Shown piece by piece: positions 1 to 64,000 of a stretch of 64,000 nt of DNA (position 1 is its first letter; every line of letters begins with the position of its first letter). The translations under genes and the position numbers were made by a program. Origin of the DNA: Gloeobacterales cyanobacterium. Lineage in GTDB: Bacteria > Cyanobacteriota > Cyanobacteriia > Gloeobacterales > PMM-0068. The stretch covers positions 58,189-122,188 of the forward strand of contig JBBRSB010000011.1 in assembly GCA_038245785.1 (NCBI GenBank), read 5' to 3'. The notes beneath the pieces are model-generated. The model saw nothing but the letters and a program-made list of their open reading frames with translations, was not told where the DNA came from and ran no database searches.

Positions 1-557
1 AAAGTAGAAAATGCCAATCATAAAAGAAAGCTAAAGTTATCCCTAATATCCGTATAACCGCTGACAACACACCTGCAATCATTGCCATAGTATGAGGCGC
101 AACACCAATGTCAGTGGAACAGATTTATCTGATTCCCAACTGCCTTGTGTTGCATATAGCTAATGGTTTTCCAATGTATTTGGTTAAGGCCAACGTTTTC
201 ATTGGGATGAAAACTATACATAAAGGAGTGAGCGTGAAATGTCATCTAGCCATGAAGAAAAGCTGTAACGGGGAGTTGGCCTCTGGCTTGCTAATTATGC
301 CTGCAATCTATAGCTAGATCTGCCCCAATGTCAGCTAAAAGCGCGAGAACTGAGCCCATCACTGCAGGGACGAACGTTCTTCTTAAATTGTTTCATCCTT
401 CTTCCTCTTAGAACCTAGATCGCGGCATACCTCCCACTCAGTTCCTGTCACCGATAGACAAATTTTTCTTTTCTTGACGTAGCTTCTTGCCATGAAAGCT
501 GGAAGCGCAAAGAGGTACGAACTTCACAAAATCTCGACAATAATTCACGGAGTGATC

Positions 558-2102
558 ATGAGACAACCTATCAATAACCACACAAAGCACGCACCACATA
601 GCCTACTTGAGCAGTCTAAGTATGGTCGCCTGTGGTTCCTAGCACAGTTTGCGATGGTGGCTGTTCTGTTGCCCTTTGCCGCTCAAGCGCTTCCCTTAGA
701 CGCTCGCCCACAGCCGTTGCTATTAGCTCAGGCCACGGCACCCGCCGAGCCCAACCCCAACTGCACCCTGATTGTGCCCGCTAGCCCCCTTACAGCTAAA
801 GGACTCGCAACGCCCTATCAATTGACCGCGACGGATCCTGCGGCTGGTCCCTGTAGTGAATCCGTCAAGGTTCAAGCATCGTTTGTTGAAGCTGCGATTA
901 TTGACCCAGCTAATGGGCAGATTGTGATTTATCATCCCTTGATCGTTGACAAGGGGCAGCAGCCAGCAAAACCTCCTGTCGTCCCTTATCTGCCACCCAA
1001 CGCAAAAGTGGGCATCTGGTTTGGTGGCAACGGTGGAACTCTAACCCTCCAGGGTACGGACGACTTAGCGCTTAGTAAGTGTGTTAACGGCCTACCTGGT
1101 GGTGACAACTTCGGACAGGTCGCCTACTGCAATGCACCAGCCTTCTTCCGTGCTGCTCACCGCGCTATCCGCTATGGGCAGTTACAAGTTCCAGCCTTAG
1201 GGGTGGCCAAGGATGGTCAGACATGTCCCACTGTCAGGGATTTTTCGATCGTGGACATGGACCAAAGCGACAATGTCCTCGCAACCTATTTGGTGACCGC
1301 AGATGGAAAACTGGCCCAGGAGACTCAGGCTAATAAACAGGCACTGCCGGGAGCAAAGCAGCTCAAAAATGCCAGTGATAACCGCCTCGTTGCCATTGCC
1401 GTCAATGGTGCCTTAGGTTGCTCCCCGTGGAAAGCACCCAACCTCACCGATCCTGGTCAAACCGTGGCAGCCCTTGCTCTTAATGAAATACAAGCGAGAC
1501 TTTACCAGTCCCGACCCATTGCCAGGGTTCCGGCTGGTCATGCCATGGTTCTAACTAACGGCCAGCCCAACTTGGAGAAGCTGAACGCCTATCGTCGAGG
1601 CGTTTTCCAAAGACCTGTGTATTCCCTGGAGTTTGCAGACACCAAGCGCTACTGCCGTCGTCTCTTCCGAATAGCACCCGCCAGATTTAGTCTGGATGAA
1701 GTCTACACCAGGCCTGCAGCCTCACCGGATCCTGACGCCTCGAATTCTTTATTTACGTTTCTGGCACAGCGGTTTGTGGCCACAAATGAAGCTCTAGGCT
1801 GTTCGACCGCACTGGGCGTAGAAAACCCAGTGACCGTGATCACTAATGCTGACGGTGTCGCCATCGATGCCAAGATCAGTCTTCCTGCCGATGCCAGCAA
1901 CCAGGCCAAGTTGGCTCCTGCCGCCCCTGCTGATAACCAACAGGCAGCAACAGAGGCCGCTGTGGAAGCACCCGCCGCGACTGCACCAGCCGCAGAAACA
2001 CCCGCAACAGAAGCCGCACCTGTCGCACAACCAACAACAGCAGCACCCGCGACCGTACCTGCTGCACAACCAACAACAGCGGATGTACCTCCAGGCCAAT
2101 AA
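558..2102 (+). CDS. Secreted Cys-containing hypothetical protein with Ala/Pro/Thr-rich C-terminal tail
   Basis: Long ORF (track start 492; ATG 558 preceded by GGAG). Hydrophobic signal-like segment ending AAQA, 8 Cys in the core, low-complexity APAAT/QPTT tail. Confidence 0.8.
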   Translation: MRQPINNHTKHAPHSLLEQSKYGRLWFLAQFAMVAVLLPFAAQALPLDARPQPLLLAQATAPAEPNPNCTLIVPASPLTAKGLATPYQLTATDPAAGPCSESVKVQASFVEAAIIDPANGQIVIYHPLIVDKGQQPAKPPVVPYLPPNAKVGIWFGGNGGTLTLQGTDDLALSKCVNGLPGGDNFGQVAYCNAPAFFRAAHRAIRYGQLQVPALGVAKDGQTCPTVRDFSIVDMDQSDNVLATYLVTADGKLAQETQANKQALPGAKQLKNASDNRLVAIAVNGALGCSPWKAPNLTDPGQTVAALALNEIQARLYQSRPIARVPAGHAMVLTNGQPNLEKLNAYRRGVFQRPVYSLEFADTKRYCRRLFRIAPARFSLDEVYTRPAASPDPDASNSLFTFLAQRFVATNEALGCSTALGVENPVTVITNADGVAIDAKISLPADASNQAKLAPAAPADNQQAATEAAVEAPAATAPAAETPATEAAPVAQPTTAAPATVPAAQPTTADVPPGQ

Positions 2103-2107
2103 TCGGT

Positions 2108-2162
2108 GTTCTTGGAGTGTGACCTGACGGCCTTTGCTGTTGCAGGAAACACTCCCAAGAAC
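2108..2162 (+). terminator. Stem-loop after first gene
   Basis: GTTCTTGG-AGTGT ... ACACT-C-CCAAGAAC inverted repeat just after the stop at 2102. Confidence 0.55.
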
Positions 2163-2342
2163 TGGCTAACGCTAAAATTCGAGTGCTAGGTTCCCTTAGC
2201 GCTCGAAATTTGTCAAAAAACGTCTTATTTATTTGATTAATGAGTAAATTTCTGACTTATGAGCAGCTACGCACAACTTTTCAATCTCTAAAAGGAAGAT
2301 GCTTGCTTCTCAATGAAAACCTAATCTGGGGAAATTATTCTA

Positions 2343-4232
2343 ATGATTAATCAAATTCCAGAAAAGCAAATGCACTATGTGCGCTGGCTTTTAACGGTTG
2401 CCTGGGCTGTCTTAATCGGCTCCCTCTTCTATGACCCCATTTCTACTCAATTAACCGATTTCCATACTCTCTGGAGCCCCTTCCATCTCCAGGATGCCTG
2501 CATCCCTTTCCAAGGAAACTGCATGCAGCCTTTGCCCTATTCCATGGGGCCAAGAATTTTCTGGGGGATGGTCCTTCCCAGTGCCATCCTCTTGCTTCTC
2601 TTCTTTGGTCATGAAGTCTGGAGACGGATCTGCCCTCTCTCGTTCATTGCCCAACTTCCTCGGGCTCTGGGATTGCAGCACAAACGTTTAACGATTAAAC
2701 CTTTGACTGGAGAGTTTGCCTATGAACCTGTCAAAGTCAGCAAAGACTCTTGGCTCGGTCGCAACTATCTCTATCTACAGTTTTCTCTTCTATTCCTTGG
2801 CCTCAATGTCCGACTGCTCTTCGTAAACTCAGACTGTTTAGCCTTAGGCCTCTATTTGGTCGCTACTATCTTATTAGCGATGGGGGTCAACTACTGGTAC
2901 GGCGGCAAGAGCTGGTGTCATTACGTTTGCCCTATGGCTCCCGTGCAGATGGTCTATACCGGCCCTAGAGGCTTACTAGGGAGCAAAGCACACCAGGACA
3001 AGAAGAATATTACCCAATCGATGTGTCGTATCGTGGATGAAAAAGGTAAAGAGAAAAGTGCCTGTGTCGGGTGCAAAGCGACGTGTTTGGATATTGACAT
3101 TGAGAAGTCCTACTGGGAGGACCTGCATCAGCCCGACCGCAAGTTTTTGTACTACGGCTATCTGGGCTTGGTGATTGGTTTCTATCTCTATTTTTTCTTG
3201 TATTCCGGCGATGCGAACTTTTTTGCGACCGGGGCCTGGAGCGAGATGAACCAGACGGCGACGCTCTTTCAACCTGGCTTTTACATAGCAGGTCATCTGC
3301 TGCCGATCCCGAAATTAATTGCGGTCCCTTTAACGCTATCGGTGTGCACGGGCTTGAGCTATGGCCTGGGCTTGTGGATAGAGACGGTGTACAAAGGGAT
3401 GACGAAATCTTCCTCTCAGCAGAAAGCGCAGCGACAAATATTTAGTACTTTTACGCAGGTGCAGCATCGGATTCTGACGACGTTTACGTTTTTGTCATTT
3501 CATGTTCTGTACTTCTTGGGCATTTATCCCTCCTTAAGTTGGATCTCCTTACCGTTGCAAGAAGCGGTGACCTGGCTAGTGATGATTGCCAGTGCGGCTT
3601 GGTTTTATCGGACGTTGAAGCGCAGTGCCGAGCAGTACAAGCGGGAGAGTCGGGTGAGCAGTTTGCGACGGAGTTTAGACCAGTTGGCGATAGACTTTCC
3701 GCAGGTGTTGGAGGGCCGCACGCTAGAAGAGCTGGCAGCGGATGAGGTATATATTTTGGGCAAGATTCTGCCGGATTTGATGCGGGATAAGGAATTGCTG
3801 GAGGAGGCGTTAGCGCAAAAGGATGCAGATTTTTCAGCTCAGCGAGAGACTTTAGAAAAAATTAAGCAGGCAGTAGCAAGTAAGCCGTCACAGGTTGTTA
3901 CTCCTCGGCCTACGGCTATCATGTCTCAGGCTAGTGCGCCTCCATCATCTGGCCCCAGTGCCGTTCAATCAGAGCTTTACTCCGCGTTGAACTTAGAAAT
4001 CGTCCAAGAGGAATATTTGTACTTGGATGCTTTGTTGACAGATCTGTTAGGTTCGATAGGTCCGCTGCTATTGCGTCATACGGTTCTGCAGGTATCAAAC
4101 ACTCAAGAGCTAGTGCAGAAACTAAATCCGCATATCCCCCTGCATCGTTTAGCAGAGTTTCAAGCCAGAACCATGCCCCTTCTCCAAAAAACAACAGTTC
4201 AACCCCAAGAGCACACCTATTCAAAAACTTAG
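2343..4232 (+). CDS. Polytopic membrane 4Fe-4S binding protein (Fer4_5/NapH-like) with soluble C-terminal extension
   Basis: Multiple TM helices, WRRICPL and WCHYVCPM (CxxxCP-type) motifs, CVGCKATC cluster. Confidence 0.8.
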   Translation: MINQIPEKQMHYVRWLLTVAWAVLIGSLFYDPISTQLTDFHTLWSPFHLQDACIPFQGNCMQPLPYSMGPRIFWGMVLPSAILLLLFFGHEVWRRICPLSFIAQLPRALGLQHKRLTIKPLTGEFAYEPVKVSKDSWLGRNYLYLQFSLLFLGLNVRLLFVNSDCLALGLYLVATILLAMGVNYWYGGKSWCHYVCPMAPVQMVYTGPRGLLGSKAHQDKKNITQSMCRIVDEKGKEKSACVGCKATCLDIDIEKSYWEDLHQPDRKFLYYGYLGLVIGFYLYFFLYSGDANFFATGAWSEMNQTATLFQPGFYIAGHLLPIPKLIAVPLTLSVCTGLSYGLGLWIETVYKGMTKSSSQQKAQRQIFSTFTQVQHRILTTFTFLSFHVLYFLGIYPSLSWISLPLQEAVTWLVMIASAAWFYRTLKRSAEQYKRESRVSSLRRSLDQLAIDFPQVLEGRTLEELAADEVYILGKILPDLMRDKELLEEALAQKDADFSAQRETLEKIKQAVASKPSQVVTPRPTAIMSQASAPPSSGPSAVQSELYSALNLEIVQEEYLYLDALLTDLLGSIGPLLLRHTVLQVSNTQELVQKLNPHIPLHRLAEFQARTMPLLQKTTVQPQEHTYSKT

Positions 4233-4343
4233 GTCGTCTGCCAAGGCTTCTGTATTTTTCTCTAAACTCATTAAGAGTCTCGTAACATTACACCCTAGGC
4301 TTTGCCATGCTATGCCTTAGAGATATACAGAAGGAATGCTCCT

Positions 4344-5795
4344 ATGGTCTTACCTATCCTCGTTGCCAAAGGCGAACAAGAATGCTTTTTGCTACCTAAG
4401 TTAGCAAATCGCCATGGCCTGATTGCAGGAGCAACTGGGACGGGTAAAACAGTCTCTATTCAGGTATTGGCCGAAAAATTTAGCCGGATGGGTGTACCTG
4501 TATTTATGTCTGATGTGAAAGGAGACTTTTCGGGGATTAGTCAAGCAGGGAGCGAGAACCCGAAGATTCAAGAGCGCATAGAACAATTAGGACTTGATGA
4601 TTTCGAGTTTACGGCCAGCCCTGTGACCTTTTGGGATGTCTTTGGAGCGCAGGGACATCCCATGCGCGCCACTATCTCAGATATGGGACCCCTACTCCTC
4701 AGCCGCCTCCTAAATCTGAACGATACCCAAACAGGTGTACTGAGCTTGGTTTTTAAGATTGCTGATGATGATGGGTTGTTGCTGATAGACCTGAAAGACC
4801 TGCGTTCTATGCTTAAGTACGTGGGGGACAATGCCAAGGAATTCCAGACTGAGTATGGGACTGTCTCTACCGCTAGTGTTGGCGCTATTCGGCGTGGACT
4901 TTTGGCCCTGGAAGAACAGGGGGGAGACCAATTTTTTGGAGCACCCGCCCTCAATCTTGATGACTTGATCCAGAACGATAGTCAAGGACGGGGCATGATC
5001 AATGTCTTGGCGGCAGACAAACTGATGCACGTTCCCAAGTTGTATTCCACGTTCCTCCTATGGCTGCTCGCTGAACTCTTCGAACGCTTGCCGGAAGTGG
5101 GAGATTTGGCAAAGCCCAAACTCATATTCTTCTTCGATGAAGCCCATTTGCTTTTTGACCAAGCTCCCGAGGCGCTTCAGGAAAAAATCGAACAGGTTGT
5201 CCGCCTAATTCGTTCTAAAGGCGTTGGCGTCTACTTTATTAGTCAAAATCCAACCGATATTCCAGATACCGTATTGGGACAATTGGGTAACCGCATCCAA
5301 CACGCGCTACGAGCCTTTAACCCCCGCGACCAGAAGGCGATCAAGGCCGCAGCGCAAACCTTCCGCAGCAACCCGAAGTTGAAGGTAGAAACAGCAATCA
5401 CAGAACTTGAAGTCGGGGAAGCGCTGGTTTCTTTTCTCGATGACAAGGGTACGCCAGGAGTGGTGGAACGCGCTTTTATCTGTCCGCCCCAAGGGAAAAT
5501 TGGTGCGATTACTCCGGAACAACGCCAGCAAATTATTCAACAGTCCTTAGTCTATGGACATTACGAAAAAGAGGTCGACCGCGAGTCAGCCTACGAGCTG
5601 CTGAAGGTGCGCGCTGAACAAACGGCTCAAGCGGAGGCAGCAGCGGAAACTGTTAACCAGAAGCAATCGAAGAGCCGTCAACCGGATGATATCTGGGCAT
5701 CAATGGCCAAGAGTGCAGCCCGTGCAGCCAGCAGTCAAGCGGGCCGCCAGATTGTTCGGGGCATTTTGGGTTCTATCTTTTGGGGCCGTCGTTAG
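4344..5795 (+). CDS. DUF853/YjgR-family HerA-like ATPase
   Basis: [15 protein letters not shown]alker [11 protein letters not shown]alker [31 protein letters not shown] at 4344. Confidence 0.92.
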
Positions 5796-5801
5796 CAAAC
5801 G

Positions 5802-8597
5802 CTATTTGGCTAAACGCTGCTCTTGCCAGCGCAAAAAAGCCTTACGCAACTCGTCAAGGAGCAAAATAATCGGGGTCCAGGCTAAAACAAAGGCCCACTC
5901 AACCAGACCAAGAGGGGCTGTGTTGAACACACCCTGAAAGAAGGGGACGTAAATCAAAAGCCCGAGGATACCTAGCTCAAATGCAATACCTGCCAACACC
6001 AGGCGATTCGAAAAGAGACCGATTTTGAAGACGGAGACGCGGTCTGTTCGGCAACCGAATACTGCCCCCACTTGAGTGGACACAATCGCGGCAAAGGTCA
6101 TCGTAGTAGCCATTCGATAGTCCAGGGTTCCTTCCTGCGCGAGGGCTACCCCCGGCCATCCTAGCCGTCCGTTCAGGAAAAAGTAGGCAGACATGGCGGC
6201 GACCGATTCTAGCAAGCCATACCACAACAAGGCACGGGTTAGCAGAGCACCGTTGAGTAAGGGCTCTTGGCGAGAACGCGGTGGACGATCCATGATTCCT
6301 GATTCTGGGGCTTCCGCCCCTAAACCAATCGCAGGAACCATATCCGTACCCAAATCGATAGCCAATACCTGCATCACGGTTAAGGGTAGGGGAATGCCTC
6401 CACGGGAAAACAGCATCACCACAAAAGGTACAGCCTCCGCCATATTGCTGTTGAAAACGTACATCGCAAACTTGCGAATATTGGCATAGACGGCCCGTCC
6501 TTCCTCGATCGCATTGACGATCGAGGCAAAGTTATCATCCGTCAGGATCATGTCCGCCGCTTCCTTGGCCACATCGGTGCCTGTAAGCCCCATCGCCACC
6601 CCAATATCGGATTGCTTCAAGGCAGGGGCATCATTGACGCCATCGCCTGTGACTGCCACCACATGCCCCATGGATTGGAGAGCGGTGACTACACGCAGTT
6701 TCTGTTCAGGCGCAACCCGAGCAAAGAGTACTTCCTTTCCAAGATGTTCCTTGAGGACTTCATCACTCATTCCTTCTAGTTCTGGCCCTGTGACAATCTG
6801 GGCAGGGTAGGTGCGAATGATGCCAATATTGCGGGCGATGCTCTCGGCGGTTAACCCATAGTCGCCAGTAATCATCACTACCCGGATGCCCGCTCGGTAA
6901 CATTTTTCTACCGCTGCTGCTGCTTCTGGTCGGGGCGGGTCCATCATGGCGATCAACCCAAGAAAGGTCAGGTCACATTCAACTGTTTCCGGTCTAGGAA
7001 CACCTAAGTTAGTGGGCAGAGAACGCAGGGCAATCGCCAAAACTCTGAGTCCATTGGAGGCATATTGATCATTGACCGCTATGATTTGAGCCCTCAAGTC
7101 TTCTGCTAAAGGACTTATCTGACCGTTAATCTGAATCTGAGTGCAGAGGTCCAGGATTTCTTTAGGGGCTCCTTTTACATAGGCAACGGAAGTTCCTGCC
7201 AACCCTCGATGAACGGTACTCATCCGTTTGCGATGAGAATCGAAGGGCAGTTCCCGTAATCGTGGGGTCCGGATGGCTTCAGCTTCAAGATTCAGACCGC
7301 CCTTAAGGGCCACTACCCGCAGCGCCGCTTCCGTCGGATCGCCCAGCTCTTTCCAGTGGTTAGAGCCATCCGTGGGCGGAAGTAAACGGGCATCATTGCA
7401 CAGCCCAGCGGCGATGAGCAACTGCTGAAGGTCCCCCTCTACGGGCGAGGAAACAGGATCATCTCCCTCTAGAATCTGTCCCTCGGTGTCATAGCCCACA
7501 CCCGTCACGGTGAGGCTGCGGTCCGCGACCCATAGGGCACGTACCGTCATTTCATTTTCCGTAAGCGTTCCTGTCTTGTCGGTACAGATAACGGTGGTAC
7601 AGCCTAGGGTCTCAACCGCTGATAGCTTTTTAATCAAGGCATTACGCTTGGCCATACGCTGCACGCCCATGGCTAAGGACAGTGTCACCGTCGGCAGCAA
7701 TCCCTCAGGCACAAAGGCAACAATCATACCCATCGCGAAGATGAAACCCGCTGCCAAATTCACACCTGCCAGAGAAACGGCAAGCACAAAGAAAAGAACC
7801 CCCATGCTGACGGCCAAAGCCGTCACCACCTTAGTCACCCGGTCCAGCTCTTTCTGCAAGGGACTAGGTTCATCAACAATGTTCTGGGTAAGATGCGTAA
7901 TCTTGCCAAACTCAGTGCTCATACCTGTGGCAAAAACGACAGCCTTTGCAACTCCAGTCGCCACGCTCGTGCCAGCAAACACAAGATCTGGGACTTCAGC
8001 ACGAGTCATTCCTGTTCTCGGAGCGGCTTCATCGGTCTTACCCACGGGTTGAGATTCACCCGTAAGCGTAGATTGGTCCACCTTTAGTTCAGCCGCCTCT
8101 ACCAAGCGACCATCGGCTGAAATGCGGTCCCCTTCTGCCAAGAGCATCAGGTCGCCTGGCACTAGCTCCTCCGCCAGGATCGATTGTTCTACCCCCTCGC
8201 GAAGTACTCGGGCAGAAGTTGGGAGTAGTCTTTGTAGAGCCTCTGTCGCTTTCTCCGCTTTGTACTCCTGCCAAAAGCTAAAAGCTCCGTTGATTACATT
8301 TACAGTCCAGATAGCAAATCCCAGTTGCGGTAATTGGGCTATAAAACCAACCGCACCACCAACCCAAAGCAAGAGCGCCATAAGGTGGGTAAAGTTGGCC
8401 AGGAATTTTAGAACTAGCGGTTTCCCTTTCACTTTAATCAGGCTGTTGTGACCAAAACGGTTCAGACGCTCTTGCACTTCCGCTTGCGTCAGTCCCTGCG
8501 GCCTCGTCTCCAGGCTTTTGTAGACTTCTGGAATAGGTACGGCATGGAGATTGGTTTTTATGGCAATCTCAGAAGATACATCGCGGGTTACAGCCAT
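5802..8597 (-). CDS. Cation-transporting P-type ATPase (type II, Na+/K+-ATPase-like motifs)
   Basis: TGES, VPEGL, DKTGTLT, KGAP, TGD, GDGVNDAPAL, IDLGTDMVPAI. Confidence 0.95.
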   Translation of the reverse strand: MAVTRDVSSEIAIKTNLHAVPIPEVYKSLETRPQGLTQAEVQERLNRFGHNSLIKVKGKPLVLKFLANFTHLMALLLWVGGAVGFIAQLPQLGFAIWTVNVINGAFSFWQEYKAEKATEALQRLLPTSARVLREGVEQSILAEELVPGDLMLLAEGDRISADGRLVEAAELKVDQSTLTGESQPVGKTDEAAPRTGMTRAEVPDLVFAGTSVATGVAKAVVFATGMSTEFGKITHLTQNIVDEPSPLQKELDRVTKVVTALAVSMGVLFFVLAVSLAGVNLAAGFIFAMGMIVAFVPEGLLPTVTLSLAMGVQRMAKRNALIKKLSAVETLGCTTVICTDKTGTLTENEMTVRALWVADRSLTVTGVGYDTEGQILEGDDPVSSPVEGDLQQLLIAAGLCNDARLLPPTDGSNHWKELGDPTEAALRVVALKGGLNLEAEAIRTPRLRELPFDSHRKRMSTVHRGLAGTSVAYVKGAPKEILDLCTQIQINGQISPLAEDLRAQIIAVNDQYASNGLRVLAIALRSLPTNLGVPRPETVECDLTFLGLIAMMDPPRPEAAAAVEKCYRAGIRVVMITGDYGLTAESIARNIGIIRTYPAQIVTGPELEGMSDEVLKEHLGKEVLFARVAPEQKLRVVTALQSMGHVVAVTGDGVNDAPALKQSDIGVAMGLTGTDVAKEAADMILTDDNFASIVNAIEEGRAVYANIRKFAMYVFNSNMAEAVPFVVMLFSRGGIPLPLTVMQVLAIDLGTDMVPAIGLGAEAPESGIMDRPPRSRQEPLLNGALLTRALLWYGLLESVAAMSAYFFLNGRLGWPGVALAQEGTLDYRMATTMTFAAIVSTQVGAVFGCRTDRVSVFKIGLFSNRLVLAGIAFELGILGLLIYVPFFQGVFNTAPLGLVEWAFVLAWTPIILLLDELRKAFLRWQEQRLAK

Positions 8598-8647
8598 AGC
8601 GCAAGGCTAGCGGACGTTTAAATAGATTGCAATCCTTTAAACCCTAG

Positions 8648-9211
8648 TCACTCTTCTAAGCTATAAACAGGTTCTGGACGAGGCAAAGAAGTCGGCTGCG
8701 AGAGGAAAGCCACCGCTTGGATGATCGTATCTTCAGAAAGCTGGATTTTTTCCATACGGACCAAGCCCTCATTCACCAAAGCGGCTTTGGCAAAACCTTG
8801 ACCATCCGTACGCAGCGCCAAAGGCACTTCAAAATATATTTCTTTAATGCCTGAGGCAATAATCAGCTTCAGACAGGAAAGGCAGGGTTCTAAGGTGGCG
8901 TAGATCGTTGCACCGTCTACAGAAATTCCCTTCTTAGCCGCCATAGCGATTGCATTCGCTTCGGCATGGGAAGAGCGAGAAGGATAGGCCTGGTCTGCAT
9001 CACAGCGGCTGATGCCTTCATAGCAATAGCCCATGTCGGTGCAGTGATGCGCCCCAGCGGGGGGTCCATTGTAGCCAGTGGCAAGAACCTGCTTATCTTT
9101 GACAACCACGGCTCCGACGGCTGCGGCTCTACAGGTAGAGCGGGTGGCAGCCAGTTTCGCCAGAAGCATAAAATATTCGTTCCAGGTGGGCCGATGACTG
9201 ATAGAAAGCAT
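8648..9211 (-). CDS. dCMP deaminase (ComEB-like)
   Basis: RPTWNEYFM, ATGYNG, HAEANA, PCLSC zinc motifs. Confidence 0.9.
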   Translation of the reverse strand: MLSISHRPTWNEYFMLLAKLAATRSTCRAAAVGAVVVKDKQVLATGYNGPPAGAHHCTDMGYCYEGISRCDADQAYPSRSSHAEANAIAMAAKKGISVDGATIYATLEPCLSCLKLIIASGIKEIYFEVPLALRTDGQGFAKAALVNEGLVRMEKIQLSEDTIIQAVAFLSQPTSLPRPEPVYSLEE

Positions 9212-9250
9212 AGGCTAAACATACCATTGAAGCCTGTCTACTTCTCCAGT

Positions 9251-10732
9251 CTAGTAGGCCCCACGTCTCTGAAAAACAACCTTAACCGTCCGGAGCAAAA
9301 TCTGAAAATCTAGCCACAAAGACCAGTTTTCGATATAGGTCGTGTCGAGTCGGACGACCTCTTCAAAGTCCGTGATTTCTGAACGGCCTGAGACCTGCCA
9401 TAGTCCTGTAATTCCGGGGAGGACTTCATGACGAATAAAATGGTGGTCGTCAAATTTTTCTACATCCCTTAGAGGGAAAGGGCGAGGTCCAATCAGACTC
9501 ATTTCTCCAAACAAGACATTAAATAGCTGAGGCAGCTCATCCAAACTGAAGCGACGAAGGACGTTGCCAATTTTGGTAATCCGTGGATCGTGCTTCATCT
9601 TGAACATGATGCCGTCTTGCATTTCGTTCTGAGACTCTAAGTCCTTCTGTAATTGGTCGGCATTCGTGACCATAGTGCGGAACTTCCAAACCTTAAACTG
9701 CTGACCCCGTAGACCAACTCGGGTTTGTCTATAGAAAATAGGTCCAGCAGAATCTAGCCGAATCAGAAGGGCAATGATCAGGTAGAGAGGAGCAGTTAAA
9801 AGCAGCGCAATCGCAGCAGTCAGGAAATCGAAACCTCGCTTTACCAAAAAATCTGTACCAGAGATGAAGGGAGGGGAGAAGCGCGTAGCCGGTAAACCAC
9901 CTACCATGAGGAAATCAGGTTTCTGCAGAAGAAGGGGCTCTAAACCAATGGGCAAGACATATAAGGTAATCCCAGCGTTACGCAAACGCCAATAGAGGAA
10001 CATGGGGTTTTCTATGGGATAGGAAGAACAGATAAAAACCTCTGCTACTCCCAAGCTAATGATGTGGCTAATCGTTTCTTCCCCATCCTCTTCTTCTAGA
10101 GAGAGGATATCGGAAGTTCCCAGAATTCGGTAACGTCCCTCCCGCTCCAATAGGGCAGCCGCCGCAGATACATCCTTAGGATGGCCCAACAGATAAGCAG
10201 GATAGAGAACAGCGCCTTTCTCTCGTAGATATTCAACAGCTCCATCGGCAACGAATCGGCCCAGGCAGACAAAAAGGACGCTCAAGAACCAAGACAGGAT
10301 AAAGGTCGAACGGGAGACAAAATAACCAGGCTGATAGAAAAAAGCAATCAGCAGAAGAAATACATGGGACAAGGTCAGCGACTGCGTAATCCTAAAATAA
10401 TCACGACGCTTGCCTCCTGCATCGTACAAACCTCTACTAATTAAGAGACCCACCGCAAGAATCAGAATAAGAAAGAGAAATTGTGGATTCCGTCCAATTT
10501 TCCAGACGGAAGCAAGCGGAGTTCCATAAACTTCTGCAACCCGCCAAGCCATGCTGATCAAAATGCAATCTATGGCAATCAAAAAGGGGGTACGAAATAA
10601 AGCAATGCCAAGTCCTTTGCGGATACTTGCAAAGACAGGAGCCCTGAGGTCAAGATTATAGGGTTTAGAAGATTTAAGGGAAGGAACTTGCACTGGTAAG
10701 TTCTCCGTAATATGTCTAGGACCCTTAGTCAT
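9251..10732 (-). CDS. Polyprenyl glycosylphosphotransferase (priming sugar transferase)
   Basis: N-terminal TM helices; KRGFD, KFRTM, DPRITKIG, SLDELPQLFNVLFGEMSLIGPRP, PGITGLWQVSGRS. Confidence 0.93.
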   Translation of the reverse strand: MTKGPRHITENLPVQVPSLKSSKPYNLDLRAPVFASIRKGLGIALFRTPFLIAIDCILISMAWRVAEVYGTPLASVWKIGRNPQFLFLILILAVGLLISRGLYDAGGKRRDYFRITQSLTLSHVFLLLIAFFYQPGYFVSRSTFILSWFLSVLFVCLGRFVADGAVEYLREKGAVLYPAYLLGHPKDVSAAAALLEREGRYRILGTSDILSLEEEDGEETISHIISLGVAEVFICSSYPIENPMFLYWRLRNAGITLYVLPIGLEPLLLQKPDFLMVGGLPATRFSPPFISGTDFLVKRGFDFLTAAIALLLTAPLYLIIALLIRLDSAGPIFYRQTRVGLRGQQFKVWKFRTMVTNADQLQKDLESQNEMQDGIMFKMKHDPRITKIGNVLRRFSLDELPQLFNVLFGEMSLIGPRPFPLRDVEKFDDHHFIRHEVLPGITGLWQVSGRSEITDFEEVVRLDTTYIENWSLWLDFQILLRTVKVVFQRRGAY

Positions 10733-10890
10733 GTGTCTCTTCAGTTACGTATTTATACGCAAAACAGATTCGCTATTGTCAATTTATGTTAACAGTAAGA
10801 TACAGATAGTTGATGTATCAAATAATGCATCTTGCTTGAAATTCAGTTCAATGAAGACTTTCTTCGAAGATTGCATCAGGCCTGGCAAAT

Positions 10891-11808
10891 CTAGGCTTCG
10901 GCGGTCTGTGGCTTGGCCCCTTTACGTTCCCGCCACCAGGTCAAAAGAATGCTGGCATTGAAAATACTGGAGTAGGTACCGCTCATAAATCCAACAATCA
11001 GGGCAAGCGCAAAGTCATGAATGGTTTGTCCACCGAAAATATAGAGCGCGAACAGGGTGAGCAGAGCCGTTAGAGAAGTATTGATTGAACGGGCTAAGGT
11101 TTGGTTAACGGATTCGTCCACAATCTCACGGAAGGCTTTTTTGCGAGAAATGAATTTCAAGTTTTCTCGAATACGGTCGTAGACAACAACTGTATCGTTC
11201 ACCGAAAAACCAATAATCGTCAACAGAGCCACCACAAAAAGAGAGTCTACCTCTGTCTTAAACACTAAGCCTAAGATGGCGAAGAAGCCCATCGTAACTA
11301 GCACATCATGAACCAGCGCTACCAAAGCAAAAATGGCATAGTCCGTTTGGAAGCGGAAGCTGATGTATACGGTGATACCCAAGAAGGCAAGCAGTAGTGC
11401 CAGGATGCCATTGGTAAACAATTCCTTGCCCAAGGTCGGCCCTACAACTTCTACCCGCTCCAGCGTGAATGTACCCAAGTCTTTTTTGAGTTCCTCCTGG
11501 AGGGCAAGACGTTCGTTTTGTGCCAAAGGTTTCGTGCGGATTAGAATCTCTTCTTCTCCAGCTTTTTGGATAATGCTATTCGCCAAGTCTCTCTGCCCTA
11601 GCGCTTCTCGCACTTTCGAAGGATCAGGAACTAGCTGCGCGGAGGGAAAGCGCATTTGGAGCAAGGTTCCTCCGGTGAAGTCAATGCCCAGCCGCAGGGG
11701 GCTGCCTATGGTCGCCCAAGAGATTGCCATAGCGATCAGGCCAATGGCGATGAATCCACTAGAGAGAGAGAGCCACAGGGTGCGGTTACGATTAACATTC
11801 AGTTGCAT
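10891..11808 (-). CDS. secF: Protein translocase subunit SecF
   Basis: GIDFTGGT, VGPTLG, HDVL, GFSVNDTVVVYDRIRE; follows secD. Confidence 0.97.
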   Translation of the reverse strand: MQLNVNRNRTLWLSLSSGFIAIGLIAMAISWATIGSPLRLGIDFTGGTLLQMRFPSAQLVPDPSKVREALGQRDLANSIIQKAGEEEILIRTKPLAQNERLALQEELKKDLGTFTLERVEVVGPTLGKELFTNGILALLLAFLGITVYISFRFQTDYAIFALVALVHDVLVTMGFFAILGLVFKTEVDSLFVVALLTIIGFSVNDTVVVYDRIRENLKFISRKKAFREIVDESVNQTLARSINTSLTALLTLFALYIFGGQTIHDFALALIVGFMSGTYSSIFNASILLTWWRERKGAKPQTAEA

Positions 11809-11813
11809 AGCAG

Positions 11814-13124
11814 TTAGCTCGTTGCCGTATTGGAAGAATCAGAGGGCTTAACCCCAAAGAGGACCGGATTGCGCAGAGAGGGAATGTTCAACGCCAAATA
11901 CAAAAAGGTGCGGGTACAGGTCAGTGCAGAAAAGAGGCTGACGAGAATACCAATGCCTAAGGTCAGGGCAAATCCCCGTAAAATGCCCGAGCCGAGTACA
12001 AAAAGGACCGTACAAGAAACCAGGGTCGTGACATGGCTATCTAGAATACTGGAAAAAGCCCGACTAAATCCTGCTTCCACCGCCGTGAATATTTTCTTAC
12101 CGCTCTTTATCTCTTCCTTGGTCCGCTCAAAAATCAGGACATTCGCATCTACAGCAATCCCGATCGAGAGAATAAATCCGGCAATCCCCGGCAATGTCAG
12201 CGTTACCGGAATCAGTTTAAAAATAGCCAACGTAGTCAGGGTGTAGATCAAGAGCGAGATATCTGCAAAAAATCCAGGCATCCGGTAGTAAAGCAGCATG
12301 AAAACCAGCACGGCGATCGTTCCGCCTAAACCCGCCGTCAGGCTCTTGCGCAGACTGTCTTCGCCTAAGGTTGCTCCCACGGTGCGGTTCTCGATCACCT
12401 CTACGGGTACCGGAAGGGCCCCTGCATTCAGCTTCGTCGCCGTGTCGGTAGCCTCTTGTGCCGTAAAGGTTCCTGTGATTACGGCCTGTCCTCCCGTAAT
12501 TCCCTTGCCCGCAAATTCAGGCCCTACCGTGGGGGCACTCACCAATTTATTGTCTAGAAAAATACCAAGGCGGCGTCCTGTCCCGCCTAGGTTCCCGGTT
12601 AGTTGGGCAAATAGCTCTCCGCCTCTGGGTGTAAACTCCAGCGCTACATCCCAGGCCCGACCTTGCGTGGACTTAGGGGTAGATTTCTTGAGATCGCCTC
12701 CGGTGAGCCCTGTTTTCTTCCACTTGGGTGCGCCCAGCGGGTCAGTGCCGACCTGCTCGCGAAAATCTAATTGGGCGGTGTCTCCGAGAAGCTTAATCGC
12801 TCGGTCTGGGTCTTTAACGCCAGGGAGTTGGATCAGAAGCTGGTCTACGCCTTTTTGCTGCACGGTTGCTTCTGCCACCCCCAGACCATTGACCCGCTGT
12901 TCAATCACTACTTTGACCCCTTGCAGGATCTCAGAAGTGACCTTGGGAACTTCTGCCGTCGGTTTCGCTAAGAGTGTAAGCTGAGCACCTCCTCTGAGAT
13001 CAAGTCCCAGAGCTACGGGTACAGGTTTTAGCTTGAAGGCCTGAGGAATAGGCTCAACGACTACGTAGAGTCCTCCAAGAACGACCGCTAGAATGAGAGC
13101 AAGAAGCCAATACCTTTGTTGCAT
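11814..13124 (-). CDS. secD: Protein translocase subunit SecD
   Basis: LGLDLRGG, RVNGLGVAE, GALPVP, VDANVLIFER. Confidence 0.97.
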   Translation of the reverse strand: MQQRYWLLALILAVVLGGLYVVVEPIPQAFKLKPVPVALGLDLRGGAQLTLLAKPTAEVPKVTSEILQGVKVVIEQRVNGLGVAEATVQQKGVDQLLIQLPGVKDPDRAIKLLGDTAQLDFREQVGTDPLGAPKWKKTGLTGGDLKKSTPKSTQGRAWDVALEFTPRGGELFAQLTGNLGGTGRRLGIFLDNKLVSAPTVGPEFAGKGITGGQAVITGTFTAQEATDTATKLNAGALPVPVEVIENRTVGATLGEDSLRKSLTAGLGGTIAVLVFMLLYYRMPGFFADISLLIYTLTTLAIFKLIPVTLTLPGIAGFILSIGIAVDANVLIFERTKEEIKSGKKIFTAVEAGFSRAFSSILDSHVTTLVSCTVLFVLGSGILRGFALTLGIGILVSLFSALTCTRTFLYLALNIPSLRNPVLFGVKPSDSSNTATS

Positions 13125-13194
13125 GGGATACTAATGTACGCCGTATATAAGGTAGCCCTTCCTGGGGACGCTTGTATCGAATTACAGGAAAACT

Positions 13195-13845
13195 ATGACA
13201 TCCCTTGAAACCATCGCTACTCAGCTAGAAGATTCAGACTTTGGTCAACGCATTCAGGCGCTGATCCAATTGCGCTCGGTGGTTGCTGCTGATGCCGTTC
13301 CCTTGTTAGCAAAAGCGCTGAAAGATCCGAATACGCGGGTACGCTATTCTGCCGTCAGTCTTCTAGGCCAAAAACATACCCCAGAAACCTTGGCCCTACT
13401 GCAAGAAACCCTGGCTACTGACCCAGAACTAGATGTGCGGGCCGCAGCGGCAGCCGCCCTCGGTGATTTAGGTGACCCCTCCGCCCTCGATAACCTCGTA
13501 GAAGCCTACCGCGTAGATCAGGATGAAATGGTGCGCTTTAGTGCCGTCGCGGCCCTTGGAGAATTGGGAGATGAACGAGCGATGGACCTCTTGGCGGATG
13601 CAATCCATCAGGGCGGTTTGATTGAGACCGCAGCCGTAATGGCTCTCGGACAGATTCCTTCAGCACGCACCTATGAACTCCTGGCTCCCTTTGCTACCTC
13701 AGAAGATTGGGAAATGCGTTTTCGGGTGGCCCAAGCCTTGAAGATCTCTTCCGATGAGCGAACAGTAGCCTTGTTAGAACAATTAAAAGCAGACCCTCAT
13801 CCCCAAGTTGCGCAGGAGGCAGCCTTCTCCCTAGAGAATCGCTAG
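13195..13845 (+). CDS. HEAT-repeat protein (NblB/phycobilin lyase-like)
   Basis: Repeated VRxxAxxALGxLGD PBS-lyase HEAT units. Confidence 0.8.
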   Translation: MTSLETIATQLEDSDFGQRIQALIQLRSVVAADAVPLLAKALKDPNTRVRYSAVSLLGQKHTPETLALLQETLATDPELDVRAAAAAALGDLGDPSALDNLVEAYRVDQDEMVRFSAVAALGELGDERAMDLLADAIHQGGLIETAAVMALGQIPSARTYELLAPFATSEDWEMRFRVAQALKISSDERTVALLEQLKADPHPQVAQEAAFSLENR

Positions 13846-13869
13846 ATTCCAGAAAGTTCTTGGGTCAGG

Positions 13870-14514
13870 TCAAGTGTCAAAACCTTGGATAGCGCCTATG
13901 AGGCTGCCCACAAATTTTTCAGGGTCATATTGGGTTTGCAGCTTTTCCATTTTTTTACTAGAGGAATGGCCGATGAGAACAGTAGGAAAAGAGTTGATAC
14001 CAAAGGAGGCACTTCGTTTGAATTCAGCTTCTATGTCTTTGATTTGAGCTGGAGCGCTAACTAACTGCAGATCTAAATCAATTTGGTTTTTCTTGGCAAG
14101 CTCTAGATAAAGATTTTGGTCATTCAGGTCTCTCCCCTCTTGAAAATGCGCTTCGATGACGTCATGGGCAAAATCTAGGGTTTTAATCGGTTCTCTGTCG
14201 CGAACCGCCTTGATCGCAATGGAAGGCTCTATCGAACTGGCAAGGATTTTTTTATTGCAGAGGATGTTGGCATGAAACTTCTCAGAAGGTTTACGACCCG
14301 TGACCATAAACAACCTTTGAGAAGCGCTTTCAATATAGGCCCTCATCTCTGCATAGGGCCCAATACGTGTGCCAGCGACCATCCCCCCAAGCGCCAATTC
14401 AATATCCAAGTTTGGCAATGTTTTGCGCAGTAATCTCATAGCTGGGACAAATCCATAGCACCATCCGCACAGAGGATCAAAACCGTAAATAATTTTTGCG
14501 TCTACCATGAGCAT
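13870..14514 (-). CDS. DsbA-family protein
   Basis: DPLCGWCYGF active site; GINSFPTV cis-Pro motif. Confidence 0.88.
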   Translation of the reverse strand: MLMVDAKIIYGFDPLCGWCYGFVPAMRLLRKTLPNLDIELALGGMVAGTRIGPYAEMRAYIESASQRLFMVTGRKPSEKFHANILCNKKILASSIEPSIAIKAVRDREPIKTLDFAHDVIEAHFQEGRDLNDQNLYLELAKKNQIDLDLQLVSAPAQIKDIEAEFKRSASFGINSFPTVLIGHSSSKKMEKLQTQYDPEKFVGSLIGAIQGFDT

Positions 14515-14611
14515 TAAGTTGCCTCTCCTATAGCTAGAAATGAGATTTAAAGCTCATCAACAAAAAATAATTGATGAGTGATATCTATCTTATAGCCGTA
14601 CCACAATCGCT

Positions 14612-15118
14612 CTAGATTTTCCCAAGATAATCCCTCTTACCCAGCTCTACTCCGCAATGCCTGAGAATGTTGTAAGCAGTAGTGACATGAAAATAGACGT
14701 TAGGAAGCACAAAGTTTAAGAGATAGGGCAATCCCTCGAAAGTCATCGTTTCCTTACCCACGGGAAGGGTAATCGACTTTTCTTCCGAGCCATCGATTTG
14801 ATCAGCGGTTAATGTTTTTAAGTAAGCGATGACGTTCTGGAGACGGGCAATCAATTCAGGAAAAGTAGTTTCGTTATCTTCTAGTTTGGGTGCTTCCAAT
14901 CCTGCTAGTCTTGCCGCTCCTCTTCTAGCAATGTCTGAAGCAATTTGGACCTGTCGTCCCAAAGGAAACATATCAGGATACAGGCGGCTGTTGAGCAGTA
15001 CAACAGGATCGACTTTTTTGGCCTCAGCATGGGCCGCACCCTTTTCCAGAATAACTGCCAGGTTATTCAGTGCATGAATGAGCGATGGGACTGAGGCTTG
15101 ATACATGGAAATCGTCAT
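14612..15118 (-). CDS. DUF1993 domain protein
   Basis: RLYPDMFPL..QVQIASD and LPNVYFHVTTAYNILRHCGVELGKRDYLG. Confidence 0.9.
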   Translation of the reverse strand: MTISMYQASVPSLIHALNNLAVILEKGAAHAEAKKVDPVVLLNSRLYPDMFPLGRQVQIASDIARRGAARLAGLEAPKLEDNETTFPELIARLQNVIAYLKTLTADQIDGSEEKSITLPVGKETMTFEGLPYLLNFVLPNVYFHVTTAYNILRHCGVELGKRDYLGKI

Positions 15119-15239
15119 AGATATTGCTCCTGGAATCTAATGGAACCCTAATCCTTACAGAGCAGGTTGTAGCCCATCATCCCTTCAGGAGTGTCCCCTT
15201 TTTCCTTTTTCTATGCAAAAAGTCTAATAAAAGCCGGAA

Positions 15240-15587
15240 TCAATTCAGAATATTCTCGTTGCGAAGGTGATTGCTAATGGCACCGCAAAAAGCTTCGTAG
15301 GGAGCCATGCCAGCTACTTCTCCAACTAGTTTGCCACATTTGAAGATAAAAGTAATCGGAATGCTATTGATACCGAGAAGCCCAAGGTTGTGAGCCACTT
15401 TAGGGTTCTCATCTATATTGAGCTTGATGACTTTTATACGGTCCTTATACTTTTCAGCAAGTTGGTCAACTAAAGGAATAATATCCTGAGATTGGGCACA
15501 CCAATGTGCATAGCAATTGATTAAGACTAATCCTTTGTAGCTCAATAATTCATGCCATTCATGTTCTAGCTTGGCTAATGTACTCAT
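15240..15587 (-). CDS. Thioredoxin-like protein with CXXS site
   Basis: VLINCYAHWCAQS, KLNIDEN, SIPITF. ATG 15587 preceded by GGAGG. Confidence 0.8.
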   Translation of the reverse strand: MSTLAKLEHEWHELLSYKGLVLINCYAHWCAQSQDIIPLVDQLAEKYKDRIKVIKLNIDENPKVAHNLGLLGINSIPITFIFKCGKLVGEVAGMAPYEAFCGAISNHLRNENILN

Positions 15588-16227
15588 AATTTTTACCTCC
15601 GATTCTTTCAAGAGGAGAAGTCAGTGCAATTTTTCTTTCGTGATTATTTCCGCAAAAGGTACTGTAGTGGTGGGGCAAGATTAATTGATTGTCACTACGT
15701 ATAATTTTGCCTTCCTGTTCTAGAACCCCGAACATGCGGGTCACCGTTACGCGTGATGCAGCAATCGTTTCAGCAATTTCTTGATGGGTCAATCGCAACA
15801 TAATTAACTTTCCTGTTTCAACTTCACAGCCAAATTTATGAGCGAGCCAACCCAAGAACTCTAACAAGCGCAAGTACACGGTTTGGTGGCTAATGATATT
15901 AAGTAGGTTTTCTGTCTGTCGTACATGCCGCAGGATTGCATCCAGTTCATGCACACAAAGGTGAAGGGGCAAAGCTATAGCTGTTGTAGGCTCGAGACAT
16001 TCAACTTCGTAGGGGTCAGTCTGGGATAGAGGTTTACCCACAACATCTCCTGGACCCCAAAGCCCCAGTGCCCTAGGAATTCCTTCTATACTCCATGTCA
16101 ACGTTCGAACTACGCCCCGTTCAATCTTCCAGAGAAATTTATTATCCAGTGGAAGCCTGTTTTGTCGTTCAAATGTTTTTTTTGTCAAGCTAGAAGCTAG
16201 ATCAGAACTTAGACTGGAACCATTCAT
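15559..16227 (-). CDS. Crp/Fnr-family transcriptional regulator (CysR-like)
   Basis: LWKIERGVVRTLTW...GLWGPGDVVG; HTH LTHQEIAETIAASRVTVTR. Confidence 0.9.
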   Translation of the reverse strand: MNGSSLSSDLASSLTKKTFERQNRLPLDNKFLWKIERGVVRTLTWSIEGIPRALGLWGPGDVVGKPLSQTDPYEVECLEPTTAIALPLHLCVHELDAILRHVRQTENLLNIISHQTVYLRLLEFLGWLAHKFGCEVETGKLIMLRLTHQEIAETIAASRVTVTRMFGVLEQEGKIIRSDNQLILPHHYSTFCGNNHERKIALTSPLERIGGKNYEYISQART

Positions 16228-16299
16228 ACGCTCAGAACTCCTAACAGATTTCGTCCAAATACATCACTGGATAGGCCAACGACATTTAATTTGGTATTC

Positions 16300-16479
16300 T
16301 CAGCTCCTTACAATGGCTTGCTGAGTTGGCATTTCCTGACGACATGAACTGCAACGCCAATAAATCCCTGCTGAACGCATGTGCTTTAGCAAAATCGTTG
16401 AACAACAGAGGCAAGTGGGAATACGCTTTGTGGGTTTCTCAACCGTTATGGCAACAGCCTCTGGGCTGATCTTGACCAT
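16300..16479 (-). CDS. Small zinc-ribbon protein (59 aa), not in ORF track
   Basis: Hand translation MVKISPEAVAITVEKPTKRIPTCLCCSTILLKHMRSAGIYWRCSSCRQEMPTQQAIVRS; CxxC...CxxC; co-oriented between the NACHT and Crp genes. Confidence 0.75.
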   Translation of the reverse strand: MVKISPEAVAITVEKPTKRIPTCLCCSTILLKHMRSAGIYWRCSSCRQEMPTQQAIVRS

Positions 16480-16676
16480 TATCTTAGGTTCATAAATGAA
16501 ATATTCCCTTCAAAATTTAGTGGCAATTGCTCATCCCTTGGTCTAACCAATTTGACAGACGACAGGTTGATTTCGTGGATGAGTTGATTAAGTTGATTGA
16601 TTATGAACTTAAGACTTAACAAAGCGGTGGAAATAAGGATTTTTTACTACCTAATTTGATAAAATAGCCTTCAAAT

Positions 16677-18989
16677 TTATTGCCATTCTCTATTCTCAAG
16701 TTCCTTCTGGGGTAACAATAAGGCCGCTTCAATTTCCTGTCGGGTCGCCGCTGTTACTGCACAATTGCTATTCAGGCAATCTAGCAGCAATTGGTTGGCA
16801 TCGTAGTAGCCTTGTAGTACGCGCTCTTGCTTGGGACTAAACTGCCAAGGATGGTTAATATTCCGATAATTAATAATCGTTGTATTCAGTCGTTCAAACC
16901 AAGTGGAATAGTGCGTTTGCCACCAGTCCTGAAACCGTCCTCCGTTTTGAGCAGGATTCGGAAGTTCATCGCTGAGCTGCTGAAGAGATTTATGGAATCC
17001 ATCCTCTTGCACAATGTCCAAAATATTATCCAGAACATGGCTACAGGTATGGACATGAGCAAAGTCTTGGTTGTGCTCGATGGCACAATTCAGCAACAGG
17101 TCATCTAGCGCCGCATCGAGCAATATCCCCTGATCGAGCGCGCTGGCGAGGGCAAAGTGAAAAGCCATGTGCGGAGTCTGGGCAAGGGCGAGGTAGAAAG
17201 CTCGAGTCGTCGCAATCTTGGGTGTAGAGGGTATTGTCTGAGATTTTTGGCTAGCCCATGTCAAAAACTCTTGCAGATAAGAATCTTGGGCGACCAAGTT
17301 ATCAATTTCTTGTTTCATTAACTGCACCAACTCGTCTGCACTCCGCAGCATGACCGCCGTCAACAAAAAGATTTCGCGCCATTGCGGGTCGGTGATGTGG
17401 CTAACCAGTCCTTCCAATGCTTGCTCTAAGGACTGGAGATTATGGCTAGCAACGATTTTTCGAGCGGTGAAATATTCTTGAAATGCTAGATAAGAGAAGG
17501 AGAAAATGCCCCGCGCCCGTTCTGTGAGTAGACCATGCTGCGCCTCGATCGCTCTCAAGACCGCTTCACTTTCGAGTTGCAGTTGCTCAAGATCGGTCGG
17601 GGCATCCGGCATTTCCCGAATAGAGTCACCAATGTATTGTTCAATGAGGTGCTGCTCAAAAAAGTATTGGCCCTGCTCAAAGGTCACGGCTGCAATCTGA
17701 CTCAAGAGCTTGAGCTTTTGGGGCAACAAAAACCCTCGGTAAACGTCATCTCGCTCAACCCCTCTGGCCTCGTCCCATTTACCCAGCAGCAAATCTAGCC
17801 CTTGTTTATAGAACTCCGACCGCTTGGTCGGAAATTTTTCCTGTGTGTGGAAGACCCAACAGGCGAGATGTAGAAATAGTGGGGTAATGGCGAGTCGGCG
17901 AAATTGCCAGTTTTCCAATAGGTTCAGCTTGTGAATAAATTGAGCAGACTGCGCCTGTCCATTTTTAGCGTTCGTTTTGGTGAATGCTACAAACCATTTC
18001 TGGGCGAAGGCGATGATTTGTGCTGAGGTGAATGGGGCAATCTCAACATCAGTAAAGCCCCTCAGCTGAAGCTTTTGAGCCGCTGTGCGACAGGTCGTTA
18101 CAAATAAGTTCTTGTGATATTTGTCCGCAAATTTGCGAACTTCTCTCAAGACCGCAATACTCTCTTGGTTCAGCACTTCATCCATGCCGTCGAGCAATAG
18201 CAAGACTCTGCCTGCTTGAAGCAAGGTTTCGATCACAGACAGATCTGAAATTCCAGAAAGGAGAAACTCTTGATGGATGTACTCTAATAAACTGCACTCT
18301 GGGTGGCTTCTAGTCTCTTCCGCAAAATTCTTCAAGGAGATGAAGATAGGCACCCGATTGGCGGCAAACGCACCGTGGTTGCACTGAATGGCAAGGTGTT
18401 GTAAAAAGGTGGTTTTGCCGCTCCCCGGCTTGCCCAGTACCCTAAGTTTGGAATACATCTCAACAGCTTGCATGCCCGATATTTGTGGCTGGGAAATCTC
18501 CCCTAGGCCAACGCGATCGAAGTCTTCTGCACTCAAGTTTTGGAGATAAGTGAGCTCGAACCACTCTTTGCTGGCTATTTTCTCCAAAACATTGACATCA
18601 ATGTAGATGTCCTCAATCCCCACAGGATGGCTGACATCCAAAAGCTGCAAAATGCCGCATTGGTCTTGAATTTTCTCCTGGCGTTGCAAACGAACTTTTT
18701 GCACCAAGCTATCAATAGCCAAAACGTTCTCGTGGGCAAATTCTCCAGGATCAGAAGACTCTGCAGGCGGATCGATCGCAATCTCCCGCCAATTCAGCTC
18801 CAAGACAAAGCAAATTTCCTGAAAGACATGGCGTTCGACTGGACGACCCGTGAAAAATCTCCAAATGGGTTGGCGCGTTTTTAAGTTGATTTCCCCTGCC
18901 AGATTTTCCTGAGTCCATCCCTTGAGGGCAAATGCTTGTTTCGCCTGCTGAATTCCAGGAAGTGAGGCCTGGAGCGATCTTTTGACCAT
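16677..18989 (-). CDS. NACHT NTPase with N-terminal HTH-like domain and C-terminal helical domain
   Basis: N-terminal GWTQENLA...TRQPIWRFF; GKPGSGKTT; LLLLDGMDEV; TCR; TPLFL; FSYLAFQEYFTA. Confidence 0.92.
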   Translation of the reverse strand: MVKRSLQASLPGIQQAKQAFALKGWTQENLAGEINLKTRQPIWRFFTGRPVERHVFQEICFVLELNWREIAIDPPAESSDPGEFAHENVLAIDSLVQKVRLQRQEKIQDQCGILQLLDVSHPVGIEDIYIDVNVLEKIASKEWFELTYLQNLSAEDFDRVGLGEISQPQISGMQAVEMYSKLRVLGKPGSGKTTFLQHLAIQCNHGAFAANRVPIFISLKNFAEETRSHPECSLLEYIHQEFLLSGISDLSVIETLLQAGRVLLLLDGMDEVLNQESIAVLREVRKFADKYHKNLFVTTCRTAAQKLQLRGFTDVEIAPFTSAQIIAFAQKWFVAFTKTNAKNGQAQSAQFIHKLNLLENWQFRRLAITPLFLHLACWVFHTQEKFPTKRSEFYKQGLDLLLGKWDEARGVERDDVYRGFLLPQKLKLLSQIAAVTFEQGQYFFEQHLIEQYIGDSIREMPDAPTDLEQLQLESEAVLRAIEAQHGLLTERARGIFSFSYLAFQEYFTARKIVASHNLQSLEQALEGLVSHITDPQWREIFLLTAVMLRSADELVQLMKQEIDNLVAQDSYLQEFLTWASQKSQTIPSTPKIATTRAFYLALAQTPHMAFHFALASALDQGILLDAALDDLLLNCAIEHNQDFAHVHTCSHVLDNILDIVQEDGFHKSLQQLSDELPNPAQNGGRFQDWWQTHYSTWFERLNTTIINYRNINHPWQFSPKQERVLQGYYDANQLLLDCLNSNCAVTAATRQEIEAALLLPQKELENREWQ

Positions 18990-19492
18990 GAAAAGGAATT
19001 CCTAGTCTTAAAGACGGGAGGAGGCTGATATCTTAGATCATAAACTTTACAGAAGGGTGAAAACTGCTGCTTAGCTGAACTTATACAAAAGCTTAAGGCC
19101 GATTTGAAATGCAACAATCTCAAGATGTTTGCACGCTGAAAATTGCCGATGAAGCTTGAGGAGCGCATTCCATGAAAGCCTCAGGAGCCTTGAACTTTAA
19201 GCATCCACATATTGTGAGTGACGCTAAGCAGTGAGTGAAATGATAAAATGTTAAATTTTGTAACGAACTCAAACGCGACAAACTAAATGTATATCTAAAT
19301 AACCTCCGCTTTGCAAAAGTATAAGTTTGCTGGCTCTGACTAAGAAGTAAAAACGCGCAGCCGGGATAAAAAAGTTGGGATTGGTCACAAATGTTGCCTT
19401 GCTATTTAGTAAAGCCGCAGATATGGGTATTCTGAGCCAAGAGCGAATCATCCCAACCCTTTTAGAAGATGCGCCCCCAAGAGGAGAAGAAT

Positions 19493-20188
19493 ATGCGTCC
19501 CGTAGCTCTGGCTTGCGCCCTAGCAGCTTTAACATCCTTACTTCCGGTTTATGCTCAGAGCATACCGCTACAGAAGGAAAGCGTAGCCAAAAACGTAAGT
19601 ATTCCCGATATCGTCGTTACCAAAGATGCGGTGGATTTCCGTACGATTAATCTTTTTGAGCAAGCCCTGCCTGTGAACCAGCGGAATGTGCAGTACGGGA
19701 ACGCTTACGACATTCAAGGCGGGACCTACGACCAGGCTTGGATTTTGCCCGGACGTAAAAATTCTCTGCTGGCTATGGACTTGGGAGCCAGCAGCCCTTG
19801 GAAAAATTTCCGCTTTAACCTCGGTTCCCTCATGCCCTACAAAGGCTATGAAAAGCCTGTACAACTGGAAGTTTTAGGCGATGGCAAGCGTCTTTTTGCC
19901 TCTACTTATAACTCTGTAGAGCCTCTTAGCCCTATTGATGTGGATGTTCAAGGAGTACGTTCTCTACAAATTCGGGTCAATGCCGCTTGTCCTCAAGCAG
20001 AGCCGGATTTTGCCGTTAGCCGTGCCCTCAGTCTCTATGTCGTAGAACCTACCCTTTCCAAAGATTCTTCGGCCCAATCCACGCCTTCTCGCATCCGCTC
20101 GATTCAGTGCGCACCCGCTATCTTCACCGAAGCAGCTCCTCCTGTTAAGCCTCTAGCTCCAGTAAAGCCCGTTAAAGCACTCTGGTAA
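19493..20188 (+). CDS. Secreted protein with NPCBM/NEW2-like carbohydrate-binding domain
   Basis: Signal peptide MRPVALACALAALTSLLPVYA; VQLEVLGDGKRLF...IDVDVQGVRSLQIRV. Confidence 0.65.
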   Translation: MRPVALACALAALTSLLPVYAQSIPLQKESVAKNVSIPDIVVTKDAVDFRTINLFEQALPVNQRNVQYGNAYDIQGGTYDQAWILPGRKNSLLAMDLGASSPWKNFRFNLGSLMPYKGYEKPVQLEVLGDGKRLFASTYNSVEPLSPIDVDVQGVRSLQIRVNAACPQAEPDFAVSRALSLYVVEPTLSKDSSAQSTPSRIRSIQCAPAIFTEAAPPVKPLAPVKPVKALW

Positions 20189-20192
20189 CCCC

Positions 20193-20235
20193 ACCCCTCA
20201 GTCCCTTTGGGACAGCTCCCCCAAAAGGGGAGCCT
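20193..20235 (+). repeat. 43-bp double-hairpin repeat, left copy
   Basis: ACCCCTCAGTCCCTTTGGGACAGCTCCCCCAAAAGGGGAGCCT; 39/43 identical to the reverse complement of 20496-20538. Confidence 0.9.
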
Positions 20236-20244
20236 CTTCTGGGA

Positions 20245-20432
20245 GAAGAAGGATTGATTGGATTTGAGTACGGACCCCGCCAAGCGATAGGTCACTTCAT
20301 TGTTGATGAAACGGACTACGCGCAGGACCGAACTTTTTAGGGCAAGTGCTACAAAAATTCATACCAGAATTTATTTCGCAGGGAGTACAACTGCTACGCA
20401 TCATGCGTACTTTCGGAATGAGCTTATTCATG
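20245..20432 (-). pseudogene. Degenerate DUF559 (Vsr-like endonuclease) remnant
   Basis: Minus-strand fragments in different frames: MNKLIPKVRMMRSSCTPCE, WYEFL, LRVVRFINNEV; middle of the domain missing. Confidence 0.6.
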
Positions 20433-20495
20433 TAGTGTTCTCATATCTTCTAAGTTCTAATCCTTCACCCGCACCTTTCTCTTCTCAAAAGGTCC

Positions 20496-20538
20496 AGGCT
20501 CCCCTTTGAGGGGAGCTGTCCCGTAGGGACTGAGGGGT
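20496..20538 (-). repeat. 43-bp double-hairpin repeat, right (inverted) copy
   Basis: Reverse complement ACCCCTCAGTCCCTACGGGACAGCTCCCCTCAAAGGGGAGCCT. Confidence 0.9.
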
Positions 20539-20547
20539 CCGCACTAC

Positions 20548-21330
20548 TCACGGACGCAATCCGGGCAGTTTCAAGGCTTGTTCCATCGCTAAGGTCTTCT
20601 CCACGACTCTAGGCGGCCATCTGCGCAGTTCTCGAAGCCATTTGCGGTTCCCATAGTTTGGGTCTTGCTTCAGGGCTTTGCGAATTAACACAGCTGCTTC
20701 CTTAGGACGCTTACTCTCCCATAGCGCCACGGCTTCAGCAGCCTGTAAATCTACAAAAGTTCGTTCTTGTTTCCCCGCTTTGGCATAGATTTCCAAAGCC
20801 CGCTTCGGTTGGTTGGTTTCGATGAAGGCTAGGGCCAGGTTGAGACGGGCAAGGTCATAGCGGGGATTGATAATCAGGGCGCTTTCAAAATCTTGAATCG
20901 CCTTTTTCCACTCGCCTTTACCCCCATAGGCGTTGCCTCGATTATTCAAAGCATCAGCGGCTCTCGGCTCTAGCTGCAGCACCCGATTGTAATCAACAAT
21001 GGCATCATCCCAGCGGCCCATGGCTTCCCAAACGGCTCCGCGATAGAGATAGGTGGTTCCTACGCGTGGAGCATAGGCTAAGGATTCGTTGTAGTCTGCC
21101 AAAGCTCCTTTCAAGTCTTCAACAGCGACTTTGGCCGTTGCTCGGTCTCGGTAGGCATCCGCATTTTTCGGGTCCTTAGCGAGGACCTGGTCCCAGAGAG
21201 GAATCGAGCGGGCAAAATCCTGACGGATCATGGCAGACGTAGCTTCACTTTCCAGCGCTGTCCGCCCCGGAGCACAGGCCGTCAGCAGGATCAAGACCCA
21301 GGGAAGCAGATTTTGCCAAGTCACGGTCAT
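20548..21330 (-). CDS. TPR-repeat lipoprotein
   Basis: Lipobox LLTAC; repeated AYxxRG/A..DYxxAL TPR units. Confidence 0.88.
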   Translation of the reverse strand: MTVTWQNLLPWVLILLTACAPGRTALESEATSAMIRQDFARSIPLWDQVLAKDPKNADAYRDRATAKVAVEDLKGALADYNESLAYAPRVGTTYLYRGAVWEAMGRWDDAIVDYNRVLQLEPRAADALNNRGNAYGGKGEWKKAIQDFESALIINPRYDLARLNLALAFIETNQPKRALEIYAKAGKQERTFVDLQAAEAVALWESKRPKEAAVLIRKALKQDPNYGNRKWLRELRRWPPRVVEKTLAMEQALKLPGLRP

Positions 21331-21920
21331 AGACTGTAGCGTTCCTCAGTCCAGGGTTCTCCCCGACTGTGGTAGCCATTTTGCTCCCAAAAGCCTAATT
21401 GTTCACTAGACATGAATTCCAGCCCATTGATCCACTTGGCTGATTTCCAGGCGTAGAGGTGAGGAATCAAGAGGCGCATCGGGCCACCGTGTTCAGCGGG
21501 GAGGGCTTCGCCAGAAAGAACATGAGCAAATATATTCTCTTCTTTGAGGAAATCCTCTAGCGGTACGTTCGTGGTGTAGCCGCCGTAGCAGTGCCCCATC
21601 ACATGCTTCGTCTGTTCCTGGTCCCACTCAATCATTTTCAGAAAGTCTAAAACTTTGATTCCGGTCCACTGCACCTCTAGTTTGGACCAGCGGGTCACAC
21701 AGTGAAAGTCAGCGGTGAGGCTAACCTGGGGCATATCCATGAAATCTTGCCAGGTAAAGGTTTTTTCCTGGGCCAAACCCCATACCTTGAACTCCCAGGC
21801 ATCCCTAGCCACCGTAGGCACACGCCCATAGGTCATCAGGGGGAACCCATTAGTCAAATATTGCCCTGGAGGAACACGGTCATTCGGTTCTGTTGGTTTT
21901 TTGAAAAACTTGCCTAACAT
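21327..21920 (-). CDS. Sulfite-oxidase-like molybdopterin oxidoreductase
   Basis: RVPPGQY, DFHCVTRWS, HGGPMRL, YAWKSAKW, GFWEQNGYH. Confidence 0.9.
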   Translation of the reverse strand: MLGKFFKKPTEPNDRVPPGQYLTNGFPLMTYGRVPTVARDAWEFKVWGLAQEKTFTWQDFMDMPQVSLTADFHCVTRWSKLEVQWTGIKVLDFLKMIEWDQEQTKHVMGHCYGGYTTNVPLEDFLKEENIFAHVLSGEALPAEHGGPMRLLIPHLYAWKSAKWINGLEFMSSEQLGFWEQNGYHSRGEPWTEERYSL

Positions 21921-22006
21921 AAGCAGTAATAAGGGAGTTAATGTCTATGGTACAGGCCGCACATCGCTTCAGTGAATTGATCAGAGGGTTGGTGAGCGAC
22001 TGCTCT

Positions 22007-22612
22007 TCAGAACGCAAGTTTCTGAAATAGATCAGCCACAGGAAGTAAGAAACCAGAGACCACATCTTCGCCATCCAGCGAGTCTGTGGATTTGAGTAGG
22101 CGGTCGGGTTCCTTGGCAGAGCGATAGACCAGCACATAATGCTCATTGGGGTGGACGACCCAAATTAGGCGAGCACCGTTCTCAAAATATTCCACAATTT
22201 TGGTGTGAATCTCTTCAGTTGTATTGCCTGGAGAAAGAATTTCCACTACCAAATCGGGTGCCCCCTCCAGAAAACCATCGGGCAGGTCTTCAAGTCCCTG
22301 TAAGCGTTCTTTCGCGACGAAGGAGATATCTGGACCACGTTTGTTGCCCGATTTCATCTTGAAGGAAGTGCTGGAATCAAACATGGCTCCTAGTCTTTGG
22401 AGTCGGACATAGCCACCCAGCAAAATCATCAACGTGCTGCAAACATAGCCATGCTTCGCACCAGAATTTCCCATATCAACTAATGCTCCATTTACCAGTT
22501 CATAACGATGCCCGTCGTCTGGAAGTGCCATGAACTCTGCATCGGTCCAATCTTTCTTCTCTGGCGCACTTTTGACTAGACTTTCAGTTGAAGATTGACT
22601 CAGAGTCGACAT
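22007..22612 (-). CDS. Uma2-family endonuclease
   Basis: RYELVNG, PDISFV, APDLVVEILSPGN, KIVEYFENGARLIWVVHP. Confidence 0.92.
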   Translation of the reverse strand: MSTLSQSSTESLVKSAPEKKDWTDAEFMALPDDGHRYELVNGALVDMGNSGAKHGYVCSTLMILLGGYVRLQRLGAMFDSSTSFKMKSGNKRGPDISFVAKERLQGLEDLPDGFLEGAPDLVVEILSPGNTTEEIHTKIVEYFENGARLIWVVHPNEHYVLVYRSAKEPDRLLKSTDSLDGEDVVSGFLLPVADLFQKLAF

Positions 22613-22798
22613 GAGTTTCTCCTGGATTTCTACTTCTACAGTGATCTTGACATGGGTTGTAGACTTCACTCAATTGTAGATGATGGCACGTAGGTCTTTG
22701 TTTTCATGAGGTGCCAGGCGTTTGTGGAAGAGAACGTTCAGGAACGCAGACCGAAGGGATAGAGGGGATAATAGGAAAACCATTCTCTGCCGCTAACT

Positions 22799-23758
22799 GT
22801 GTCCCAAGCGCTGCCCTATCTACTCCATAGCGAAGTACTCAAAGAGCGCTTTGGCAAAAAAGTATTCAAAGTCACTCTGGATGCAGGTTTTGACTGTCCC
22901 AATCGAGATGGTACACGTGCTAAGGGGGGTTGCACTTTTTGTGATGCTTCCGGTTCTTCTGCGCAAATCACCCCACCGGCTACGCCTTTAGCCGAGCAGC
23001 TAGAGCAAGGGATTGCTCGGTGGAAAGCTCGCTACGGAGACAAAGCACAGAAATTTGTTGCATACTATCAGGCATTTACGAATACCCATGCGCCGGTGGA
23101 ACGTTTAGCCGAGGTCTATGAAGTAGGGCTCAAGCATCCCGAAGTGGTAGGACTTGCCATTGGCACCCGTCCTGATGCTGTCCCTGAAGCGACTTTAGAC
23201 CTGCTTGCTGATATAGCCCAGCGCAAATATCTATGGGTGGAATACGGTCTCCAGTCAGCCCATAACCAAACCTTGGAATTTATCAATCGCGCTCATACCG
23301 TTGAAGAATGGTCCGATGCCGTCCAGCGAACGCAGCGTCGGGGCATCGAAATCTGTGGACACTTGATTCATGGCCTGCCCTACGCTCCAGGACAGATGGA
23401 AACCCCAGAAATGATGATGCAATCAGTGGATTTAATGGCCCGTAGTGGTGTGACGGGCATCAAAATTCATTCTCTGCATATTGTGCGGGGGTCGATTATG
23501 GCCTTTCAGTACAAAATGGGCGATATACCCATGTTTTCGATGGGAGAATACGTGCACTGGGTCTGTGATTCTCTAGAACGTCTTCCTGCACAGATGCAAA
23601 TTCATCGACTCACCGGAGACGGCCTCAAGCATTTATTGATTGCTCCAGAGTGGTCTCGGGATAAACGAGTGGTGTTGACTGCAATTACTAAGGAGATGGA
23701 ACGGCGCGGAACAGTCCAGGGCGCAAAATATGTTTCCCCTCTTCCTGTGCATACTTGA
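22799..23758 (+). CDS. TIGR01212/YhcC-family radical SAM protein
   Basis: CPNRDG...GGCTFC, YYQAFTNT, IGTRPD, VEYGLQS, HRLTGDG. Confidence 0.92.
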   Translation: MSQALPYLLHSEVLKERFGKKVFKVTLDAGFDCPNRDGTRAKGGCTFCDASGSSAQITPPATPLAEQLEQGIARWKARYGDKAQKFVAYYQAFTNTHAPVERLAEVYEVGLKHPEVVGLAIGTRPDAVPEATLDLLADIAQRKYLWVEYGLQSAHNQTLEFINRAHTVEEWSDAVQRTQRRGIEICGHLIHGLPYAPGQMETPEMMMQSVDLMARSGVTGIKIHSLHIVRGSIMAFQYKMGDIPMFSMGEYVHWVCDSLERLPAQMQIHRLTGDGLKHLLIAPEWSRDKRVVLTAITKEMERRGTVQGAKYVSPLPVHT

Positions 23759-23762
23759 CTAG

Positions 23763-23857
23763 AAATCCCCCCAGAAAAGCCATTCAATGCTTCAAGTAGC
23801 ATTGCCCCCCTTTTACTCTTACGGGAAGGCTGCGCCTAGAAGGGGGGAGGGGGGATC
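23763..23857. repeat. Composite palindromic intergenic repeat between convergent genes
   Basis: ATCCCCCC..CCCCCCTT / AAGGGGGGAGGGGGGGAT outer arms with inner CAATGCT-AGCATTG palindrome and TACGGGAAGGCTGCGCC unit. Confidence 0.6.
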
Positions 23858-24475
23858 TCACCAGGTGGCTGCTGCCTTTTGGACAGCAGAATGTGCTTCT
23901 CCCAGCACTTGGTCACGGACCTCATCCCCTTGATTCAGCGCATTGGCATGGATGAACTGAACATCCGTCACGCCGATGAAGCCAAAGATTCCTCTCAGGT
24001 AAGGCTCTTGGAAATCATAGGGAGCCATAAACTCTGGACGGAAGTCACTGCCCCGAGCCGTGATGAAGAGCATCTTTTTACCTTCGACCAAACCCTTCAA
24101 GCCCTCAGGACCCACCGCAAAGGTACGACCAGCACGGACAATTTGGTCGATATAGGCTTTGAAGGTAGAAGGTACATTGAGGTTGTACATAGGAACCCCA
24201 AAGACGTAGCGGTCTGCAGTCAAAAATTCATCTACCAGTTCATCGGAAACTTTAATCGCTGCGGCCATCTCAGGCGTATGCATATCAGGAGGCGTAAAGG
24301 ACCCTCCTACCCAAGCTTCATCCACATGAGGCACGGGATAGCGTCCAAGGTCCCGATAGGTAACAGTGTCATCAGGGTGCCCAGCATTCCAATGACTTAC
24401 GAATTCTTTAGAAAGCGTACGAGAGTAAGAGCGCTCACCACGAGGACTAGCATCAATATGAAGAATGTGGGCCAT
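23858..24475 (-). CDS. azoR: FMN-dependent NADH-azoreductase
   Basis: ILHIDASPRGERSYS, PMYNLNVPSTFKAYIDQIVRAGRTF, ARGS, EPYLRGIFGFIG. Confidence 0.93.
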   Translation of the reverse strand: MAHILHIDASPRGERSYSRTLSKEFVSHWNAGHPDDTVTYRDLGRYPVPHVDEAWVGGSFTPPDMHTPEMAAAIKVSDELVDEFLTADRYVFGVPMYNLNVPSTFKAYIDQIVRAGRTFAVGPEGLKGLVEGKKMLFITARGSDFRPEFMAPYDFQEPYLRGIFGFIGVTDVQFIHANALNQGDEVRDQVLGEAHSAVQKAAATW

Positions 24476-24614
24476 GAAATAGTCTCCTTAGATCTAGAAA
24501 TTAGGCTTTTTGCCAAAGTTAGTTTTTTTGCGGATGCCCTTAGGAATCGACATTACCCAAATCCTATAAGTATTCACTTTCTTTTGTAAAGTAGGTACCT
24601 TTAAGTAACTACCC

Positions 24615-25031
24615 ATGATTAAGCGAATATCTATGCCTCTATCAATCGTCGAACAGGCTGAACAAAAGGATACAGAGTGCCATAAATACTGTCCTGTGAA
24701 CAAACTCCTCAATCTTCTATCAGGCCCTTGGACTATGTATATCCTCTGGATTCTCCAAAGCCAAGGAGCCATGCGCTTTGGAGTTCTTAAACATCAAGTC
24801 GAGGGCATCTCCACCAAAGTTCTTACAGAGCGCTTGCGAATGCTGGAAACGGAAGGTCTGATCTATCGAGATTACGTACCGACGGTCCCACCTCAGGTTA
24901 CCTACGGGTTGACAGCACGGATGAAAGACCTCACCGAAGTGCTAGAGCAACTGAGTGCCATTGCCCAACGTTGGTATAGCCAGGAACAGTTTACACAGGG
25001 CAGACATACAGACAAAAGAGAGGATATTTAA
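24615..25031 (+). CDS. HxlR-family winged-helix regulator
   Basis: CPV..LLNLLSGPWT, GISTKVLTERLRMLE, PPQVTYGLT; divergent from azoR. Confidence 0.92.
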   Translation: MIKRISMPLSIVEQAEQKDTECHKYCPVNKLLNLLSGPWTMYILWILQSQGAMRFGVLKHQVEGISTKVLTERLRMLETEGLIYRDYVPTVPPQVTYGLTARMKDLTEVLEQLSAIAQRWYSQEQFTQGRHTDKREDI

Positions 25032-25255
25032 TGGTGACCAGCATAAAACAAGTTAGCCCAAGCGCTCAGATCTCCCTCGGCAAAAAGTATGCGGAGAAAA
25101 CGGTGATCATTGAGCAACCGGAGGAAGGTGTTTGGGTAATTAAAACAGCTATCACCATTCCTAAAAACGAACTCTGGTTGCACCAAGAACCGTTTAAATC
25201 AAAACTTGATGCTGCTATCAAACAGGCGGCGAGTAGGAACACGAATCCCAAATAA
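25031..25255 (+). CDS. Small AbrB-like (antitoxin-like) hypothetical protein
   Basis: IKQV..SAQISLGKKYA..VIIEQPEEGVWVIKT..IPKNELWLH; RBS GAGGA. Confidence 0.55.
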   Translation: MVTSIKQVSPSAQISLGKKYAEKTVIIEQPEEGVWVIKTAITIPKNELWLHQEPFKSKLDAAIKQAASRNTNPK

Positions 25256-25263
25256 CAGAACAC

Positions 25264-25722
25264 CTAACCAGGAATCAAGGCTCTTTGGCATTCTGGGCAA
25301 ACGGCATGAATCGTCAGCTGGCAGTCTAAAAGCTTAAACCCATGTTTCTGAGACTGCTTAGAGCCTACTTGCAGAATGGAGTTGCTCTTGAACTCAATGG
25401 TCTGATTGCAGCGTACGCACACGAGATGATGGTGATGATGAGGATAGGACTGATTCAGCTCGTAGTGCTTGTGTCCTTCTGCCAGCTCTAATTCTCGGAG
25501 GATGCCTAGGCGAGACAGTAGCTTGACCGTGCGATATACCGTGGACAGACTAATGCCGGTATCTACTTCCAGCAATTTATAGTGCAAATCTTCAGCACTT
25601 AGATGATTTCCTTCTGGCAATTCCTGAAAAATTTTGAGAATCGTCTCCCTCTGCGGAGTCAGCCGCCAACCTTTTGAGTTCAGTTCTGCCTTGAGGGTAT
25701 CTGGGGTGTATTGCGTGACCAT
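25264..25722 (-). CDS. fur: Ferric uptake regulator
   Basis: GWRLTPQRETIL, HLSAEDL, SLSTVYRT, HHHHHLVCVRC, CPEC. Confidence 0.95.
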   Translation of the reverse strand: MVTQYTPDTLKAELNSKGWRLTPQRETILKIFQELPEGNHLSAEDLHYKLLEVDTGISLSTVYRTVKLLSRLGILRELELAEGHKHYELNQSYPHHHHHLVCVRCNQTIEFKSNSILQVGSKQSQKHGFKLLDCQLTIHAVCPECQRALIPG

Positions 25723-25878
25723 AGGATTATCAAGAAGAGCGGCTTATTGAGAATATAGCTTATTTCTTCGACCAGCGTCTCGAAACCAGGCATTATTAAT
25801 GTTGCGTTTTGTAGTAAATATGAAATCCTTGCCAGGATTGAATTGTAGGCTATGGACTCATAGCTATTCTAATCCTCT

Positions 25879-26382
25879 ATGACTCCTTTTTCTCTTGAAC
25901 CGCCGGATCTTAGCCTCGCCACCTTTATCGCTCCCGATGCGCAAGTGATCGGTGCGGTCCGTCTTGAGGAGGGCGTAAGTATCTGGTACGGCGCTGTGCT
26001 TCGAGGGGATGTAGAACGGATTGTGGTTGGCCGTTCAACGAATATTCAGGACGGAGCCATACTCCATGGAGATCCTGGAATGCCCACAGTTCTGGGTAAC
26101 TATGTGACGGTGGGACATCGGGCCATCGTTCATTCTGCCACCGTGGAAGACGGGGTAATGATTGGGATGGGCGCTATCTTGCTCAATGGGGTAACGGTCG
26201 GGAAAGGTTCGATTGTCGCAGCAGGGGCCGTTGTAACCAAAGATGTATCTCCTTATACCCTTGTCGCAGGAGTACCTAGCAAACCTATGCGTGTTATTTC
26301 TCCAGAAGAAGCAGAGGGCCTGATGCACCATGCCCAACACTATGAAGAGTTGGCTAGAGCCTATAAAGACAAAGGTCTTTAG
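25879..26382 (+). CDS. Gamma carbonic anhydrase family protein
   Basis: [28 protein letters not shown] hexapeptide repeats. Confidence 0.92.
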
Positions 26383-26462
26383 CAATTAATGAACCTATTT
26401 ATCAGTTTTGCTCATGCGCAGCAAGTTTAAATTTTATAAAATCTTTCTAAGTTCAATTATCT

Positions 26463-26717
26463 CTAGTGCTGCTGAGTACTTTGGCGCATGTCTCTTGCCC
26501 TTACACGTACAGAGCTAAAGGACCGTAGACGACGCTCAAGCGAGTTTTGAAAGTCAGCAGGTTGGGTAAGCAGATTTCTATGAGTGAGGGCAAATCTACG
26601 CACGCTCAGCGTCAAGCGAAAAGCAACAGGCAAAACAAGGCACCCGAGAAAAAAGCCTAACAGATAGAATGCCCTTGTTATAGTATTTCGGTCAATTGTC
26701 ATAAGATTCAGCCTCAT
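26463..26717 (-). CDS. Possible small membrane protein
   Basis: 84-aa ORF with one hydrophobic segment, filling an otherwise empty gap; no recognised family. Confidence 0.3.
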   Translation of the reverse strand: MRLNLMTIDRNTITRAFYLLGFFLGCLVLPVAFRLTLSVRRFALTHRNLLTQPADFQNSLERRLRSFSSVRVRARDMRQSTQQH

Positions 26718-26807
26718 ACAGCTTGTTTACAAAAGAGATAGGGCACCATAATCTGTTGCCACAATATTGTAAAGAACAGCCGCCTCTAAAAAAGCCGACT
26801 CTTCGCA

Positions 26808-26849
26808 TTAGCGGTTAGGGGAAAGGTAAAATACCAGGCTAACCGCTAA
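26808..26849 (-). terminator. Inverted repeat downstream of DUF2993 gene
   Basis: Perfect 11-bp arms TTAGCGGTTAG / CTAACCGCTAA. Confidence 0.55.
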
Positions 26850-26857
26850 CTTACTGT

Positions 26858-27601
26858 TTATGCTGATGGAAATTGTTTAACCAACGCTTCGGATTCAAGC
26901 GTTAATTTTCCTATTTGAACATCAAGCTTTTTCAGGTTCAAAGAAAAGCCTTCTAACTTGAAGTTGCGCAAGTCTAAAAGTTCACGAACCTGTTCCACAA
27001 GGGCCTCTGTCAATTCTGGTGAAACATCCTGCCCTTCCTGGGATTGTATGTCTTCTAAGATTAGCTGTTTGCCATCAGGACTTACCTTAGGCACCGCCGT
27101 AAAGGAAACTCGCTTTCTCTCTTGAGTGGCTTGTATATTGAGATCGGCGCTTAGAGAAATCTTACCTTCACCAGGCAAACCAAAATTGATAGTGCCGTTG
27201 TCAACAGTTGCAAGCTCTCCGTTAACATACACATCCATCTTCTGCATTTTTTTATGGAGAAAATCTGAGTTGAAAGCACGATTGATATCTGCTTCTGTTA
27301 GTACCACATGGGCCTCAGCTTCAGTGGGGTTTTTTAGTTCGATTTTGCCGAAAGCAGCGCTTACAGGATTGATAGAAACACTTCCTGTGTGAAGCTGCAT
27401 TTCTTCAATTCGGAGGTCTTGGTTCATCACCAAACCTTCTCCTTTGATCTCAACAGAGTCAACAGCTCCAGAAACCAACTTCAGGGGATTAGTCTCGATG
27501 TTTACGTCCAAATTTTCAACTTCATCTAATTGACTAGAAATTCCAACTTCCGCAGCCTTATTAATTGCTTGTTCACCTAAGCCTGACATGTAGCGCTCCA
27601 T
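26858..27601 (-). CDS. DUF2993 (LmeA-like) protein
   Basis: LGEQAINKAAEVGISSQLD, GAVDSVEIKGEG, VVLTEADINRAFNS. Confidence 0.85.
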   Translation of the reverse strand: MERYMSGLGEQAINKAAEVGISSQLDEVENLDVNIETNPLKLVSGAVDSVEIKGEGLVMNQDLRIEEMQLHTGSVSINPVSAAFGKIELKNPTEAEAHVVLTEADINRAFNSDFLHKKMQKMDVYVNGELATVDNGTINFGLPGEGKISLSADLNIQATQERKRVSFTAVPKVSPDGKQLILEDIQSQEGQDVSPELTEALVEQVRELLDLRNFKLEGFSLNLKKLDVQIGKLTLESEALVKQFPSA

Positions 27602-27786
27602 TGTCAATATATTTATCGGTACTCTAAGTCATGGGAGTCAGTCATCGAATCTGCACCATGGTAGAAAGGTTGGTCGATCGTGCTCTACTGAGGGGAATAG
27701 ATTAGCCTGTAGCTATACATAGAAGCAAAAAGTATTTTAAATCTGAAGGAAATAGGAAAAAATCCTGAGCCTTTGCAATAGGCAGA

Positions 27787-28083
27787 TTACAAAGGCAGAC
27801 AGCATGGAATGATTATGCAACGTGCCTGGCCCTTGTTGTTGCGTGCGCGCAGGAGGCGGCTTGCCTCAGAGCAGTCACCAAATTGACGCCGGGAGATGCC
27901 TAGAGCCTTGCTAAGGGGTTCTTCATACAGGGCGCGTTTAACACGAGCCGAGCACGACTCGCCATTATGCACTATACGGTGAGCACAGCCGAAACCCTTG
28001 CGCGGCGAGATATAGCGTTGATAAAGGCCGATTCCGGCAATACTGAACCGCCGAGTCGAGGAATCTAGAATTAGTGACGACAT
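27787..28083 (-). CDS. YidD-like (membrane protein insertion efficiency factor family) protein
   Basis: IGLYQRYISPRKGFGCAHR...SCS; ATG 28083 preceded by AGGAG. Confidence 0.78.
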   Translation of the reverse strand: MSSLILDSSTRRFSIAGIGLYQRYISPRKGFGCAHRIVHNGESCSARVKRALYEEPLSKALGISRRQFGDCSEASRLLRARNNKGQARCIIIPCCLPL

Positions 28084-28381
28084 ACGTGCTCCTTGCGCCG
28101 GGCAACAGTCATTTCTTACCAACCTTACTAACTCAGCCCTTGCTTAGAGCTCACCCGTAGGAGTGATATTCGCTTACCCGGCTGTATTCGGCTCACTACC
28201 CGGGCGTAGTTCGACCTGTGAACTACTCAGCCCACCTAGGCAGCCCCACCCCAGAAGGAATCTATGATCTTGGAGAGCTGCTCATGGTGCTCGACGATTG
28301 CCATAGGACCGGGGATGAGCGGTACTAGTTCGCAGCCAGGCAAGGCATCCGCCAAGAAATGGCTTGCCTGCGGTTATTGGA

Positions 28382-29272
28382 CTACTTGATAACACGAACT
28401 GCATGTTTAGAAGGCTCGATTGGTAATCCCCTATACTTAGAATAAACCTGTGTAAACTCTGCACCAAATAGCAAAATCTGGGCAGAATAGAACACCCAAA
28501 TAAGGACTACAACCAATGATCCTGCTGCTCCATAAGCTGAACCAATACTGCTAGTTCCTAGATATAGTCCAAGCACAAACTTTCCCAGGTTGAATAACAG
28601 GGCTGTCACGCCCGCACCAACCCAGAGATTTTCCCAGGGAATAGTAACATCGGGCAAAAACTTATAAATCGCTGCAATTAAAGCAGTGACCACAGCAAAT
28701 GAGATTATAAAGTTGGCTATCTGGCCGACAACTAAAAATCCAGGTACTAAACTGCCAAAGTAGGATGAGATTGCTGCTAGAGCGGCTGATAGAACGAGTG
28801 AGACTAGTAATAGAAATCCAATAACTAGCACCATTCCAAACGATAAAAATCGAGATTGAAGAAAGCTCTTAATACTGTTGCCAGGCTTTGGCCTAACTTC
28901 CCAAATCTTGTTAAGCGCAACTTGAAGTTGACCGAATACACCAGACGCCCCAAATAAAAGAATAACGACTCCGGTAATAGTTGCGATTGTGCCGCCAGAC
29001 CCAGGTCGATTCGCATTTTGAATCATCGCCTGAATCGCCTCTGCTCCCTCTTTGCCGACCAAACCTTGAATCTGTCCGATAATTTCGCCACGTGCTGCCT
29101 CTTCTCCAAAAAAGAATCCGGCAATAGCGATTGCAATCAACAGTAAAGGAGCGAGAGAAAATACAGTGTAGTACGCTAGGGCAGCAGCAAAAAGTGGCAC
29201 GTTGTCTTCATTCCACTCTGCTACTGTCTCTTTGATCAGCTTGAAGCCGTCATCCAAAGACATGGTTTTCAC
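28382..29272 (-). CDS. YihY/BrkB family membrane protein
   Basis: AAALAYYTVFSLAP, LNKIW, YKFLPD, YGAAGSLVVVLIWVFYSAQILLFGAEF. Confidence 0.93.
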   Translation of the reverse strand: MKTMSLDDGFKLIKETVAEWNEDNVPLFAAALAYYTVFSLAPLLLIAIAIAGFFFGEEAARGEIIGQIQGLVGKEGAEAIQAMIQNANRPGSGGTIATITGVVILLFGASGVFGQLQVALNKIWEVRPKPGNSIKSFLQSRFLSFGMVLVIGFLLLVSLVLSAALAAISSYFGSLVPGFLVVGQIANFIISFAVVTALIAAIYKFLPDVTIPWENLWVGAGVTALLFNLGKFVLGLYLGTSSIGSAYGAAGSLVVVLIWVFYSAQILLFGAEFTQVYSKYRGLPIEPSKHAVRVIK

Positions 29273-29554
29273 TCTCTTCTCCGAACTAAATAGGTCTGGA
29301 TAGCCGTGGGTAGAATCTTACGCAAAAACGCTCGATTCCGCCCCTATCCTGAGGCGTACATTCGCGAAAACCCTTTAAATATTATGCTCGAGCGTTGGTC
29401 CAGCTTGATAGAGCAAGCAGATGCTATGTCTAAGGGTAGAGAAGACTGAATATTTTGAGCCCTAATCCCTATCCTAAGGTAGTAGGACCGAAAAACCCAA
29501 AGTCGTACGCTAATACATAACGTCAAAAATGATCCTTGAACGAGGTTTTTCATT

Positions 29555-29974
29555 ATGTCTGATTTAAAAAACGAAGAGCAGCTACGTCCTGAGCTTACGA
29601 CCGAAGAAAGAGAAGAACTGGTGGACCATAGACTCACCCGAAAAGAGGCCATCGAGAGAGACGGCTATGATTCTATGCCTATAGAAGCGGCAGCTCCCGA
29701 AGGCCCAGCTATACTGCCTTCTACTGACGAAGAGGTTATTGCTGAAAACCTTAGCGGCACCAATCATTACACGGTGGACCAAGATGGATTAATGAACAAC
29801 TATCCCGTGGAGCCAGAAATGTACTTCGAGGTTCCGGGTGACGCACGCGAGGAAAATGAAGCTGAGAAAGCAGCCCGTGCACAGGAACGCAGGGAAGTGA
29901 CTGAGAACAGTTTAGGTGACTCTGAGGGAGAGGAACATGTTGGCAGTCACGGTAAGGGCGTAGGAATCATTTAG
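29555..29974 (+). CDS. Acidic hypothetical protein
   Basis: 139-aa Glu-rich ORF with YTVDQDGLMNNYPVEPEMY core; RBS GAGG. Confidence 0.75.
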   Translation: MSDLKNEEQLRPELTTEEREELVDHRLTRKEAIERDGYDSMPIEAAAPEGPAILPSTDEEVIAENLSGTNHYTVDQDGLMNNYPVEPEMYFEVPGDAREENEAEKAARAQERREVTENSLGDSEGEEHVGSHGKGVGII

Positions 29975-30003
29975 TAGAAGCGCTCTAGCTTGAAACGTGG
30001 TGC

Positions 30004-30690
30004 TTATCCTCTCAATCCCCCGCTTTTTTGAGAAGCCGGGGATTTTTGGACTGTGGCAAAAGCAAGAAAATTGGCAAGCAAAGACAGTCCCAGATTGGAT
30101 GATTTTTCTGGGTGAAACTGGGTTGCGATTACGTTGTCTTTCCATACGGCAGCAGTAAAGGTTTGGTTCCCATGGGTGCTGGTAGCCGCAATAACCTTTG
30201 GGTCGCTGGGAACCGCAAAGTAGGAATGGACAAAATAGACCCAAGGTTTCTGAGGAACCCCCTTCCAAATAGGACAATCTTTAGGTTTTAGATCTAGCTG
30301 ATTCCAACCCATATGGGGCACCGTCAGTCCTGGTTCTACTAGAAAGCGTTTTACTCGCCCCGATAGGATGCCCAGTCCTAGTTCTACGCCTTCATCAGAA
30401 CCATCAAAGAGCATCTGAAGACCAACGCAAATACCCAGAAAGGGTTTGCCTGAATTGATAGCACGATGGATAGGCTCTTCTAAACCGTATTCTCGGAATT
30501 TCTTGATCGAAGGGTCGAAAGCCCCTACCCCAGGCAAAACCAGCCCATCAGCCTGGTCGATTTCTTTTGCATCTCGGGTTACTACCACCTCTAGTAGGTT
30601 CCCTGGGAACGCACTACCTGCATACAACAATCCTTTGCGCGCAGAGTGGAGGTTGCCAGAACCATAGTCGATTAGTGCAATGCGGGTCAT
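30004..30690 (-). CDS. hisH: Imidazole glycerol phosphate synthase subunit HisH
   Basis: IDYGSGNLHS, LPGVGAF, LGICVGLQ, PHMGWN, YFVHSY, QFHPEKS. Confidence 0.97.
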   Translation of the reverse strand: MTRIALIDYGSGNLHSARKGLLYAGSAFPGNLLEVVVTRDAKEIDQADGLVLPGVGAFDPSIKKFREYGLEEPIHRAINSGKPFLGICVGLQMLFDGSDEGVELGLGILSGRVKRFLVEPGLTVPHMGWNQLDLKPKDCPIWKGVPQKPWVYFVHSYFAVPSDPKVIAATSTHGNQTFTAAVWKDNVIATQFHPEKSSNLGLSLLANFLAFATVQKSPASQKSGGLRG

Positions 30691-30747
30691 GGTAGTGAAT
30701 CAGAAGCTACCCTGAGTGTATCCAACTTATGTAACAACTGCTGGGCT

Positions 30748-31362
30748 ATGGGTTTCTATTCACAGTTTATATTTCCCCAATTGTTGGACTGGTCTATGTC
30801 CGGTGATGAGTTGGGACAGTATCGTCAAAAAATTCTGGCAGAGGTGCAAGGAGAAGTCTTGGAAATTGGCTTTGGCACAGGTTTAAATCTGCCGTACTAC
30901 CCTGAGCGTATTCAAAAAATTACGACTATCGATGTGAATCCGGGCGTACATGCGTTAGCTGAAAAACGTATCCAAAATTCTGCGATCGAGGTCGATAATA
31001 GGGTGCTGAATGGGGAACAGCTCCCGATGGCGGACAACACGTTTGATAGCGTGGTAAGCACCTGGACGCTGTGCAGTATTGCCGATGTAGATCAGGCCCT
31101 GAAAGAAATTTATCGAGTCTTAAAACCCGGCGGGCGCTTCTTCTTCATCGAACATGGGCTGAGTGAAGACCCCAGCGTCCGGGTCTGGCAACATCGCTTA
31201 ACCCCTATCCAGAAGGTGATTGGCGATGGTTGTCATCTTGACCGCGATATCCAAACCCTGATCAAGAAGCAGTTCCAGGCCATCAGCTTGGAGCAATTTG
31301 ATATGGAAAATATCTCTAGAACCTTTGGGCACATGTACATGGGCGTTGCTACCAAAACCTAG
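30748..31362 (+). CDS. Class I SAM-dependent methyltransferase
   Basis: VLEIGFGTG, FDSVVSTWTLCS, RVLKPGG. Confidence 0.9.
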   Translation: MGFYSQFIFPQLLDWSMSGDELGQYRQKILAEVQGEVLEIGFGTGLNLPYYPERIQKITTIDVNPGVHALAEKRIQNSAIEVDNRVLNGEQLPMADNTFDSVVSTWTLCSIADVDQALKEIYRVLKPGGRFFFIEHGLSEDPSVRVWQHRLTPIQKVIGDGCHLDRDIQTLIKKQFQAISLEQFDMENISRTFGHMYMGVATKT

Positions 31363-31406
31363 GCTTCCACTTTATTCCTGGGCTGGAGTGGCATAGGCTA
31401 GTAGCT

Positions 31407-31508
31407 ATGAATATTCTGAATGCTGTGCTTGCTGCTTTTGCCCTGCTAATTATGGGCAGTGGATTGTTCCTGCTCTTCAGTGGAGCGCGGGCCATGAATA
31501 AAAAGTAA
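31407..31508 (+). CDS. 33-aa single-helix membrane peptide, not in ORF track
   Basis: MNILNAVLAAFALLIMGSGLFLLFSGARAMNKK: clean TM helix with basic C-terminus, fills the intergenic gap. Confidence 0.55.
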   Translation: MNILNAVLAAFALLIMGSGLFLLFSGARAMNKK

Positions 31509-31529
31509 AGGCTTTTAGCACTGCCGCCC

Positions 31530-31907
31530 TCACAGAAGATCTGGTAGCAACAAGTGAGCGAAGCCTGTTATCGCAAAGCAGGCGATCATCGCCCAGCTTA
31601 CGCCCATCCAAAACTGCATCATGCAGAGGGCGAGGCGTTGGTCATCAGCATGAATCCACTCTTGATTCACGGATTCCCGCAAAAGCCAGCGGCTGGCGGT
31701 GCATAAGCCCAGAATAATCAAAGCAGCCCAGATTAATAAGCCAGAATTTGGCAGGTAGAAGCTTTCCCAAGCACTCAGCGACCAAGAGGTGCCATTGTAG
31801 TTCCGCCCTAGGCGCAGCAGCAGCAGGCCCGTCGCAACCGCTGCTCCGAGACAAAATAAAACCGTACTGGCGATATTGATACGTTTTTCAATGGACGGGA
31901 CGGTCAT
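31530..31907 (-). CDS. Hypothetical membrane protein (3 TM)
   Basis: 125-aa ORF with three hydrophobic segments. Confidence 0.6.
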   Translation of the reverse strand: MTVPSIEKRINIASTVLFCLGAAVATGLLLLRLGRNYNGTSWSLSAWESFYLPNSGLLIWAALIILGLCTASRWLLRESVNQEWIHADDQRLALCMMQFWMGVSWAMIACFAITGFAHLLLPDLL

Positions 31908-31987
31908 ATTTGGGGTAGCGAAAGCAACACTTCAGCATATTCTCACCCAATTAGCCCGGATGATCGATGCTGGATAGAGGTAATCGG

Positions 31988-32779
31988 CTAAGGCAAATAG
32001 GGCCTTGGATCTATGGGTTTGCCAGCGACATGGAGCTCGAAGTGGAGATGGGGGCCTGTGCAATGTCCGGTACATCCCATCAGCATGATCGGTGCGCCCT
32101 GATTAACAGGCTGTCCCACGCGCACCAAAATCTTCTCAGCGTGGGCATAGCGGCTGATGCTCCCGTCCTGATGGCGAATATCAATGCCATTGCCATAGCC
32201 ATGTCCGACTGCATTCATCCCTGCTGCAATCACAATGCCGCTTTTAACCGCTAGTACAGGAGTGCCGATCGGTGCTGCAATATCGATGCCTGCATGTAAT
32301 TTGCCCCAGCGCATCCCATAGGAAGAGGTGAGACGGCCAGTGGAAGGCATGATGAATCGGCTGTCAGTATTCGATGGGCTTGCCCCTGACATACTAGCGA
32401 TTGTTTGCTTATTGGTTATACTGCCAGTTTGTTGTGGCTGAACTTGTGACGGGGAAGATGCTTCATTTGCTTCTGGTTGACGCTCAATATTTTTATCTCG
32501 GCCCAGATTTCCTATGGCTGCTGCAACGTTCCGGTCTTGTATCGTGGAATATTGGCGGTCTTCGTGCAGAGAGATTACGGCTTCTAGGGTGGCAGGATTT
32601 ACAGATGAGGTAGGATTTGGAAGAAAAGTAGAGAGATATAAAGTAAGTGGCACTAAACCAGTGATAAAAACAGCAAGAGGGATAAATAACTTGAATTTTG
32701 GCCTCGGCTTTTTGGGGATAGCCACAATTTGGGTTTCGGAAGTGCCCTTGCGTGTTTCTAAGAGGTTCGGTGAGGTCAT
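31988..32779 (-). CDS. M23-family metallopeptidase with N-terminal anchor
   Basis: HAGIDIA, YAH, TGPHLHFE; one TM segment; start probably ATG 32779 (track 32902). Confidence 0.9.
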   Translation of the reverse strand: MTSPNLLETRKGTSETQIVAIPKKPRPKFKLFIPLAVFITGLVPLTLYLSTFLPNPTSSVNPATLEAVISLHEDRQYSTIQDRNVAAAIGNLGRDKNIERQPEANEASSPSQVQPQQTGSITNKQTIASMSGASPSNTDSRFIMPSTGRLTSSYGMRWGKLHAGIDIAAPIGTPVLAVKSGIVIAAGMNAVGHGYGNGIDIRHQDGSISRYAHAEKILVRVGQPVNQGAPIMLMGCTGHCTGPHLHFELHVAGKPIDPRPYLP

Positions 32780-33007
32780 AGCGGAGAGAGGAGGGAGCTT
32801 AAAAAAACTTATAACAGTATGGGGATCATGGCAAGGATTCTCATTTATTACAATGAATGGCTTAGCTGTAAACTTCTCCCAAAAGGGTGAATTAGAGGAC
32901 AAAGTGGCATCGGTGCTGTCGCAGCCCTCCTAAAAAGCTACGCATGGACAAGAAATCCCTGGTCGTTGGCTTACGTTAAAATGACAGCATCCGGCTAACT
33001 GAGTGGC

Positions 33008-33793
33008 ATGACGCAATCTCCACCTGACTCCCTGCAAGAGGATGACCCCTCCCAATTGCCCGCAGAGGATCCTGATCCAACAGAGGACTTTCCCTTCGAA
33101 GTGGAAATGTCTTTATTTGATCACCTCGATGAACTACGCAAACGACTCATCGTCGCTATAGCCGCTATCACGGTCACGACCGTAGGCTCTTTTTTCTTTA
33201 TCAACCAAATCGTTTCTTTCTTGCAGGTCCCAGCGGGCAAAGTTAAATTTATTCAAACCGCTCCTGGTGAATATTTCTTTGTTTCTTTCAAGGCCGCAGC
33301 CTATGTCGGTATTTTGATTGCTGCTCCCGTAATTCTCTACCAAATAGTCCAGTTTATTTTGCCTGCTTTAACCCGGAGAGAACGGCGATTTGTCTTGCCT
33401 GTGGTGGTTGCCTCCAGCATCTTATTCGCGCTGGGATTAGCTTTTGCCTACTACGCTATGATTCCTGCGGCTATGAACTTTTTTGTGAGCTATGGAGCTG
33501 GGGTTGTAGAACAGAACTGGACTATTGATAAGTACTTTGACCTGATCTTTGTCATCCTCTTAAGCACCGGATTGGTCTTTGAAGTGCCTGTCCTCCAAGT
33601 TCTACTGGGCGTTACAGGATTAGTTTCTTCCCGCCAAATGTTCGAAAACTGGCGCTATATCATCTTGGCGGCGGTAATTTTAGGTGCAGTCATTACTCCT
33701 TCCACAGACCCACTCACGCAGATGCTTTTGGCAGGTGCGGTGAGCGGACTGTACTTTGGAGGCGCTGCTGCGGTGAAGCTCTTAGGACGTTAG
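33008..33793 (+). CDS. tatC: Twin-arginine translocase subunit TatC
   Basis: MSLFDHLDELRKRL, APGEYFF, FILPALT, FEVP, ITPSTDP. Confidence 0.97.
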   Translation: MTQSPPDSLQEDDPSQLPAEDPDPTEDFPFEVEMSLFDHLDELRKRLIVAIAAITVTTVGSFFFINQIVSFLQVPAGKVKFIQTAPGEYFFVSFKAAAYVGILIAAPVILYQIVQFILPALTRRERRFVLPVVVASSILFALGLAFAYYAMIPAAMNFFVSYGAGVVEQNWTIDKYFDLIFVILLSTGLVFEVPVLQVLLGVTGLVSSRQMFENWRYIILAAVILGAVITPSTDPLTQMLLAGAVSGLYFGGAAAVKLLGR

Positions 33794-35301
33794 CTGTCTA
33801 ACTTAGCTTTGAGCAATTCATTAATCAGTTCGGGAGCTGCCCGTCCTTTAGTTTTTGCCATCGCCTGACCGACAAAGAAGCCAAAGATCTTGGTTTTACC
33901 GGAGCGGTATTGTTCTACCTGTGTAGGATTCGCCTCAATAATTTCTTGAACTAAGGCTTCTAGCTGTCCTTGATCAGAAATTTGAGTCAGTCCTTTAGCT
34001 TCTACCAATGTCTTAGGAGAACCGCCTTTTTCTAACAGTTCAGGCAAGATATCTTTGGCAATCTTGGAGCTGATCGTTCCACCTGCAATGAGCTTAGTCA
34101 GTTCAGCTAGGGATTCAGGGGTGAGGGGCAGGTTGGTGACGGTTTGGTTGGAGTCGTTGAGAAACTTGGCGATGTCGCTCATGATCCAGTTGGCAGCAGC
34201 TTTTGGTTCTGCGCCTGCGGCCAGAGCCGCTTCATAGTACTTGGCGGTCTCCTGCTCTTCGGTCAGATAGTTGGCATCGTAGGGAGAGAGGCCCAGGTCT
34301 TCGCGGTAATGCCTCCGCTTGGCATGAGGTAATTCAGGGAGCTGTGCCCGGTAGGTTTCCAGTAAGTCAGCGCTCACTTTGATCGGCACTAGATCGGGTT
34401 CAGGGAAATAGCGGTAGTCATCAGACCCTTCTTTCAGTCGCATCGAAGTAGTCTTCTGCAGATTTTCATCCCAGAGACGCGTCTCTTGACGGATCATGTC
34501 ATCGGTGTCTGTGGGGTCTAGTTCACTGGGGTCACTGCTCAAAACGTGGACCTGACGGACAAATTCATAATCAATCGCTCGTTGAATCGCATTGAACGAA
34601 CTCATGTTTTTGATTTCGGTTTTCGTGCCAAAAGCCTCACGACCGATGGGACGAATGGAAATATTCACATCACAGCGCATCGAACCTTCTTGCATGTTTC
34701 CGTCGCATACACCCAGATAGCGCAGCACTTTGCGCAGTTCTTGCACATAGGTAGCCGCTTCGTAGGCGGTGCGGATATCCGGCTCGGAGACGATTTCGAG
34801 TAAGGCCATGCCGGAGCGGTTGTAGTCCACGAGAGAGTAGGGAGAATTGGAAAGTCGGTCGCCACTGCCATGCACGAGCTTGCCAGCATCCTCTTCCATG
34901 TGAATACGGGTAATCCCAATCCGCTTCATATCGACGCCATTCTCCAGCGGAATCTCAATCCAGCCATGTTCACAGATCGGCAAATCGTATTGGGAAACTT
35001 GATAGTTCTTGGGTAGATCCGGATAGAAATACTGTTTACGGTCAAATTTGCTCAGACCCTTAGGCGCAATCTGACAGTTCAGCGCCAGTCCCGCTTTCAG
35101 CGCATATTCTAAGACGCGCTTGTTGAGCACGGGCAAAACACCTGGCTGCCCGGTACAGACAGGACAAATATTCGTATTCGGTGGCGCTGCAAACTGAGTG
35201 GAGCAGCCACAGAAGATCTTAGTCTTGGTACTGAGTTGGGCATGAACCTCAAGACCAATCACCATCTCATAGGCCGTCTTCGTTGGGGATGCAACCGTCA
35301 T
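33790..35301 (-). CDS. gatB: Asp/Glu-tRNA amidotransferase subunit B
   Basis: IGLEVHAQL, FDRKQYFYPDLPKNYQ, HMEEDAGK, RCDVNIS, DYRYFPEPDL. Confidence 0.98.
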   Translation of the reverse strand: MTVASPTKTAYEMVIGLEVHAQLSTKTKIFCGCSTQFAAPPNTNICPVCTGQPGVLPVLNKRVLEYALKAGLALNCQIAPKGLSKFDRKQYFYPDLPKNYQVSQYDLPICEHGWIEIPLENGVDMKRIGITRIHMEEDAGKLVHGSGDRLSNSPYSLVDYNRSGMALLEIVSEPDIRTAYEAATYVQELRKVLRYLGVCDGNMQEGSMRCDVNISIRPIGREAFGTKTEIKNMSSFNAIQRAIDYEFVRQVHVLSSDPSELDPTDTDDMIRQETRLWDENLQKTTSMRLKEGSDDYRYFPEPDLVPIKVSADLLETYRAQLPELPHAKRRHYREDLGLSPYDANYLTEEQETAKYYEAALAAGAEPKAAANWIMSDIAKFLNDSNQTVTNLPLTPESLAELTKLIAGGTISSKIAKDILPELLEKGGSPKTLVEAKGLTQISDQGQLEALVQEIIEANPTQVEQYRSGKTKIFGFFVGQAMAKTKGRAAPELINELLKAKLDS

Positions 35302-35377
35302 CGCGGATTCCTTGGAGTATCTCTACTCAATCTTAAACGGTATGGTGCTGGCTCTGTCCTAGCTGGCTTGTGCCAAA

Positions 35378-35428
35378 GAGCGAACGGTGAGAATTTTATC
35401 AGCGCGTAAGGCTTCTACAGCAGAGAGT
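35378..35428 (+). pseudogene. BrnT-type toxin C-terminal remnant
   Basis: Reads ERTVRILSARKASTAES, matching the IRIISARKA(T/S)xxE terminal motif; in-frame TAG just upstream, no intact ORF. Confidence 0.5.
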
Positions 35429-35598
35429 GGAACCGCTACCACTGCGATTGATTCACCGACGGCGTTAAATACTTTTAAATTACTATGTTCTTGCATTAAC
35501 TTCGCAATTTTGCTAAGATTCTAGCAGTGCAAGAGTGCGGTGTGCAAACAAAATTGACACCTCAACTAAGCTGCGAATACCTATATTTAGGGGACCTA

Positions 35599-35898
35599 GT
35601 GCATGTTATTTCTAAGAAACGATTGCAGAAATTTTGGACAAAGCATTCTGATGCTGAGCCCAGTCTAAGTGAATGGTATAAACGTATAAATTCTAAAGAG
35701 TTTAAAAATTTTGTTGAGTTGCGAAAGGACTTCCCTGCAGCAGATCAGGTTGGAAAGCTCACCGTATTTAACATTGGAAAGAAATATAGACTTATTACTT
35801 TCGTGGACTATGAGTACCAAAAGGTTTTCATTCGTGATGTGCTAACACATGCAGAATATGACAAAGAAAAGTGGAAACGTGACCTCTGGAATATCTGA
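35599..35898 (+). CDS. higB: HigB-family toxin
   Basis: GTG start (M)HVISKKRL..FW..H, VFNIG.KYRLI, FIRDVLTHAEYDK. Confidence 0.9.
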   Translation: MHVISKKRLQKFWTKHSDAEPSLSEWYKRINSKEFKNFVELRKDFPAADQVGKLTVFNIGKKYRLITFVDYEYQKVFIRDVLTHAEYDKEKWKRDLWNI

Positions 35899-36292
35899 AC
35901 CTCCTTCTTACGTGGACTTGCTGATAGCTTTTCCTCCACGCACGATTAAGTCGGAGGAAGAACTTGATGTGATACAAGAAGTTATTGACGGGCTGATTGA
36001 TAAAGGGGACTTGACCTCAGATGAACGAGATTATCTCAATCTTCTAGGAACCTTGGTTTATGAGTATGAAGAAGAGCATTATCCTATTCCTGATATTCAT
36101 GGAGTAGAGCTGCTCAAAGTCTTGCTCATTGAACGGGATCTTCGCCAAAAAGACTTGATACCTGTGTTTAAGACAGAATCCGTTGTGTCCTCTGTTTTAA
36201 GTGGTCAACGAAAGCTCACAGCTAATCACATTCAAAAGCTTGGTGAATTCTTTCACATCTCTCCAGCCGTATTTTTTCCAGCTGTTAAATAG
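35849..36292 (+). CDS. higA: HigA-family HTH antitoxin
   Basis: PRTIKSEEE, LGTLVYEYEEEH, LRQKDL..VF..ESVVSSVLSGQRKLT; overlaps higB (alternative GTG start 35879). Confidence 0.9.
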   Translation: MQNMTKKSGNVTSGISEPPSYVDLLIAFPPRTIKSEEELDVIQEVIDGLIDKGDLTSDERDYLNLLGTLVYEYEEEHYPIPDIHGVELLKVLLIERDLRQKDLIPVFKTESVVSSVLSGQRKLTANHIQKLGEFFHISPAVFFPAVK

Positions 36293-36304
36293 GATTGGGT
36301 CGAA

Positions 36305-36374
36305 GCCCCCTAAATCCCCCAATTCTGGGGGACTTTGAGGTCAGAACCCCCCAAAGTTGGGGGGCAGGGGGGCT
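36305..36374. repeat. Cyanobacterial-type short palindromic intergenic repeat
   Basis: CCCCCTAAATCCCCCAATTCTGGGGGACTT...CCCCCCAAAGTTGGGGGGCAGGGGGG, two hairpins between convergent genes. Confidence 0.7.
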
Positions 36375-37206
36375 ATGTGCGCCCTAGATACTCCCCGTCA
36401 TAAATCTTTTGATAGCCTGGACTCTGAAACCAGCGGTCGATTTCCTTGGCTCGCAAGACAGGAACTGGATGGGTGCGCTCTATCGTTTGGGCCAGGCGTA
36501 TTGCTTTGCCTAAGGGGTCTTTGGAGGATTCTTCGTAGTGACGAGCCTGGTCAATAAAACTATCTAAATCCAGTTCATCGACCAGGGAGGGTGAGCCGCC
36601 AGAAAGTTTCATCAATAAAGACATGACTATCCGTGGGTCTTGAGCCACGAGCAGGGCTGCGCGGTCACAGGTGAACTCGGCACAACGCACCCATTCCAAT
36701 AGCTGCAGCCTCAGGGGACGTTCTAAGACCATCCCAATTCGCGGGAGTTGACCAGCAGCCAGGATCAACAGATTGGCAATCGTTAAATAGACGCTGTGCT
36801 CACATTTCAGATGGCCCAATTCATGAGCAATTACGGCCTGGCTTTCTTCATCTGTTAAAAGTTCTAAAAGAGAAGTATGAATAACAACAAATGATTGTCG
36901 ATTGTTGACAGCAAAAGTGTAGGCATTGGGCACCGGGTTTTGGCGCACATAGAGCTGGGGAACTTCAATATCCAATACGGAACAGGCTTCTTTGTGCAGC
37001 GTATGGAGTTTAGAGAGCTGTTTGGGACCGACCTGAATGGCGGAAGAAAGATTATCTAGATGAAAAAATTGCGAGGCTACAGGAAACAAAGTTGTACGTA
37101 GCAGGAAATCTAATCCAGGGATCTGCTGGAGGCTTTGAGTCGCCTGTTTGTCCAGAGGATGACGAAAGTTTTCTGCTGTGAGGCTGGTGAAAGTGCGCTT
37201 ACCCAT
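36373..37206 (-). CDS. M48-family zinc metallopeptidase
   Basis: FRHPLD, PNAYT, AHELGH, EFTCDRA, THPVPVLR. Confidence 0.92.
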   Translation of the reverse strand: MGKRTFTSLTAENFRHPLDKQATQSLQQIPGLDFLLRTTLFPVASQFFHLDNLSSAIQVGPKQLSKLHTLHKEACSVLDIEVPQLYVRQNPVPNAYTFAVNNRQSFVVIHTSLLELLTDEESQAVIAHELGHLKCEHSVYLTIANLLILAAGQLPRIGMVLERPLRLQLLEWVRCAEFTCDRAALLVAQDPRIVMSLLMKLSGGSPSLVDELDLDSFIDQARHYEESSKDPLGKAIRLAQTIERTHPVPVLRAKEIDRWFQSPGYQKIYDGEYLGRT

Positions 37207-37280
37207 GATGCTCTGAATTTTGGTCTCTCTCCAGCATGGCATAATCTTTTGGAACTGGGCCTGCGCTTTTCGGTTTGGCT

Positions 37281-37445
37281 CTACCCTTTCAAACCAATTA
37301 GCGTTAGTAGCCCTTTGCTGTATACGATTTCAAGGATGATGAGCGCAGCAAACCCAATCATGGCCAAGCGCCCGTTAAGTTTCTCGGCATAGGGGACAAA
37401 TCCGACCTTGCCCTCTTCAATATCCCTGCGGCGGGAGGTAGCCAT
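37281..37445 (-). CDS. hli: High-light-inducible protein (HLIP), 54 aa, not in ORF track
   Basis: [54 protein letters not shown] with ExxNGRxAMxG chlorophyll-binding motif. Confidence 0.93.
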
Positions 37446-37462
37446 GATAAATCCTAGAATTC

Positions 37463-37480
37463 TTTATATATCTTTACACT
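37463..37480. promoter_or_regulatory. HLR1-like (RpaB) site at the hli promoter
   Basis: TTTATATA-TC-TTTACACT, one mismatch per half from (G/T)TTACA(T/A)(T/A)N2 repeat; overlaps a minus-strand TATAGT -10-like box. Confidence 0.55.
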
Positions 37481-37523
37481 ATAGCGAACGCTTTATTTGT
37501 AAATAAACGCAGAGACTCACAAC

Positions 37524-38105
37524 ATGCATGGCCCACAAACCTCTGAAGGGATCAAAATCCTAAAATCTGAGTTGCGGCAGAGGCTGCTGGCTGAACGCTT
37601 AGCTCTTTCTCCAGAAAGTGTAAAAGCAGAAGAATTGGCCATTTATAAATTCTTGAGTCAGTGGTCTACTTTCCAAGACGCCCGCTCGGTCCTATCGTTT
37701 CTAGCCTTCCGCAATGAGCCGGACCTGACGGCTTTGATGAACTCTTACCCAGACAAACAATGGGCTATTCCCCGCTGTGTTGGCCAAGAACTGACTTGGC
37801 ACAGCTATCCAGCGCCGCTCACAAAAAATAAATATGGCATTCCTGAACCTGAGGGCGACAGTCCTCTTTTTGACCCTGCTACGGCAGACCTCTGCTTAGT
37901 GCCTTTGCTGGCTTGGGATAGCAGGGGCTACCGCTTGGGCTATGGCGGTGGTTTTTATGACCGTTTTTTGGCAGTCTATCCTCTGGAAACCTTAGGTATC
38001 GCCCATCGCGCTTTTGGTATGGAACGGTTGCCCTACGATCCTGCGTGGGATATTCCCCTCAAGGCGGTGTGTACAGGGGAGGGGGTACATATTTTCGGAA
38101 CGTAA
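37524..38105 (+). CDS. 5-formyltetrahydrofolate cyclo-ligase
   Basis: KSELRQ, YGIPEP, LVPLLAWDSRGYRLGYGGGFYDRFL. Confidence 0.93.
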   Translation: MHGPQTSEGIKILKSELRQRLLAERLALSPESVKAEELAIYKFLSQWSTFQDARSVLSFLAFRNEPDLTALMNSYPDKQWAIPRCVGQELTWHSYPAPLTKNKYGIPEPEGDSPLFDPATADLCLVPLLAWDSRGYRLGYGGGFYDRFLAVYPLETLGIAHRAFGMERLPYDPAWDIPLKAVCTGEGVHIFGT

Positions 38106-38146
38106 TGTTGGTCTATCATCAAAGGATAACGGTAGTGCTTGCCAAG

Positions 38147-38332
38147 ATGATGGAACCTAAATATCCTGATGTGCTGGTTTGGACTCCAGAAGCTGAAGCC
38201 AAACTGCTCAACATTCCCTTTTTTGTCCGCACCCAGGCGCGGAAACAGATTGAGGCATTGGCTCGCAGCGAAGAGCTGGAAGAGATTACCCCAGAAATCG
38301 TCGAGCAGGCCCGTTCGGCCTATGGGCAATAA
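38147..38332 (+). CDS. PCP_red (ChlB C-terminal-like) small protein
   Basis: LVWTPEAEAKLLNIPFFVRTQARKQIE..A...ITPEIVEQAR. Confidence 0.85.
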   Translation: MMEPKYPDVLVWTPEAEAKLLNIPFFVRTQARKQIEALARSEELEEITPEIVEQARSAYGQ

Positions 38333-38395
38333 AAAGCGCAGATAAAGTAGAGACATGGGGCAAGATAGAAGAGGGAACGTTGTTCGAGGAGCCCT

Positions 38396-39040
38396 ATGAG
38401 TTTGTCTTCCTCCCTGGCCGTGCAGGAGTTGCCGATTTTTCCACTGCCTGAGGTAGTCCTTTTCCCTGGGCGACCCTTACCCTTGCATATTTTTGAGCCA
38501 CGCTACCGCATGATGATCAATACGGTTTTAGACCGAGATCGGCGCTTTGGGGTATTGCTTTGGGATGCTCAAACCAACCAACCCTCGCGCGTGGGCGCTT
38601 GTGCAGAAATCATGGAAGTGGAGCGTCTAGATGACGACCGAATCAATATTTTGACGGTCGGACAGCAGCGTTTCCAAGTTTTGGATTACGTCCGCATTAA
38701 GCCTTACCGGGTAGGTTTGATTGAATGGATCGATGATGAGCCACCTACGGAAGATTTAGACCAAGTGGTGAGCGAAGCCAAGCAACTGCTCAAGGATGTG
38801 GTGCGTTTGTCTGCCAAACTGATGGACCGTTCGATTGACCTCCCCACTTTGCCCAATAATCCGCGAGAGCTTTCTCACTGGATTGGGGGCAGTTTCTATG
38901 GAGCCAGCGATGAGCAACAAGCGCTCTTAGAAATGCGGGATACGAAGAAAAGGCTGGAACGGGAAATTGAAATTCTGCAGACAACTCTGAAGCATCTGGC
39001 TGCTCGTACCGTTCTTAAGGATACTTTGTCAGAAGATTGA
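38396..39040 (+). CDS. LON peptidase substrate-binding domain protein
   Basis: LPIFPLPEVVLFPGRPLPLHIFEPRYRMM. Confidence 0.92.
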   Translation: MSLSSSLAVQELPIFPLPEVVLFPGRPLPLHIFEPRYRMMINTVLDRDRRFGVLLWDAQTNQPSRVGACAEIMEVERLDDDRINILTVGQQRFQVLDYVRIKPYRVGLIEWIDDEPPTEDLDQVVSEAKQLLKDVVRLSAKLMDRSIDLPTLPNNPRELSHWIGGSFYGASDEQQALLEMRDTKKRLEREIEILQTTLKHLAARTVLKDTLSED

Positions 39041-40754
39041 CTCCATCAGGCACCCCCCACATCACCTGAAAGGTCTCATAGGTGACCAGTCCTGGTAGGG
39101 GACCTTTAAGCTTTCTTAGATGGCGACACTCGGTATAGGCTACCGGAACTTTGCTTTCCTGACGGCTGCGAGAGTGATAGGCTGACGCCGCCGCTGCAGC
39201 GGCTAAATCTTCCTCGTGGGGAACCGTTCCTGGTGGGATTTGAAGGACCACGTGGGAGCCGGGGATTTCTTGGGCATGAAACCAGAGGTCGCTAGGGGCT
39301 GCTACTTTGAAACTGAGTTCTTCATTTTGGCGGTTGTTGCGTCCTACCCAGATTTTGAGTCCATGGGGAGTTAGATAGCCATGAAATACCGTTTTAGCTT
39401 TGCGGAAAGGGCGGTTTTTAGGATTGACTTTGAGATACTTCGCTTCTTCTAGCTCTGCCTGCACTTCTTGCAAACTCTCTAAATCTTGTTCCATCTGTTC
39501 CAAGGCCGTTTGAACCGTTGCCAGATAGTGTTGTTCTCGGTATACGCCTTCTAGTAGCGGAATAATAATCTCTAAAGCGCGTTTTGCCTTTTGGTGACGC
39601 TTGTAATACTGCTGCGCATTGGTGATGGCGTCTTTCGCCGGATCTATGGTGATATTGAATCTTTCACCTGTGTGGGGAGCTGTAAGCCGAGCAACTTTTT
39701 GGCCTGGCTGAATTTTATGGAGGTTGGCTTTGAGCAAGTCTCCTTTTTGACGGAACAACTCACAATCTTGCGCCTGCAGGAGTCGTTCTTTGAATTCGGC
39801 TTCTTTTTTCCCTAGCTTAGCCAGAGCGACCTGCATAACCTGCAGCATTCGACTTTGCTGATTCTTAAAGGTTTGGGCCTCTGTAGTTTGGGAATAGTAC
39901 TGGTCTAGGACGGCACTGGCCGTTTGCTCTTGATTAGAAACACATTCCCAGCCGAGCACACTGTATCCACTGTCTTTTAAACAGGGCTGAAAGAGACCGG
40001 ATTGCATGGTAGTCAGCCAATCGCTCCAAGCGCCAAAAAGGGCCTGCCATTGCGCTTCGCCAAGTTCCTGCGTCTTGGCTGTAATCGCAATTCCTGCTTG
40101 GGTCAGCAGTTGATGGGTAAGACTTTTACTGATGCCTCGATAGCTCTGGATCAGGGATTGGTCAACAGGCTTGGGCAAAAGACTGACACGCGCTTGCCAG
40201 GAGCTATAGGCAATACACAGACTAGGCTCTGGGCTCGTCAGCGGAGGGGGAGGGGTGTAGAGGTCGCCTGGTCCCATTGGTCTCAGGCGCGATTGGCTAT
40301 CGGTGACGACGTGGGCACAGTTGAGGATAATGTTTTGGGCAGTGGGATCCGTAAGCACTAAGTTGCTATATTTGCCCATGATTTCTACATAGAGCCGATG
40401 GGTGGCCGGTTCATCGGGCCGAGCCGCAAAATGCAGAATCAAGACCCTTTCCCAAGAGGGTTGTTCAATTTGGACTAAGACTTTACCATGCAAACAATCC
40501 TGAAGTTGGCTGATGAAAGCCTGGGGATTGGGTGGCTTCTGCGCAGGTCCTCGGTCCCGGAACTGCCGTATATGGATACGAGCGCTTTGCGGGTGGTGAG
40601 AACAGACCAGCCAGGCACTTTTATTAAAGGTCCTGAGCAAAATTTGAACGGTAAAGCTATCCTCTTGGCGCAGTTGTTCTACCCGTGCGGGTAACCAGTC
40701 CCTGCGCAATTCTTCTCGGATAGCACTCAAAGTTGTGACATCAACAGGCTGCAT
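39015..40754 (-). CDS. rqcH: NFACT/RqcH ribosome quality-control protein (FbpA family)
   Basis: MQPVDVTTL, ERVL, LYVEIMGKYSNLVL, NAQQYYK, VGRNNRQNE, WFHAQEIPGSHV. Confidence 0.9.
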   Translation of the reverse strand: MQPVDVTTLSAIREELRRDWLPARVEQLRQEDSFTVQILLRTFNKSAWLVCSHHPQSARIHIRQFRDRGPAQKPPNPQAFISQLQDCLHGKVLVQIEQPSWERVLILHFAARPDEPATHRLYVEIMGKYSNLVLTDPTAQNIILNCAHVVTDSQSRLRPMGPGDLYTPPPPLTSPEPSLCIAYSSWQARVSLLPKPVDQSLIQSYRGISKSLTHQLLTQAGIAITAKTQELGEAQWQALFGAWSDWLTTMQSGLFQPCLKDSGYSVLGWECVSNQEQTASAVLDQYYSQTTEAQTFKNQQSRMLQVMQVALAKLGKKEAEFKERLLQAQDCELFRQKGDLLKANLHKIQPGQKVARLTAPHTGERFNITIDPAKDAITNAQQYYKRHQKAKRALEIIIPLLEGVYREQHYLATVQTALEQMEQDLESLQEVQAELEEAKYLKVNPKNRPFRKAKTVFHGYLTPHGLKIWVGRNNRQNEELSFKVAAPSDLWFHAQEIPGSHVVLQIPPGTVPHEEDLAAAAAASAYHSRSRQESKVPVAYTECRHLRKLKGPLPGLVTYETFQVMWGVPDGVNLLTKYP

Positions 40755-40981
40755 AGGGTTAGTAGAGCATAGAAAAACGGATATTCGCGCTTTTTCGCGT
40801 GATTGGTTATGATGACTCCATAGGGGGTCTGCATGATGCAAAACATGCTCAATTTAGAGGAATTCCCCAGAGGGTACATCAAATGTGCCTTCAGACTTGC
40901 ATTGGTGCAGCTTTGGCTGCCCACTAGCCCAAAGTAGGGCTGCTGTCTTATTCACTATTGTCATTTCATGCGTGGGTGCTA

Positions 40982-41242
40982 ATGGATATTAAACTTATCA
41001 ACATCGGCTTTGGGAATATTGTTTCAGCTAATCGTGTTGTGGCTATCGTTAGTCCAGAATCTGCTCCTATTAAGCGTATCATCAGTGATGCGCGGGAAGC
41101 GGGTCGCCTGATAGATGCCACCTACGGTCGCAGAACACGGGCTGTGATCATCACAGATTCTTCCCACGTAGTCCTTTCTGCTATTCAACCGGAAACCGTT
41201 GCTAACCGATTCGTCGTCTCCAAAGAATCTCTCGAGACCTAA
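40982..41242 (+). CDS. remA: RemA/DUF370 family protein
   Basis: [28 protein letters not shown]...[13 protein letters not shown]. Confidence 0.93.
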
Positions 41243-41831
41243 TCCGACAGATACACCCGGCAGGCACCCTGATAAAGGGCGCTTGATCGTTCTGACGGGG
41301 CCGAGTGGTGTGGGTAAAGGTACTTTGGTTCGCGCACTCAGAGAGCGGCATCCAGCCTTATTCCTATCGGTGTCGGCGACTACCCGGTCGCCACGCCCTG
41401 GAGAGGTGGATGGTGAGCATTACTACTTCCTGACGCTGGAGCAGTTTGAAGCGCTTATCCAGCAACAGGAACTCTTGGAGTACGCCCGGTATGTGGGCAA
41501 CTACTATGGAACCCCTCGTGCCGCCGTTTTAGAAAAGCTGGTGCAGGGTGTAGATGTTCTCTTGGAAATAGAGGTAGAGGGAGCCCGTCAGGTGGCCCAT
41601 ACCTTTGCAGGAGCCCTGCGTATTTTTCTTTTGCCTCCTTCTGAAGAGGAGCTGAAAAATCGCTTGGTCGGCCGTGGAACCGATGCGCCAGAGGCGATAC
41701 AGCGTCGATTGATCCGTGCTCAGGAAGAAATCCGCTATGCTCCAGAGTTTACCTATCAAGTGGTGAATGGGGAGCTAGAACAAGCACTGCAGGCGATAGA
41801 GGCTATTCTTTACCCAGCATCACCTACTTAA
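41199..41831 (+). CDS. gmk: Guanylate kinase
   Basis: [34 protein letters not shown]; start codon uncertain. Confidence 0.96.
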
Positions 41832-42396
41832 CTTCGTCCAGGGCAAGATTCAGGGCAAGTACGTTGATGCGAGGTTCGCCGAAGATCCCCAGAAAACGTC
41901 CTTCTGTCTGATTGGTAATCAGCTTGCGCACGGTCCCTGGATCAAGGCCGCGCACCTTGGCAATCCGATTCACTTGGACATTCGCTCCCTCTGGCGTGAT
42001 GTGAGGGTCCAGACCTGAACCCGGTGTCGTGACCAGATCGATGGTGGGCTTGACTCCGTTTTTGGCTTCAAAGGCCGCTGTGTCTGTTTTCACCCGGTCG
42101 ATGAGTAGCTTATTGGTGGGGGAGAATTGGCTGGCACCAGAGGCTTCTGCCTTGTAGTCGATTGAACTGGGGCGGCCTTGGAAATAACGGTCTGAGGTGA
42201 ACTTCTGACCAATGAGCGATGAGCCAATAGCCTGACCTTGTGCATTTCGCACAAGAGAGCCATTAGCTTGGTTTGGGAAGGCCACCTGGGCAAAAGCATT
42301 GATAACAAGAGGATAGACAAGACCACAGGCGATCCAGAAAAAGAGAGTCATCCGGACGCCTGTGCCGATTTCTTTGAAGGTGGACGTGATAGACAT
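41824..42396 (-). CDS. kdpC: K+-transporting ATPase subunit C
   Basis: [43 protein letters not shown]. Confidence 0.97.
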
Positions 42397-42424
42397 GACC
42401 GTTCTCCTGATGGATTAGGCAAAA

Positions 42425-44506
42425 CTAGGCAAAACCAACTGCGGTGACAAAGAGATCAATAAGCTTGATACCGATGAAAGGCACCACTAACCCGCCGACC
42501 CCGTAGATGAGGATATTGCGGGTCAGTAACTGGTCAGCGCTGAGAGGCTTAAACTCCACGCCTTTGAGCGCTAGGGGAATCAGGGCTGGGATGATAAGCG
42601 CATTGAAGATCAGTGCTGAGAGAATGGCTGAGGTGGGGCTGGTAAGACCCATGATGTTGAGGGCACCAATCCCGGCAGCGGTGAACATGGCGGGGATGAT
42701 GGCGAAGTATTTTGATACGTCGTTGGCGATGCTAAAGGTGGTCAGTGCGCCTCGGGTAATCAGCAATTGTTTGCCGATCGTCACCACATCAATGAGCTTG
42801 GTCGGGTCTGAATCGAGATCGACCATGTTGGCTGCTTCTTTGGCGGCCTGGGTCCCTGAGTTCATCGCCACGCCCACATCTGCCTGGGCCAAGGCTGGAG
42901 CATCGTTAGTCCCATCGCCCGTCATCGCCACGAGCTTGCCCTGAGCCTGGTTCTCTTTAATGACGCGAATTTTGTCTTCGGGGGTGGCTTCGGCAATAAA
43001 GTCATCAACCCCCGCTTCCTGGGCAATGACCGAAGCGGTGATCCGGTTATCACCTGTGAGCATAATCGTCTTGATACCCATGCGCCGCAGTTCTTCGAAA
43101 CGATCTTTGATACCGGGCTTGACAATGTCCTTAAGATAGATCACGCCGAAGATTTCTGTGCCCTCGCAGACGGCTAGCGGTGTACCCCCCAGACGCGATA
43201 CCCGCTCTGTGGCTGCATCTAGATCCGCTGGAATCTGTCCGCCCTGATTGAGCACGTAGCGCTTGATCGCATCGACAGCTCCCTTGCGCACCATGCGACT
43301 ATCCCCAAAGTCAGTGCCGCTCATCCGTGTTTGGGCAGTGAACTCGATACCTTCTGCTCCGTCGGGATTGTAGCCAACAGCGGCTCCCTCACGCTCAGCA
43401 AGTTTGACGATGGACTTGCCTTCGGGAGTGGCATCAAAGAGCGAACCGGCCCAGGCAATCGTAGCTATTTCTCGCCTGCTATGTTTCCCAACTGGGATAA
43501 ACTCGTCAGCCAGGCGGTTGCCTAGTGTAATCGTGCCCGTCTTATCAAGAATGAGCGTGCCGACATCGCCTGCTGCTTCCACGGCCTTACCAGAGGTGGC
43601 GATGACATTGAACTGAGCGACCCGGTCCATCCCCGCGATGCCGATAGCGGAGAGTAACCCCCCAATCGTCGTTGGAATCAGAGCGACGAGCAGGGCCACC
43701 AGGGTAGCGATGCTCACAGGTGCCCCGACAAAGCTAGCGATCGGGGGCAAAGTAGCAACAACGACCAGAAAAATCAGCGTCAGCACGGCCAGCAGGACCG
43801 TGAGCGCAATTTCATTGGGAGTCTTCTGGCGTTTGGCCCCCTCGACTAGGGAAATCATCCGGTCAATAAACCCTTCGCCAGGATTCGAGGTGATGCGGAT
43901 CTCAAGCGTATCGGAAAGGATGCGGGTGCCGCCCGTCACCGTGCTGGCCACGTCCGAACCTGGCTCTTTAATCACGGGAGCCGATTCACCCGTGATCGCC
44001 GATTCGTCCACAGAGGCAACGCCTTCGAGGACCTCACCGTCGCCAGGAATCAGATCTCCTGCTATGACCCGGATCGTATCTCCTTTGCGCAACTGGGTGG
44101 AGGAGACCTCTTCCGTTGTTCCATTGGCTAATACGCGACGAGCAAGGGTATCCTGCTTGGTGCGCCGCAGAGCATCGGCCTGCGCTTTGCCTCGTCCTTC
44201 TGCCACGGCCTCAGCAAAGTTAGCAAACAGCACAGTCACCAATAAAATGGCCGTAATCAGCCCGTTGAGCAGGCGCGTGCCCGGCTGCGGTCCGAATAGA
44301 TTGGGCTCAATGGTTAAAGCGAAGGTAATCAGGGTGCCAACCAGCACTACGAACATCACTGGATTTTTGTAGAGGGTGAGGGGATTGAGCTTGGTGAATG
44401 ACCCAACAATGGCGCGCTGATAGATGCCAGAGCTATCCACCGTGCGGCGATTCAGCCTCTTCGAAGCCAGAGATGCCTGCACAGTCGGTTTCGTTTTTAC
44501 TTCCAT
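42425..44506 (-). CDS. kdpB: K+-transporting ATPase subunit B
   Basis: [42 protein letters not shown]. Confidence 0.98.
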
Positions 44507-44518
44507 CGGTGAAGATTC

Positions 44519-46246
44519 CTAAAATGTTTTACCAGCGAGGTTGGCAAAGAATTCAGCCAGTGGACCGAGGGCAGCAATCGGGAAGAGAGTCAGACCGCCA
44601 AGGATGAGGATCGTTCCGGCGGTAACGGCACCGAATAAGGGCGTGTCCGTGCGCAGCGTGCCCGGTGTCTCAGGGACAAGCTTCTTCTGCTGCAAGCCAC
44701 CAGCCAGAGCCAAGAGGGCGATGATCGGTACATAGCGGCCCAAGAGCAGCACTACCGCACAGGTGTAATTCCACCAGGGCACGGCGCTGGTCAACCCTCC
44801 AAGGCCGGAGCCATTGTTTGCAGCAGCGGAAATATATTCGTAGAAAGGCTCGATCATGCCGCGATAGAGGGGGTTGCCCAGGGTGAGCAGTCCGGGGATG
44901 GACAGGGCGATGGCCAGGGGTATTTTGGTGATGATCGGCTGAAGCAAGAAGATAATGCTCGCCAGGGCCACTTCACGTTTTTCAATCTTGCGTCCGAAGA
45001 TTTCTGGGGTACGACCGACCATCAGACCCGTCAGAAAGACGGCAATGATCATGAAGATCAGGATGTAGGCTAGTCCAGTTCCTTGACCACCCCAGATCAC
45101 CTGCATAAACATGTTAAAAATGGCAACCAGTAAGGCCATCGGCGTCAGTGAATCGTGCATGCCATTGACGGCTCCGGTCATCGTTCCGGTGGTGGAAGTG
45201 GCAAAGAGGGCGGTCTGGGACCAGCCGAAGCGCACTTCCTGGCCTTCAAAGTTGGGGTTAGCCGTTCCCAAGATGGCGTTCAGGGTTGGGTTTCCAAAGT
45301 ATTCGCTGGTGGCAGCCACTCCGACGAGTACGACAAATAGGGCAAAGATTGTCCAGAAGATTACCCATCCTTGTTTTTTATTACCCGCCATAATGCCGAA
45401 GGTGTAGATAAACGAGGTGGGAATCGCCAACATCAGCAGAATCTGAAACAGGTTGGTGAACGGATTCGGATTCTCGTAGGGATGGGCAGAGTTCGTCGCA
45501 TAGGAACCACCGCCGTTCTCGCCCAGTTGCTTGATGCTTTCCATCGAGGCGAAGGGACCCGTGAATAGCTTTTGGGTGGTGACGGTTTCAGTCTTGCCGT
45601 TGGTCACGGTTGTGTAGGGATCGGTGAGCTTCACCTCGGTAATGGCGCTCAAGTTCTGAGGAACCCCCTGGCTCAGGAAGACGACCGCAAAAACGATCGA
45701 AATGGGCATCAAAATGCGCGAGATACTGCGGGTCAGATCTACATAGAAGTTACCCATCGGCTTGCCGAGGATGCCCCGGATAAAGGCAATGCCGACGGCT
45801 AGCCCTGTCGCCGCTGAGGTGAACATCAGAAATTGTAAGCAGACCATCTGGGTAAGGTGGCTAGCTCCCGTTTCACCGGAATAGTGCTGCTGGTTGGTGT
45901 TGGTCAGAAATGAAATGGCGGTGTGCAAGGCCAGGTCCGGCGTCATCCCAGAAATGCTGTTGGGATTGAGAGGTAAGCTACCTTGCAGCAGTAGTATCGC
46001 AAACACAGGTACGAACATGGCAACGTTGCTGATCAGCAAGGCGCGGGCATAGGCCCACCAGTCCATGTCCTCGTTTGGATCAACGCCTCCAAGCTTATAA
46101 ACCAGTCGTTCTACTGGATCGAAAAGTGGATCAAACCAAGTCTTCTGTAATTGGAAGACTCGAGCCATATAGGTACCCAAGAAAGGCACGATGGCTACCA
46201 TAAGGAAGATGGTGACTGCAATTTGCAAGAACCCTGAAAAAGCCAT
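44519..46246 (-). CDS. kdpA: K+-transporting ATPase subunit A
   Basis: FLTNTNQQHYSGE, LGENGGG, NSAHPYENP, GRTPE, ANNGSG. Confidence 0.98.
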   Translation of the reverse strand: MAFSGFLQIAVTIFLMVAIVPFLGTYMARVFQLQKTWFDPLFDPVERLVYKLGGVDPNEDMDWWAYARALLISNVAMFVPVFAILLLQGSLPLNPNSISGMTPDLALHTAISFLTNTNQQHYSGETGASHLTQMVCLQFLMFTSAATGLAVGIAFIRGILGKPMGNFYVDLTRSISRILMPISIVFAVVFLSQGVPQNLSAITEVKLTDPYTTVTNGKTETVTTQKLFTGPFASMESIKQLGENGGGSYATNSAHPYENPNPFTNLFQILLMLAIPTSFIYTFGIMAGNKKQGWVIFWTIFALFVVLVGVAATSEYFGNPTLNAILGTANPNFEGQEVRFGWSQTALFATSTTGTMTGAVNGMHDSLTPMALLVAIFNMFMQVIWGGQGTGLAYILIFMIIAVFLTGLMVGRTPEIFGRKIEKREVALASIIFLLQPIITKIPLAIALSIPGLLTLGNPLYRGMIEPFYEYISAAANNGSGLGGLTSAVPWWNYTCAVVLLLGRYVPIIALLALAGGLQQKKLVPETPGTLRTDTPLFGAVTAGTILILGGLTLFPIAALGPLAEFFANLAGKTF

Positions 46247-46258
46247 CTGCTGACCTCC

Positions 46259-46348
46259 CTAAAACCATTCAGGTTTGACCATCACCAGTAGCAGATAGGC
46301 TGCTAAGGCAAGGGTGATACACAGCAAAATAATTAGCGGTGCGGTCAT
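46259..46348 (-). CDS. kdpF: K+-transporting ATPase subunit F (29 aa), not in ORF track
   Basis: MTAPLIILLCITLALAAYLLLVMVKPEWF, YL...PE.F signature, directly upstream of kdpA. Confidence 0.9.
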   Translation of the reverse strand: MTAPLIILLCITLALAAYLLLVMVKPEWF

Positions 46349-46445
46349 TTCTTTTTTCTCTGTCCATTTATATTTTTGTTCTGCAACCATTGAGTAATAT
46401 TTGGATGTGCTCTGGCAAGGGGATAGTTCAGATTCTGGACGGTTA

Positions 46446-46507
46446 ATATATACCGGATACTTAGTGATATATACCAGTTGATATATGCTTCCTAGATATC
46501 TATATTT
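46446..46507. promoter_or_regulatory. Repeated ATATATACC-like motifs in the kdpF/HK divergent promoter
   Basis: ATATATACC at 46446 and 46467 (21 bp apart), variants at 46481 and about 46496. Confidence 0.45.
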
Positions 46508-46565
46508 CAGTTAGAAACAAGTTCTTTTTGCTAAGCTAAAAGTATCTGCCAGCGGTCATCAAAGT

Positions 46566-47657
46566 ATGTTCCTGGGAAGAAGTCTCCAGTTCAAGCCTGT
46601 CACCGGATATATCACTCTAATTTTTGTGGTGATCTTGGTGCTGGAATTCTTGACGCCGCCAGAGTACATCTTCGGCTATCTATATGTGGGTCCGATTCTG
46701 CTGGCTAACTGGTTTCTAGACCGACGCAGCACTCTATTCGTTACGGTATTGAGCGCCGCGCTGACTTTTGCGAATCTACTGTTTCCTCACTACGCTCTAA
46801 ATAATTCGATTGCCTTTACCAATCGGCTAATCACCGTTGCAGCCTTGCTCACGGTGGCTTACCTCGGAACCCAATATCGGCAGATGCAGGAAGAGACCAC
46901 TCAACAGAAAGCTCAACTACAAGCACGGGAAGAACTGGCGAAGGCTCAGGCAGACTTCATTGCCACCCTTACCCATGACCTGAAGACACCGCTACTCGGT
47001 GCCCAGCAGACACTCTCCTTCTTCGAGCAGGGGCAGTTTGGTCTGATTACCACTCAGCAGCAAGGGGTTCTGGAGACGCTGCAAAAGAGCAACTATAAGC
47101 AGCTCGCCCTAGTGGATACACTGCTGGCTATCTATCGCAACGACCTATCGGGCCTGCAGCTGAAAAAGCGGCGTTTGGATCTGGATGAGCTGTGTGCTGA
47201 GCAGATCATGGCCCTTAACGATTTAGCCCTCAACCGCAAGATTGAGCTGGCCTATGAAGGACTGAACCAGGCCCAATGCGAAGGGGATGATTTGCAGCTG
47301 AGTCGAGTCGTGGCCAATCTGGTGGGCAATGCCATCAACCATACTCCGCGTGGCGGTCGCGTCTTAGTCCAGCTATCCCAGGCCCAAGGTGAATATCGCC
47401 TGCTGGTAGAAGATACAGGCTCCGGCATCCCTTCGGCAGACCTCAAACGGATTTTTGACCGTTTCTACCAGTCGGACAATACGCGACATATCCCTGGTAC
47501 GGGGCTAGGGCTTTATTTGGCCAGGCAGATTATTGAAGCCCATGGTGGCCGTATCTGGGCAGCAAATCGTCCTAGCGGCGGCTGTTTGTTTGGGGTAGGA
47601 CTGCCTGCTCATGCATCGATTACCGCTAAATCACCTTCCTTCTTAAACACACTATGA
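46566..47657 (+). CDS. Membrane sensor histidine kinase
   Basis: About 4 TM; THDLKTPL, NLVGNAINHT, DTGSGI, FDRFYQ, GTGLGL. Confidence 0.95.
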   Translation: MFLGRSLQFKPVTGYITLIFVVILVLEFLTPPEYIFGYLYVGPILLANWFLDRRSTLFVTVLSAALTFANLLFPHYALNNSIAFTNRLITVAALLTVAYLGTQYRQMQEETTQQKAQLQAREELAKAQADFIATLTHDLKTPLLGAQQTLSFFEQGQFGLITTQQQGVLETLQKSNYKQLALVDTLLAIYRNDLSGLQLKKRRLDLDELCAEQIMALNDLALNRKIELAYEGLNQAQCEGDDLQLSRVVANLVGNAINHTPRGGRVLVQLSQAQGEYRLLVEDTGSGIPSADLKRIFDRFYQSDNTRHIPGTGLGLYLARQIIEAHGGRIWAANRPSGGCLFGVGLPAHASITAKSPSFLNTL

Positions 47658-48316
47658 CTACTCATTCGCCGATCACAGTTCTATTAGTTGAAGATGACCC
47701 TCTATTCCGCATGGGGCTGGCCCTTGTGATTCGCAACCATCCTGAATTGGAACTGGTAGGCAAAGTAGAGGATGGAGAATCGGCTCTTGAAATGCTGACG
47801 CAGCAAGTACCGCAGATTGTGCTCCTAGATATTGGTCTACCGGGATTGGGTGGAGAAGAGACCCTGGTGCGCATTAAACGTGAATATCCTCAGGTACGGG
47901 TATTGGTGCTCACCTCCCGCGAAGAGGCCCGGATGGTGCAGAAGATGCTCCAAGCTGGTGCCGATGGTTACTGCCTCAAGGGCATCACTCCCGACCACCT
48001 CCTGACGGTGATCAAAGAAGTCAGTGCTGGCAACGGTTGGTTCGACTCCAAAGTCCTGAGTCACATGCGAGAAGCTTGGACCGCTGAACCGATTACGCTA
48101 TCGGGGCGAACAGCCGCGCTCACGGAGCGGGAGCAAGAAGTGCTCCAGTGGATTGCTTGCGGTGCCAGTAACCCGGAGATTGGCCAATACCTGCATATCT
48201 CCAGTGGTACGGTGCGGGTTCATGTGCATGCTATTTTGCGCAAGTTAGGAGCAAGCGACCGCACCCATGCCGCTGTGCTGGCGCTCGAACGGGGACTGAT
48301 TTCTTCGCCTGAATGA
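47654..48316 (+). CDS. NarL/LuxR-family response regulator
   Basis: VEDD, LLDIGLPG, GYCLK; LTEREQEVL...HVHAILRKLG. Confidence 0.95.
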   Translation: MTTHSPITVLLVEDDPLFRMGLALVIRNHPELELVGKVEDGESALEMLTQQVPQIVLLDIGLPGLGGEETLVRIKREYPQVRVLVLTSREEARMVQKMLQAGADGYCLKGITPDHLLTVIKEVSAGNGWFDSKVLSHMREAWTAEPITLSGRTAALTEREQEVLQWIACGASNPEIGQYLHISSGTVRVHVHAILRKLGASDRTHAAVLALERGLISSPE

Positions 48317-48340
48317 TTAAACAGACATAGGACAGAAAGC

Positions 48341-50587
48341 ATGAGCGAAAATGAACGCCCCGATCCACAAGGACTGCTGCGAGAGCTGATGCAGTATTCC
48401 AGAGGAAGACTAAAACTCTATCTGGGCTATGCTCCTGGCGTTGGCAAGACGACGCGGATGCTGCGGGATGCTCAGCAACTACACCAACGAGGGGTGGATC
48501 TGGTAGTGGGCATTGTTGAAACCCACGGCAAGCCAGAAACGATGCAGCTACTAAATGGATTGGAAGTCATGCCTCTGCGCTCAATTTCTTATCAGGGCAC
48601 GATTCAGACAGAGTTAGATCTGGAGGCTATTCTAGAGCACCGACCCGCTACCGTACTCATTGATGAATTGGCCCATACCAATGTTCCTGGCAGTCGCTAT
48701 CACAAGCGCTTTGAGGATGTGGAAGCCCTTCTGAACGCGGGCATTAGTGTACTCTCCGCCATAAATATTCAACATCTGGAGCGGGTATCTGAAACAGCGG
48801 GACGACTGATTGGTATTCCAGTTCACGAAGTGGTTCCTGACCGCTTTCTCCAACATGCGGATGAACTACAACTGGTCGATGCCAGCCCAGAGACCGTTCT
48901 GGAGCGGTTGGCCCAAGCTAAGATCCCAGTGGGTAGTCCTTTCTTGCGCCGCAGCACTCTGACCTACCTGCGTGAACTGGCTTTGCGCACCGTTGCTGAG
49001 GTCGTAGACGCAGATATTCTGGCTCGTCAATCTGGGGTTACAAGTCCGGCGGGCATCCGGGAACGCCTGCTCGTGGCGGTGAGTACCAGTCCTGCTTCTG
49101 CCCGACTGATCCGTCGCGGAGCACGCATCGCTGAATATCTCGATGCAGAGCTGTTTATTGTCTTCGTTGAGAATGGCCGACCTATCCCTGAAAGGCAGCG
49201 ACCCCTACTCCAAGAATATGAGCAATTCAGTCAGCAAGGCGGCGGACAGTTCGTTCGGTTGCAGGGTGTGAACATTGCAAAAACGCTGATTACCTTTGCT
49301 TTGGAAAAAAATATCACTCAGGTAATCGTCGGTGAATCGTTGCGCTCGCCTTTGGAGGAATTAGTGCGCGGCTCCGTCGTCAACGCGCTGCTGCGCTCTG
49401 GCAACAACCTGGATGTACTGGTAGTCGGTGAAACAGAGTCGGTGATCAATCTCCCCGCTCAGCCAAGGCCCTTACCTCAGCAGCGCACCTGCTTTTTGTC
49501 CACGAGCCAGGAACGCGGTGATCGCAACTGTGGACGGCACAAGATATATCTGGGAGCGGCTCCCGGCGTCGGCAAAACCTATACCATGCTCCAGGAAGCC
49601 CATGACCTGGCTGCTGCTGGGGTCGATCTAGTTTGCGGCGTTATTGAAACCCATGGTCGGGCCGAGACGGCTGCCCTGATCGAGGGTCTGGAGATGATTC
49701 CAAAGCGTTCCATTGTGTACCAAGGTCGAATTTTTCAGGAACTGGACCGCGAAGCCGTACTGGCGCGACGACCGGCAGTGGTCCTGATTGATGAGCTGGC
49801 CCATACCAACGTTCCCGGCACCGACACGAGCAAACGCTACCAGGATGTCGAGATTTTGCTAGCGGCGGGGATAGAGGTTATCTCGACCCTCAATATTCAG
49901 CACTTGGAGAGCCTGAATACCCTCGTGGAGCGCACAACGGGCGTCAAGGTGCGTGAGACGCTCCCAGACTTAGTAGTTGGGTGCGCTGATGAAGTGATGC
50001 TCATCGATCTATCCACGGATGAACTGACGCAGCGACTGCGCGAAGGCAAAATCTACAGTCCTGCCAAAGTAGAACAAGCCCTATCTAACTTCTTTCGCGC
50101 CGAAAACCTGATTGCGCTGCGAGAATTGGCTCTTCGAGAACTAGCCGACGATTGCACTACTACCAAAAACGGTAGTGGAACAGCCCGACCGGATGAATGC
50201 GTAATGGTTTGCGTCAACCTGCGTCCGAACGCTCGGCAGCTGATCCGCAGAGGAGCCCGTATTGCCCGACGATTGGGAGCACGACTGGTCGTTGCCTATA
50301 TCCACCATCTAGCAGGAGAGTCCCTAACGGCTGCGATGCGCGAAGAATTGGGTCGTCTTCAACAGTTGAGCACAGAACTGGAAGGCATTTTTATCGAGCA
50401 GTCAGCCAACGATGTTGTCACTCAAATCGTCCTTCTTGCCCAAGCGCAGTCTGCCACTTTGCTGATCCTGGGAGAATCGCGTCGTTCTTGCTGGGAGGAG
50501 GTATTCCATGGTTCGGTCATCGAACAGGTCCTACGTCGAACGCGCAATCTGGATACGCTCATCGTTGGCAATTTTGAACGCGAGTAA
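48341..50587 (+). CDS. kdpD: Stand-alone KdpD N-terminal protein with tandem (KdpD-domain + USP) x2
   Basis: Two copies of G(Y/A)APGVGKT...ETHG...DELAHTN...NIQHLE...LRELALR, each followed by a USP domain; no TM or His-kinase domain. Confidence 0.88.
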   Translation: MSENERPDPQGLLRELMQYSRGRLKLYLGYAPGVGKTTRMLRDAQQLHQRGVDLVVGIVETHGKPETMQLLNGLEVMPLRSISYQGTIQTELDLEAILEHRPATVLIDELAHTNVPGSRYHKRFEDVEALLNAGISVLSAINIQHLERVSETAGRLIGIPVHEVVPDRFLQHADELQLVDASPETVLERLAQAKIPVGSPFLRRSTLTYLRELALRTVAEVVDADILARQSGVTSPAGIRERLLVAVSTSPASARLIRRGARIAEYLDAELFIVFVENGRPIPERQRPLLQEYEQFSQQGGGQFVRLQGVNIAKTLITFALEKNITQVIVGESLRSPLEELVRGSVVNALLRSGNNLDVLVVGETESVINLPAQPRPLPQQRTCFLSTSQERGDRNCGRHKIYLGAAPGVGKTYTMLQEAHDLAAAGVDLVCGVIETHGRAETAALIEGLEMIPKRSIVYQGRIFQELDREAVLARRPAVVLIDELAHTNVPGTDTSKRYQDVEILLAAGIEVISTLNIQHLESLNTLVERTTGVKVRETLPDLVVGCADEVMLIDLSTDELTQRLREGKIYSPAKVEQALSNFFRAENLIALRELALRELADDCTTTKNGSGTARPDECVMVCVNLRPNARQLIRRGARIARRLGARLVVAYIHHLAGESLTAAMREELGRLQQLSTELEGIFIEQSANDVVTQIVLLAQAQSATLLILGESRRSCWEEVFHGSVIEQVLRRTRNLDTLIVGNFERE

Positions 50588-50683
50588 AGCTGACAAATAC
50601 TTGCCGCTTTTCCTATTCAGCAGGATAGAGCGCTTATGAGTTAAGCTCTGTATAGCGCGGCCCTTTCGAAATGGAACCCTGTC

Positions 50684-50947
50684 ATGCAGTACCCTTTAGT
50701 TTCTAACCCTCTTATTCGTTCCTACAGCGACAAGCCGATTGATCCAGATGAAGTCATGGAGCGGATGGAGACCCTAGTGGAAGCTTCTTCCAATCGCTAT
50801 CGCATCGTGGTACAGATTGCGAATCGGGCCAAGCGCAGACGCTATGAAGAGCTGGACGGCGACCAAGAGATTATGGTCAAGCCCGTGATTCGGACGATCC
50901 TAGAAATGTCGGATGAACTTAACGAACCGGAGATTATCGGAGCTTAA
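50684..50947 (+). CDS. rpoZ: RNA polymerase omega subunit
   Basis: [21 protein letters not shown]...[14 protein letters not shown]. Confidence 0.92.
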
Positions 50948-52159
50948 ATGTTTGCCGGTCGTCGGGTCCTCGTTGGCGTGAGTGGTGGCATTGCCGCCTA
51001 CAAAGTATGCCAACTTGTTTCCGACCTGGTTAAATCAGGAGCTGAAGTGCGGGCGGTGCTTACCAGTGCCGCCCGCCAGTTTGTTCAGCCCCTGACCTTT
51101 GAAACCTTGTCTCGCCATCGCGCCTATGGGGATGAGGATTTTTGGGCTGCTAGAACGGAGGCAGAGAAACCGCTCCACATTGAGCTGGGTCAATGGGCCG
51201 AACTGCTAGTGCTCGCTCCGCTGACGGCGAATACCTTGGCCAAGTTGACCTTTGGCCTGGCGGATAATCTTTTGAGCAATGTGGTTTTAGCCTCAGACTG
51301 CCCTGTGCTCTTGGCTCCTGCGATGAATACGGTGATGTGGGAACAGGAGGTCGTCCAGCGAAATATTAATCTGTTATCGCAGACGACTCGGTTTCATTGG
51401 AGTGGTCCAGACCAGGGACTTATGGCCTGTGACACGACGGGGATAGGCCGCATGGCAGAAGTGAAAGAACTACTTCCCCACACCGCTTCTTTGCTCTGGA
51501 CGAAAGGCAAAAGAGACCTCAAGGGGAAGCGGGTCTTGATCAGTGCGGGTGGGACGCGAGAATTTCTGGACCCCGTACGCTTTATTGGCAATCCTTCCAC
51601 GGGAAAGATGGGTTTTGCTGTTGCCCGCAGTGCTTTCCATCGAGGGGCGAAGGTGGTGCTTGTCCATGGTCCGACTACAGAATCTTTGCCTTTGGGGGTA
51701 GAAAGTTTGGCCGTCACCAGTGCCCGACAAATGCACGAAGTGCTGCAAAAACGAGCCACTGAGGCAGACTTCATCGTCATGAATGCTGCCGTTGCCGATG
51801 TTCGCCCCCGCACCTATAGCCCTATAAAAACGCCGAAGAAAGAATTACCGCGACAGCTAGATATCGAACCTGTGCCTGATATTCTGCAAGACCTCACCAG
51901 CGAACGGACTTCTGGACAATGCTTCATTGGTTTTGCCGCGCAAACGGGTGATATCGAAGAAGCGGCGGCTGAAAAACTACAGCGTAAAGATTTGGACTTT
52001 CTGATAGCCAATCCTGTTGACCAGGCAGATAGCGGGTTTGGTCAAGAAAACAATCAAGCCATCTTCCTCAGTCGCTCCGGGGGCGGACGGATCATCCCGC
52101 TGGTTTCCAAGCTGGAGCTAGCTCATCGAATGTGGGATTTTGTTCTTCAGAAAACGTGA
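50948..52159 (+). CDS. coaBC: Bifunctional phosphopantothenoylcysteine decarboxylase/ligase
   Basis: GGIAAYK, HIELGQW, APAMNT, GGTREFLDPVRFIGNPSTGKMG, GFAAQT. Confidence 0.97.
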   Translation: MFAGRRVLVGVSGGIAAYKVCQLVSDLVKSGAEVRAVLTSAARQFVQPLTFETLSRHRAYGDEDFWAARTEAEKPLHIELGQWAELLVLAPLTANTLAKLTFGLADNLLSNVVLASDCPVLLAPAMNTVMWEQEVVQRNINLLSQTTRFHWSGPDQGLMACDTTGIGRMAEVKELLPHTASLLWTKGKRDLKGKRVLISAGGTREFLDPVRFIGNPSTGKMGFAVARSAFHRGAKVVLVHGPTTESLPLGVESLAVTSARQMHEVLQKRATEADFIVMNAAVADVRPRTYSPIKTPKKELPRQLDIEPVPDILQDLTSERTSGQCFIGFAAQTGDIEEAAAEKLQRKDLDFLIANPVDQADSGFGQENNQAIFLSRSGGGRIIPLVSKLELAHRMWDFVLQKT

Positions 52160-52167
52160 CAGCATCC

Positions 52168-52236
52168 TATCCAAACGAAAAATCTTATCCAAACAGGGTA
52201 GGAAATTATCTAATTAGGGCAAAAGATTATCCAAAT
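52168..52236 (+). promoter_or_regulatory. Four TATC(C/T)AA direct repeats upstream of the DUF11 operon
   Basis: TATCCAAAC 52168, TATCCAAAC 52186, TATCTAATT 52207, TATCCAAAT 52228 (spacings 18, 21, 21). Confidence 0.55.
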
Positions 52237-52423
52237 AGAGATTAATGGCGCGATGCTTCTACAGCCTGTATTTGAAGCTTGAAATTGCCTGAAGAGGACA
52301 CCTCATTGTCACAGGTTGTCATAGAAAATTCACAAGATACTGACCTGAGCGGGTTATTCCGTCTATATAGCTACGAAAAAATGGGCACTCTAGGGATGTA
52401 ACCAGACGTAAGGCTATAAGCCC

Positions 52424-55036
52424 GTGGCTCTCTCTAAAGCATCCAAGAACACTTCGAGAAATTCCTACAAGCATTTTCTTGCGACGACTTTACTGATCAG
52501 TGGAGCCTTGTCCTTGGCTACTCCCGTATTCGCAGATGGCACGGTGGCAGGGACCGGAATTAGCAACACGGCTACGGCTACCTATACAGACCCAGTAACC
52601 GATCCTACAGGGGCAACTCCGATTCCCGCTACCTCCAACACTGTCCAGATCACGGTTAGTGAAGTGGCTGGTATTACAGTCGTAGCCCAACCTCCGAGCA
52701 ATGCAGCTCCTAACGCAGGCGACACCGTCTACGTCGATTATGTAATTACAAACACGGGTAACGACCCCACCCAATTCTTCATTCCTGGCACGGTCACCTT
52801 CTCCAATACAACAGCCTTTAGTCAAGGAACTATTCAAGTCGTGGCCGTCAATGGTACTGCCATCACTGCGGTGAACGTCCCGGCAGCAGGAGCTTCTACG
52901 AGTACTTTAGGTGTGGGGGCTTCTGGCTCTATCGCCGCCACAGGCAGCATCACGGTTCGTGTGCCGATTACTGTTTCTGGATTGGCTACCGCAACAACTG
53001 CGCTCACGGTTGCTTTAGGAAACACCGCTACCGCTGACCAGCAAAACCAAGCCTCTGTCGCAGGGGGCGTCAATGGTAGTCCTTCTCCAGCGAGAGATTT
53101 GATTACCCAGGATAATCCTACGGCCAGCGGGAGCGGAACTACCCAAGAACTGAATGCAACCGCTCCTGTCAACGGCGAACGTGAAGCAATGGCTACCAGT
53201 ACGGCCATCACCGTAGCGGCTAGACTACAAGCCTTCGTCAGCGTTTTGAAGGCTACGGGTAGCTACACCAACAGTGGAACCCCGAACGCCCTCAGCGATG
53301 ACATCCTGACCTACAACTTGGCCTTGCGCGTTGAGAATCCCGTACCAGGAGCTGGCTTAGTCTCTTCTGACTTGTATGCCACCCAGGTCAATGTAGATGG
53401 AAGCAATGTCAATCGTGTGCTGATCTCGGATGCTATCCCAGCTAATACCCAACTGAGCGCGGCTACACCTACGGCTCCTAGTGGTTGGACACCTGTTTAC
53501 ACCGTAAGCCCCAGCGGGACGAATCCGCTCCAAGCCAACTGGGTCACGGCCCGTCCCGGCGGAACGATCACCCGCGTCGGTTTTATCAACAACGGTCCCA
53601 TTACCAAAGGCACCACGGTCGGCACAACGGGTTCCTTCTTCACCTTTAGCGTCAATCCTACTGCTGGCTTCACCGGCGGTCAGGTAGCGAACCTGGCTCA
53701 GACCTTTGGTCAATCGCAGCCAGGTGCTGTCGTAGCGAATACCGCTACTCAGCTTGTGTACGATGAATCCGGGGACCAAACTTATAACAACGGCTTGATT
53801 GGCACGAACCCCGATCCACTCACTGGGGGCACGGCGGCTGCCTCGGGCGGTATCAGCAACGGAGTCGCCTCTGTGACAGCCGATGGCACGGACACGGGTA
53901 CAGGAACTGACCCTACGAATACAGGGACCACAAACTTAGGCCTAGATACTGGCGTGAATGCTGGTACGAAGCCTGCCGGTGGGGAAGATACCATCTACTC
54001 CATCGCGGCGGTTCCTCTGAATGGCCCCAGTGGACAACCAGGGGCAACAGGTCCGGCAGGCTCAGGGGACACCAACAATGACTTTACCAATCGGTCGCTG
54101 ATTCCACCCGCTGGCCTCAATCCCGCTACAGCCCTGACGGATGCGCAAACTACAGCCGTTACCTTTACGAATACGGTTCAGAACACCAGTGCGGCGTCCC
54201 AGGTTATTGCTCTACTGCCCACGCCTCCTGCCGTTGCAACAGATTTACCCGATAACACCAAAGTCACGATAACAGACCCCATTTCAGGAAATACCGCACT
54301 CTACAACTACACGGCTGCGGGCGGGTTTGCCTTTGTTTCTGGAACTGGAACGACAGCTACGAGCCCGATCAAACTAACTGTTGCCGGAGGAGGAACCGCA
54401 AACTACACCATCACCGTTGACCTCCCGGCTGCTGCTCAGCTTACGGGCTATCCTGTTCCCCTCACTTCCTTTATTGATCAGAACGGTAACGGCCTACCGG
54501 ATACTTCTGAGCCTAATAACAAGACCATTGACCGAGTATACACAGGGTATCTACAGTTGCTCAAGAAGTCTCGTATTCTACAAGGAACGGGGCCTGCCGT
54601 ATCGGCTGCGGATGCGGTTTTGGATGCTAATCCAAAGTCGCCTGCCCCCGGCAATATCATTGAGTATCAGGTTTCTTACCAAAACATCTCACTCCCCGCC
54701 GGATCTGGCACGGGCAATGTGGTTTTGAACGCAGCCAACGTCACCATTACGGAGAATGGAACGATTGGCAGCGGTGGCAATAACTGGGCTCTGGACAATG
54801 CGGCTCCGGCTGGTGTGATTGACACCAGTAATGTTGCAAGTTCAGCCACTGATCCTACGGCTGGTGCAGTGATCACCTTCTTCAGTGGGGCTGGCCCGAA
54901 CCCGGCAGGGGCTGCAACCACGACCACGAGCGGGACTAGCCAAGCAACGGACGTCACTAAATATGTCGATACCGTGGGCACCATCGCTCCTGGTGCTTCC
55001 GTAGGAACCTTCACTTTCCAACGCAAGCTCAACTAA
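52424..55036 (+). CDS. Secreted Thr/Gly/Ala-rich multi-Ig (DUF11-like) surface protein, putative major subunit
   Basis: Signal peptide ending PVFA; N-terminal GTVAGTGISNTATATY; DUF11-like units (GDTVYVDYVITNTGN; VLK..DILTYNL..ISDAIP..ANLAQ; LLKK..PGNIIEYQVSYQN); ends TFTFQRKLN. Confidence 0.85.
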   Translation: MALSKASKNTSRNSYKHFLATTLLISGALSLATPVFADGTVAGTGISNTATATYTDPVTDPTGATPIPATSNTVQITVSEVAGITVVAQPPSNAAPNAGDTVYVDYVITNTGNDPTQFFIPGTVTFSNTTAFSQGTIQVVAVNGTAITAVNVPAAGASTSTLGVGASGSIAATGSITVRVPITVSGLATATTALTVALGNTATADQQNQASVAGGVNGSPSPARDLITQDNPTASGSGTTQELNATAPVNGEREAMATSTAITVAARLQAFVSVLKATGSYTNSGTPNALSDDILTYNLALRVENPVPGAGLVSSDLYATQVNVDGSNVNRVLISDAIPANTQLSAATPTAPSGWTPVYTVSPSGTNPLQANWVTARPGGTITRVGFINNGPITKGTTVGTTGSFFTFSVNPTAGFTGGQVANLAQTFGQSQPGAVVANTATQLVYDESGDQTYNNGLIGTNPDPLTGGTAAASGGISNGVASVTADGTDTGTGTDPTNTGTTNLGLDTGVNAGTKPAGGEDTIYSIAAVPLNGPSGQPGATGPAGSGDTNNDFTNRSLIPPAGLNPATALTDAQTTAVTFTNTVQNTSAASQVIALLPTPPAVATDLPDNTKVTITDPISGNTALYNYTAAGGFAFVSGTGTTATSPIKLTVAGGGTANYTITVDLPAAAQLTGYPVPLTSFIDQNGNGLPDTSEPNNKTIDRVYTGYLQLLKKSRILQGTGPAVSAADAVLDANPKSPAPGNIIEYQVSYQNISLPAGSGTGNVVLNAANVTITENGTIGSGGNNWALDNAAPAGVIDTSNVASSATDPTAGAVITFFSGAGPNPAGAATTTTSGTSQATDVTKYVDTVGTIAPGASVGTFTFQRKLN

Positions 55037-55141
55037 AGGAGATGATTTGGGCATCCTGATTAGAGAGGTGTCCCCAGGTGACCTTTGTGGTACTTCCCTC
55101 TACTTATCTTGTTCTGTCAAACCGCGTAAAGGATATCAATC

Positions 55142-55693
55142 ATGAAGCGTTTATTCATCACTAGTTTTGCTACGGTTGCTCTGATGGTGCCTATGCTCTT
55201 CGGTGCTGCTGCCTTCGCTAAGGATGCTGCGCTTGCTCAAAGTGCTCAAGTCAAACCTCAAGTCCAATTGGTTCTGGCTGCTGAAAAGAAGATTCTGAAG
55301 AAGGACGAAAAGGGCAAGGAGCAGGTGACCTGGCAAGCGCTGGATAGTGGCAAGACCAATGTCCAATCTGGAGATACGGTCCGCTACACCGTGATTGGCA
55401 AAAACATTAGCGATAAGCCTGCCTCGAATTTAGTAATTACTGAGCCTGTGCCCAAGGGTACGGTTTATGTCTTGAACTCCAATGGTATGGAAGGGGCAGC
55501 AAAAGTTACCTACAGCATCGACGGAGCCAAGAACTATGTTGAGAAGCCTATGGTCCAAGTGTCTCTTCCTAACGGCAAAGTAGAGTCTAAACCTGCTCCC
55601 GCAGAAGCTTATACCAATGTCCGTTGGAATTTTGCAAAGAACCTTGGCCCTAAAGCAGCCGTAAAAGCGATGTATGAAGTAAAGGTGCGCTAA
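55142..55693 (+). CDS. Small secreted single-DUF11 protein
   Basis: Signal peptide; SGDTVRYTV, LVITEPVPKGTVYV, YSIDG, YTNVRW, ends MYEVKVR. Confidence 0.85.
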   Translation: MKRLFITSFATVALMVPMLFGAAAFAKDAALAQSAQVKPQVQLVLAAEKKILKKDEKGKEQVTWQALDSGKTNVQSGDTVRYTVIGKNISDKPASNLVITEPVPKGTVYVLNSNGMEGAAKVTYSIDGAKNYVEKPMVQVSLPNGKVESKPAPAEAYTNVRWNFAKNLGPKAAVKAMYEVKVR

Positions 55694-55736
55694 TCCGATC
55701 GATTGGCCCTCTCTTCTTACAGCTAATCATCACCAA

Positions 55737-55761
55737 GTGCCCCCATATTCTGTGGGGGCGC
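55737..55761 (+). other. Intra-operon stem-loop
   Basis: GTGCCCCCATA-TTC-TGTGGGGGCGC, 11-bp stem with G-U pairs, no U-tract. Confidence 0.55.
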
Positions 55762-55774
55762 GGGAGAAGCTGAC

Positions 55775-57271
55775 GTGAAGTGTTTAAGAAGACAAGATTT
55801 AAATCAAGGGAGAAAAAAGCTATTTGCCACAGCTGCTCTCCTGAGCACTGTCTTATCTTTAGTTGGTGCTGCCCAGGCTCAAACGGGTTCTAGATATATT
55901 AACCAAGCTTCTGCTGATTATCAAGATTCCCTTACCGAGACAAACTTTACCACTACGTCGGGTAATCCACTTACTTCCCAACTGGTTGACCCTTTGGGCA
56001 GAATTACAGGCTGTGGAGGAGAAACCTTACCGAATTACGAGGGTTTCAGTGTCGGTCTATATGACACTCCCAATGGCACAGATCTAGGCGCACCCATCCG
56101 TCTGACCCCAACCGAACTGCCGGATATTCCGGGAAATGGCATTCCTGCCGGGAGCTTTCCAAATGGACAAAATAGCAACCCCTATTTTCTCTCTAACAGC
56201 AACCAGGGACGCTATAGCTTTCTTCTGGATGATACAAAGGGTCAATTGGCCCTGGGTCGCACCTACATCATGGTGGTTAATCCAGCCGCTGGCTCGAATT
56301 TCAGACAACGCAGGGTGCTGATTAATATCACAAACCGCGTTGGCAATACCATCAGCTATACGGCCAAAGCCTTAGATGGGGCGGGATTGGCTATAGAGGC
56401 TGGAGACCCGACAGAGACAGGGACTTTGCTCGTAGGTGATGCAGGCTCTGTTGGCTTAACGGTTGCCTTCCAGGGGCTGCAAGCCTGTGTGGGTGACGCT
56501 CCAGCCCTACAAATCACTAAAACAGGAGACCGGGCGGCCGCTGAACCAGGAGACACGGTGGTCTATCGCGTTTCGGTACGCAGTCTGATTAGCACTCCGA
56601 TTACTAATATCGTGCTCACCGATACTCTACCGCTGGGATTTAACTTTTTAGAGAATTCGGTACGGGCACAGGCAGACAATAGTCCTGTCACCGGAGTAAC
56701 CACCCAGCGCAATGGTCCAACGGTCACCTTCACCGTACCCGGTATTCTGCCAGCCGGAAGTACCTTAAATGTAGTCTATGCGGCACTGCTCACCCCCGAT
56801 GCCCTGCGTGGCTCCGGGATAAACTCTGCCATAGTCCAGGGCCAAGGCCCCCGTGGTCTGACTCAAGATGGCCCAGCCACCTATAGAATCCGCGTTCGGG
56901 CAGGCATTTTGTCCGATGGTGGCACCTTGATCGGACGGGTTTTCGTAGACAAGAACTTCGATGGCGAACAACAACCTGGTGAAGCGGGCGTTGCCAATGC
57001 CGTAGTTTTTCTTGAGGATGGCACCCGCATTACCACCGATCCTAACGGTCTATTCTCGGTCGCTAATGTTCTGCCGGGTGCGCACACGGGCGTTTTAGAC
57101 CTCAACAGTCTCCCTGGCTATACCCTCGCGCCCAACTTTCAGTTCATCGAGCGCAATAGCCAATCTCGCTTAGTGCGTATGGCTCCAGGGGGCCTAGCCC
57201 GAATGAATTTTGGGGTGACGCCAATTTTTGGCGCTTCCGGTAGCCAAGGCACAGGAGTCGCTAAGCCATGA
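55775..57271 (+). CDS. Secreted DUF11 + SdrD-B-like protein
   Basis: Signal peptide; YINQASADY; LQITKTGDRAAAEPGDTVVY..LTDTLPLG..GINSAIV; IGRVFVDKNFDGEQQPGEAGV. Confidence 0.85.
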   Translation: MKCLRRQDLNQGRKKLFATAALLSTVLSLVGAAQAQTGSRYINQASADYQDSLTETNFTTTSGNPLTSQLVDPLGRITGCGGETLPNYEGFSVGLYDTPNGTDLGAPIRLTPTELPDIPGNGIPAGSFPNGQNSNPYFLSNSNQGRYSFLLDDTKGQLALGRTYIMVVNPAAGSNFRQRRVLINITNRVGNTISYTAKALDGAGLAIEAGDPTETGTLLVGDAGSVGLTVAFQGLQACVGDAPALQITKTGDRAAAEPGDTVVYRVSVRSLISTPITNIVLTDTLPLGFNFLENSVRAQADNSPVTGVTTQRNGPTVTFTVPGILPAGSTLNVVYAALLTPDALRGSGINSAIVQGQGPRGLTQDGPATYRIRVRAGILSDGGTLIGRVFVDKNFDGEQQPGEAGVANAVVFLEDGTRITTDPNGLFSVANVLPGAHTGVLDLNSLPGYTLAPNFQFIERNSQSRLVRMAPGGLARMNFGVTPIFGASGSQGTGVAKP

Positions 57272-60200
57272 AGCCGGATCTTCTTCTCCAAAGACTGGGA
57301 CTAGTAGGCCTTCTAGCTGGTACGCTGAATGTTTTGGCTTTCACCTTTGCGGTCCAAGCAGAGCCTGAGTCAGTATCCTCGCCAGCGCTTCATTCGCCCG
57401 AAGAGCAGACTACGTCTCCAGCTTCTCCACAGCTTCCACAAGCTCTACAGACGGATCTGCAAATATCCAAGCCTATACTCCCCGATGTGACCGAGGGCCA
57501 GGTGCGTATTCTCACACCCACACCAGAGAATATTCTGGATGTCCCAGCGGCCACGATTACTCTCCAGTTCGTCGAGGGCAGTCCGGTCAACCTCCAGGTT
57601 AATGGCCTATCTGTAAACGATAATCAGATCGGTCGCACTGAGACCAATAAAACGACCAAAGTAGTCACCCAGACCTGGTATGGAGTGACGCTGAATGAAG
57701 GTGAAAATACGATTACCGCTCAAATCAAAGCAGGAGCGGTCGCTAGCACCAAAGTCCAAGTACGGGGCACGCCCAAGCAGCTGAAAGTCCAAGCGGTCAC
57801 CGAGCGCATTCCTGCAGACGGTCGTTCAACTACGGTAATTCGCGGACAACTCTTGGATGCTCAGGGCAATCGTTCCAGCCGTGATGTATTGGTGACCTTG
57901 ACGCCAGAAGCGGGAGAATTCGTTGGGGCCGACTACGATAAAGACAAAGTGGGCTTTCAAGTCCAGGCCCGTCAAGGTCAGTTCGAAGCGACGCTGCGCG
58001 CTAGTCTACAGGCTCAGGTGGCTAAGGTACGCGCAAGCATAGGAGATAGCGAGGCTTCCACTCAGGTCCGATTTGAAACCAACCTCCGTCCTTCCCTGGC
58101 AACGGGCGTGGTAGATGTCCGCTTCGGAGCCAGAGGCACGGATTATTACAGTGGGTTTCGAGAATTTTTGCCTGCCGACCGAAACAATAGCCCGAAATTA
58201 GATCTACGCAGCGCACTTTTTACTACCGGAAAAGTAGGCGAGTGGCTCTTTACCGGAGCCTACAATACTAACCGTGCCCTCAATCAAGACTGCAACGGCA
58301 CGACGCGCTTTTTACGAGATGCCCAGGTCTGTGACCAGCAATATCCCGTCTATGGAGATAGTTCTAGCAGTATTCGGGTGGCCCAATCCCAGGACAGTGT
58401 CTTTCTGCGTCTGGAGCGCAACCAGGACTTCATCACCTGGGCGGACTACGACACCCAAGAATTGGCTACAGCTTCCCAGGAATTTTCAGCCCTGAACCGA
58501 CAGCTTCACGGCTTAAAGCTGAACTACAACGCCGGGAATCTACAGTTCACAGGATTCTATGGCGACAATGTTCAGGGCTTTCAGCGCGATACGATTCCTC
58601 CTGATGGGACCAGTGGTTATTACTTCCTCTCTCGTAGACTGCTAGTGGCAGGTACAGAAAATGTCACCATCGAAACCCAGGAATTCGACCGTCCTGGCAC
58701 CGTCCTAGAGCGCAAAACCCAAACGCGGGGGGTGGATTACGATATTGATTACGACCGTGGCTCGCTGCTATTTCGCCAACCCCTGCTGCGTACGGATGTA
58801 GACGCAAAAACAGGAGTGACCCTGGTTCGCCAACTGGTTGTTACCTATCAGTATGAAAACCAGCAAAATGCCAATATCTATGGTGGGCGGGTTCGCTATC
58901 ACTTCTCGAAAGAGCTGAATCAGGAAAGCTGGCTAGGAGCCACCTACTTTCGAGAAAATCAGGGCGTCCGTAATTTTGAACTTTACGGAGCCGATGCGCT
59001 GATCCCGCTGAGCCCCAAGTTCAAGCTGATTGCGGAATACGCCCGTTCTGCCAATGAGTCTGACCTGTTAGGTCCTGTCTCAGGTTCTGCCTATCGCCTA
59101 GAAGCTAAAGGAGAACTCTTTGGTGGCGTTCAGAGCCGGGTCTATTGGCGTTCTGCCGAAACAGGGTTTGCCAACAACGCCACGATCAGTTTTATCCCTG
59201 GTCAGACCCGCTATGGAACAGAACTGACGGCTCAAGTAGCCCCAACGACCAATCTCCACCTGCAATATGACCATGAAGACAATGTCGGCGTTGTGCCCCA
59301 ACCGCTCAATAACCTGACAGACCTGCTCACGCCCCGCAGCCAAGCTTTACCTGGTAGCGCAATCAATACAGGCTTGACCACGATTACAGCGGGCGTGCAG
59401 CAAAAAATCGGTCCGTCTGAGCTGACGGTGGATTGGCTCAATCGAAATCGCTCGGACCGGAATACAGGACAAGAAAGCATTTCCAGCCAGTTGCGTTCGC
59501 GGCTTGAGCTACCGCTCACCAACAAGCTCACCTTGCGCGCCCAAAATGAACTCAATCTTGGCTCCACCCAGGACGCCGTCTACCCTGACCGCACCACCCT
59601 CGGATTGGAATGGGCAGTTTATCCCGGTGTAAGCATTCAGTTGAATCAGAATTTCATCGCGGGCGGGCAGCTTGGCTCCAATTCGTTCACCAGTTTGGAT
59701 ACTAAGGCCGATTACAAACTGGCAGAAAATACCAGTCTGAACGGACGCTACTCGATTCTGAGTGGTATCAATGGTCTATCTGGCCAGGGTGCGCTCGGTC
59801 TCAATCATCGCTGGGTCGTCTCTCCAGGGCTTAGACTCAATCTTGGCTATGAGCATGTATTTGGCGATGCTTTTACGAATACAGGCGTGGGTCCCCAGTT
59901 CGCCCAGCCCTTCGCCTCTGGCCAAGGGGTCAGCGCCCTAGGCGTGCAAGCAGGAGATAACTACAACCTTGGTTTCGAATATACCGACAGCCCTGACTTC
60001 AAGGCTAGTGCCCGCTATGAGCACCGCTCCAGCGCCGGGGGCACGAACACCGTTATCACGGCAAACGCAACGGGTAAAATCACCCCTTCGTTGACAGCGC
60101 TCTTGCGTTACAACCAGGCAGGGACAGCCAACCAATCCCTGGGAGGGCTAGGCGATACCAGTAGTCTGAAGCTAGGGTTAGCCTACCGCGACCCGAAAGA

Positions 60201-60951
60201 TGATACATTCAACGCCCTTCTGCGCTATGAGTATCGCAAAAATCCTTCGATTATCCCTGAAAACTTACTTTTAGGCACTGGCACTAGTTCAGAAGACCAC
60301 ACCCTAGCTTTTGAAGCGATTTATGCACCGAACTGGCAGTGGGAACTCTATGGCAAATATGCACTTCGTAGCAGCAGCACTCAGCTGGACCAAAACTTCA
60401 CCAGCTCCAGCTTGATTAGCCTGGCCCAATTGAGAGCCACCTATCGCTTTGCCTATAACTTTGATCTAGTCGGAGAAGCTCGCTGGATCAGCCAACCCCG
60501 TGCCGGATATAGCGAAACGGGTGGAGTTGCAGAAGTAGGGTATTACCTCTCGCCCAATCTCCGTCTGGCGGCGGGCTATAGCTTTGGAAATGTCAACGCT
60601 GGAGATTTTGGGGGCACGCGTTCGGCTGGGGGCTTTTATGCAGGTCTGACGGTCAAAGTTAATGAACTTTTTGATGGATTTGGATTGCAAAGAGTAGCGC
60701 CTCCGCAACAGCAGGAATCGCAACTGGCCCAAGTTCCTCTGTCTTCTGAATCTAATAATAAGCTTGTTTCAATCCCGCCCGCCCCCTTCTTTGCACCTCC
60801 AGGAATCAAGTTTTTTCCACCCCTCAATGACCAGACGCTAACGATTTTCCAGACCCCCAAAAATATAGCAGTTAAGAGTCGTCAGGAATTAATCCAGGCT
60901 AGCGAGTTAGCTGCACCCCTGGGAAACCTGAGTGAGCTACATGCTCAGTAG
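57268..60951 (+). CDS. Large outer-membrane protein: N-terminal Ig-like domains plus C-terminal beta-barrel
   Basis: Signal peptide; Big/invasin-like IPADGRST..LLDAQGN; long run of amphipathic strands with aromatic girdles (e.g. EVGYYLSPNLRLAAGYSFG); ATGA overlap with upstream gene. Confidence 0.8.
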   Translation: MKPDLLLQRLGLVGLLAGTLNVLAFTFAVQAEPESVSSPALHSPEEQTTSPASPQLPQALQTDLQISKPILPDVTEGQVRILTPTPENILDVPAATITLQFVEGSPVNLQVNGLSVNDNQIGRTETNKTTKVVTQTWYGVTLNEGENTITAQIKAGAVASTKVQVRGTPKQLKVQAVTERIPADGRSTTVIRGQLLDAQGNRSSRDVLVTLTPEAGEFVGADYDKDKVGFQVQARQGQFEATLRASLQAQVAKVRASIGDSEASTQVRFETNLRPSLATGVVDVRFGARGTDYYSGFREFLPADRNNSPKLDLRSALFTTGKVGEWLFTGAYNTNRALNQDCNGTTRFLRDAQVCDQQYPVYGDSSSSIRVAQSQDSVFLRLERNQDFITWADYDTQELATASQEFSALNRQLHGLKLNYNAGNLQFTGFYGDNVQGFQRDTIPPDGTSGYYFLSRRLLVAGTENVTIETQEFDRPGTVLERKTQTRGVDYDIDYDRGSLLFRQPLLRTDVDAKTGVTLVRQLVVTYQYENQQNANIYGGRVRYHFSKELNQESWLGATYFRENQGVRNFELYGADALIPLSPKFKLIAEYARSANESDLLGPVSGSAYRLEAKGELFGGVQSRVYWRSAETGFANNATISFIPGQTRYGTELTAQVAPTTNLHLQYDHEDNVGVVPQPLNNLTDLLTPRSQALPGSAINTGLTTITAGVQQKIGPSELTVDWLNRNRSDRNTGQESISSQLRSRLELPLTNKLTLRAQNELNLGSTQDAVYPDRTTLGLEWAVYPGVSIQLNQNFIAGGQLGSNSFTSLDTKADYKLAENTSLNGRYSILSGINGLSGQGALGLNHRWVVSPGLRLNLGYEHVFGDAFTNTGVGPQFAQPFASGQGVSALGVQAGDNYNLGFEYTDSPDFKASARYEHRSSAGGTNTVITANATGKITPSLTALLRYNQAGTANQSLGGLGDTSSLKLGLAYRDPKDDTFNALLRYEYRKNPSIIPENLLLGTGTSSEDHTLAFEAIYAPNWQWELYGKYALRSSSTQLDQNFTSSSLISLAQLRATYRFAYNFDLVGEARWISQPRAGYSETGGVAEVGYYLSPNLRLAAGYSFGNVNAGDFGGTRSAGGFYAGLTVKVNELFDGFGLQRVAPPQQQESQLAQVPLSSESNNKLVSIPPAPFFAPPGIKFFPPLNDQTLTIFQTPKNIAVKSRQELIQASELAAPLGNLSELHAQ

Positions 60952-61162
60952 TAGATTTAGTCACAGAGGTCCATTTCATGAATTTGCGCGCGATTCTTTT
61001 CCAAGATCTAGCTCTTCTTGGGTGAAGCCCTTCCTCTGAGTGGGTTACTAAAGGCTACCTATATGGGTATTACTAACAGTAGAGGAGTAGGTATTCGCAA
61101 AAGTGGGGAATGTCCCTAAATTTGCTGCCTGAGGGCTCCTATTCATCTCGGATTGGATAAGA

Positions 61163-63844
61163 ATGAACGCTCAAATTAAGGAGCGCAACGCCCATAAAAG
61201 CATCCAAAAACTTCTCCATATGGTGATGTTTTTGGTCTGGGTTTTTACCGGCCTATTCCCAATTCAGCCTGTGCAAGCAGCTTTTCCTGGAATTGACGGC
61301 AGTTTGACCGTCACTTCCGCCAATACGATTTTGAATCAGTACAGTTCTGTAACCTCCATCAGTGGCAACACGATTACGGTGAGCGATATTAACAATTTGT
61401 TGAGTTCTGTAGTTAGTTCTAATGGATCCTTGGGGGCGCTGGCTCCAGGGGACCTACTCATGATTTACCAGGCTCAGGGTGCCACGATCGATGCAACCAA
61501 TACGGCCAGCTATGGCAGCGTTTCTAGCTATAACAGTGCGGGACGCTATGAATTTGTCGTCGTAGGCAGTATTAGCGGTAATACGATTACCTTGGCGACC
61601 ACCTGCGGCAATCTCAAAAATATCTACTCATCAACCTTTGCCCAAGTGATCCGGGTGCCACAATTTTCAAGCCTGACCATCAATAGTGGAGCTTCCGTAA
61701 CTGCCTCTGCCTGGAATGGTTCAACGGGAGGAATCGTTGCCATGCATGTGCAGGGAACCACTACGGTTAATGGCCAAATCGACCTAACCGGTAAAGGATT
61801 TCGCGGCGGCGCTGTCGTGAACAACAGCGGAAACAATTCGGGAAGCACGACGTATCGCTCAAGCGGTAGTTACACAACGGGCGGTTTTGGCAATGGAGGG
61901 TTTACGGAGGATACCGTCGTCGGCGGTGAAAAGGGAGAAGGCATTGCCGGAAGCCAAACCAACTACGACACCTTGAACGGACGCTATGGACGAGGCGCGC
62001 CAGCCAATGGCGGCGGCGGTGGAACGGGGCACAACAGTGGCGGTGGCGGTGGAGCCAATGGAAACAATGGAGTTGCCTGGAATGGTCAAGGAAATCCTGA
62101 TACCAGTGGTACTGGTTGGACAACCGCATGGAATCGCGATCCAAGCTTGAGTGCTACAACTACCTCGGCTGGTGGCGGTCGTGGGGGCTACACCTACTCT
62201 GCTAATGATCGGAACGCTGCTACTACCTCTCCAGGCAATACAAGCTGGGGCGGAGATAATCGTCAAGAGGTGGGCGGTTTGGGCGGACGCCCTCTGGATT
62301 ACTCAGGTGGAGCACAAGCTCGCCTTTTTCTAGGGGGTGGGGGCGGTAGTGGGGATGCAAACAACAGTGCAGGGAGTGCTGGGGGCAATGGCGGTGGTAT
62401 GGCCTACCTGATTTCCAACAGCGTCACAGGTTCTGGCAGCATTCAGGCCAGTGGCACCAATGGAGGAGATACAACGGGTGGTCACAATGATGCTCCAGGC
62501 GGCGGCGGCGGCGGCGGTACCATTGTTGTGAAGGCAAGCGGCAGCCTCACGCTCAACGCCAATGGCGGTAATGGCGGTAGTCAGCTGATTACGGGAAACG
62601 AAGCTGAAGGACCAGGCGGTGGCGGTGGTGGTGGTTATATCGCGGCTACAGGCGGCACACAGACTGTCAATGCGGGAGTGAATGGCCTCACAAGTTCTAG
62701 CGCGCTAACTGAATTTAAACCCAATGGTTCTACCCGTGGGGCTCCGGGACAGACGGCGCCTCCGCCGACGGATGCCAATATTCCTCTTTGCTATACCCCT
62801 CAGATTGGAGTCGCTAAAGCTGTAAGTGCTGCCATGACTCGCAATAGCAGTAGTACGAGTTTCACCATTCCCTTTTCAATCGTGGTGAAAAATCAGGGGG
62901 ATGTCTTCCTGACCAACAGCCAAATTACAGAGAACTTGGCAACAACTTTTCCGCCAGGAGCTACCTCCAGTGTCACGAGTGCTCCGACGGTGACTTCAGG
63001 AAAACTGCTGACTATCAATCCCAGCTTCAATGGCGCCACTAATACGAATTTACTGTCTTCTGGACAATCTTTAGATATTGGAGAACAGTCCACCATTACC
63101 TTTAGTGTTCAAGTCACCCCAGACGCTATGCAAAGCTTCGGTCCATACAATAATCAGGCAACGGGTTCATCTACAGGCAATACTCCCAGTGGTAGCAACT
63201 TCAACACCACCGATCTTTCGGATAACGGTACCAATCCAGATGCCAACGGGAATGGCTTCCCCAACGAGACGAATGAAAATGATCCTACGCCTGTGCGGTT
63301 TACCCATTTGCGATTGGTCAAACGGATTACGGGGATTAAAAAAGGAACTACCTTAATACCCGTTACGGGCTACAACAACTTTGCTACAGATCCTAATGAC
63401 AACCCTACGGTGAGCTGGCCTAGTGGGGCGGCTACTTATTTGACAGGAGCTTTTGATGGTGCCCAAATTCCCACACCAATGCCAGGTTTACCTGGGCCTA
63501 ATGACGAAGTAGAATATACCATCTACTTCTTGTCTGATGGCGGTGCAGATGCGAGCAATGTAATCCTCTGTGATTTCATCCCTACAAATCAACAGTTTGT
63601 CCCTGGCACGATTCAGCGCAATGTGGGGGGTACTACTACAAATATTGCTGACGGCTCTGGTACAGGTCCAGGCAATGGATTTTATAACAGCACTAATACT
63701 TCTTTTCCCGCTGCCTGCCCAAGTGCCAATAATCATGGAGAGGGTGCTGTCTACGTTCAAATGGGTGTAATACCGACAGTAACGATCACTCCTACGCCTA
63801 GTACGTATTACGGCTTCCTGCGCTTCCGAGCGAAAGTGAAGTGA
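61163..63844 (+). CDS. Secreted Gly-rich adhesin-like protein with two DUF11-like domains
   Basis: Signal peptide ending PVQA; GDLLMIYQAQG, GRYEF, QVIRVPQ, AWNGSTGG; many G5-G7 runs; IGVAK..YNNQAT; LRLVKRIT..EYTIYF..LCDFIP; ends FRAKVK. Confidence 0.85.
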   Translation: MNAQIKERNAHKSIQKLLHMVMFLVWVFTGLFPIQPVQAAFPGIDGSLTVTSANTILNQYSSVTSISGNTITVSDINNLLSSVVSSNGSLGALAPGDLLMIYQAQGATIDATNTASYGSVSSYNSAGRYEFVVVGSISGNTITLATTCGNLKNIYSSTFAQVIRVPQFSSLTINSGASVTASAWNGSTGGIVAMHVQGTTTVNGQIDLTGKGFRGGAVVNNSGNNSGSTTYRSSGSYTTGGFGNGGFTEDTVVGGEKGEGIAGSQTNYDTLNGRYGRGAPANGGGGGTGHNSGGGGGANGNNGVAWNGQGNPDTSGTGWTTAWNRDPSLSATTTSAGGGRGGYTYSANDRNAATTSPGNTSWGGDNRQEVGGLGGRPLDYSGGAQARLFLGGGGGSGDANNSAGSAGGNGGGMAYLISNSVTGSGSIQASGTNGGDTTGGHNDAPGGGGGGGTIVVKASGSLTLNANGGNGGSQLITGNEAEGPGGGGGGGYIAATGGTQTVNAGVNGLTSSSALTEFKPNGSTRGAPGQTAPPPTDANIPLCYTPQIGVAKAVSAAMTRNSSSTSFTIPFSIVVKNQGDVFLTNSQITENLATTFPPGATSSVTSAPTVTSGKLLTINPSFNGATNTNLLSSGQSLDIGEQSTITFSVQVTPDAMQSFGPYNNQATGSSTGNTPSGSNFNTTDLSDNGTNPDANGNGFPNETNENDPTPVRFTHLRLVKRITGIKKGTTLIPVTGYNNFATDPNDNPTVSWPSGAATYLTGAFDGAQIPTPMPGLPGPNDEVEYTIYFLSDGGADASNVILCDFIPTNQQFVPGTIQRNVGGTTTNIADGSGTGPGNGFYNSTNTSFPAACPSANNHGEGAVYVQMGVIPTVTITPTPSTYYGFLRFRAKVK

Positions 63845-63877
63845 TCCCCCTAGCTAATGCAACCCCTTGTATGTTGA

Positions 63878-63945
63878 GAGTGAGCGGTAAACCGATAACC
63901 CCTTGATACTGGATATCGTGGCTGAGCCTAGGTTGCCGCTTACTC
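63878..63945. terminator. Long stem-loop closing the DUF11 operon
   Basis: GAGTGAGCGGTAA ... TTGCCGCTTACTC 13-bp arms with G-U pairs. Confidence 0.45.
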
Positions 63946-64000
63946 GCTCTTGAACCCGAACAGTCGCTTGGGGCCATGACCCCGTATGAGCAAGGGCGGG
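63940..64000 (-). CDS. Possible C-terminal end of a convergent gene running off the window
   Basis: Open minus frame PPLLIRGHGPKRLFGFKSE-stop; too short to identify. Confidence 0.3.
   Translation of the reverse strand, partial: PPLLIRGHGPKRLFGFKSE

What the first reader, a model, noticed from the sequence alone, without database searches (positions are those of the whole stretch)
52424..63844. Five-gene DUF11 operon: candidate donor-strand, isopeptide-crosslinked pilus with its own outer-membrane assembly barrel
Seen: all five proteins have signal peptides. Complete DUF11 units here show a first-strand Lys, a mid acidic residue and a late Asn strand (VLK/ISD/ANLAQ; ITK/LTD/INSAI; VAK/ITE/NNQAT). 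Three proteins end abruptly at the strand before the Asn strand (TFTFQRKLN, MYEVKVR, LRFRAKVK). Two proteins begin their mature chain with exactly such an Asn strand (ISNTATATY, YINQASADY). Established: DUF11/Cna-like Ig folds can form Lys-Asn isopeptides catalysed by Asp/Glu, and chaperone-usher pili polymerise by donor-strand exchange. Inference: 870 aa = shaft (donor+acceptor), 893 aa = tip (acceptor only), 498 aa = base (donor only, translationally coupled to the barrel), 1227 aa = usher-like pore, 183 aa = chaperone or cap. No PapC/PapD, sortase or type IV pilus genes are present in the window. I know of no characterisation of this assembly logic, but could not search the literature.
Basis: partly seen in the sequence, partly recalled or inferred. 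Interest (0 to 1): 0.92.

Follow-up and report, generated by a model that had tools for sequence, protein, structure and literature searches.

The report
Split-domain snap-together surface fibre operon
Five neighbouring genes of a cyanobacterium encode secreted proteins in which one small adhesin-type domain is cut in two, so that the proteins probably plug head to tail, and probably lock chemically, into a surface fibre rooted at a giant outer-membrane barrel, a kind of pilus I could not find described in print.

Summary

- **P1 (870 aa, shaft):** it starts its mature chain with a two-strand hairpin carrying invariant Asn48. It ends in a domain with invariant Lys714 and Glu777 that stops before its own Asn strand (102 of 102 homologues).
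- **Docking model:** the hairpin docks into that domain with ipSAE 0.79, best of 3 controls 0.00. The mark was reached by 116 of 157 solved complexes and 2 of 215 mismatched pairs.
- **P5 (893 aa, tip):** acceptor only. In 77 of 77 full-length relatives the domain sits 0-5 residues from the C-terminus.
- **P3 (498 aa, base):** donor only, and its stop overlaps the barrel gene's start.
- **P4 (1227 aa):** two Ig-like domains and about 39 long strands. It is not an usher homologue.
- **P2 (183 aa):** an acceptor-like domain whose catalytic acid is Gln in 39 of 43 relatives. I read it as a non-covalent donor cap.
- **Context:** gene order is conserved across cyanobacteria, and distant relatives fuse base and barrel. 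The genome has no usher, PapD or sortase.

The covalent bond, polymer formation and export are inferred. The principle has precedents (BsaA, archaeal threads); the parts do not. This scan's earlier notes flag the same kind of operon in eight other genomes.

The parts
52424..55036 (+). P1, 870 aa, shaft subunit (donor hairpin + about five Ig-like domains + acceptor domain)
   Evidence: ORF. It has at least 687 homologues, and all 120 listed carry PF25546. AF2 model pLDDT 79.0, pTM 0.44. Domains resemble Gram-positive pilin CnaA domains: BcpA Z 9.3, rmsd 2.4-2.6, 122-126 aligned.
52550..52657 (+). P1 donor hairpin, residues 43-78 (strand with Asn48, then strand with Ser71-Asn72)
   Evidence: I46, N48, A50, D56, S71, N72 are invariant in 102/102. 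Strands 46-55 and 67-76 appear in the AF2 model. The hairpin docks into P1 700-870. It is homologous to the P3 N-terminus: hhalign prob 91%, E 9e-7.
53237..53791 (+). P1 DUF7925 domain, a complete CnaA-like domain with its own K276/D336/N423 triad
   Evidence: Pfam PF25546, E 1.3e-56. The triad is invariant. The family was built from predicted intramolecular isopeptide domains (PMC12617251, passages).
54545..55033 (+). P1 acceptor domain, residues 708-870 (Lys714, Glu777; ends before an Asn strand)
   Evidence: K714 and E777 are invariant. Both lie among the interface residues with N48. Strand 770-776 pairs with donor residues 50-55, and strand 712-714 with donor residues 69-74. Pfam finds no family in this piece alone.
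55142..55693 (+). P2, 183 aa, single acceptor-like domain without a conserved catalytic acid; candidate reversible donor cap
   Evidence: DUF11, profile positions 10-58 of 114 only. hhalign to the complete DUF11 of P3: prob 95.9%. Acid position: Gln 39, Asp 2, Glu 1 (this window), Gly 1 of 43; Lys in 26/43; Lys plus acid together in 1/43. Present in 10 of 11 loci with a shaft gene and 0 of 3 without.
55775..57271 (+). P3, 498 aa, base subunit (donor hairpin, complete DUF11, SdrD_B-like domain, conserved C-terminal motif); no acceptor
   Evidence: DUF11 at 245-334 and SdrD_B at 388-438. Internal triad K249/D283/N350 in 54/54; C-terminal motif near-invariant. The stop overlaps the P4 start.
55889..55999 (+). 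P3 donor hairpin, residues 39-75 (Asn43)
   Evidence: Aligned column: N 48, gap 5, A 1 of 54. Homologous to the P1 donor.
57155..57223 (+). P3 C-terminal motif (residues 461-483), candidate barrel-docking segment
   Evidence: R465, V467, P471, N478 and F479 are invariant in 54/54. The role is inferred from gene overlap and from base-barrel fusions.
57268..60951 (+). P4, 1227 aa, outer-membrane barrel protein
   Evidence: AF2 of residues 31-1150: pLDDT 77.8, pTM 0.70. 1628 homologues of the barrel part. No Pfam family over its cut-off.
57502..58077 (+). P4 tandem Ig-like domains (protein residues ~79-270)
   Evidence: Invasin_D3 29 bits, cut-off 33. Intimin D0-D1 Z 12.3-12.4, rmsd 1.9-2.1, 93 aligned; GH2 Ig tandems Z up to 14.6.
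58096..60657 (+). P4 barrel region (protein residues ~277-1130), 39 strands of 7 or more residues by DSSP plus a ~75-residue insert
   Evidence: DSSP list. Only generic barrel matches: OccAB1 Z 13.1, MtrB 12.3, PapC 11.2, FimD 10.1; SlpA TM 0.21-0.25, SprA 0.10-0.18.
61163..63844 (+). P5, 893 aa, tip subunit (variable head + Ig-like domains + acceptor domain); no donor
   Evidence: NCBIfam AgmC_N at 43-342, E 8e-53 but below cut-off (179.8 vs 275). Heads of relatives vary from 633 to 2123 aa while the last domain is kept.
63305..63841 (+). P5 acceptor domain, residues 717-893 (Lys720, Cys803-Asp804, Cys852; ends ...RFRAKVK)
   Evidence: EY[TS].[YF] and CD motifs in 86/86 tip-like ORFs, Lys motif in 80/86. 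hhalign to a complete DUF11: prob 94%, with Asp804 on the catalytic Asp. 77/77 full-length matches end 0-5 residues from the C-terminus and none is internal.

Best explanation
The operon encodes a surface fibre built by splitting one CnaA/DUF11-type Ig domain between neighbouring subunits.

**Acceptors and donors.** P1 and P5 each end in a domain that lacks its last two strands. P1 and P3 each begin, just after the signal peptide, with exactly such a two-strand hairpin, whose first strand carries the Asn.

**Coupling.** Inserting the hairpin of the next subunit completes the domain. It brings the donor Asn next to the acceptor Lys and acid: K714/E777 in P1, K720/D804 in P5. An autocatalytic Lys-Asn isopeptide can then lock the joint.

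**Order of assembly (inferred).**
1. The tip P5 goes first (variable head, acceptor only).
2. P1 is added n times (donor + acceptor).
3. The base P3 ends the chain (donor only).

**Anchor.** P3 stays tied to the giant barrel P4, which serves as exit pore and anchor.

**P2.** It is an acceptor-like domain that has lost the catalytic acid. It probably caps the donor hairpin of P1 reversibly in the periplasm, since P1 is the only subunit able to polymerise with itself.

**Shown in silico:** the split, its conservation, the docking model, the gene linkage and the fusions.

**Inferred:** complementation in trans for P1, the covalent bond, the order of assembly, export through P4, and the role of P2.
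For: 1. **Invariant residues.** N48 (donor), K714 and E777 (acceptor) are invariant in 102/102 P1 homologues.
2. **Docking model.** P1[38-80] docks on P1[700-870] with ipSAE 0.78/0.79/0.85 (median 0.79), best of 3 controls 0.00. The mark was reached by 116 of 157 solved complexes and 2 of 215 mismatched pairs. Runs agree in at least 91% of contacts, partner pLDDT is at least 86, and my own alignment was used. Donor 50-55 pairs with 770-776, and donor 69-74 with 712-714. N48, K714 and E777 are all interface residues.
3. **Acceptor-only and donor-only proteins exist**, so completion must come from another chain.
   - The tip-type domain is terminal in 77/77 full-length matches and never internal.
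   - The donor motif is found in 4/77 tips against 102/102 P1 and 46/54 P3.
4. **Selection follows the predicted chemistry.**
   - The acid is invariant in P1 (102/102), and CD is present in 86/86 tips.
   - The acid is Gln in 39/43 P2.
5. **Truncated terminal domains in distant relatives.** The terminal DUF11 hit stops at profile position 84 or 90 of 114, while an internal copy in the neighbouring gene spans 3-113.
6. **Gene linkage.**
   - The five-gene order is kept in 10 of 16 fetched loci.
   - Three short loci keep base + barrel + tip only.
   - The barrel lies upstream of the tip in 49 of 55 loci.
7. **Base-barrel fusions.**
   - One 2744-aa ORF joins a donor N-terminus, DUF11, SdrD_B, three SLH domains and the barrel.
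   - Eight further distant long forms carry DUF11, seven of them with OmpA, CarboxypepD_reg or SdrD_B as well. Four of the eight have a donor motif after the signal peptide.
8. **No usher, PapD or sortase** in the genome.
Against: - No experiment bears on any step.
- The docking score is a model's confidence. It may reflect likeness to complete Ig-type domains or to solved tag/catcher pairs. It cannot tell cis from trans.
- The Lys714-Asn48 distance was not reported, and model coordinates could not be read.
- In the AF2 monomer the N-terminal strands are confident (pLDDT about 65-84). They may therefore dock in cis there.
- Pfam finds no family in the isolated P1 donor or P1 acceptor.
- hhalign links the P1 acceptor to a complete DUF11 only weakly: prob 52% over 34 columns.
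- The donors do not align significantly to the last strands of complete domains.
- Only the P1-P1 pair was modelled. P5-P1, P1-P3, P5-P3 and P2-P1 were not.
- In the barrel-linkage count, 6 of 55 loci with room upstream lack a barrel next to the tip-like gene.
- The paralogous operon has a shaft gene but no P2.
- SLH or OmpA domains between the donor part and the barrel in fused relatives show that part of the base is periplasmic. The topology I propose needs the chain to thread the barrel.
Confidence: 0.62

Rival explanations
1. The same head-to-tail strand complementation occurs, but without an intermolecular covalent bond, or only as a short defined stalk (tip-base, or tip-one shaft-base) rather than a long polymer. 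The conserved Lys and acid would serve folding or hydrogen bonding only.
For: No distance or bond was seen in any output. P2 shows that this fold can keep its shape with Gln at the acid position (39/43). Three short loci have only base + barrel + tip. Chaperone-usher and type V pili work without covalent links (established knowledge).
Against: Lys, acid and donor Asn are invariant together in 102/102 P1. The acid is lost only in P2, which fits selection for chemistry rather than for fold. The same triad forms bonds in the complete domains of this clan (PMC12617251, passages) and between chains in BsaA.
Confidence: 0.15
2. These are monomeric fibrillar adhesins. The P1 hairpin closes P1's own last domain in cis. 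The terminal domains of P5 and P2 are complete variants of the fold. The barrel is a dedicated secretion pore or anchor.
For: The docking model cannot tell cis from trans. The N-terminal strands are confidently placed in the monomer model. DUF11-type proteins are usually monomeric stalks (PMC12617251, passages).
Against: P3 carries a conserved donor hairpin but no acceptor. P5 carries an acceptor but no donor (73/77). The terminal DUF11 hits of distant relatives stop at profile position 84-90 of 114. The P1 and P3 donors are homologous. Closing P1 in cis would need a rod of about six domains to bend back on itself (inference).
Confidence: 0.1
3. The conserved C-terminal domain is chiefly a sorting signal read by the giant barrel, as the C-terminal domain of type 9 secretion substrates is read by its translocon. 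The N-terminal motif is unrelated to it.
For: The domain is strictly C-terminal (77/77) on proteins with very different heads. The barrel is very large, about 39 long strands. SprA is among the Foldseek matches. Some tip-like genes lie away from any barrel (6 of 55).
Against: This reading does not explain the invariant donor Asn hairpin, its docking, the donor-only base, or the loss of the acid in P2. There is no Por_secre_tail hit. The SprA match is weak: TM 0.10-0.18. The reading can coexist with the main one.
Confidence: 0.08
4. The barrel is an ordinary transporter, as many database records call it ('TonB-dependent receptor'), and merely lies beside adhesin genes.
For: NCBI and UniRef name many homologues 'TonB-dependent receptor'. 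Cir and FpvA appear among the fold matches.
Against: There is no Plug or TonB_dep_Rec hit at E up to 0.01. The gene order is conserved. The base gene overlaps the barrel gene. Base and barrel occur as natural fusions.
Confidence: 0.03

Closest known systems
Chaperone-usher pili (type 1 and P pili: FimH/PapG tip, FimA/PapA rod, FimI/PapH terminator, FimD/PapC usher, FimC/PapD chaperone)
   Same: The division of labour matches: a tip with an adhesin head and an acceptor only, a shaft with donor and acceptor, and a terminator with a donor only. An incomplete Ig-type fold is completed by the N-terminal extension of the next subunit. An outer-membrane barrel is encoded in the operon. Growth would be from the base (inferred here).
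   Different: No part is homologous. PF00577 and PF00345 find nothing in the operon or the genome. The barrel has about 39 long strands by my DSSP count, against 24 in ushers (usher figure recalled). The donor is a two-strand hairpin, not one strand. The fold is CnaA/DUF11-like. A covalent lock is predicted. The small accessory protein looks like an acceptor that caps donors, the inverse of PapD, which donates a strand.
Clostridium perfringens BsaA (TasA family), 'exchange and lock' (bioRxiv 10.1101/2024.11.04.621531; abstract and section 8 read)
   Same: An N-terminal donor strand with Asn inserts into the next monomer, beside a Lys and a catalytic Glu. The abstract reports that mutations in the predicted bond-forming residues abolish oligomers. 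No sortase is involved.
   Different: BsaA has a TasA-type fold in a single-membrane bacterium, with a SipW peptidase and type IV pilus-linked secretion. It has no barrel and no tip/shaft/base set. Here the fold is an Ig-type CnaA/DUF11 domain, and the system has its own outer-membrane protein.
Sulfolobus acidocaldarius thread (PMC9715654; passages read)
   Same: Donor-strand complementation plus an inter-subunit isopeptide seen by cryo-EM, and no sortase identified.
   Different: It is archaeal, with no outer membrane. The bond joins Asn57 to the N-terminal amine of subunit n+2. The subunit is small, carries no Pfam domain, and has no tip/base set of this kind.
Sortase-assembled pili of Gram-positive bacteria (BcpA, SpaD, RrgB)
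   Same: Thin fibres of multi-domain CnaA/CnaB subunits with internal Lys-Asn bonds, in tip, shaft and base order. P1 domains match BcpA, SpaD and RrgB at Z 8-9.3.
   Different: There is no sortase in the genome, and no LPXTG signal at any C-terminus. The inter-subunit link would be autocatalytic inside a shared domain, not made by an enzyme. The anchor would be an outer-membrane barrel, not peptidoglycan.
CLIPPER/DUF11 intramolecular isopeptide domain (PDB 9IFR; PMC12617251) and the engineered tag/catcher pairs made by splitting such domains (SpyTag/SpyCatcher; PMC6539128, abstract seen in a listing)
   Same: The same clan of fold and the same Lys-acid-Asn chemistry. The natural split proposed here is what protein engineers did by hand.
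   Different: In CLIPPER all three residues lie in one chain. The survey that created DUF7925 treats these proteins as carriers of intramolecular bonds only. Its text never uses 'split' or 'strand complementation'.
Type V pili of Bacteroidota (Fim, Mfa)
   Same: Strand exchange without a PapD-type chaperone, and tip, shaft and anchor subunits.
   Different: Type V subunits are lipoprotein precursors cut by an Arg/Lys protease (passage in PMC9715654). By inspection, the five signal peptides here show no lipobox Cys.

Membership tests
Chaperone-usher pilus | Outer-membrane usher of family PF00577 | tested here: not met
   No Usher hit in P4 at E up to 0.01. PF00577 finds 0 matches in the genome, while the E. 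coli control rings. Fold: PapC Z 11.2 and FimD Z 10.1, below porin OccAB1 at Z 13.1.
Chaperone-usher pilus | Periplasmic PapD-like chaperone (PF00345) | tested here: not met
   No hit in the five proteins, in the 49 other ORFs or in the genome.
Chaperone-usher pilus | Subunit fold lacking its last strand(s), completed by the N-terminal extension of the next subunit | tested here: met
   Met in a model only. P1[38-80] completes P1[700-870]: ipSAE 0.79, best of 3 controls 0.00; 116/157 solved and 2/215 mismatched pairs reach the mark. Cis versus trans is not resolved.
Sortase-assembled pilus | Pilus-specific sortase (PF04203) | tested here: not met
   0 matches in the genome (98.2% complete). 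Controls ring in 3 Gram-positive genomes.
Sortase-assembled pilus | C-terminal LPXTG sorting signal with a membrane anchor | tested here: not met
   The C-termini read ...QRKLN...VKVR...GVAKP...ELHAQ and ...RAKVK. There is no LPXTG and no hydrophobic tail.
Sortase-assembled pilus | CnaA/CnaB domains with an internal Lys-acid-Asn triad | tested here: met
   DUF7925 E 1.3e-56 with K276/D336/N423 invariant. P3 DUF11 triad in 54/54. BcpA Z 9.3.
CLIPPER / DUF11 (PF01345) | HMM match over the gathering score | tested here: met
   Met for P2 (26.0 vs 24.6) and P3 (33 vs 24.6). Not met for P5 (18) or for P1 and P4 (no hit). TIGR01451 passes in P2, P3 and P5.
CLIPPER / DUF11 (PF01345) | Lys, acid and Asn of the bond all within one domain of one chain | tested here: not met
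   Not met for the terminal domains of P1, P2 and P5. They end before an Asn strand. Terminal DUF11 hits of distant relatives stop at profile position 84-90 of 114. It is met for the internal domain of P3.
TasA/BsaA 'exchange and lock' fibres | TasA-type subunit fold or family | tested here: not met
   No TasA or peptidase M73-type hit among the Pfam results at E up to 0.01. The folds found are Ig-like CnaA types.
TasA/BsaA 'exchange and lock' fibres | Donor-strand Asn facing an acceptor Lys and a catalytic acid | tested here: inconclusive
   N48, K714 and E777 are invariant and all lie in the modelled interface. No inter-residue distance was reported, and coordinates could not be read.
Type V pilus | Lipoprotein precursor (lipobox Cys) and protease-dependent strand exchange | tested here: not met
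   By inspection no Cys follows the hydrophobic stretch of any of the five signal peptides. The protease step is not testable here.
TonB-dependent receptor (the name many records give P4 homologues) | Plug domain and TonB_dep_Rec barrel families | tested here: not met
   No such Pfam or NCBIfam hit at E up to 0.01. The name appears only in source records.
Intimin/invasin inverse autotransporter | N-terminal 12-strand barrel followed by exported Big_1 domains | tested here: not met
   Ig domains like intimin D0-D1 are present (Z 12.3-12.4; Invasin_D3 29 bits, cut-off 33). However, they precede the barrel, which has about 39 long strands.
Type 9 secretion substrate and translocon | Por_secre_tail C-terminal domain and a SprA-type translocon | tested here: inconclusive
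   No Por_secre_tail hit. SprA entries appear in Foldseek at TM 0.10-0.18 only.

The most novel reading that the evidence does not exclude
This is a separate class of pilus of two-membrane bacteria, nature's own tag/catcher polymer.

- Subunits share one split CnaA/DUF11 domain and lock by an autocatalytic Lys-Asn bond without sortase, usher or PapD-type chaperone.
- Completing and locking the domain outside the cell would supply the pull for export through a barrel of about 40 strands, which also holds the terminating base subunit.
- A catalytically dead acceptor (P2) would act as an inverse chaperone. It would cap donor hairpins instead of donating a strand.
- Fused base-barrel forms with SLH or OmpA domains would tie the fibre to the cell wall.
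Probability: 0.45. Interest if true: 0.92.

Novelty: categorically new. Interest (0 to 1): 0.86.

Why it matters
**A new pilus pathway.** If true, this adds a pilus pathway to the short list known for two-membrane bacteria: chaperone-usher, type IV, type V and curli. It would be the first in which subunits are joined covalently without an enzyme.

**Energy for export.** It would make an old question testable, namely how a fibre is driven across an outer membrane that has no ATP. Here, folding plus an irreversible bond could act as a ratchet.

**Ecology.** The operon is widespread in filamentous and mat-forming cyanobacteria. The barrel was found in 32 of 201 sampled genomes of the phylum, and 582 tip-domain loci were confirmed. 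It may therefore matter for adhesion, mats, crusts and perhaps gliding.

**Protein engineering.** The many natural donor/acceptor pairs, and the natural 'dead catcher' P2, would be a ready source of orthogonal protein-ligation parts.

**Annotation.** Many records name the barrel 'TonB-dependent receptor' and the subunits 'hypothetical protein' or 'beta strand repeat-containing protein'. These names hide the system.

Tried and rejected
1. **Pfam on isolated pieces.** Nothing for the P1 donor, the P1 acceptor or the P3 donor. DUF11 is weak in the P5 acceptor (E 0.013).
2. **hhalign of donor hairpins against the last strands of complete domains.** Not significant (prob under 1%); the peptides are too short.
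3. **hhalign of P1 acceptor against P5 acceptor.** Prob 11%. The two acceptor types are far apart.
4. **Model coordinates.** They are not available to scripts. I could not read where the hairpin sits in the monomer model, nor measure the Lys-Asn distance.
5. **Barrel fold searches.** Only generic barrels turned up. The only sequence match in the PDB is a designed barrel (E 0.003). Atlas hits are unnamed or 'TonB-dependent receptor' clusters.
6. **Promoter and terminator scan.** 7 promoter-like sites against 9.5 expected, and 15 terminator-like sites against 11.7 expected. Uninformative.
7. **Sequencing runs.** No RNA holder is listed.
8. **Strict donor regex.** It was insensitive (65/102 P1, 2/54 P3), so I dropped it for a looser one. 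The '0 of 77' from the strict form carries no weight.
9. **Systems considered and rejected.**
   - The cyanobacterial tubular pilus of Microcystis: 12 kDa pilin, different fold (passages).
   - The Litorilinea grappling-hook protein: one giant chain of 49 DUF11 domains (passages).
   - Haloarchaeal tafi: the search hit came from DUF1102, not DUF11.
10. **Literature.** Eight searches found no description of this operon or of a split CnaA/DUF11 domain. Papers outside the open-access library and closed supplements were not seen.
11. One search was a format slip, repeated correctly. One search came too early and was collected.

Full report
**What is there.**
- P1, 52424-55036, 870 aa
- P2, 55142-55693, 183 aa
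- P3, 55775-57271, 498 aa
- P4, 57268-60951, 1227 aa
- P5, 61163-63844, 893 aa

By inspection each begins with a signal-peptide-like segment. The P3 stop and the P4 start overlap (ATGA). The window ends with its contig 156 bases after P5, so further genes downstream cannot be excluded.

The neighbours are housekeeping genes: coaBC, an rpoZ-like ORF (by my reading; not scanned), kdp genes, secDF, tatC and gatB. The nearest relatives of the tip domain are Myxacorys species, filamentous cyanobacteria.

**Families.**
- P1 carries DUF7925 (E 1.3e-56). This Pfam family was built from predicted intramolecular isopeptide domains, with a seed from UniProt Q8YS00.
- P2 and P3 pass the DUF11 cut-off. P3 also has an SdrD_B-like stretch.
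- P5 has an N-terminal region like the AgmC N-domain, below its cut-off, and weak DUF11/DUF7507.
- P4 has only sub-threshold Invasin_D3/Big_1.

So 'five-gene DUF11 operon' is loosely right.

**The split domain.**
In an alignment of 102 P1 homologues the invariant residues fall into three groups:
- the internal triad K276/D336/N423 of DUF7925;
- I46, N48, A50, D56, S71, N72 in two N-terminal strands just after the signal peptide;
- K714 and E777 in the last domain, which ends at ...TFTFQRKLN without an Asn strand of its own.

By my recollection of typical DUF11 repeats, the N-terminal segment looks like the last two strands of such a domain and the C-terminal domain like one lacking them. That pattern is recalled, not taken from a call. 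Distant relatives give a direct Pfam reading of the same thing. Their terminal DUF11 hits stop at profile position 84 or 90 of 114 within 1 to 7 residues of the protein end. An internal copy in the neighbouring gene spans positions 3-113.

**Docking.**
P1 residues 38-80 were modelled against P1 residues 700-870, each with my own alignment.
- The scores were ipSAE 0.78, 0.79 and 0.85 (median 0.79). The best of three controls was 0.00.
- The mark was reached by 116 of 157 solved complexes and 2 of 215 mismatched pairs.
- The runs agree in at least 91% of contacts, and the partner's pLDDT is at least 86.
- Donor residues 50-55 pair antiparallel with 770-776, the strand carrying E777.
- Donor residues 69-74 lie against 712-714, the strand carrying K714. 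L712 touches residue 52.
- N48, K714 and E777 are all interface residues.

From strand registers I infer that the three side chains face the same core. No distance was reported. The pass may reflect likeness to complete Ig-type domains or to solved tag/catcher pairs, and it cannot tell cis from trans.

**Why trans.**
The operon holds acceptor-only and donor-only proteins.

- *Tip-type acceptor (P5).* A profile of the P5 terminal domain found 9584 representatives at E up to 0.001.
  - Of the best 150, 77 match the full profile. All 77 matches end 0-5 residues from the C-terminus, and none is internal.
  - The other 73 are giant repeat proteins with partial matches.
  - Tip-like ORFs keep the EY[TS].[YF] and Cys-Asp motifs in 86 of 86 and the Lys strand motif in 80 of 86.
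- *Donor motif.* A loose donor motif occurs in 102/102 P1 and 46/54 P3.
  - On a related pattern, four P3-like ORFs without a match begin at the locus edge or at a doubtful start.
  - It occurs in only 4/77 tip-type proteins, of which one looks genuine, in 1/120 barrels and in 0/43 P2.
- *Base (P3).* It has the donor hairpin, a complete DUF11 with its own triad (54/54) and a near-invariant C-terminal motif, but no acceptor.
- *Donor homology.* The donors of P1 and P3 are homologous (hhalign prob 91%).

**P2.**
P2 aligns to the front half of a complete DUF11 (prob 95.9%), with its residue 101 on the catalytic Asp. It ends before any Asn strand.
- In 43 relatives that position is Gln 39, Asp 2, Glu 1 (this window) and Gly 1.
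- The Lys is present in 26 of 43. Lys and acid occur together once.
- P2 is present in 10 of 11 loci with a shaft gene and in none of 3 without.

I read it as a reversible cap for the donor hairpin of P1, the only subunit that could polymerise with itself. This is inference.

**The barrel.**
AF2 of P4 residues 31-1150 (75-row alignment) gave pLDDT 77.8 and pTM 0.70. It shows two Ig-like domains, then 39 strands of 7 or more residues, with a ~75-residue insert after the seventh.
- The Ig tandem resembles intimin D0-D1: Z 12.3-12.4, rmsd 1.9-2.1, 93 aligned.
- The barrel matches only generic barrels: OccAB1 Z 13.1, MtrB 12.3, PapC 11.2, FimD 10.1; SlpA and SprA at low TM.
- It is not an usher by sequence. 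It is not a TonB-dependent receptor by Pfam, though many records call it so.

**Linkage.**
- The barrel was found in 32 of 201 sampled genomes of the phylum: 26 in the same class, including this genome, and 6 in other classes at 25-36% identity.
- Of 16 loci fetched around it, 10 keep the five-gene order.
- The paralogous operon in this genome has shaft, base, barrel and two tips but no P2.
- Three loci have only a short base, barrel and tip. Two are distant forms.
- Around 80 tip-domain loci, the barrel lies upstream in 49 of the 55 with 4.5 kb or more to see. Of 34 with 7 kb or more, 27 show P2+P3+P4, 5 show P3+P4, 1 shows P4 only and 1 shows none.

**Fusions.**
In a distant genome one 2744-aa ORF joins a signal peptide, a donor-like N-terminus, DUF11, SdrD_B, three SLH domains, FlgD_ig and the barrel. 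Its sister locus has the same parts as two genes.

Among 16 long barrel forms:
- Eight distant ones all carry DUF11, and seven of them also carry OmpA, CarboxypepD_reg or SdrD_B in various combinations. Four of the eight have a donor motif just after the signal peptide.
- The eight close Moorena-type forms have no donor.

This ties base and barrel physically and suggests a wall anchor. It also means that part of the base is periplasmic.

**Known systems.**
The logic parallels chaperone-usher pili, but no part is homologous, and the genome lacks usher, PapD and sortase. The 'exchange and lock' principle is in print for BsaA (abstract and section 8) and for archaeal threads (passages). Eight literature searches found no account of this operon or of a naturally split CnaA/DUF11 domain.

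This scan's own earlier notes report the same reading in eight other genomes. These are unchecked AI notes, not independent evidence.

**Verdict.**
The split, its conservation and the gene logic are solid. The docking is supported by a model. The covalent bond, the polymer, the export route and the role of P2 are inferred.

Noticed in passing
L003 (G000:C1:276000-295900), minus strand: A second, paralogous operon lies in the same genome. It holds a 787-aa shaft-like gene, a 492-aa base, a 1197-aa barrel (62-65% identical) and two tip-like genes (982 and 1361 aa), but no P2-like gene.
   Followed up: partly
L038, L046, L047: Short three-gene variants exist: a 308-361-aa base (donor hairpin directly followed by the complete DUF11), a barrel and a tip-like gene, with no shaft and no P2. 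This looks like a minimal 'adhesin clipped to a barrel-bound stub' form.
   Followed up: partly
L042 1971-10205 and L045 2571-10538 (genome G016, other class of the phylum): The base and barrel occur as one 2744-aa ORF in one locus and as two genes in the other. Both have three SLH domains and an FlgD_ig domain between the DUF11/SdrD_B part and the barrel.
   Followed up: partly
P0399-P0406 (no locus): Distant long barrel forms (2187-4906 aa) all carry DUF11, and seven of the eight also carry OmpA, CarboxypepD_reg or SdrD_B in various combinations. Four of the eight start with a donor motif after the signal peptide.
   Followed up: partly
window 63569-63574 and 63716-63718 (P5 Cys803-Asp804, Cys852): The tip-type acceptor domain has two invariant cysteines, one directly before the catalytic Asp (16/16; CD in 86/86). 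A disulfide beside the reactive site is possible.
   Followed up: no
window 55442-55444 (P2 Glu101): This window's P2 is the only one of 43 with Glu at the acid position, and the only one with Lys plus acid together. It may be a reactive exception or a chance change.
   Followed up: no
P0312 (1360 aa): One tip-type protein among 77 has a convincing donor hairpin at its N-terminus. It is a shaft-like subunit built on the tip-type acceptor.
   Followed up: no
window 63845-64000: The contig ends 156 bases after the P5 stop. Relatives often carry a second or third tip-like gene downstream, so the operon may be cut here.
   Followed up: no
window 492-5795: Two ORFs of 536 and 629 aa without any Pfam hit lie directly upstream of a HerA-like ATPase gene (PF05872, E 1e-222). 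This could be an uncharacterised three-gene module.
   Followed up: no
window 48341-50587: A 748-aa protein has two KdpD sensor-domain stretches and two Usp stretches but no kinase domain. It sits beside a separate histidine kinase and a LuxR-type response regulator, near kdpABC.
   Followed up: no
L113: One of the 80 best tip-domain loci is filed as a 'Candidatus Gracilibacteria' MAG while carrying the full base-barrel-tip set. All other named records among the 80 are cyanobacteria. Probably a binning error.
   Followed up: no

Follow-up and report, generated by a model that had tools for sequence, protein, structure and literature searches.

How would a presumably secreted protein use a domain whose two halves lie at opposite ends of its chain? 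The question is raised by gene A, the putative shaft subunit gene of a five-gene operon (genes A to E) in the window, by which we mean the whole 64,000-nt stretch of cyanobacterial (Gloeobacterales) DNA that was analysed. Elsewhere in the window, at 41824-50587, lies what we take to be a kdpABC-like cluster on the reverse strand, opposite a two-component pair and a gene for a 748-aa protein; by eye, this protein presumably contains two tandem KdpD-like N-terminal sensor units without the kinase part.

Gene A and its conserved ends

The N-terminus of gene A is signal-peptide-like and ends in P-V-F-A37, as judged by eye and by conservation, with A37 present in 101 of 105 relatives. The initial annotation had let the feature begin at 52535, which is codon D38, right behind this segment. 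The strand motifs that it had named are also present, with I-S-N48-T-A-T-A-T-Y and T-S-N72-T-V near the N-terminus, and Y-L-Q-L-L-K714, the strand P-G-N-I-I-E-Y, V-T-I-T-E777 and the chain end at N870 near the C-terminus. A long spacer does separate the two halves, but it measures about 630 residues (81-706) rather than the claimed ~650.

We picked 136 relatives of gene A with less than 90% mutual identity from 187 candidates. Asn48 and Lys714 are kept in all of them, and position 777 is always Glu or Asp. Lys714 is the only invariant residue among 14 lysines, and Asn48 is one of 7 invariant residues among 67 asparagines. Because Asn48 and Lys714 are found in 136/136 relatives and position 777 holds Glu in 134 and Asp in two, the feature as read from these alignments is more than chance. 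The chain ends three residues past R867 in 125 of the 136 relatives and 4-14 residues past it in the other 11, and the spacing between N699 and K714 is invariant in all 136. Asn48 is residue 11 of the predicted mature chain and sits 666 residues ahead of Lys714, so that the triad is not contained within one continuous domain.

The sole Pfam match of gene A is DUF7925, a predicted carrier of intramolecular bonds and a sister family of CLIPPER/DUF11 (PMC12617251, Table 1). Its own triad is kept in nearly all relatives (K276 in 134/136, D336 and N423 in 136/136). Shafts of 573 to 969 aa retain both ends, the shortest (573 aa, L084) being without DUF7925. We found no convincing promoter, terminator or hairpin 3' of gene A (z +1.3), and sequence and profile searches found no relative of gene A in the PDB.

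Table 1. Features of gene A, its operon partners and its fused relatives (positions are those of the window unless a locus is given)
Feature	Position	Strand	Remarks
Gene A, putative shaft subunit	52424..55036	+	870 aa, GTG start; N-terminal donor hairpin and C-terminal acceptor domain
Likely Sec signal peptide of gene A, residues 1-37	52424..52534	+	sequence pattern; conservation of P34 and A37
Donor hairpin, residues 38-80	52535..52663	+	predicted last two strands of a DUF11/CLIPPER-type domain
Asn48, predicted isopeptide partner	52565..52567	+	136/136; on conserved Asn of intact repeats
Domain 1 of gene A (about 83-265)	52670..53218	+	complete DUF11-like Ig domain without first-strand Lys; window scores 34-38
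DUF7925 domain of gene A (272-456)	53237..53791	+	Pfam E 1.3e-56; predicted intramolecular isopeptide K276/D336/N423
Domain 3 of gene A (about 552-706)	54077..54541	+	beta-sandwich; last strand continues directly into acceptor
Acceptor domain (707-870)	54542..55033	+	DUF11/CnaA-type sandwich, predicted without last two strands
Lys714, predicted isopeptide Lys	54563..54565	+	136/136; aligned ranges imply register with K193 of RrgB and K188 of GBS104
Glu777, predicted catalytic acid	54752..54754	+	134 E and 2 D of 136
Gene B, 183 aa	55142..55693	+	acceptor without donor, A47 in place of Lys; candidate chaperone (reversible) or cap
Gene C, 498 aa	55775..57271	+	donor only (N43), intact DUF11 K249/D283/N350, SdrD-B-like end; candidate base adaptor
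Gene D, 1227 aa	57268..60951	+	Ig-like N-terminal part, long barrel-like part; candidate outer-membrane pore/anchor
Gene E, 893 aa	61163..63844	+	AgmC_N-like head; acceptor at C-terminus (K720, D804), no donor; candidate tip adhesin
Fused adhesin	L081:5265-13391	-
Fused adhesin	L082:6917-14263	+
Fused adhesin	P0122 / L090

The two ends as halves of one DUF11-type domain

The initial annotation had read the two ends as a split, circularly permuted DUF11 domain. This reading holds: it is well supported that gene A carries a split DUF11/CLIPPER-type domain with its halves at opposite chain ends, because the profile matches of the two halves abut without overlap, the predicted fold of the C-terminal half stops just before the position of the bonding Asn, and the halves occur naturally fused in order.

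For the first of these lines we built a profile of the intact domain. A search with the gene B profile, its results dominated by giant repeat adhesins and thus giving no range for B, supplied 149 long repeat proteins, from which 1956 repeats were cut, 721 aligned and 400 used. The acceptor alignment (80 rows) matches positions 13-88 of this profile and ends at N870 (probability 95, E 3.7e-8), and the donor alignment (79 rows) matches positions 89-106, where N48 falls on the conserved Asn. At 18 columns (probability 39) the donor match is short; its score of 21.1 compares with 9.7+-2.3 for 100 column shuffles, none of which reached it. These positions cover the first donor strand, and the second was placed by eye against the intact-repeat consensus. 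By this profile-profile comparison both halves of gene A are homologous to intact DUF11-type repeats. Pfam DUF11 (PF01345) matches neither the window acceptor nor the 80 aligned acceptors at E<=1, and the DUF11 link of the acceptor rests on the custom 400-repeat profile together with the fold comparison. Against the DUF11 domain of gene C, the profile comparison was too shallow for the donor to be placed; it aligned Glu777 to the DUF11 Asp, a position that is ambiguous in the 400-repeat profile.

The acceptor, predicted alone, forms seven strands with a pLDDT of 87.9. We compared this model with 48,161 chains and used the aligned ranges rather than the rank, since the Z values were middling and the top match, AP-4 mu4 (Z 8.3), is unrelated. 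Against RrgB (2x9z) the alignment covers 187..307 (Z 6.4, rmsd 2.3, 97 aligned) and stops 11 residues before Asn318; against GBS104 (3txa) it covers 182..680 (Z 5.2, rmsd 2.4, 93 aligned) and stops 12 residues before Asn692, these being the bonding asparagines of the two proteins (PMC12617251, Table 1). Both alignments begin six residues ahead of the bonding Lys, just as the acceptor model does ahead of K714. The CLIPPER structure 9ifr aligns over 90 of 123 residues (Z 6.6, rmsd 2.2). Foldseek returned nothing at E<=0.001 with the acceptor model, and only generic multi-Ig matches with the full gene A model.

It could be argued that the two ends are unrelated, in which case the acceptor would be a whole domain of shorter length and the motif at the N-terminus would serve export or some other partner. 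The acceptor is indeed predicted to fold alone with high confidence and lacks a Pfam DUF11 match, but the abutting profile matches, the exact spacing in the natural fusions and the complementary donor/acceptor pattern over five genes (both below) make this explanation exceedingly improbable.

Natural fusions of the two halves

An acceptor search of 301 cyanobacterial genomes gave matches in 36, two of them in frames of more than 2400 aa (L081 and L082). In both frames the acceptor match is immediately followed by a donor match, within large proteins that end in RTX repeats. In a third protein, P0122 of genome G370, the whole shaft is circularly permuted, with profile positions 506-821 followed by 33-506. 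The natural fusions lay out domain 3, acceptor, donor and domain 1 in line, and the Asn stands ten residues past the acceptor end in all three fused cyanobacterial adhesins. Only among these three fused relatives, and not in gene A, do the positions of Lys, acid and Asn fall within one continuous domain. Two of the three keep Lys, Glu and Asn; in P0122 Thr replaces Lys and Gln replaces Glu, which indicates that the fold can be retained when the bond is lost.

The three fusions form one clade with a support of 98 in a quick tree (midpoint root, no clade test) and are therefore attributed to one event. That other phyla have split shafts suggests that the fusion is the derived state. A search with the fused domain gave matches in 120 of 401 cyanobacterial genomes, and among the matches listed only two were whole-length without a stop. 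Single-protein searches of the three genomes with fusions found gene B in none and gene D in one. The fused adhesins are large adhesin-like proteins that took up the tail-to-head fused shaft piece as a stalk.

Donor and acceptor halves across the operon

We surveyed 80 named cyanobacterial loci with a 10-kb flank. Behind gene A, which is first in the operon in the loci read, we found gene B in 79, gene C in 78 and gene D in 76, the misses of B to D lying at contig ends; an E-type gene was found in 47, and E may fall outside the flank. Donors were scored in the first 140 residues and acceptors at the C-terminal end of complete open reading frames, with profiles built from the same loci, so that it is the zeros that carry weight. 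Gene A has a donor in 78 and an acceptor in 79 of 79 frames. For the other genes the donor and acceptor counts are 0 and 79 of 79 (B), 75 and 0 of 75 (C), 0 and 0 of 73 (D), and 0 and 46 of 46 (E).

The bonding residues follow this pattern. With the window included, the donor Asn of gene C (N43) is kept in 75 of 76 sequences, and gene E has its Lys (K720) in 45 of 47, the other two being gaps, and D804 in 47/47. Genes B and C pass the Pfam DUF11 (PF01345) cut-off, and the intact DUF11 domain of gene C matches 9ifr and holds its triad K249/D283/N350 in 76/76. The Lys position of gene B is Ala, Val or Gly in all 80 sequences (Lys in 0/80), and its acid position is Gln in 79 of 80. The one exception is gene B of the window, with Glu at 55442-55444. 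Distant B genes (L083, L085, L086) have Asp at the acid position and Gly at the Lys position.

Gene D gave weak matches to barrel families (26 D members). At the level of sequence, neither the Pfam comparison of these 26 (E<=0.1) nor the profile search of the PDB turned up an usher. We take Anabaena All3289 to be a candidate homologue of gene D, its length fitting that of the D relatives in Nostoc. All3289 is a large protein of 1289 aa with a possible C-terminal outer-membrane anchor (PMC9705863). For the head of gene E (61163-62200) the match is to the N-terminal region of Myxococcus AgmC (NF047640), at E 8e-53 and below the cut-off. Tip heads differ between loci and the acceptor is retained.

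An acceptor-only tip, a donor-only base, a Lys-less acceptor and a barrel-like protein make a gene neighbourhood that fits a fibre. Since the operon has acceptor-only and donor-only members that keep the bonding residues, the sequences favour intermolecular over intrachain pairing of the two halves of gene A. Intrachain closure, in which the hairpin folds back into its own C-terminal domain or a small ring forms, would make gene A a true circular permutation. Such closure could draw on the presence of both halves on one chain, on the tolerance of CnaA-type domains for inserted domains (PMC12617251) and on the alignment of the acceptor with RrgA and GBS104, which have inserted domains. We nevertheless consider it very unlikely: there is almost no interdomain linker (the spacings are fixed), the inner domains vary, with two or three tolerated, the natural fusions are linear in order, and the donor-only C and the acceptor-only E retain their residues while being unable to close on themselves. 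The full-length AlphaFold2 model of gene A leaves the donor unplaced (pLDDT <50) and shows no intrachain closure, which is weak either way. Co-variation between donor and acceptor is weak as well, with 5 of 5109 pairs above z 4 against 0-1 for other domains and Y54-G708 as the best pair (z 5.1); these values come from about 77 effective sequences and include lineage effects.

A proposed covalent fibre

We propose that gene A probably encodes a donor-hairpin pilus shaft, locked by an intermolecular Lys714-Asn48 bond into a covalent head-to-tail fibre, as its sequence conservation and predicted structure suggest. The gene A product would be exported by the Sec route and cleaved after A37. The mature N-terminus of each copy would supply the two-strand hairpin that the last domain of the preceding copy lacks, and an isopeptide bond between Lys714 and Asn48 would then form by itself across the two chains, with Glu777 as the likely catalyst. 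The tip protein E, an acceptor only, would receive the first shaft donor and cap the far end, and further shaft copies would be added at the base. Protein C, a donor only, would close the chain and link the fibre to the barrel protein D, and B, an acceptor without Lys, may be a chaperone or cap that binds donor hairpins reversibly. The fibre might serve adhesion or aggregation.

The joints could instead be non-covalent, in a donor-hairpin polymer of the chaperone-usher kind that keeps Lys, Glu and Asn for packing only. Glu here replaces the usual Asp of CnaA-type domains, the bond is missing from some DUF11 domains (both PMC12617251), and the G370 fusion has lost Lys and Glu. Yet the acceptors of shaft and tip retain both Lys and acid, which B has lost as a pair, the donors of shaft and base retain Asn, and a buried Lys in 136/136 relatives is hard to account for otherwise; on balance we hold non-covalent joints to be unlikely. 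It is also unlikely that gene A is a one-copy connector, a spacer in a modular covalent adhesin of tip, A and base without a long polymer. At 870 aa it is large for a pilin, and its fused forms serve as single stalk modules; against this, its own donor and acceptor are the pair found naturally fused, so that A-A joints look allowed, and A heads the operon in the loci read.

Comparison with known systems

We compared the proposed covalent fibre with known systems as the accessible parts of the cited sources describe them. The CLIPPER/DUF11 domain (PF01345, PDB 9IFR) forms an intramolecular bond in the stalks of monomeric adhesins (PMC12617251). The operon would share with it the CnaA-type sandwich with a first-strand Lys, an acid and a penultimate-strand Asn, intact in gene C and, as the sister family DUF7925, within gene A. 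The split domain of gene A differs in three ways: its Asn strand is at another end of the chain, its acid is a Glu, and its acceptor escapes detection by Pfam.

BsaA of Clostridium perfringens, of the TasA family, makes its own intermolecular isopeptide bond (N35/E56/K74) by 'exchange and lock' (bioRxiv 10.1101/2024.11.04.621531). Gene A would resemble it in its N-terminal donor Asn (N48) and its receiver Lys and Glu (K714, E777), which are conserved and known here from sequence. Whereas BsaA is a Gram-positive TasA-family protein with one donor strand (28-38) and a SipW peptidase, gene A is DUF11-type and multi-domain, with a two-strand hairpin and a barrel-like partner. None of the five proteins has a TasA/camelysin Pfam match at E<=1, the gene A profile matched nothing in the PDB, and no SipW-type peptidase was seen in the operon or in the adjacent entries of the list of open reading frames.

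As in chaperone-usher pili (type 1, P; PMC13721041), an N-terminal donor would complete the Ig fold of a neighbour, as sequence and fusions suggest, and the operon has candidates for a tip, a shaft, a terminator-like member, a small periplasmic helper and an outer-membrane barrel. In those pili, by contrast, the joints are non-covalent and of one strand, and the chaperone donates a strand whereas gene B is an acceptor. No Pfam match to an usher or PapD-type family was found among the operon proteins. The operon has no two-domain PapD-type chaperone; its only small protein is B, a single DUF11-type acceptor without a donor in 79/79.

With the archaeal thread Saci_0406 (PMC9715654) the fibre would share head-to-tail joining by donor strands, an intermolecular isopeptide bond, which is a proposal for the thread too, and a cap gene with a donor only. 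The thread differs in being archaeal and in its bond, which runs from an Asn to the N-terminal amine of subunit n+2, and the accessible text on it makes no mention of DUF11. The initial annotation had likened the pair to SpyTag/SpyCatcher, whose tag is a single strand; a better analogue is DogTag/DogCatcher, from RrgA domain 4, in which a hairpin tag carries the Asn and the catcher carries the Lys and a catalytic Glu (PMC8878318). DogTag/DogCatcher is an engineered split of another domain, whereas the split in gene A is natural and both ends of the subunit are used. Of sortase-pilus traits, we found neither an LPXTG motif nor a hydrophobic tail on A, and no sortase family among the five genes.

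Three further systems were considered and rejected as descriptions of this one: Tat-fimbriae, where the text matches to 'DUF11' are to DUF1102 (PMC11821415), F-ENA (PMC11844507), and the Litorilinea hook, which has intact tandem DUF11 (10.1101/2025.08.19.671072), each as far as the accessible text goes. A full-text search of mainly open-access papers found no description of such a fibre. Donor-strand pili assembled through a barrel and the exchange-and-lock of BsaA are known separately, and their combination is covered by no family tested.

Distribution and other loci

By matches to the acceptor and to the fused domain, respectively, the five-gene operon type occurs in 36 of 301 and in 120 of 401 of the cyanobacterial genomes sampled. 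By eye, the same plan is present on plasmids of Deinococcus sp. QL22 and the alphaproteobacterium Pacificitalea manganoxidans. The genome of the window holds a second operon copy (G000:C1:276602-292888, reverse strand) with shaft, base, barrel and two tips and without B, and its single gene B may serve both copies. In L087 (1154-7080) two divergent shaft genes flank B in one operon, possibly a mixed fibre or a stage before fusion. Shaft, base or barrel genes in two pieces occur in several operons (L061:730-3307; L003:13396-14845; L072:3918-5509; L022:14994-21334; L083:1740-9596) and reflect either decay or assembly error.

Discussion

The operon may well stand for a class of pilus not yet described, present in cyanobacteria, Deinococcus and proteobacteria, all bacteria with two membranes, a view to which we incline, if only by a little. 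Such a pilus would be enzyme-free and covalent throughout by means of a split CLIPPER domain, with an 'inverse' chaperone whose capping of the donor hairpin prevents early assembly, a giant outer-membrane barrel of its own through which it is threaded, and every joint a natural Tag/Catcher pair.

If true, two-membrane bacteria, for which few classes of pilus are known, would gain one more. New tags for protein ligation, and protein fibres with covalent joints, might be derived from the donor/acceptor pairs. For the cyanobacteria, the finding would give a function to a five-gene operon and would point to an unstudied route of export across the outer membrane.
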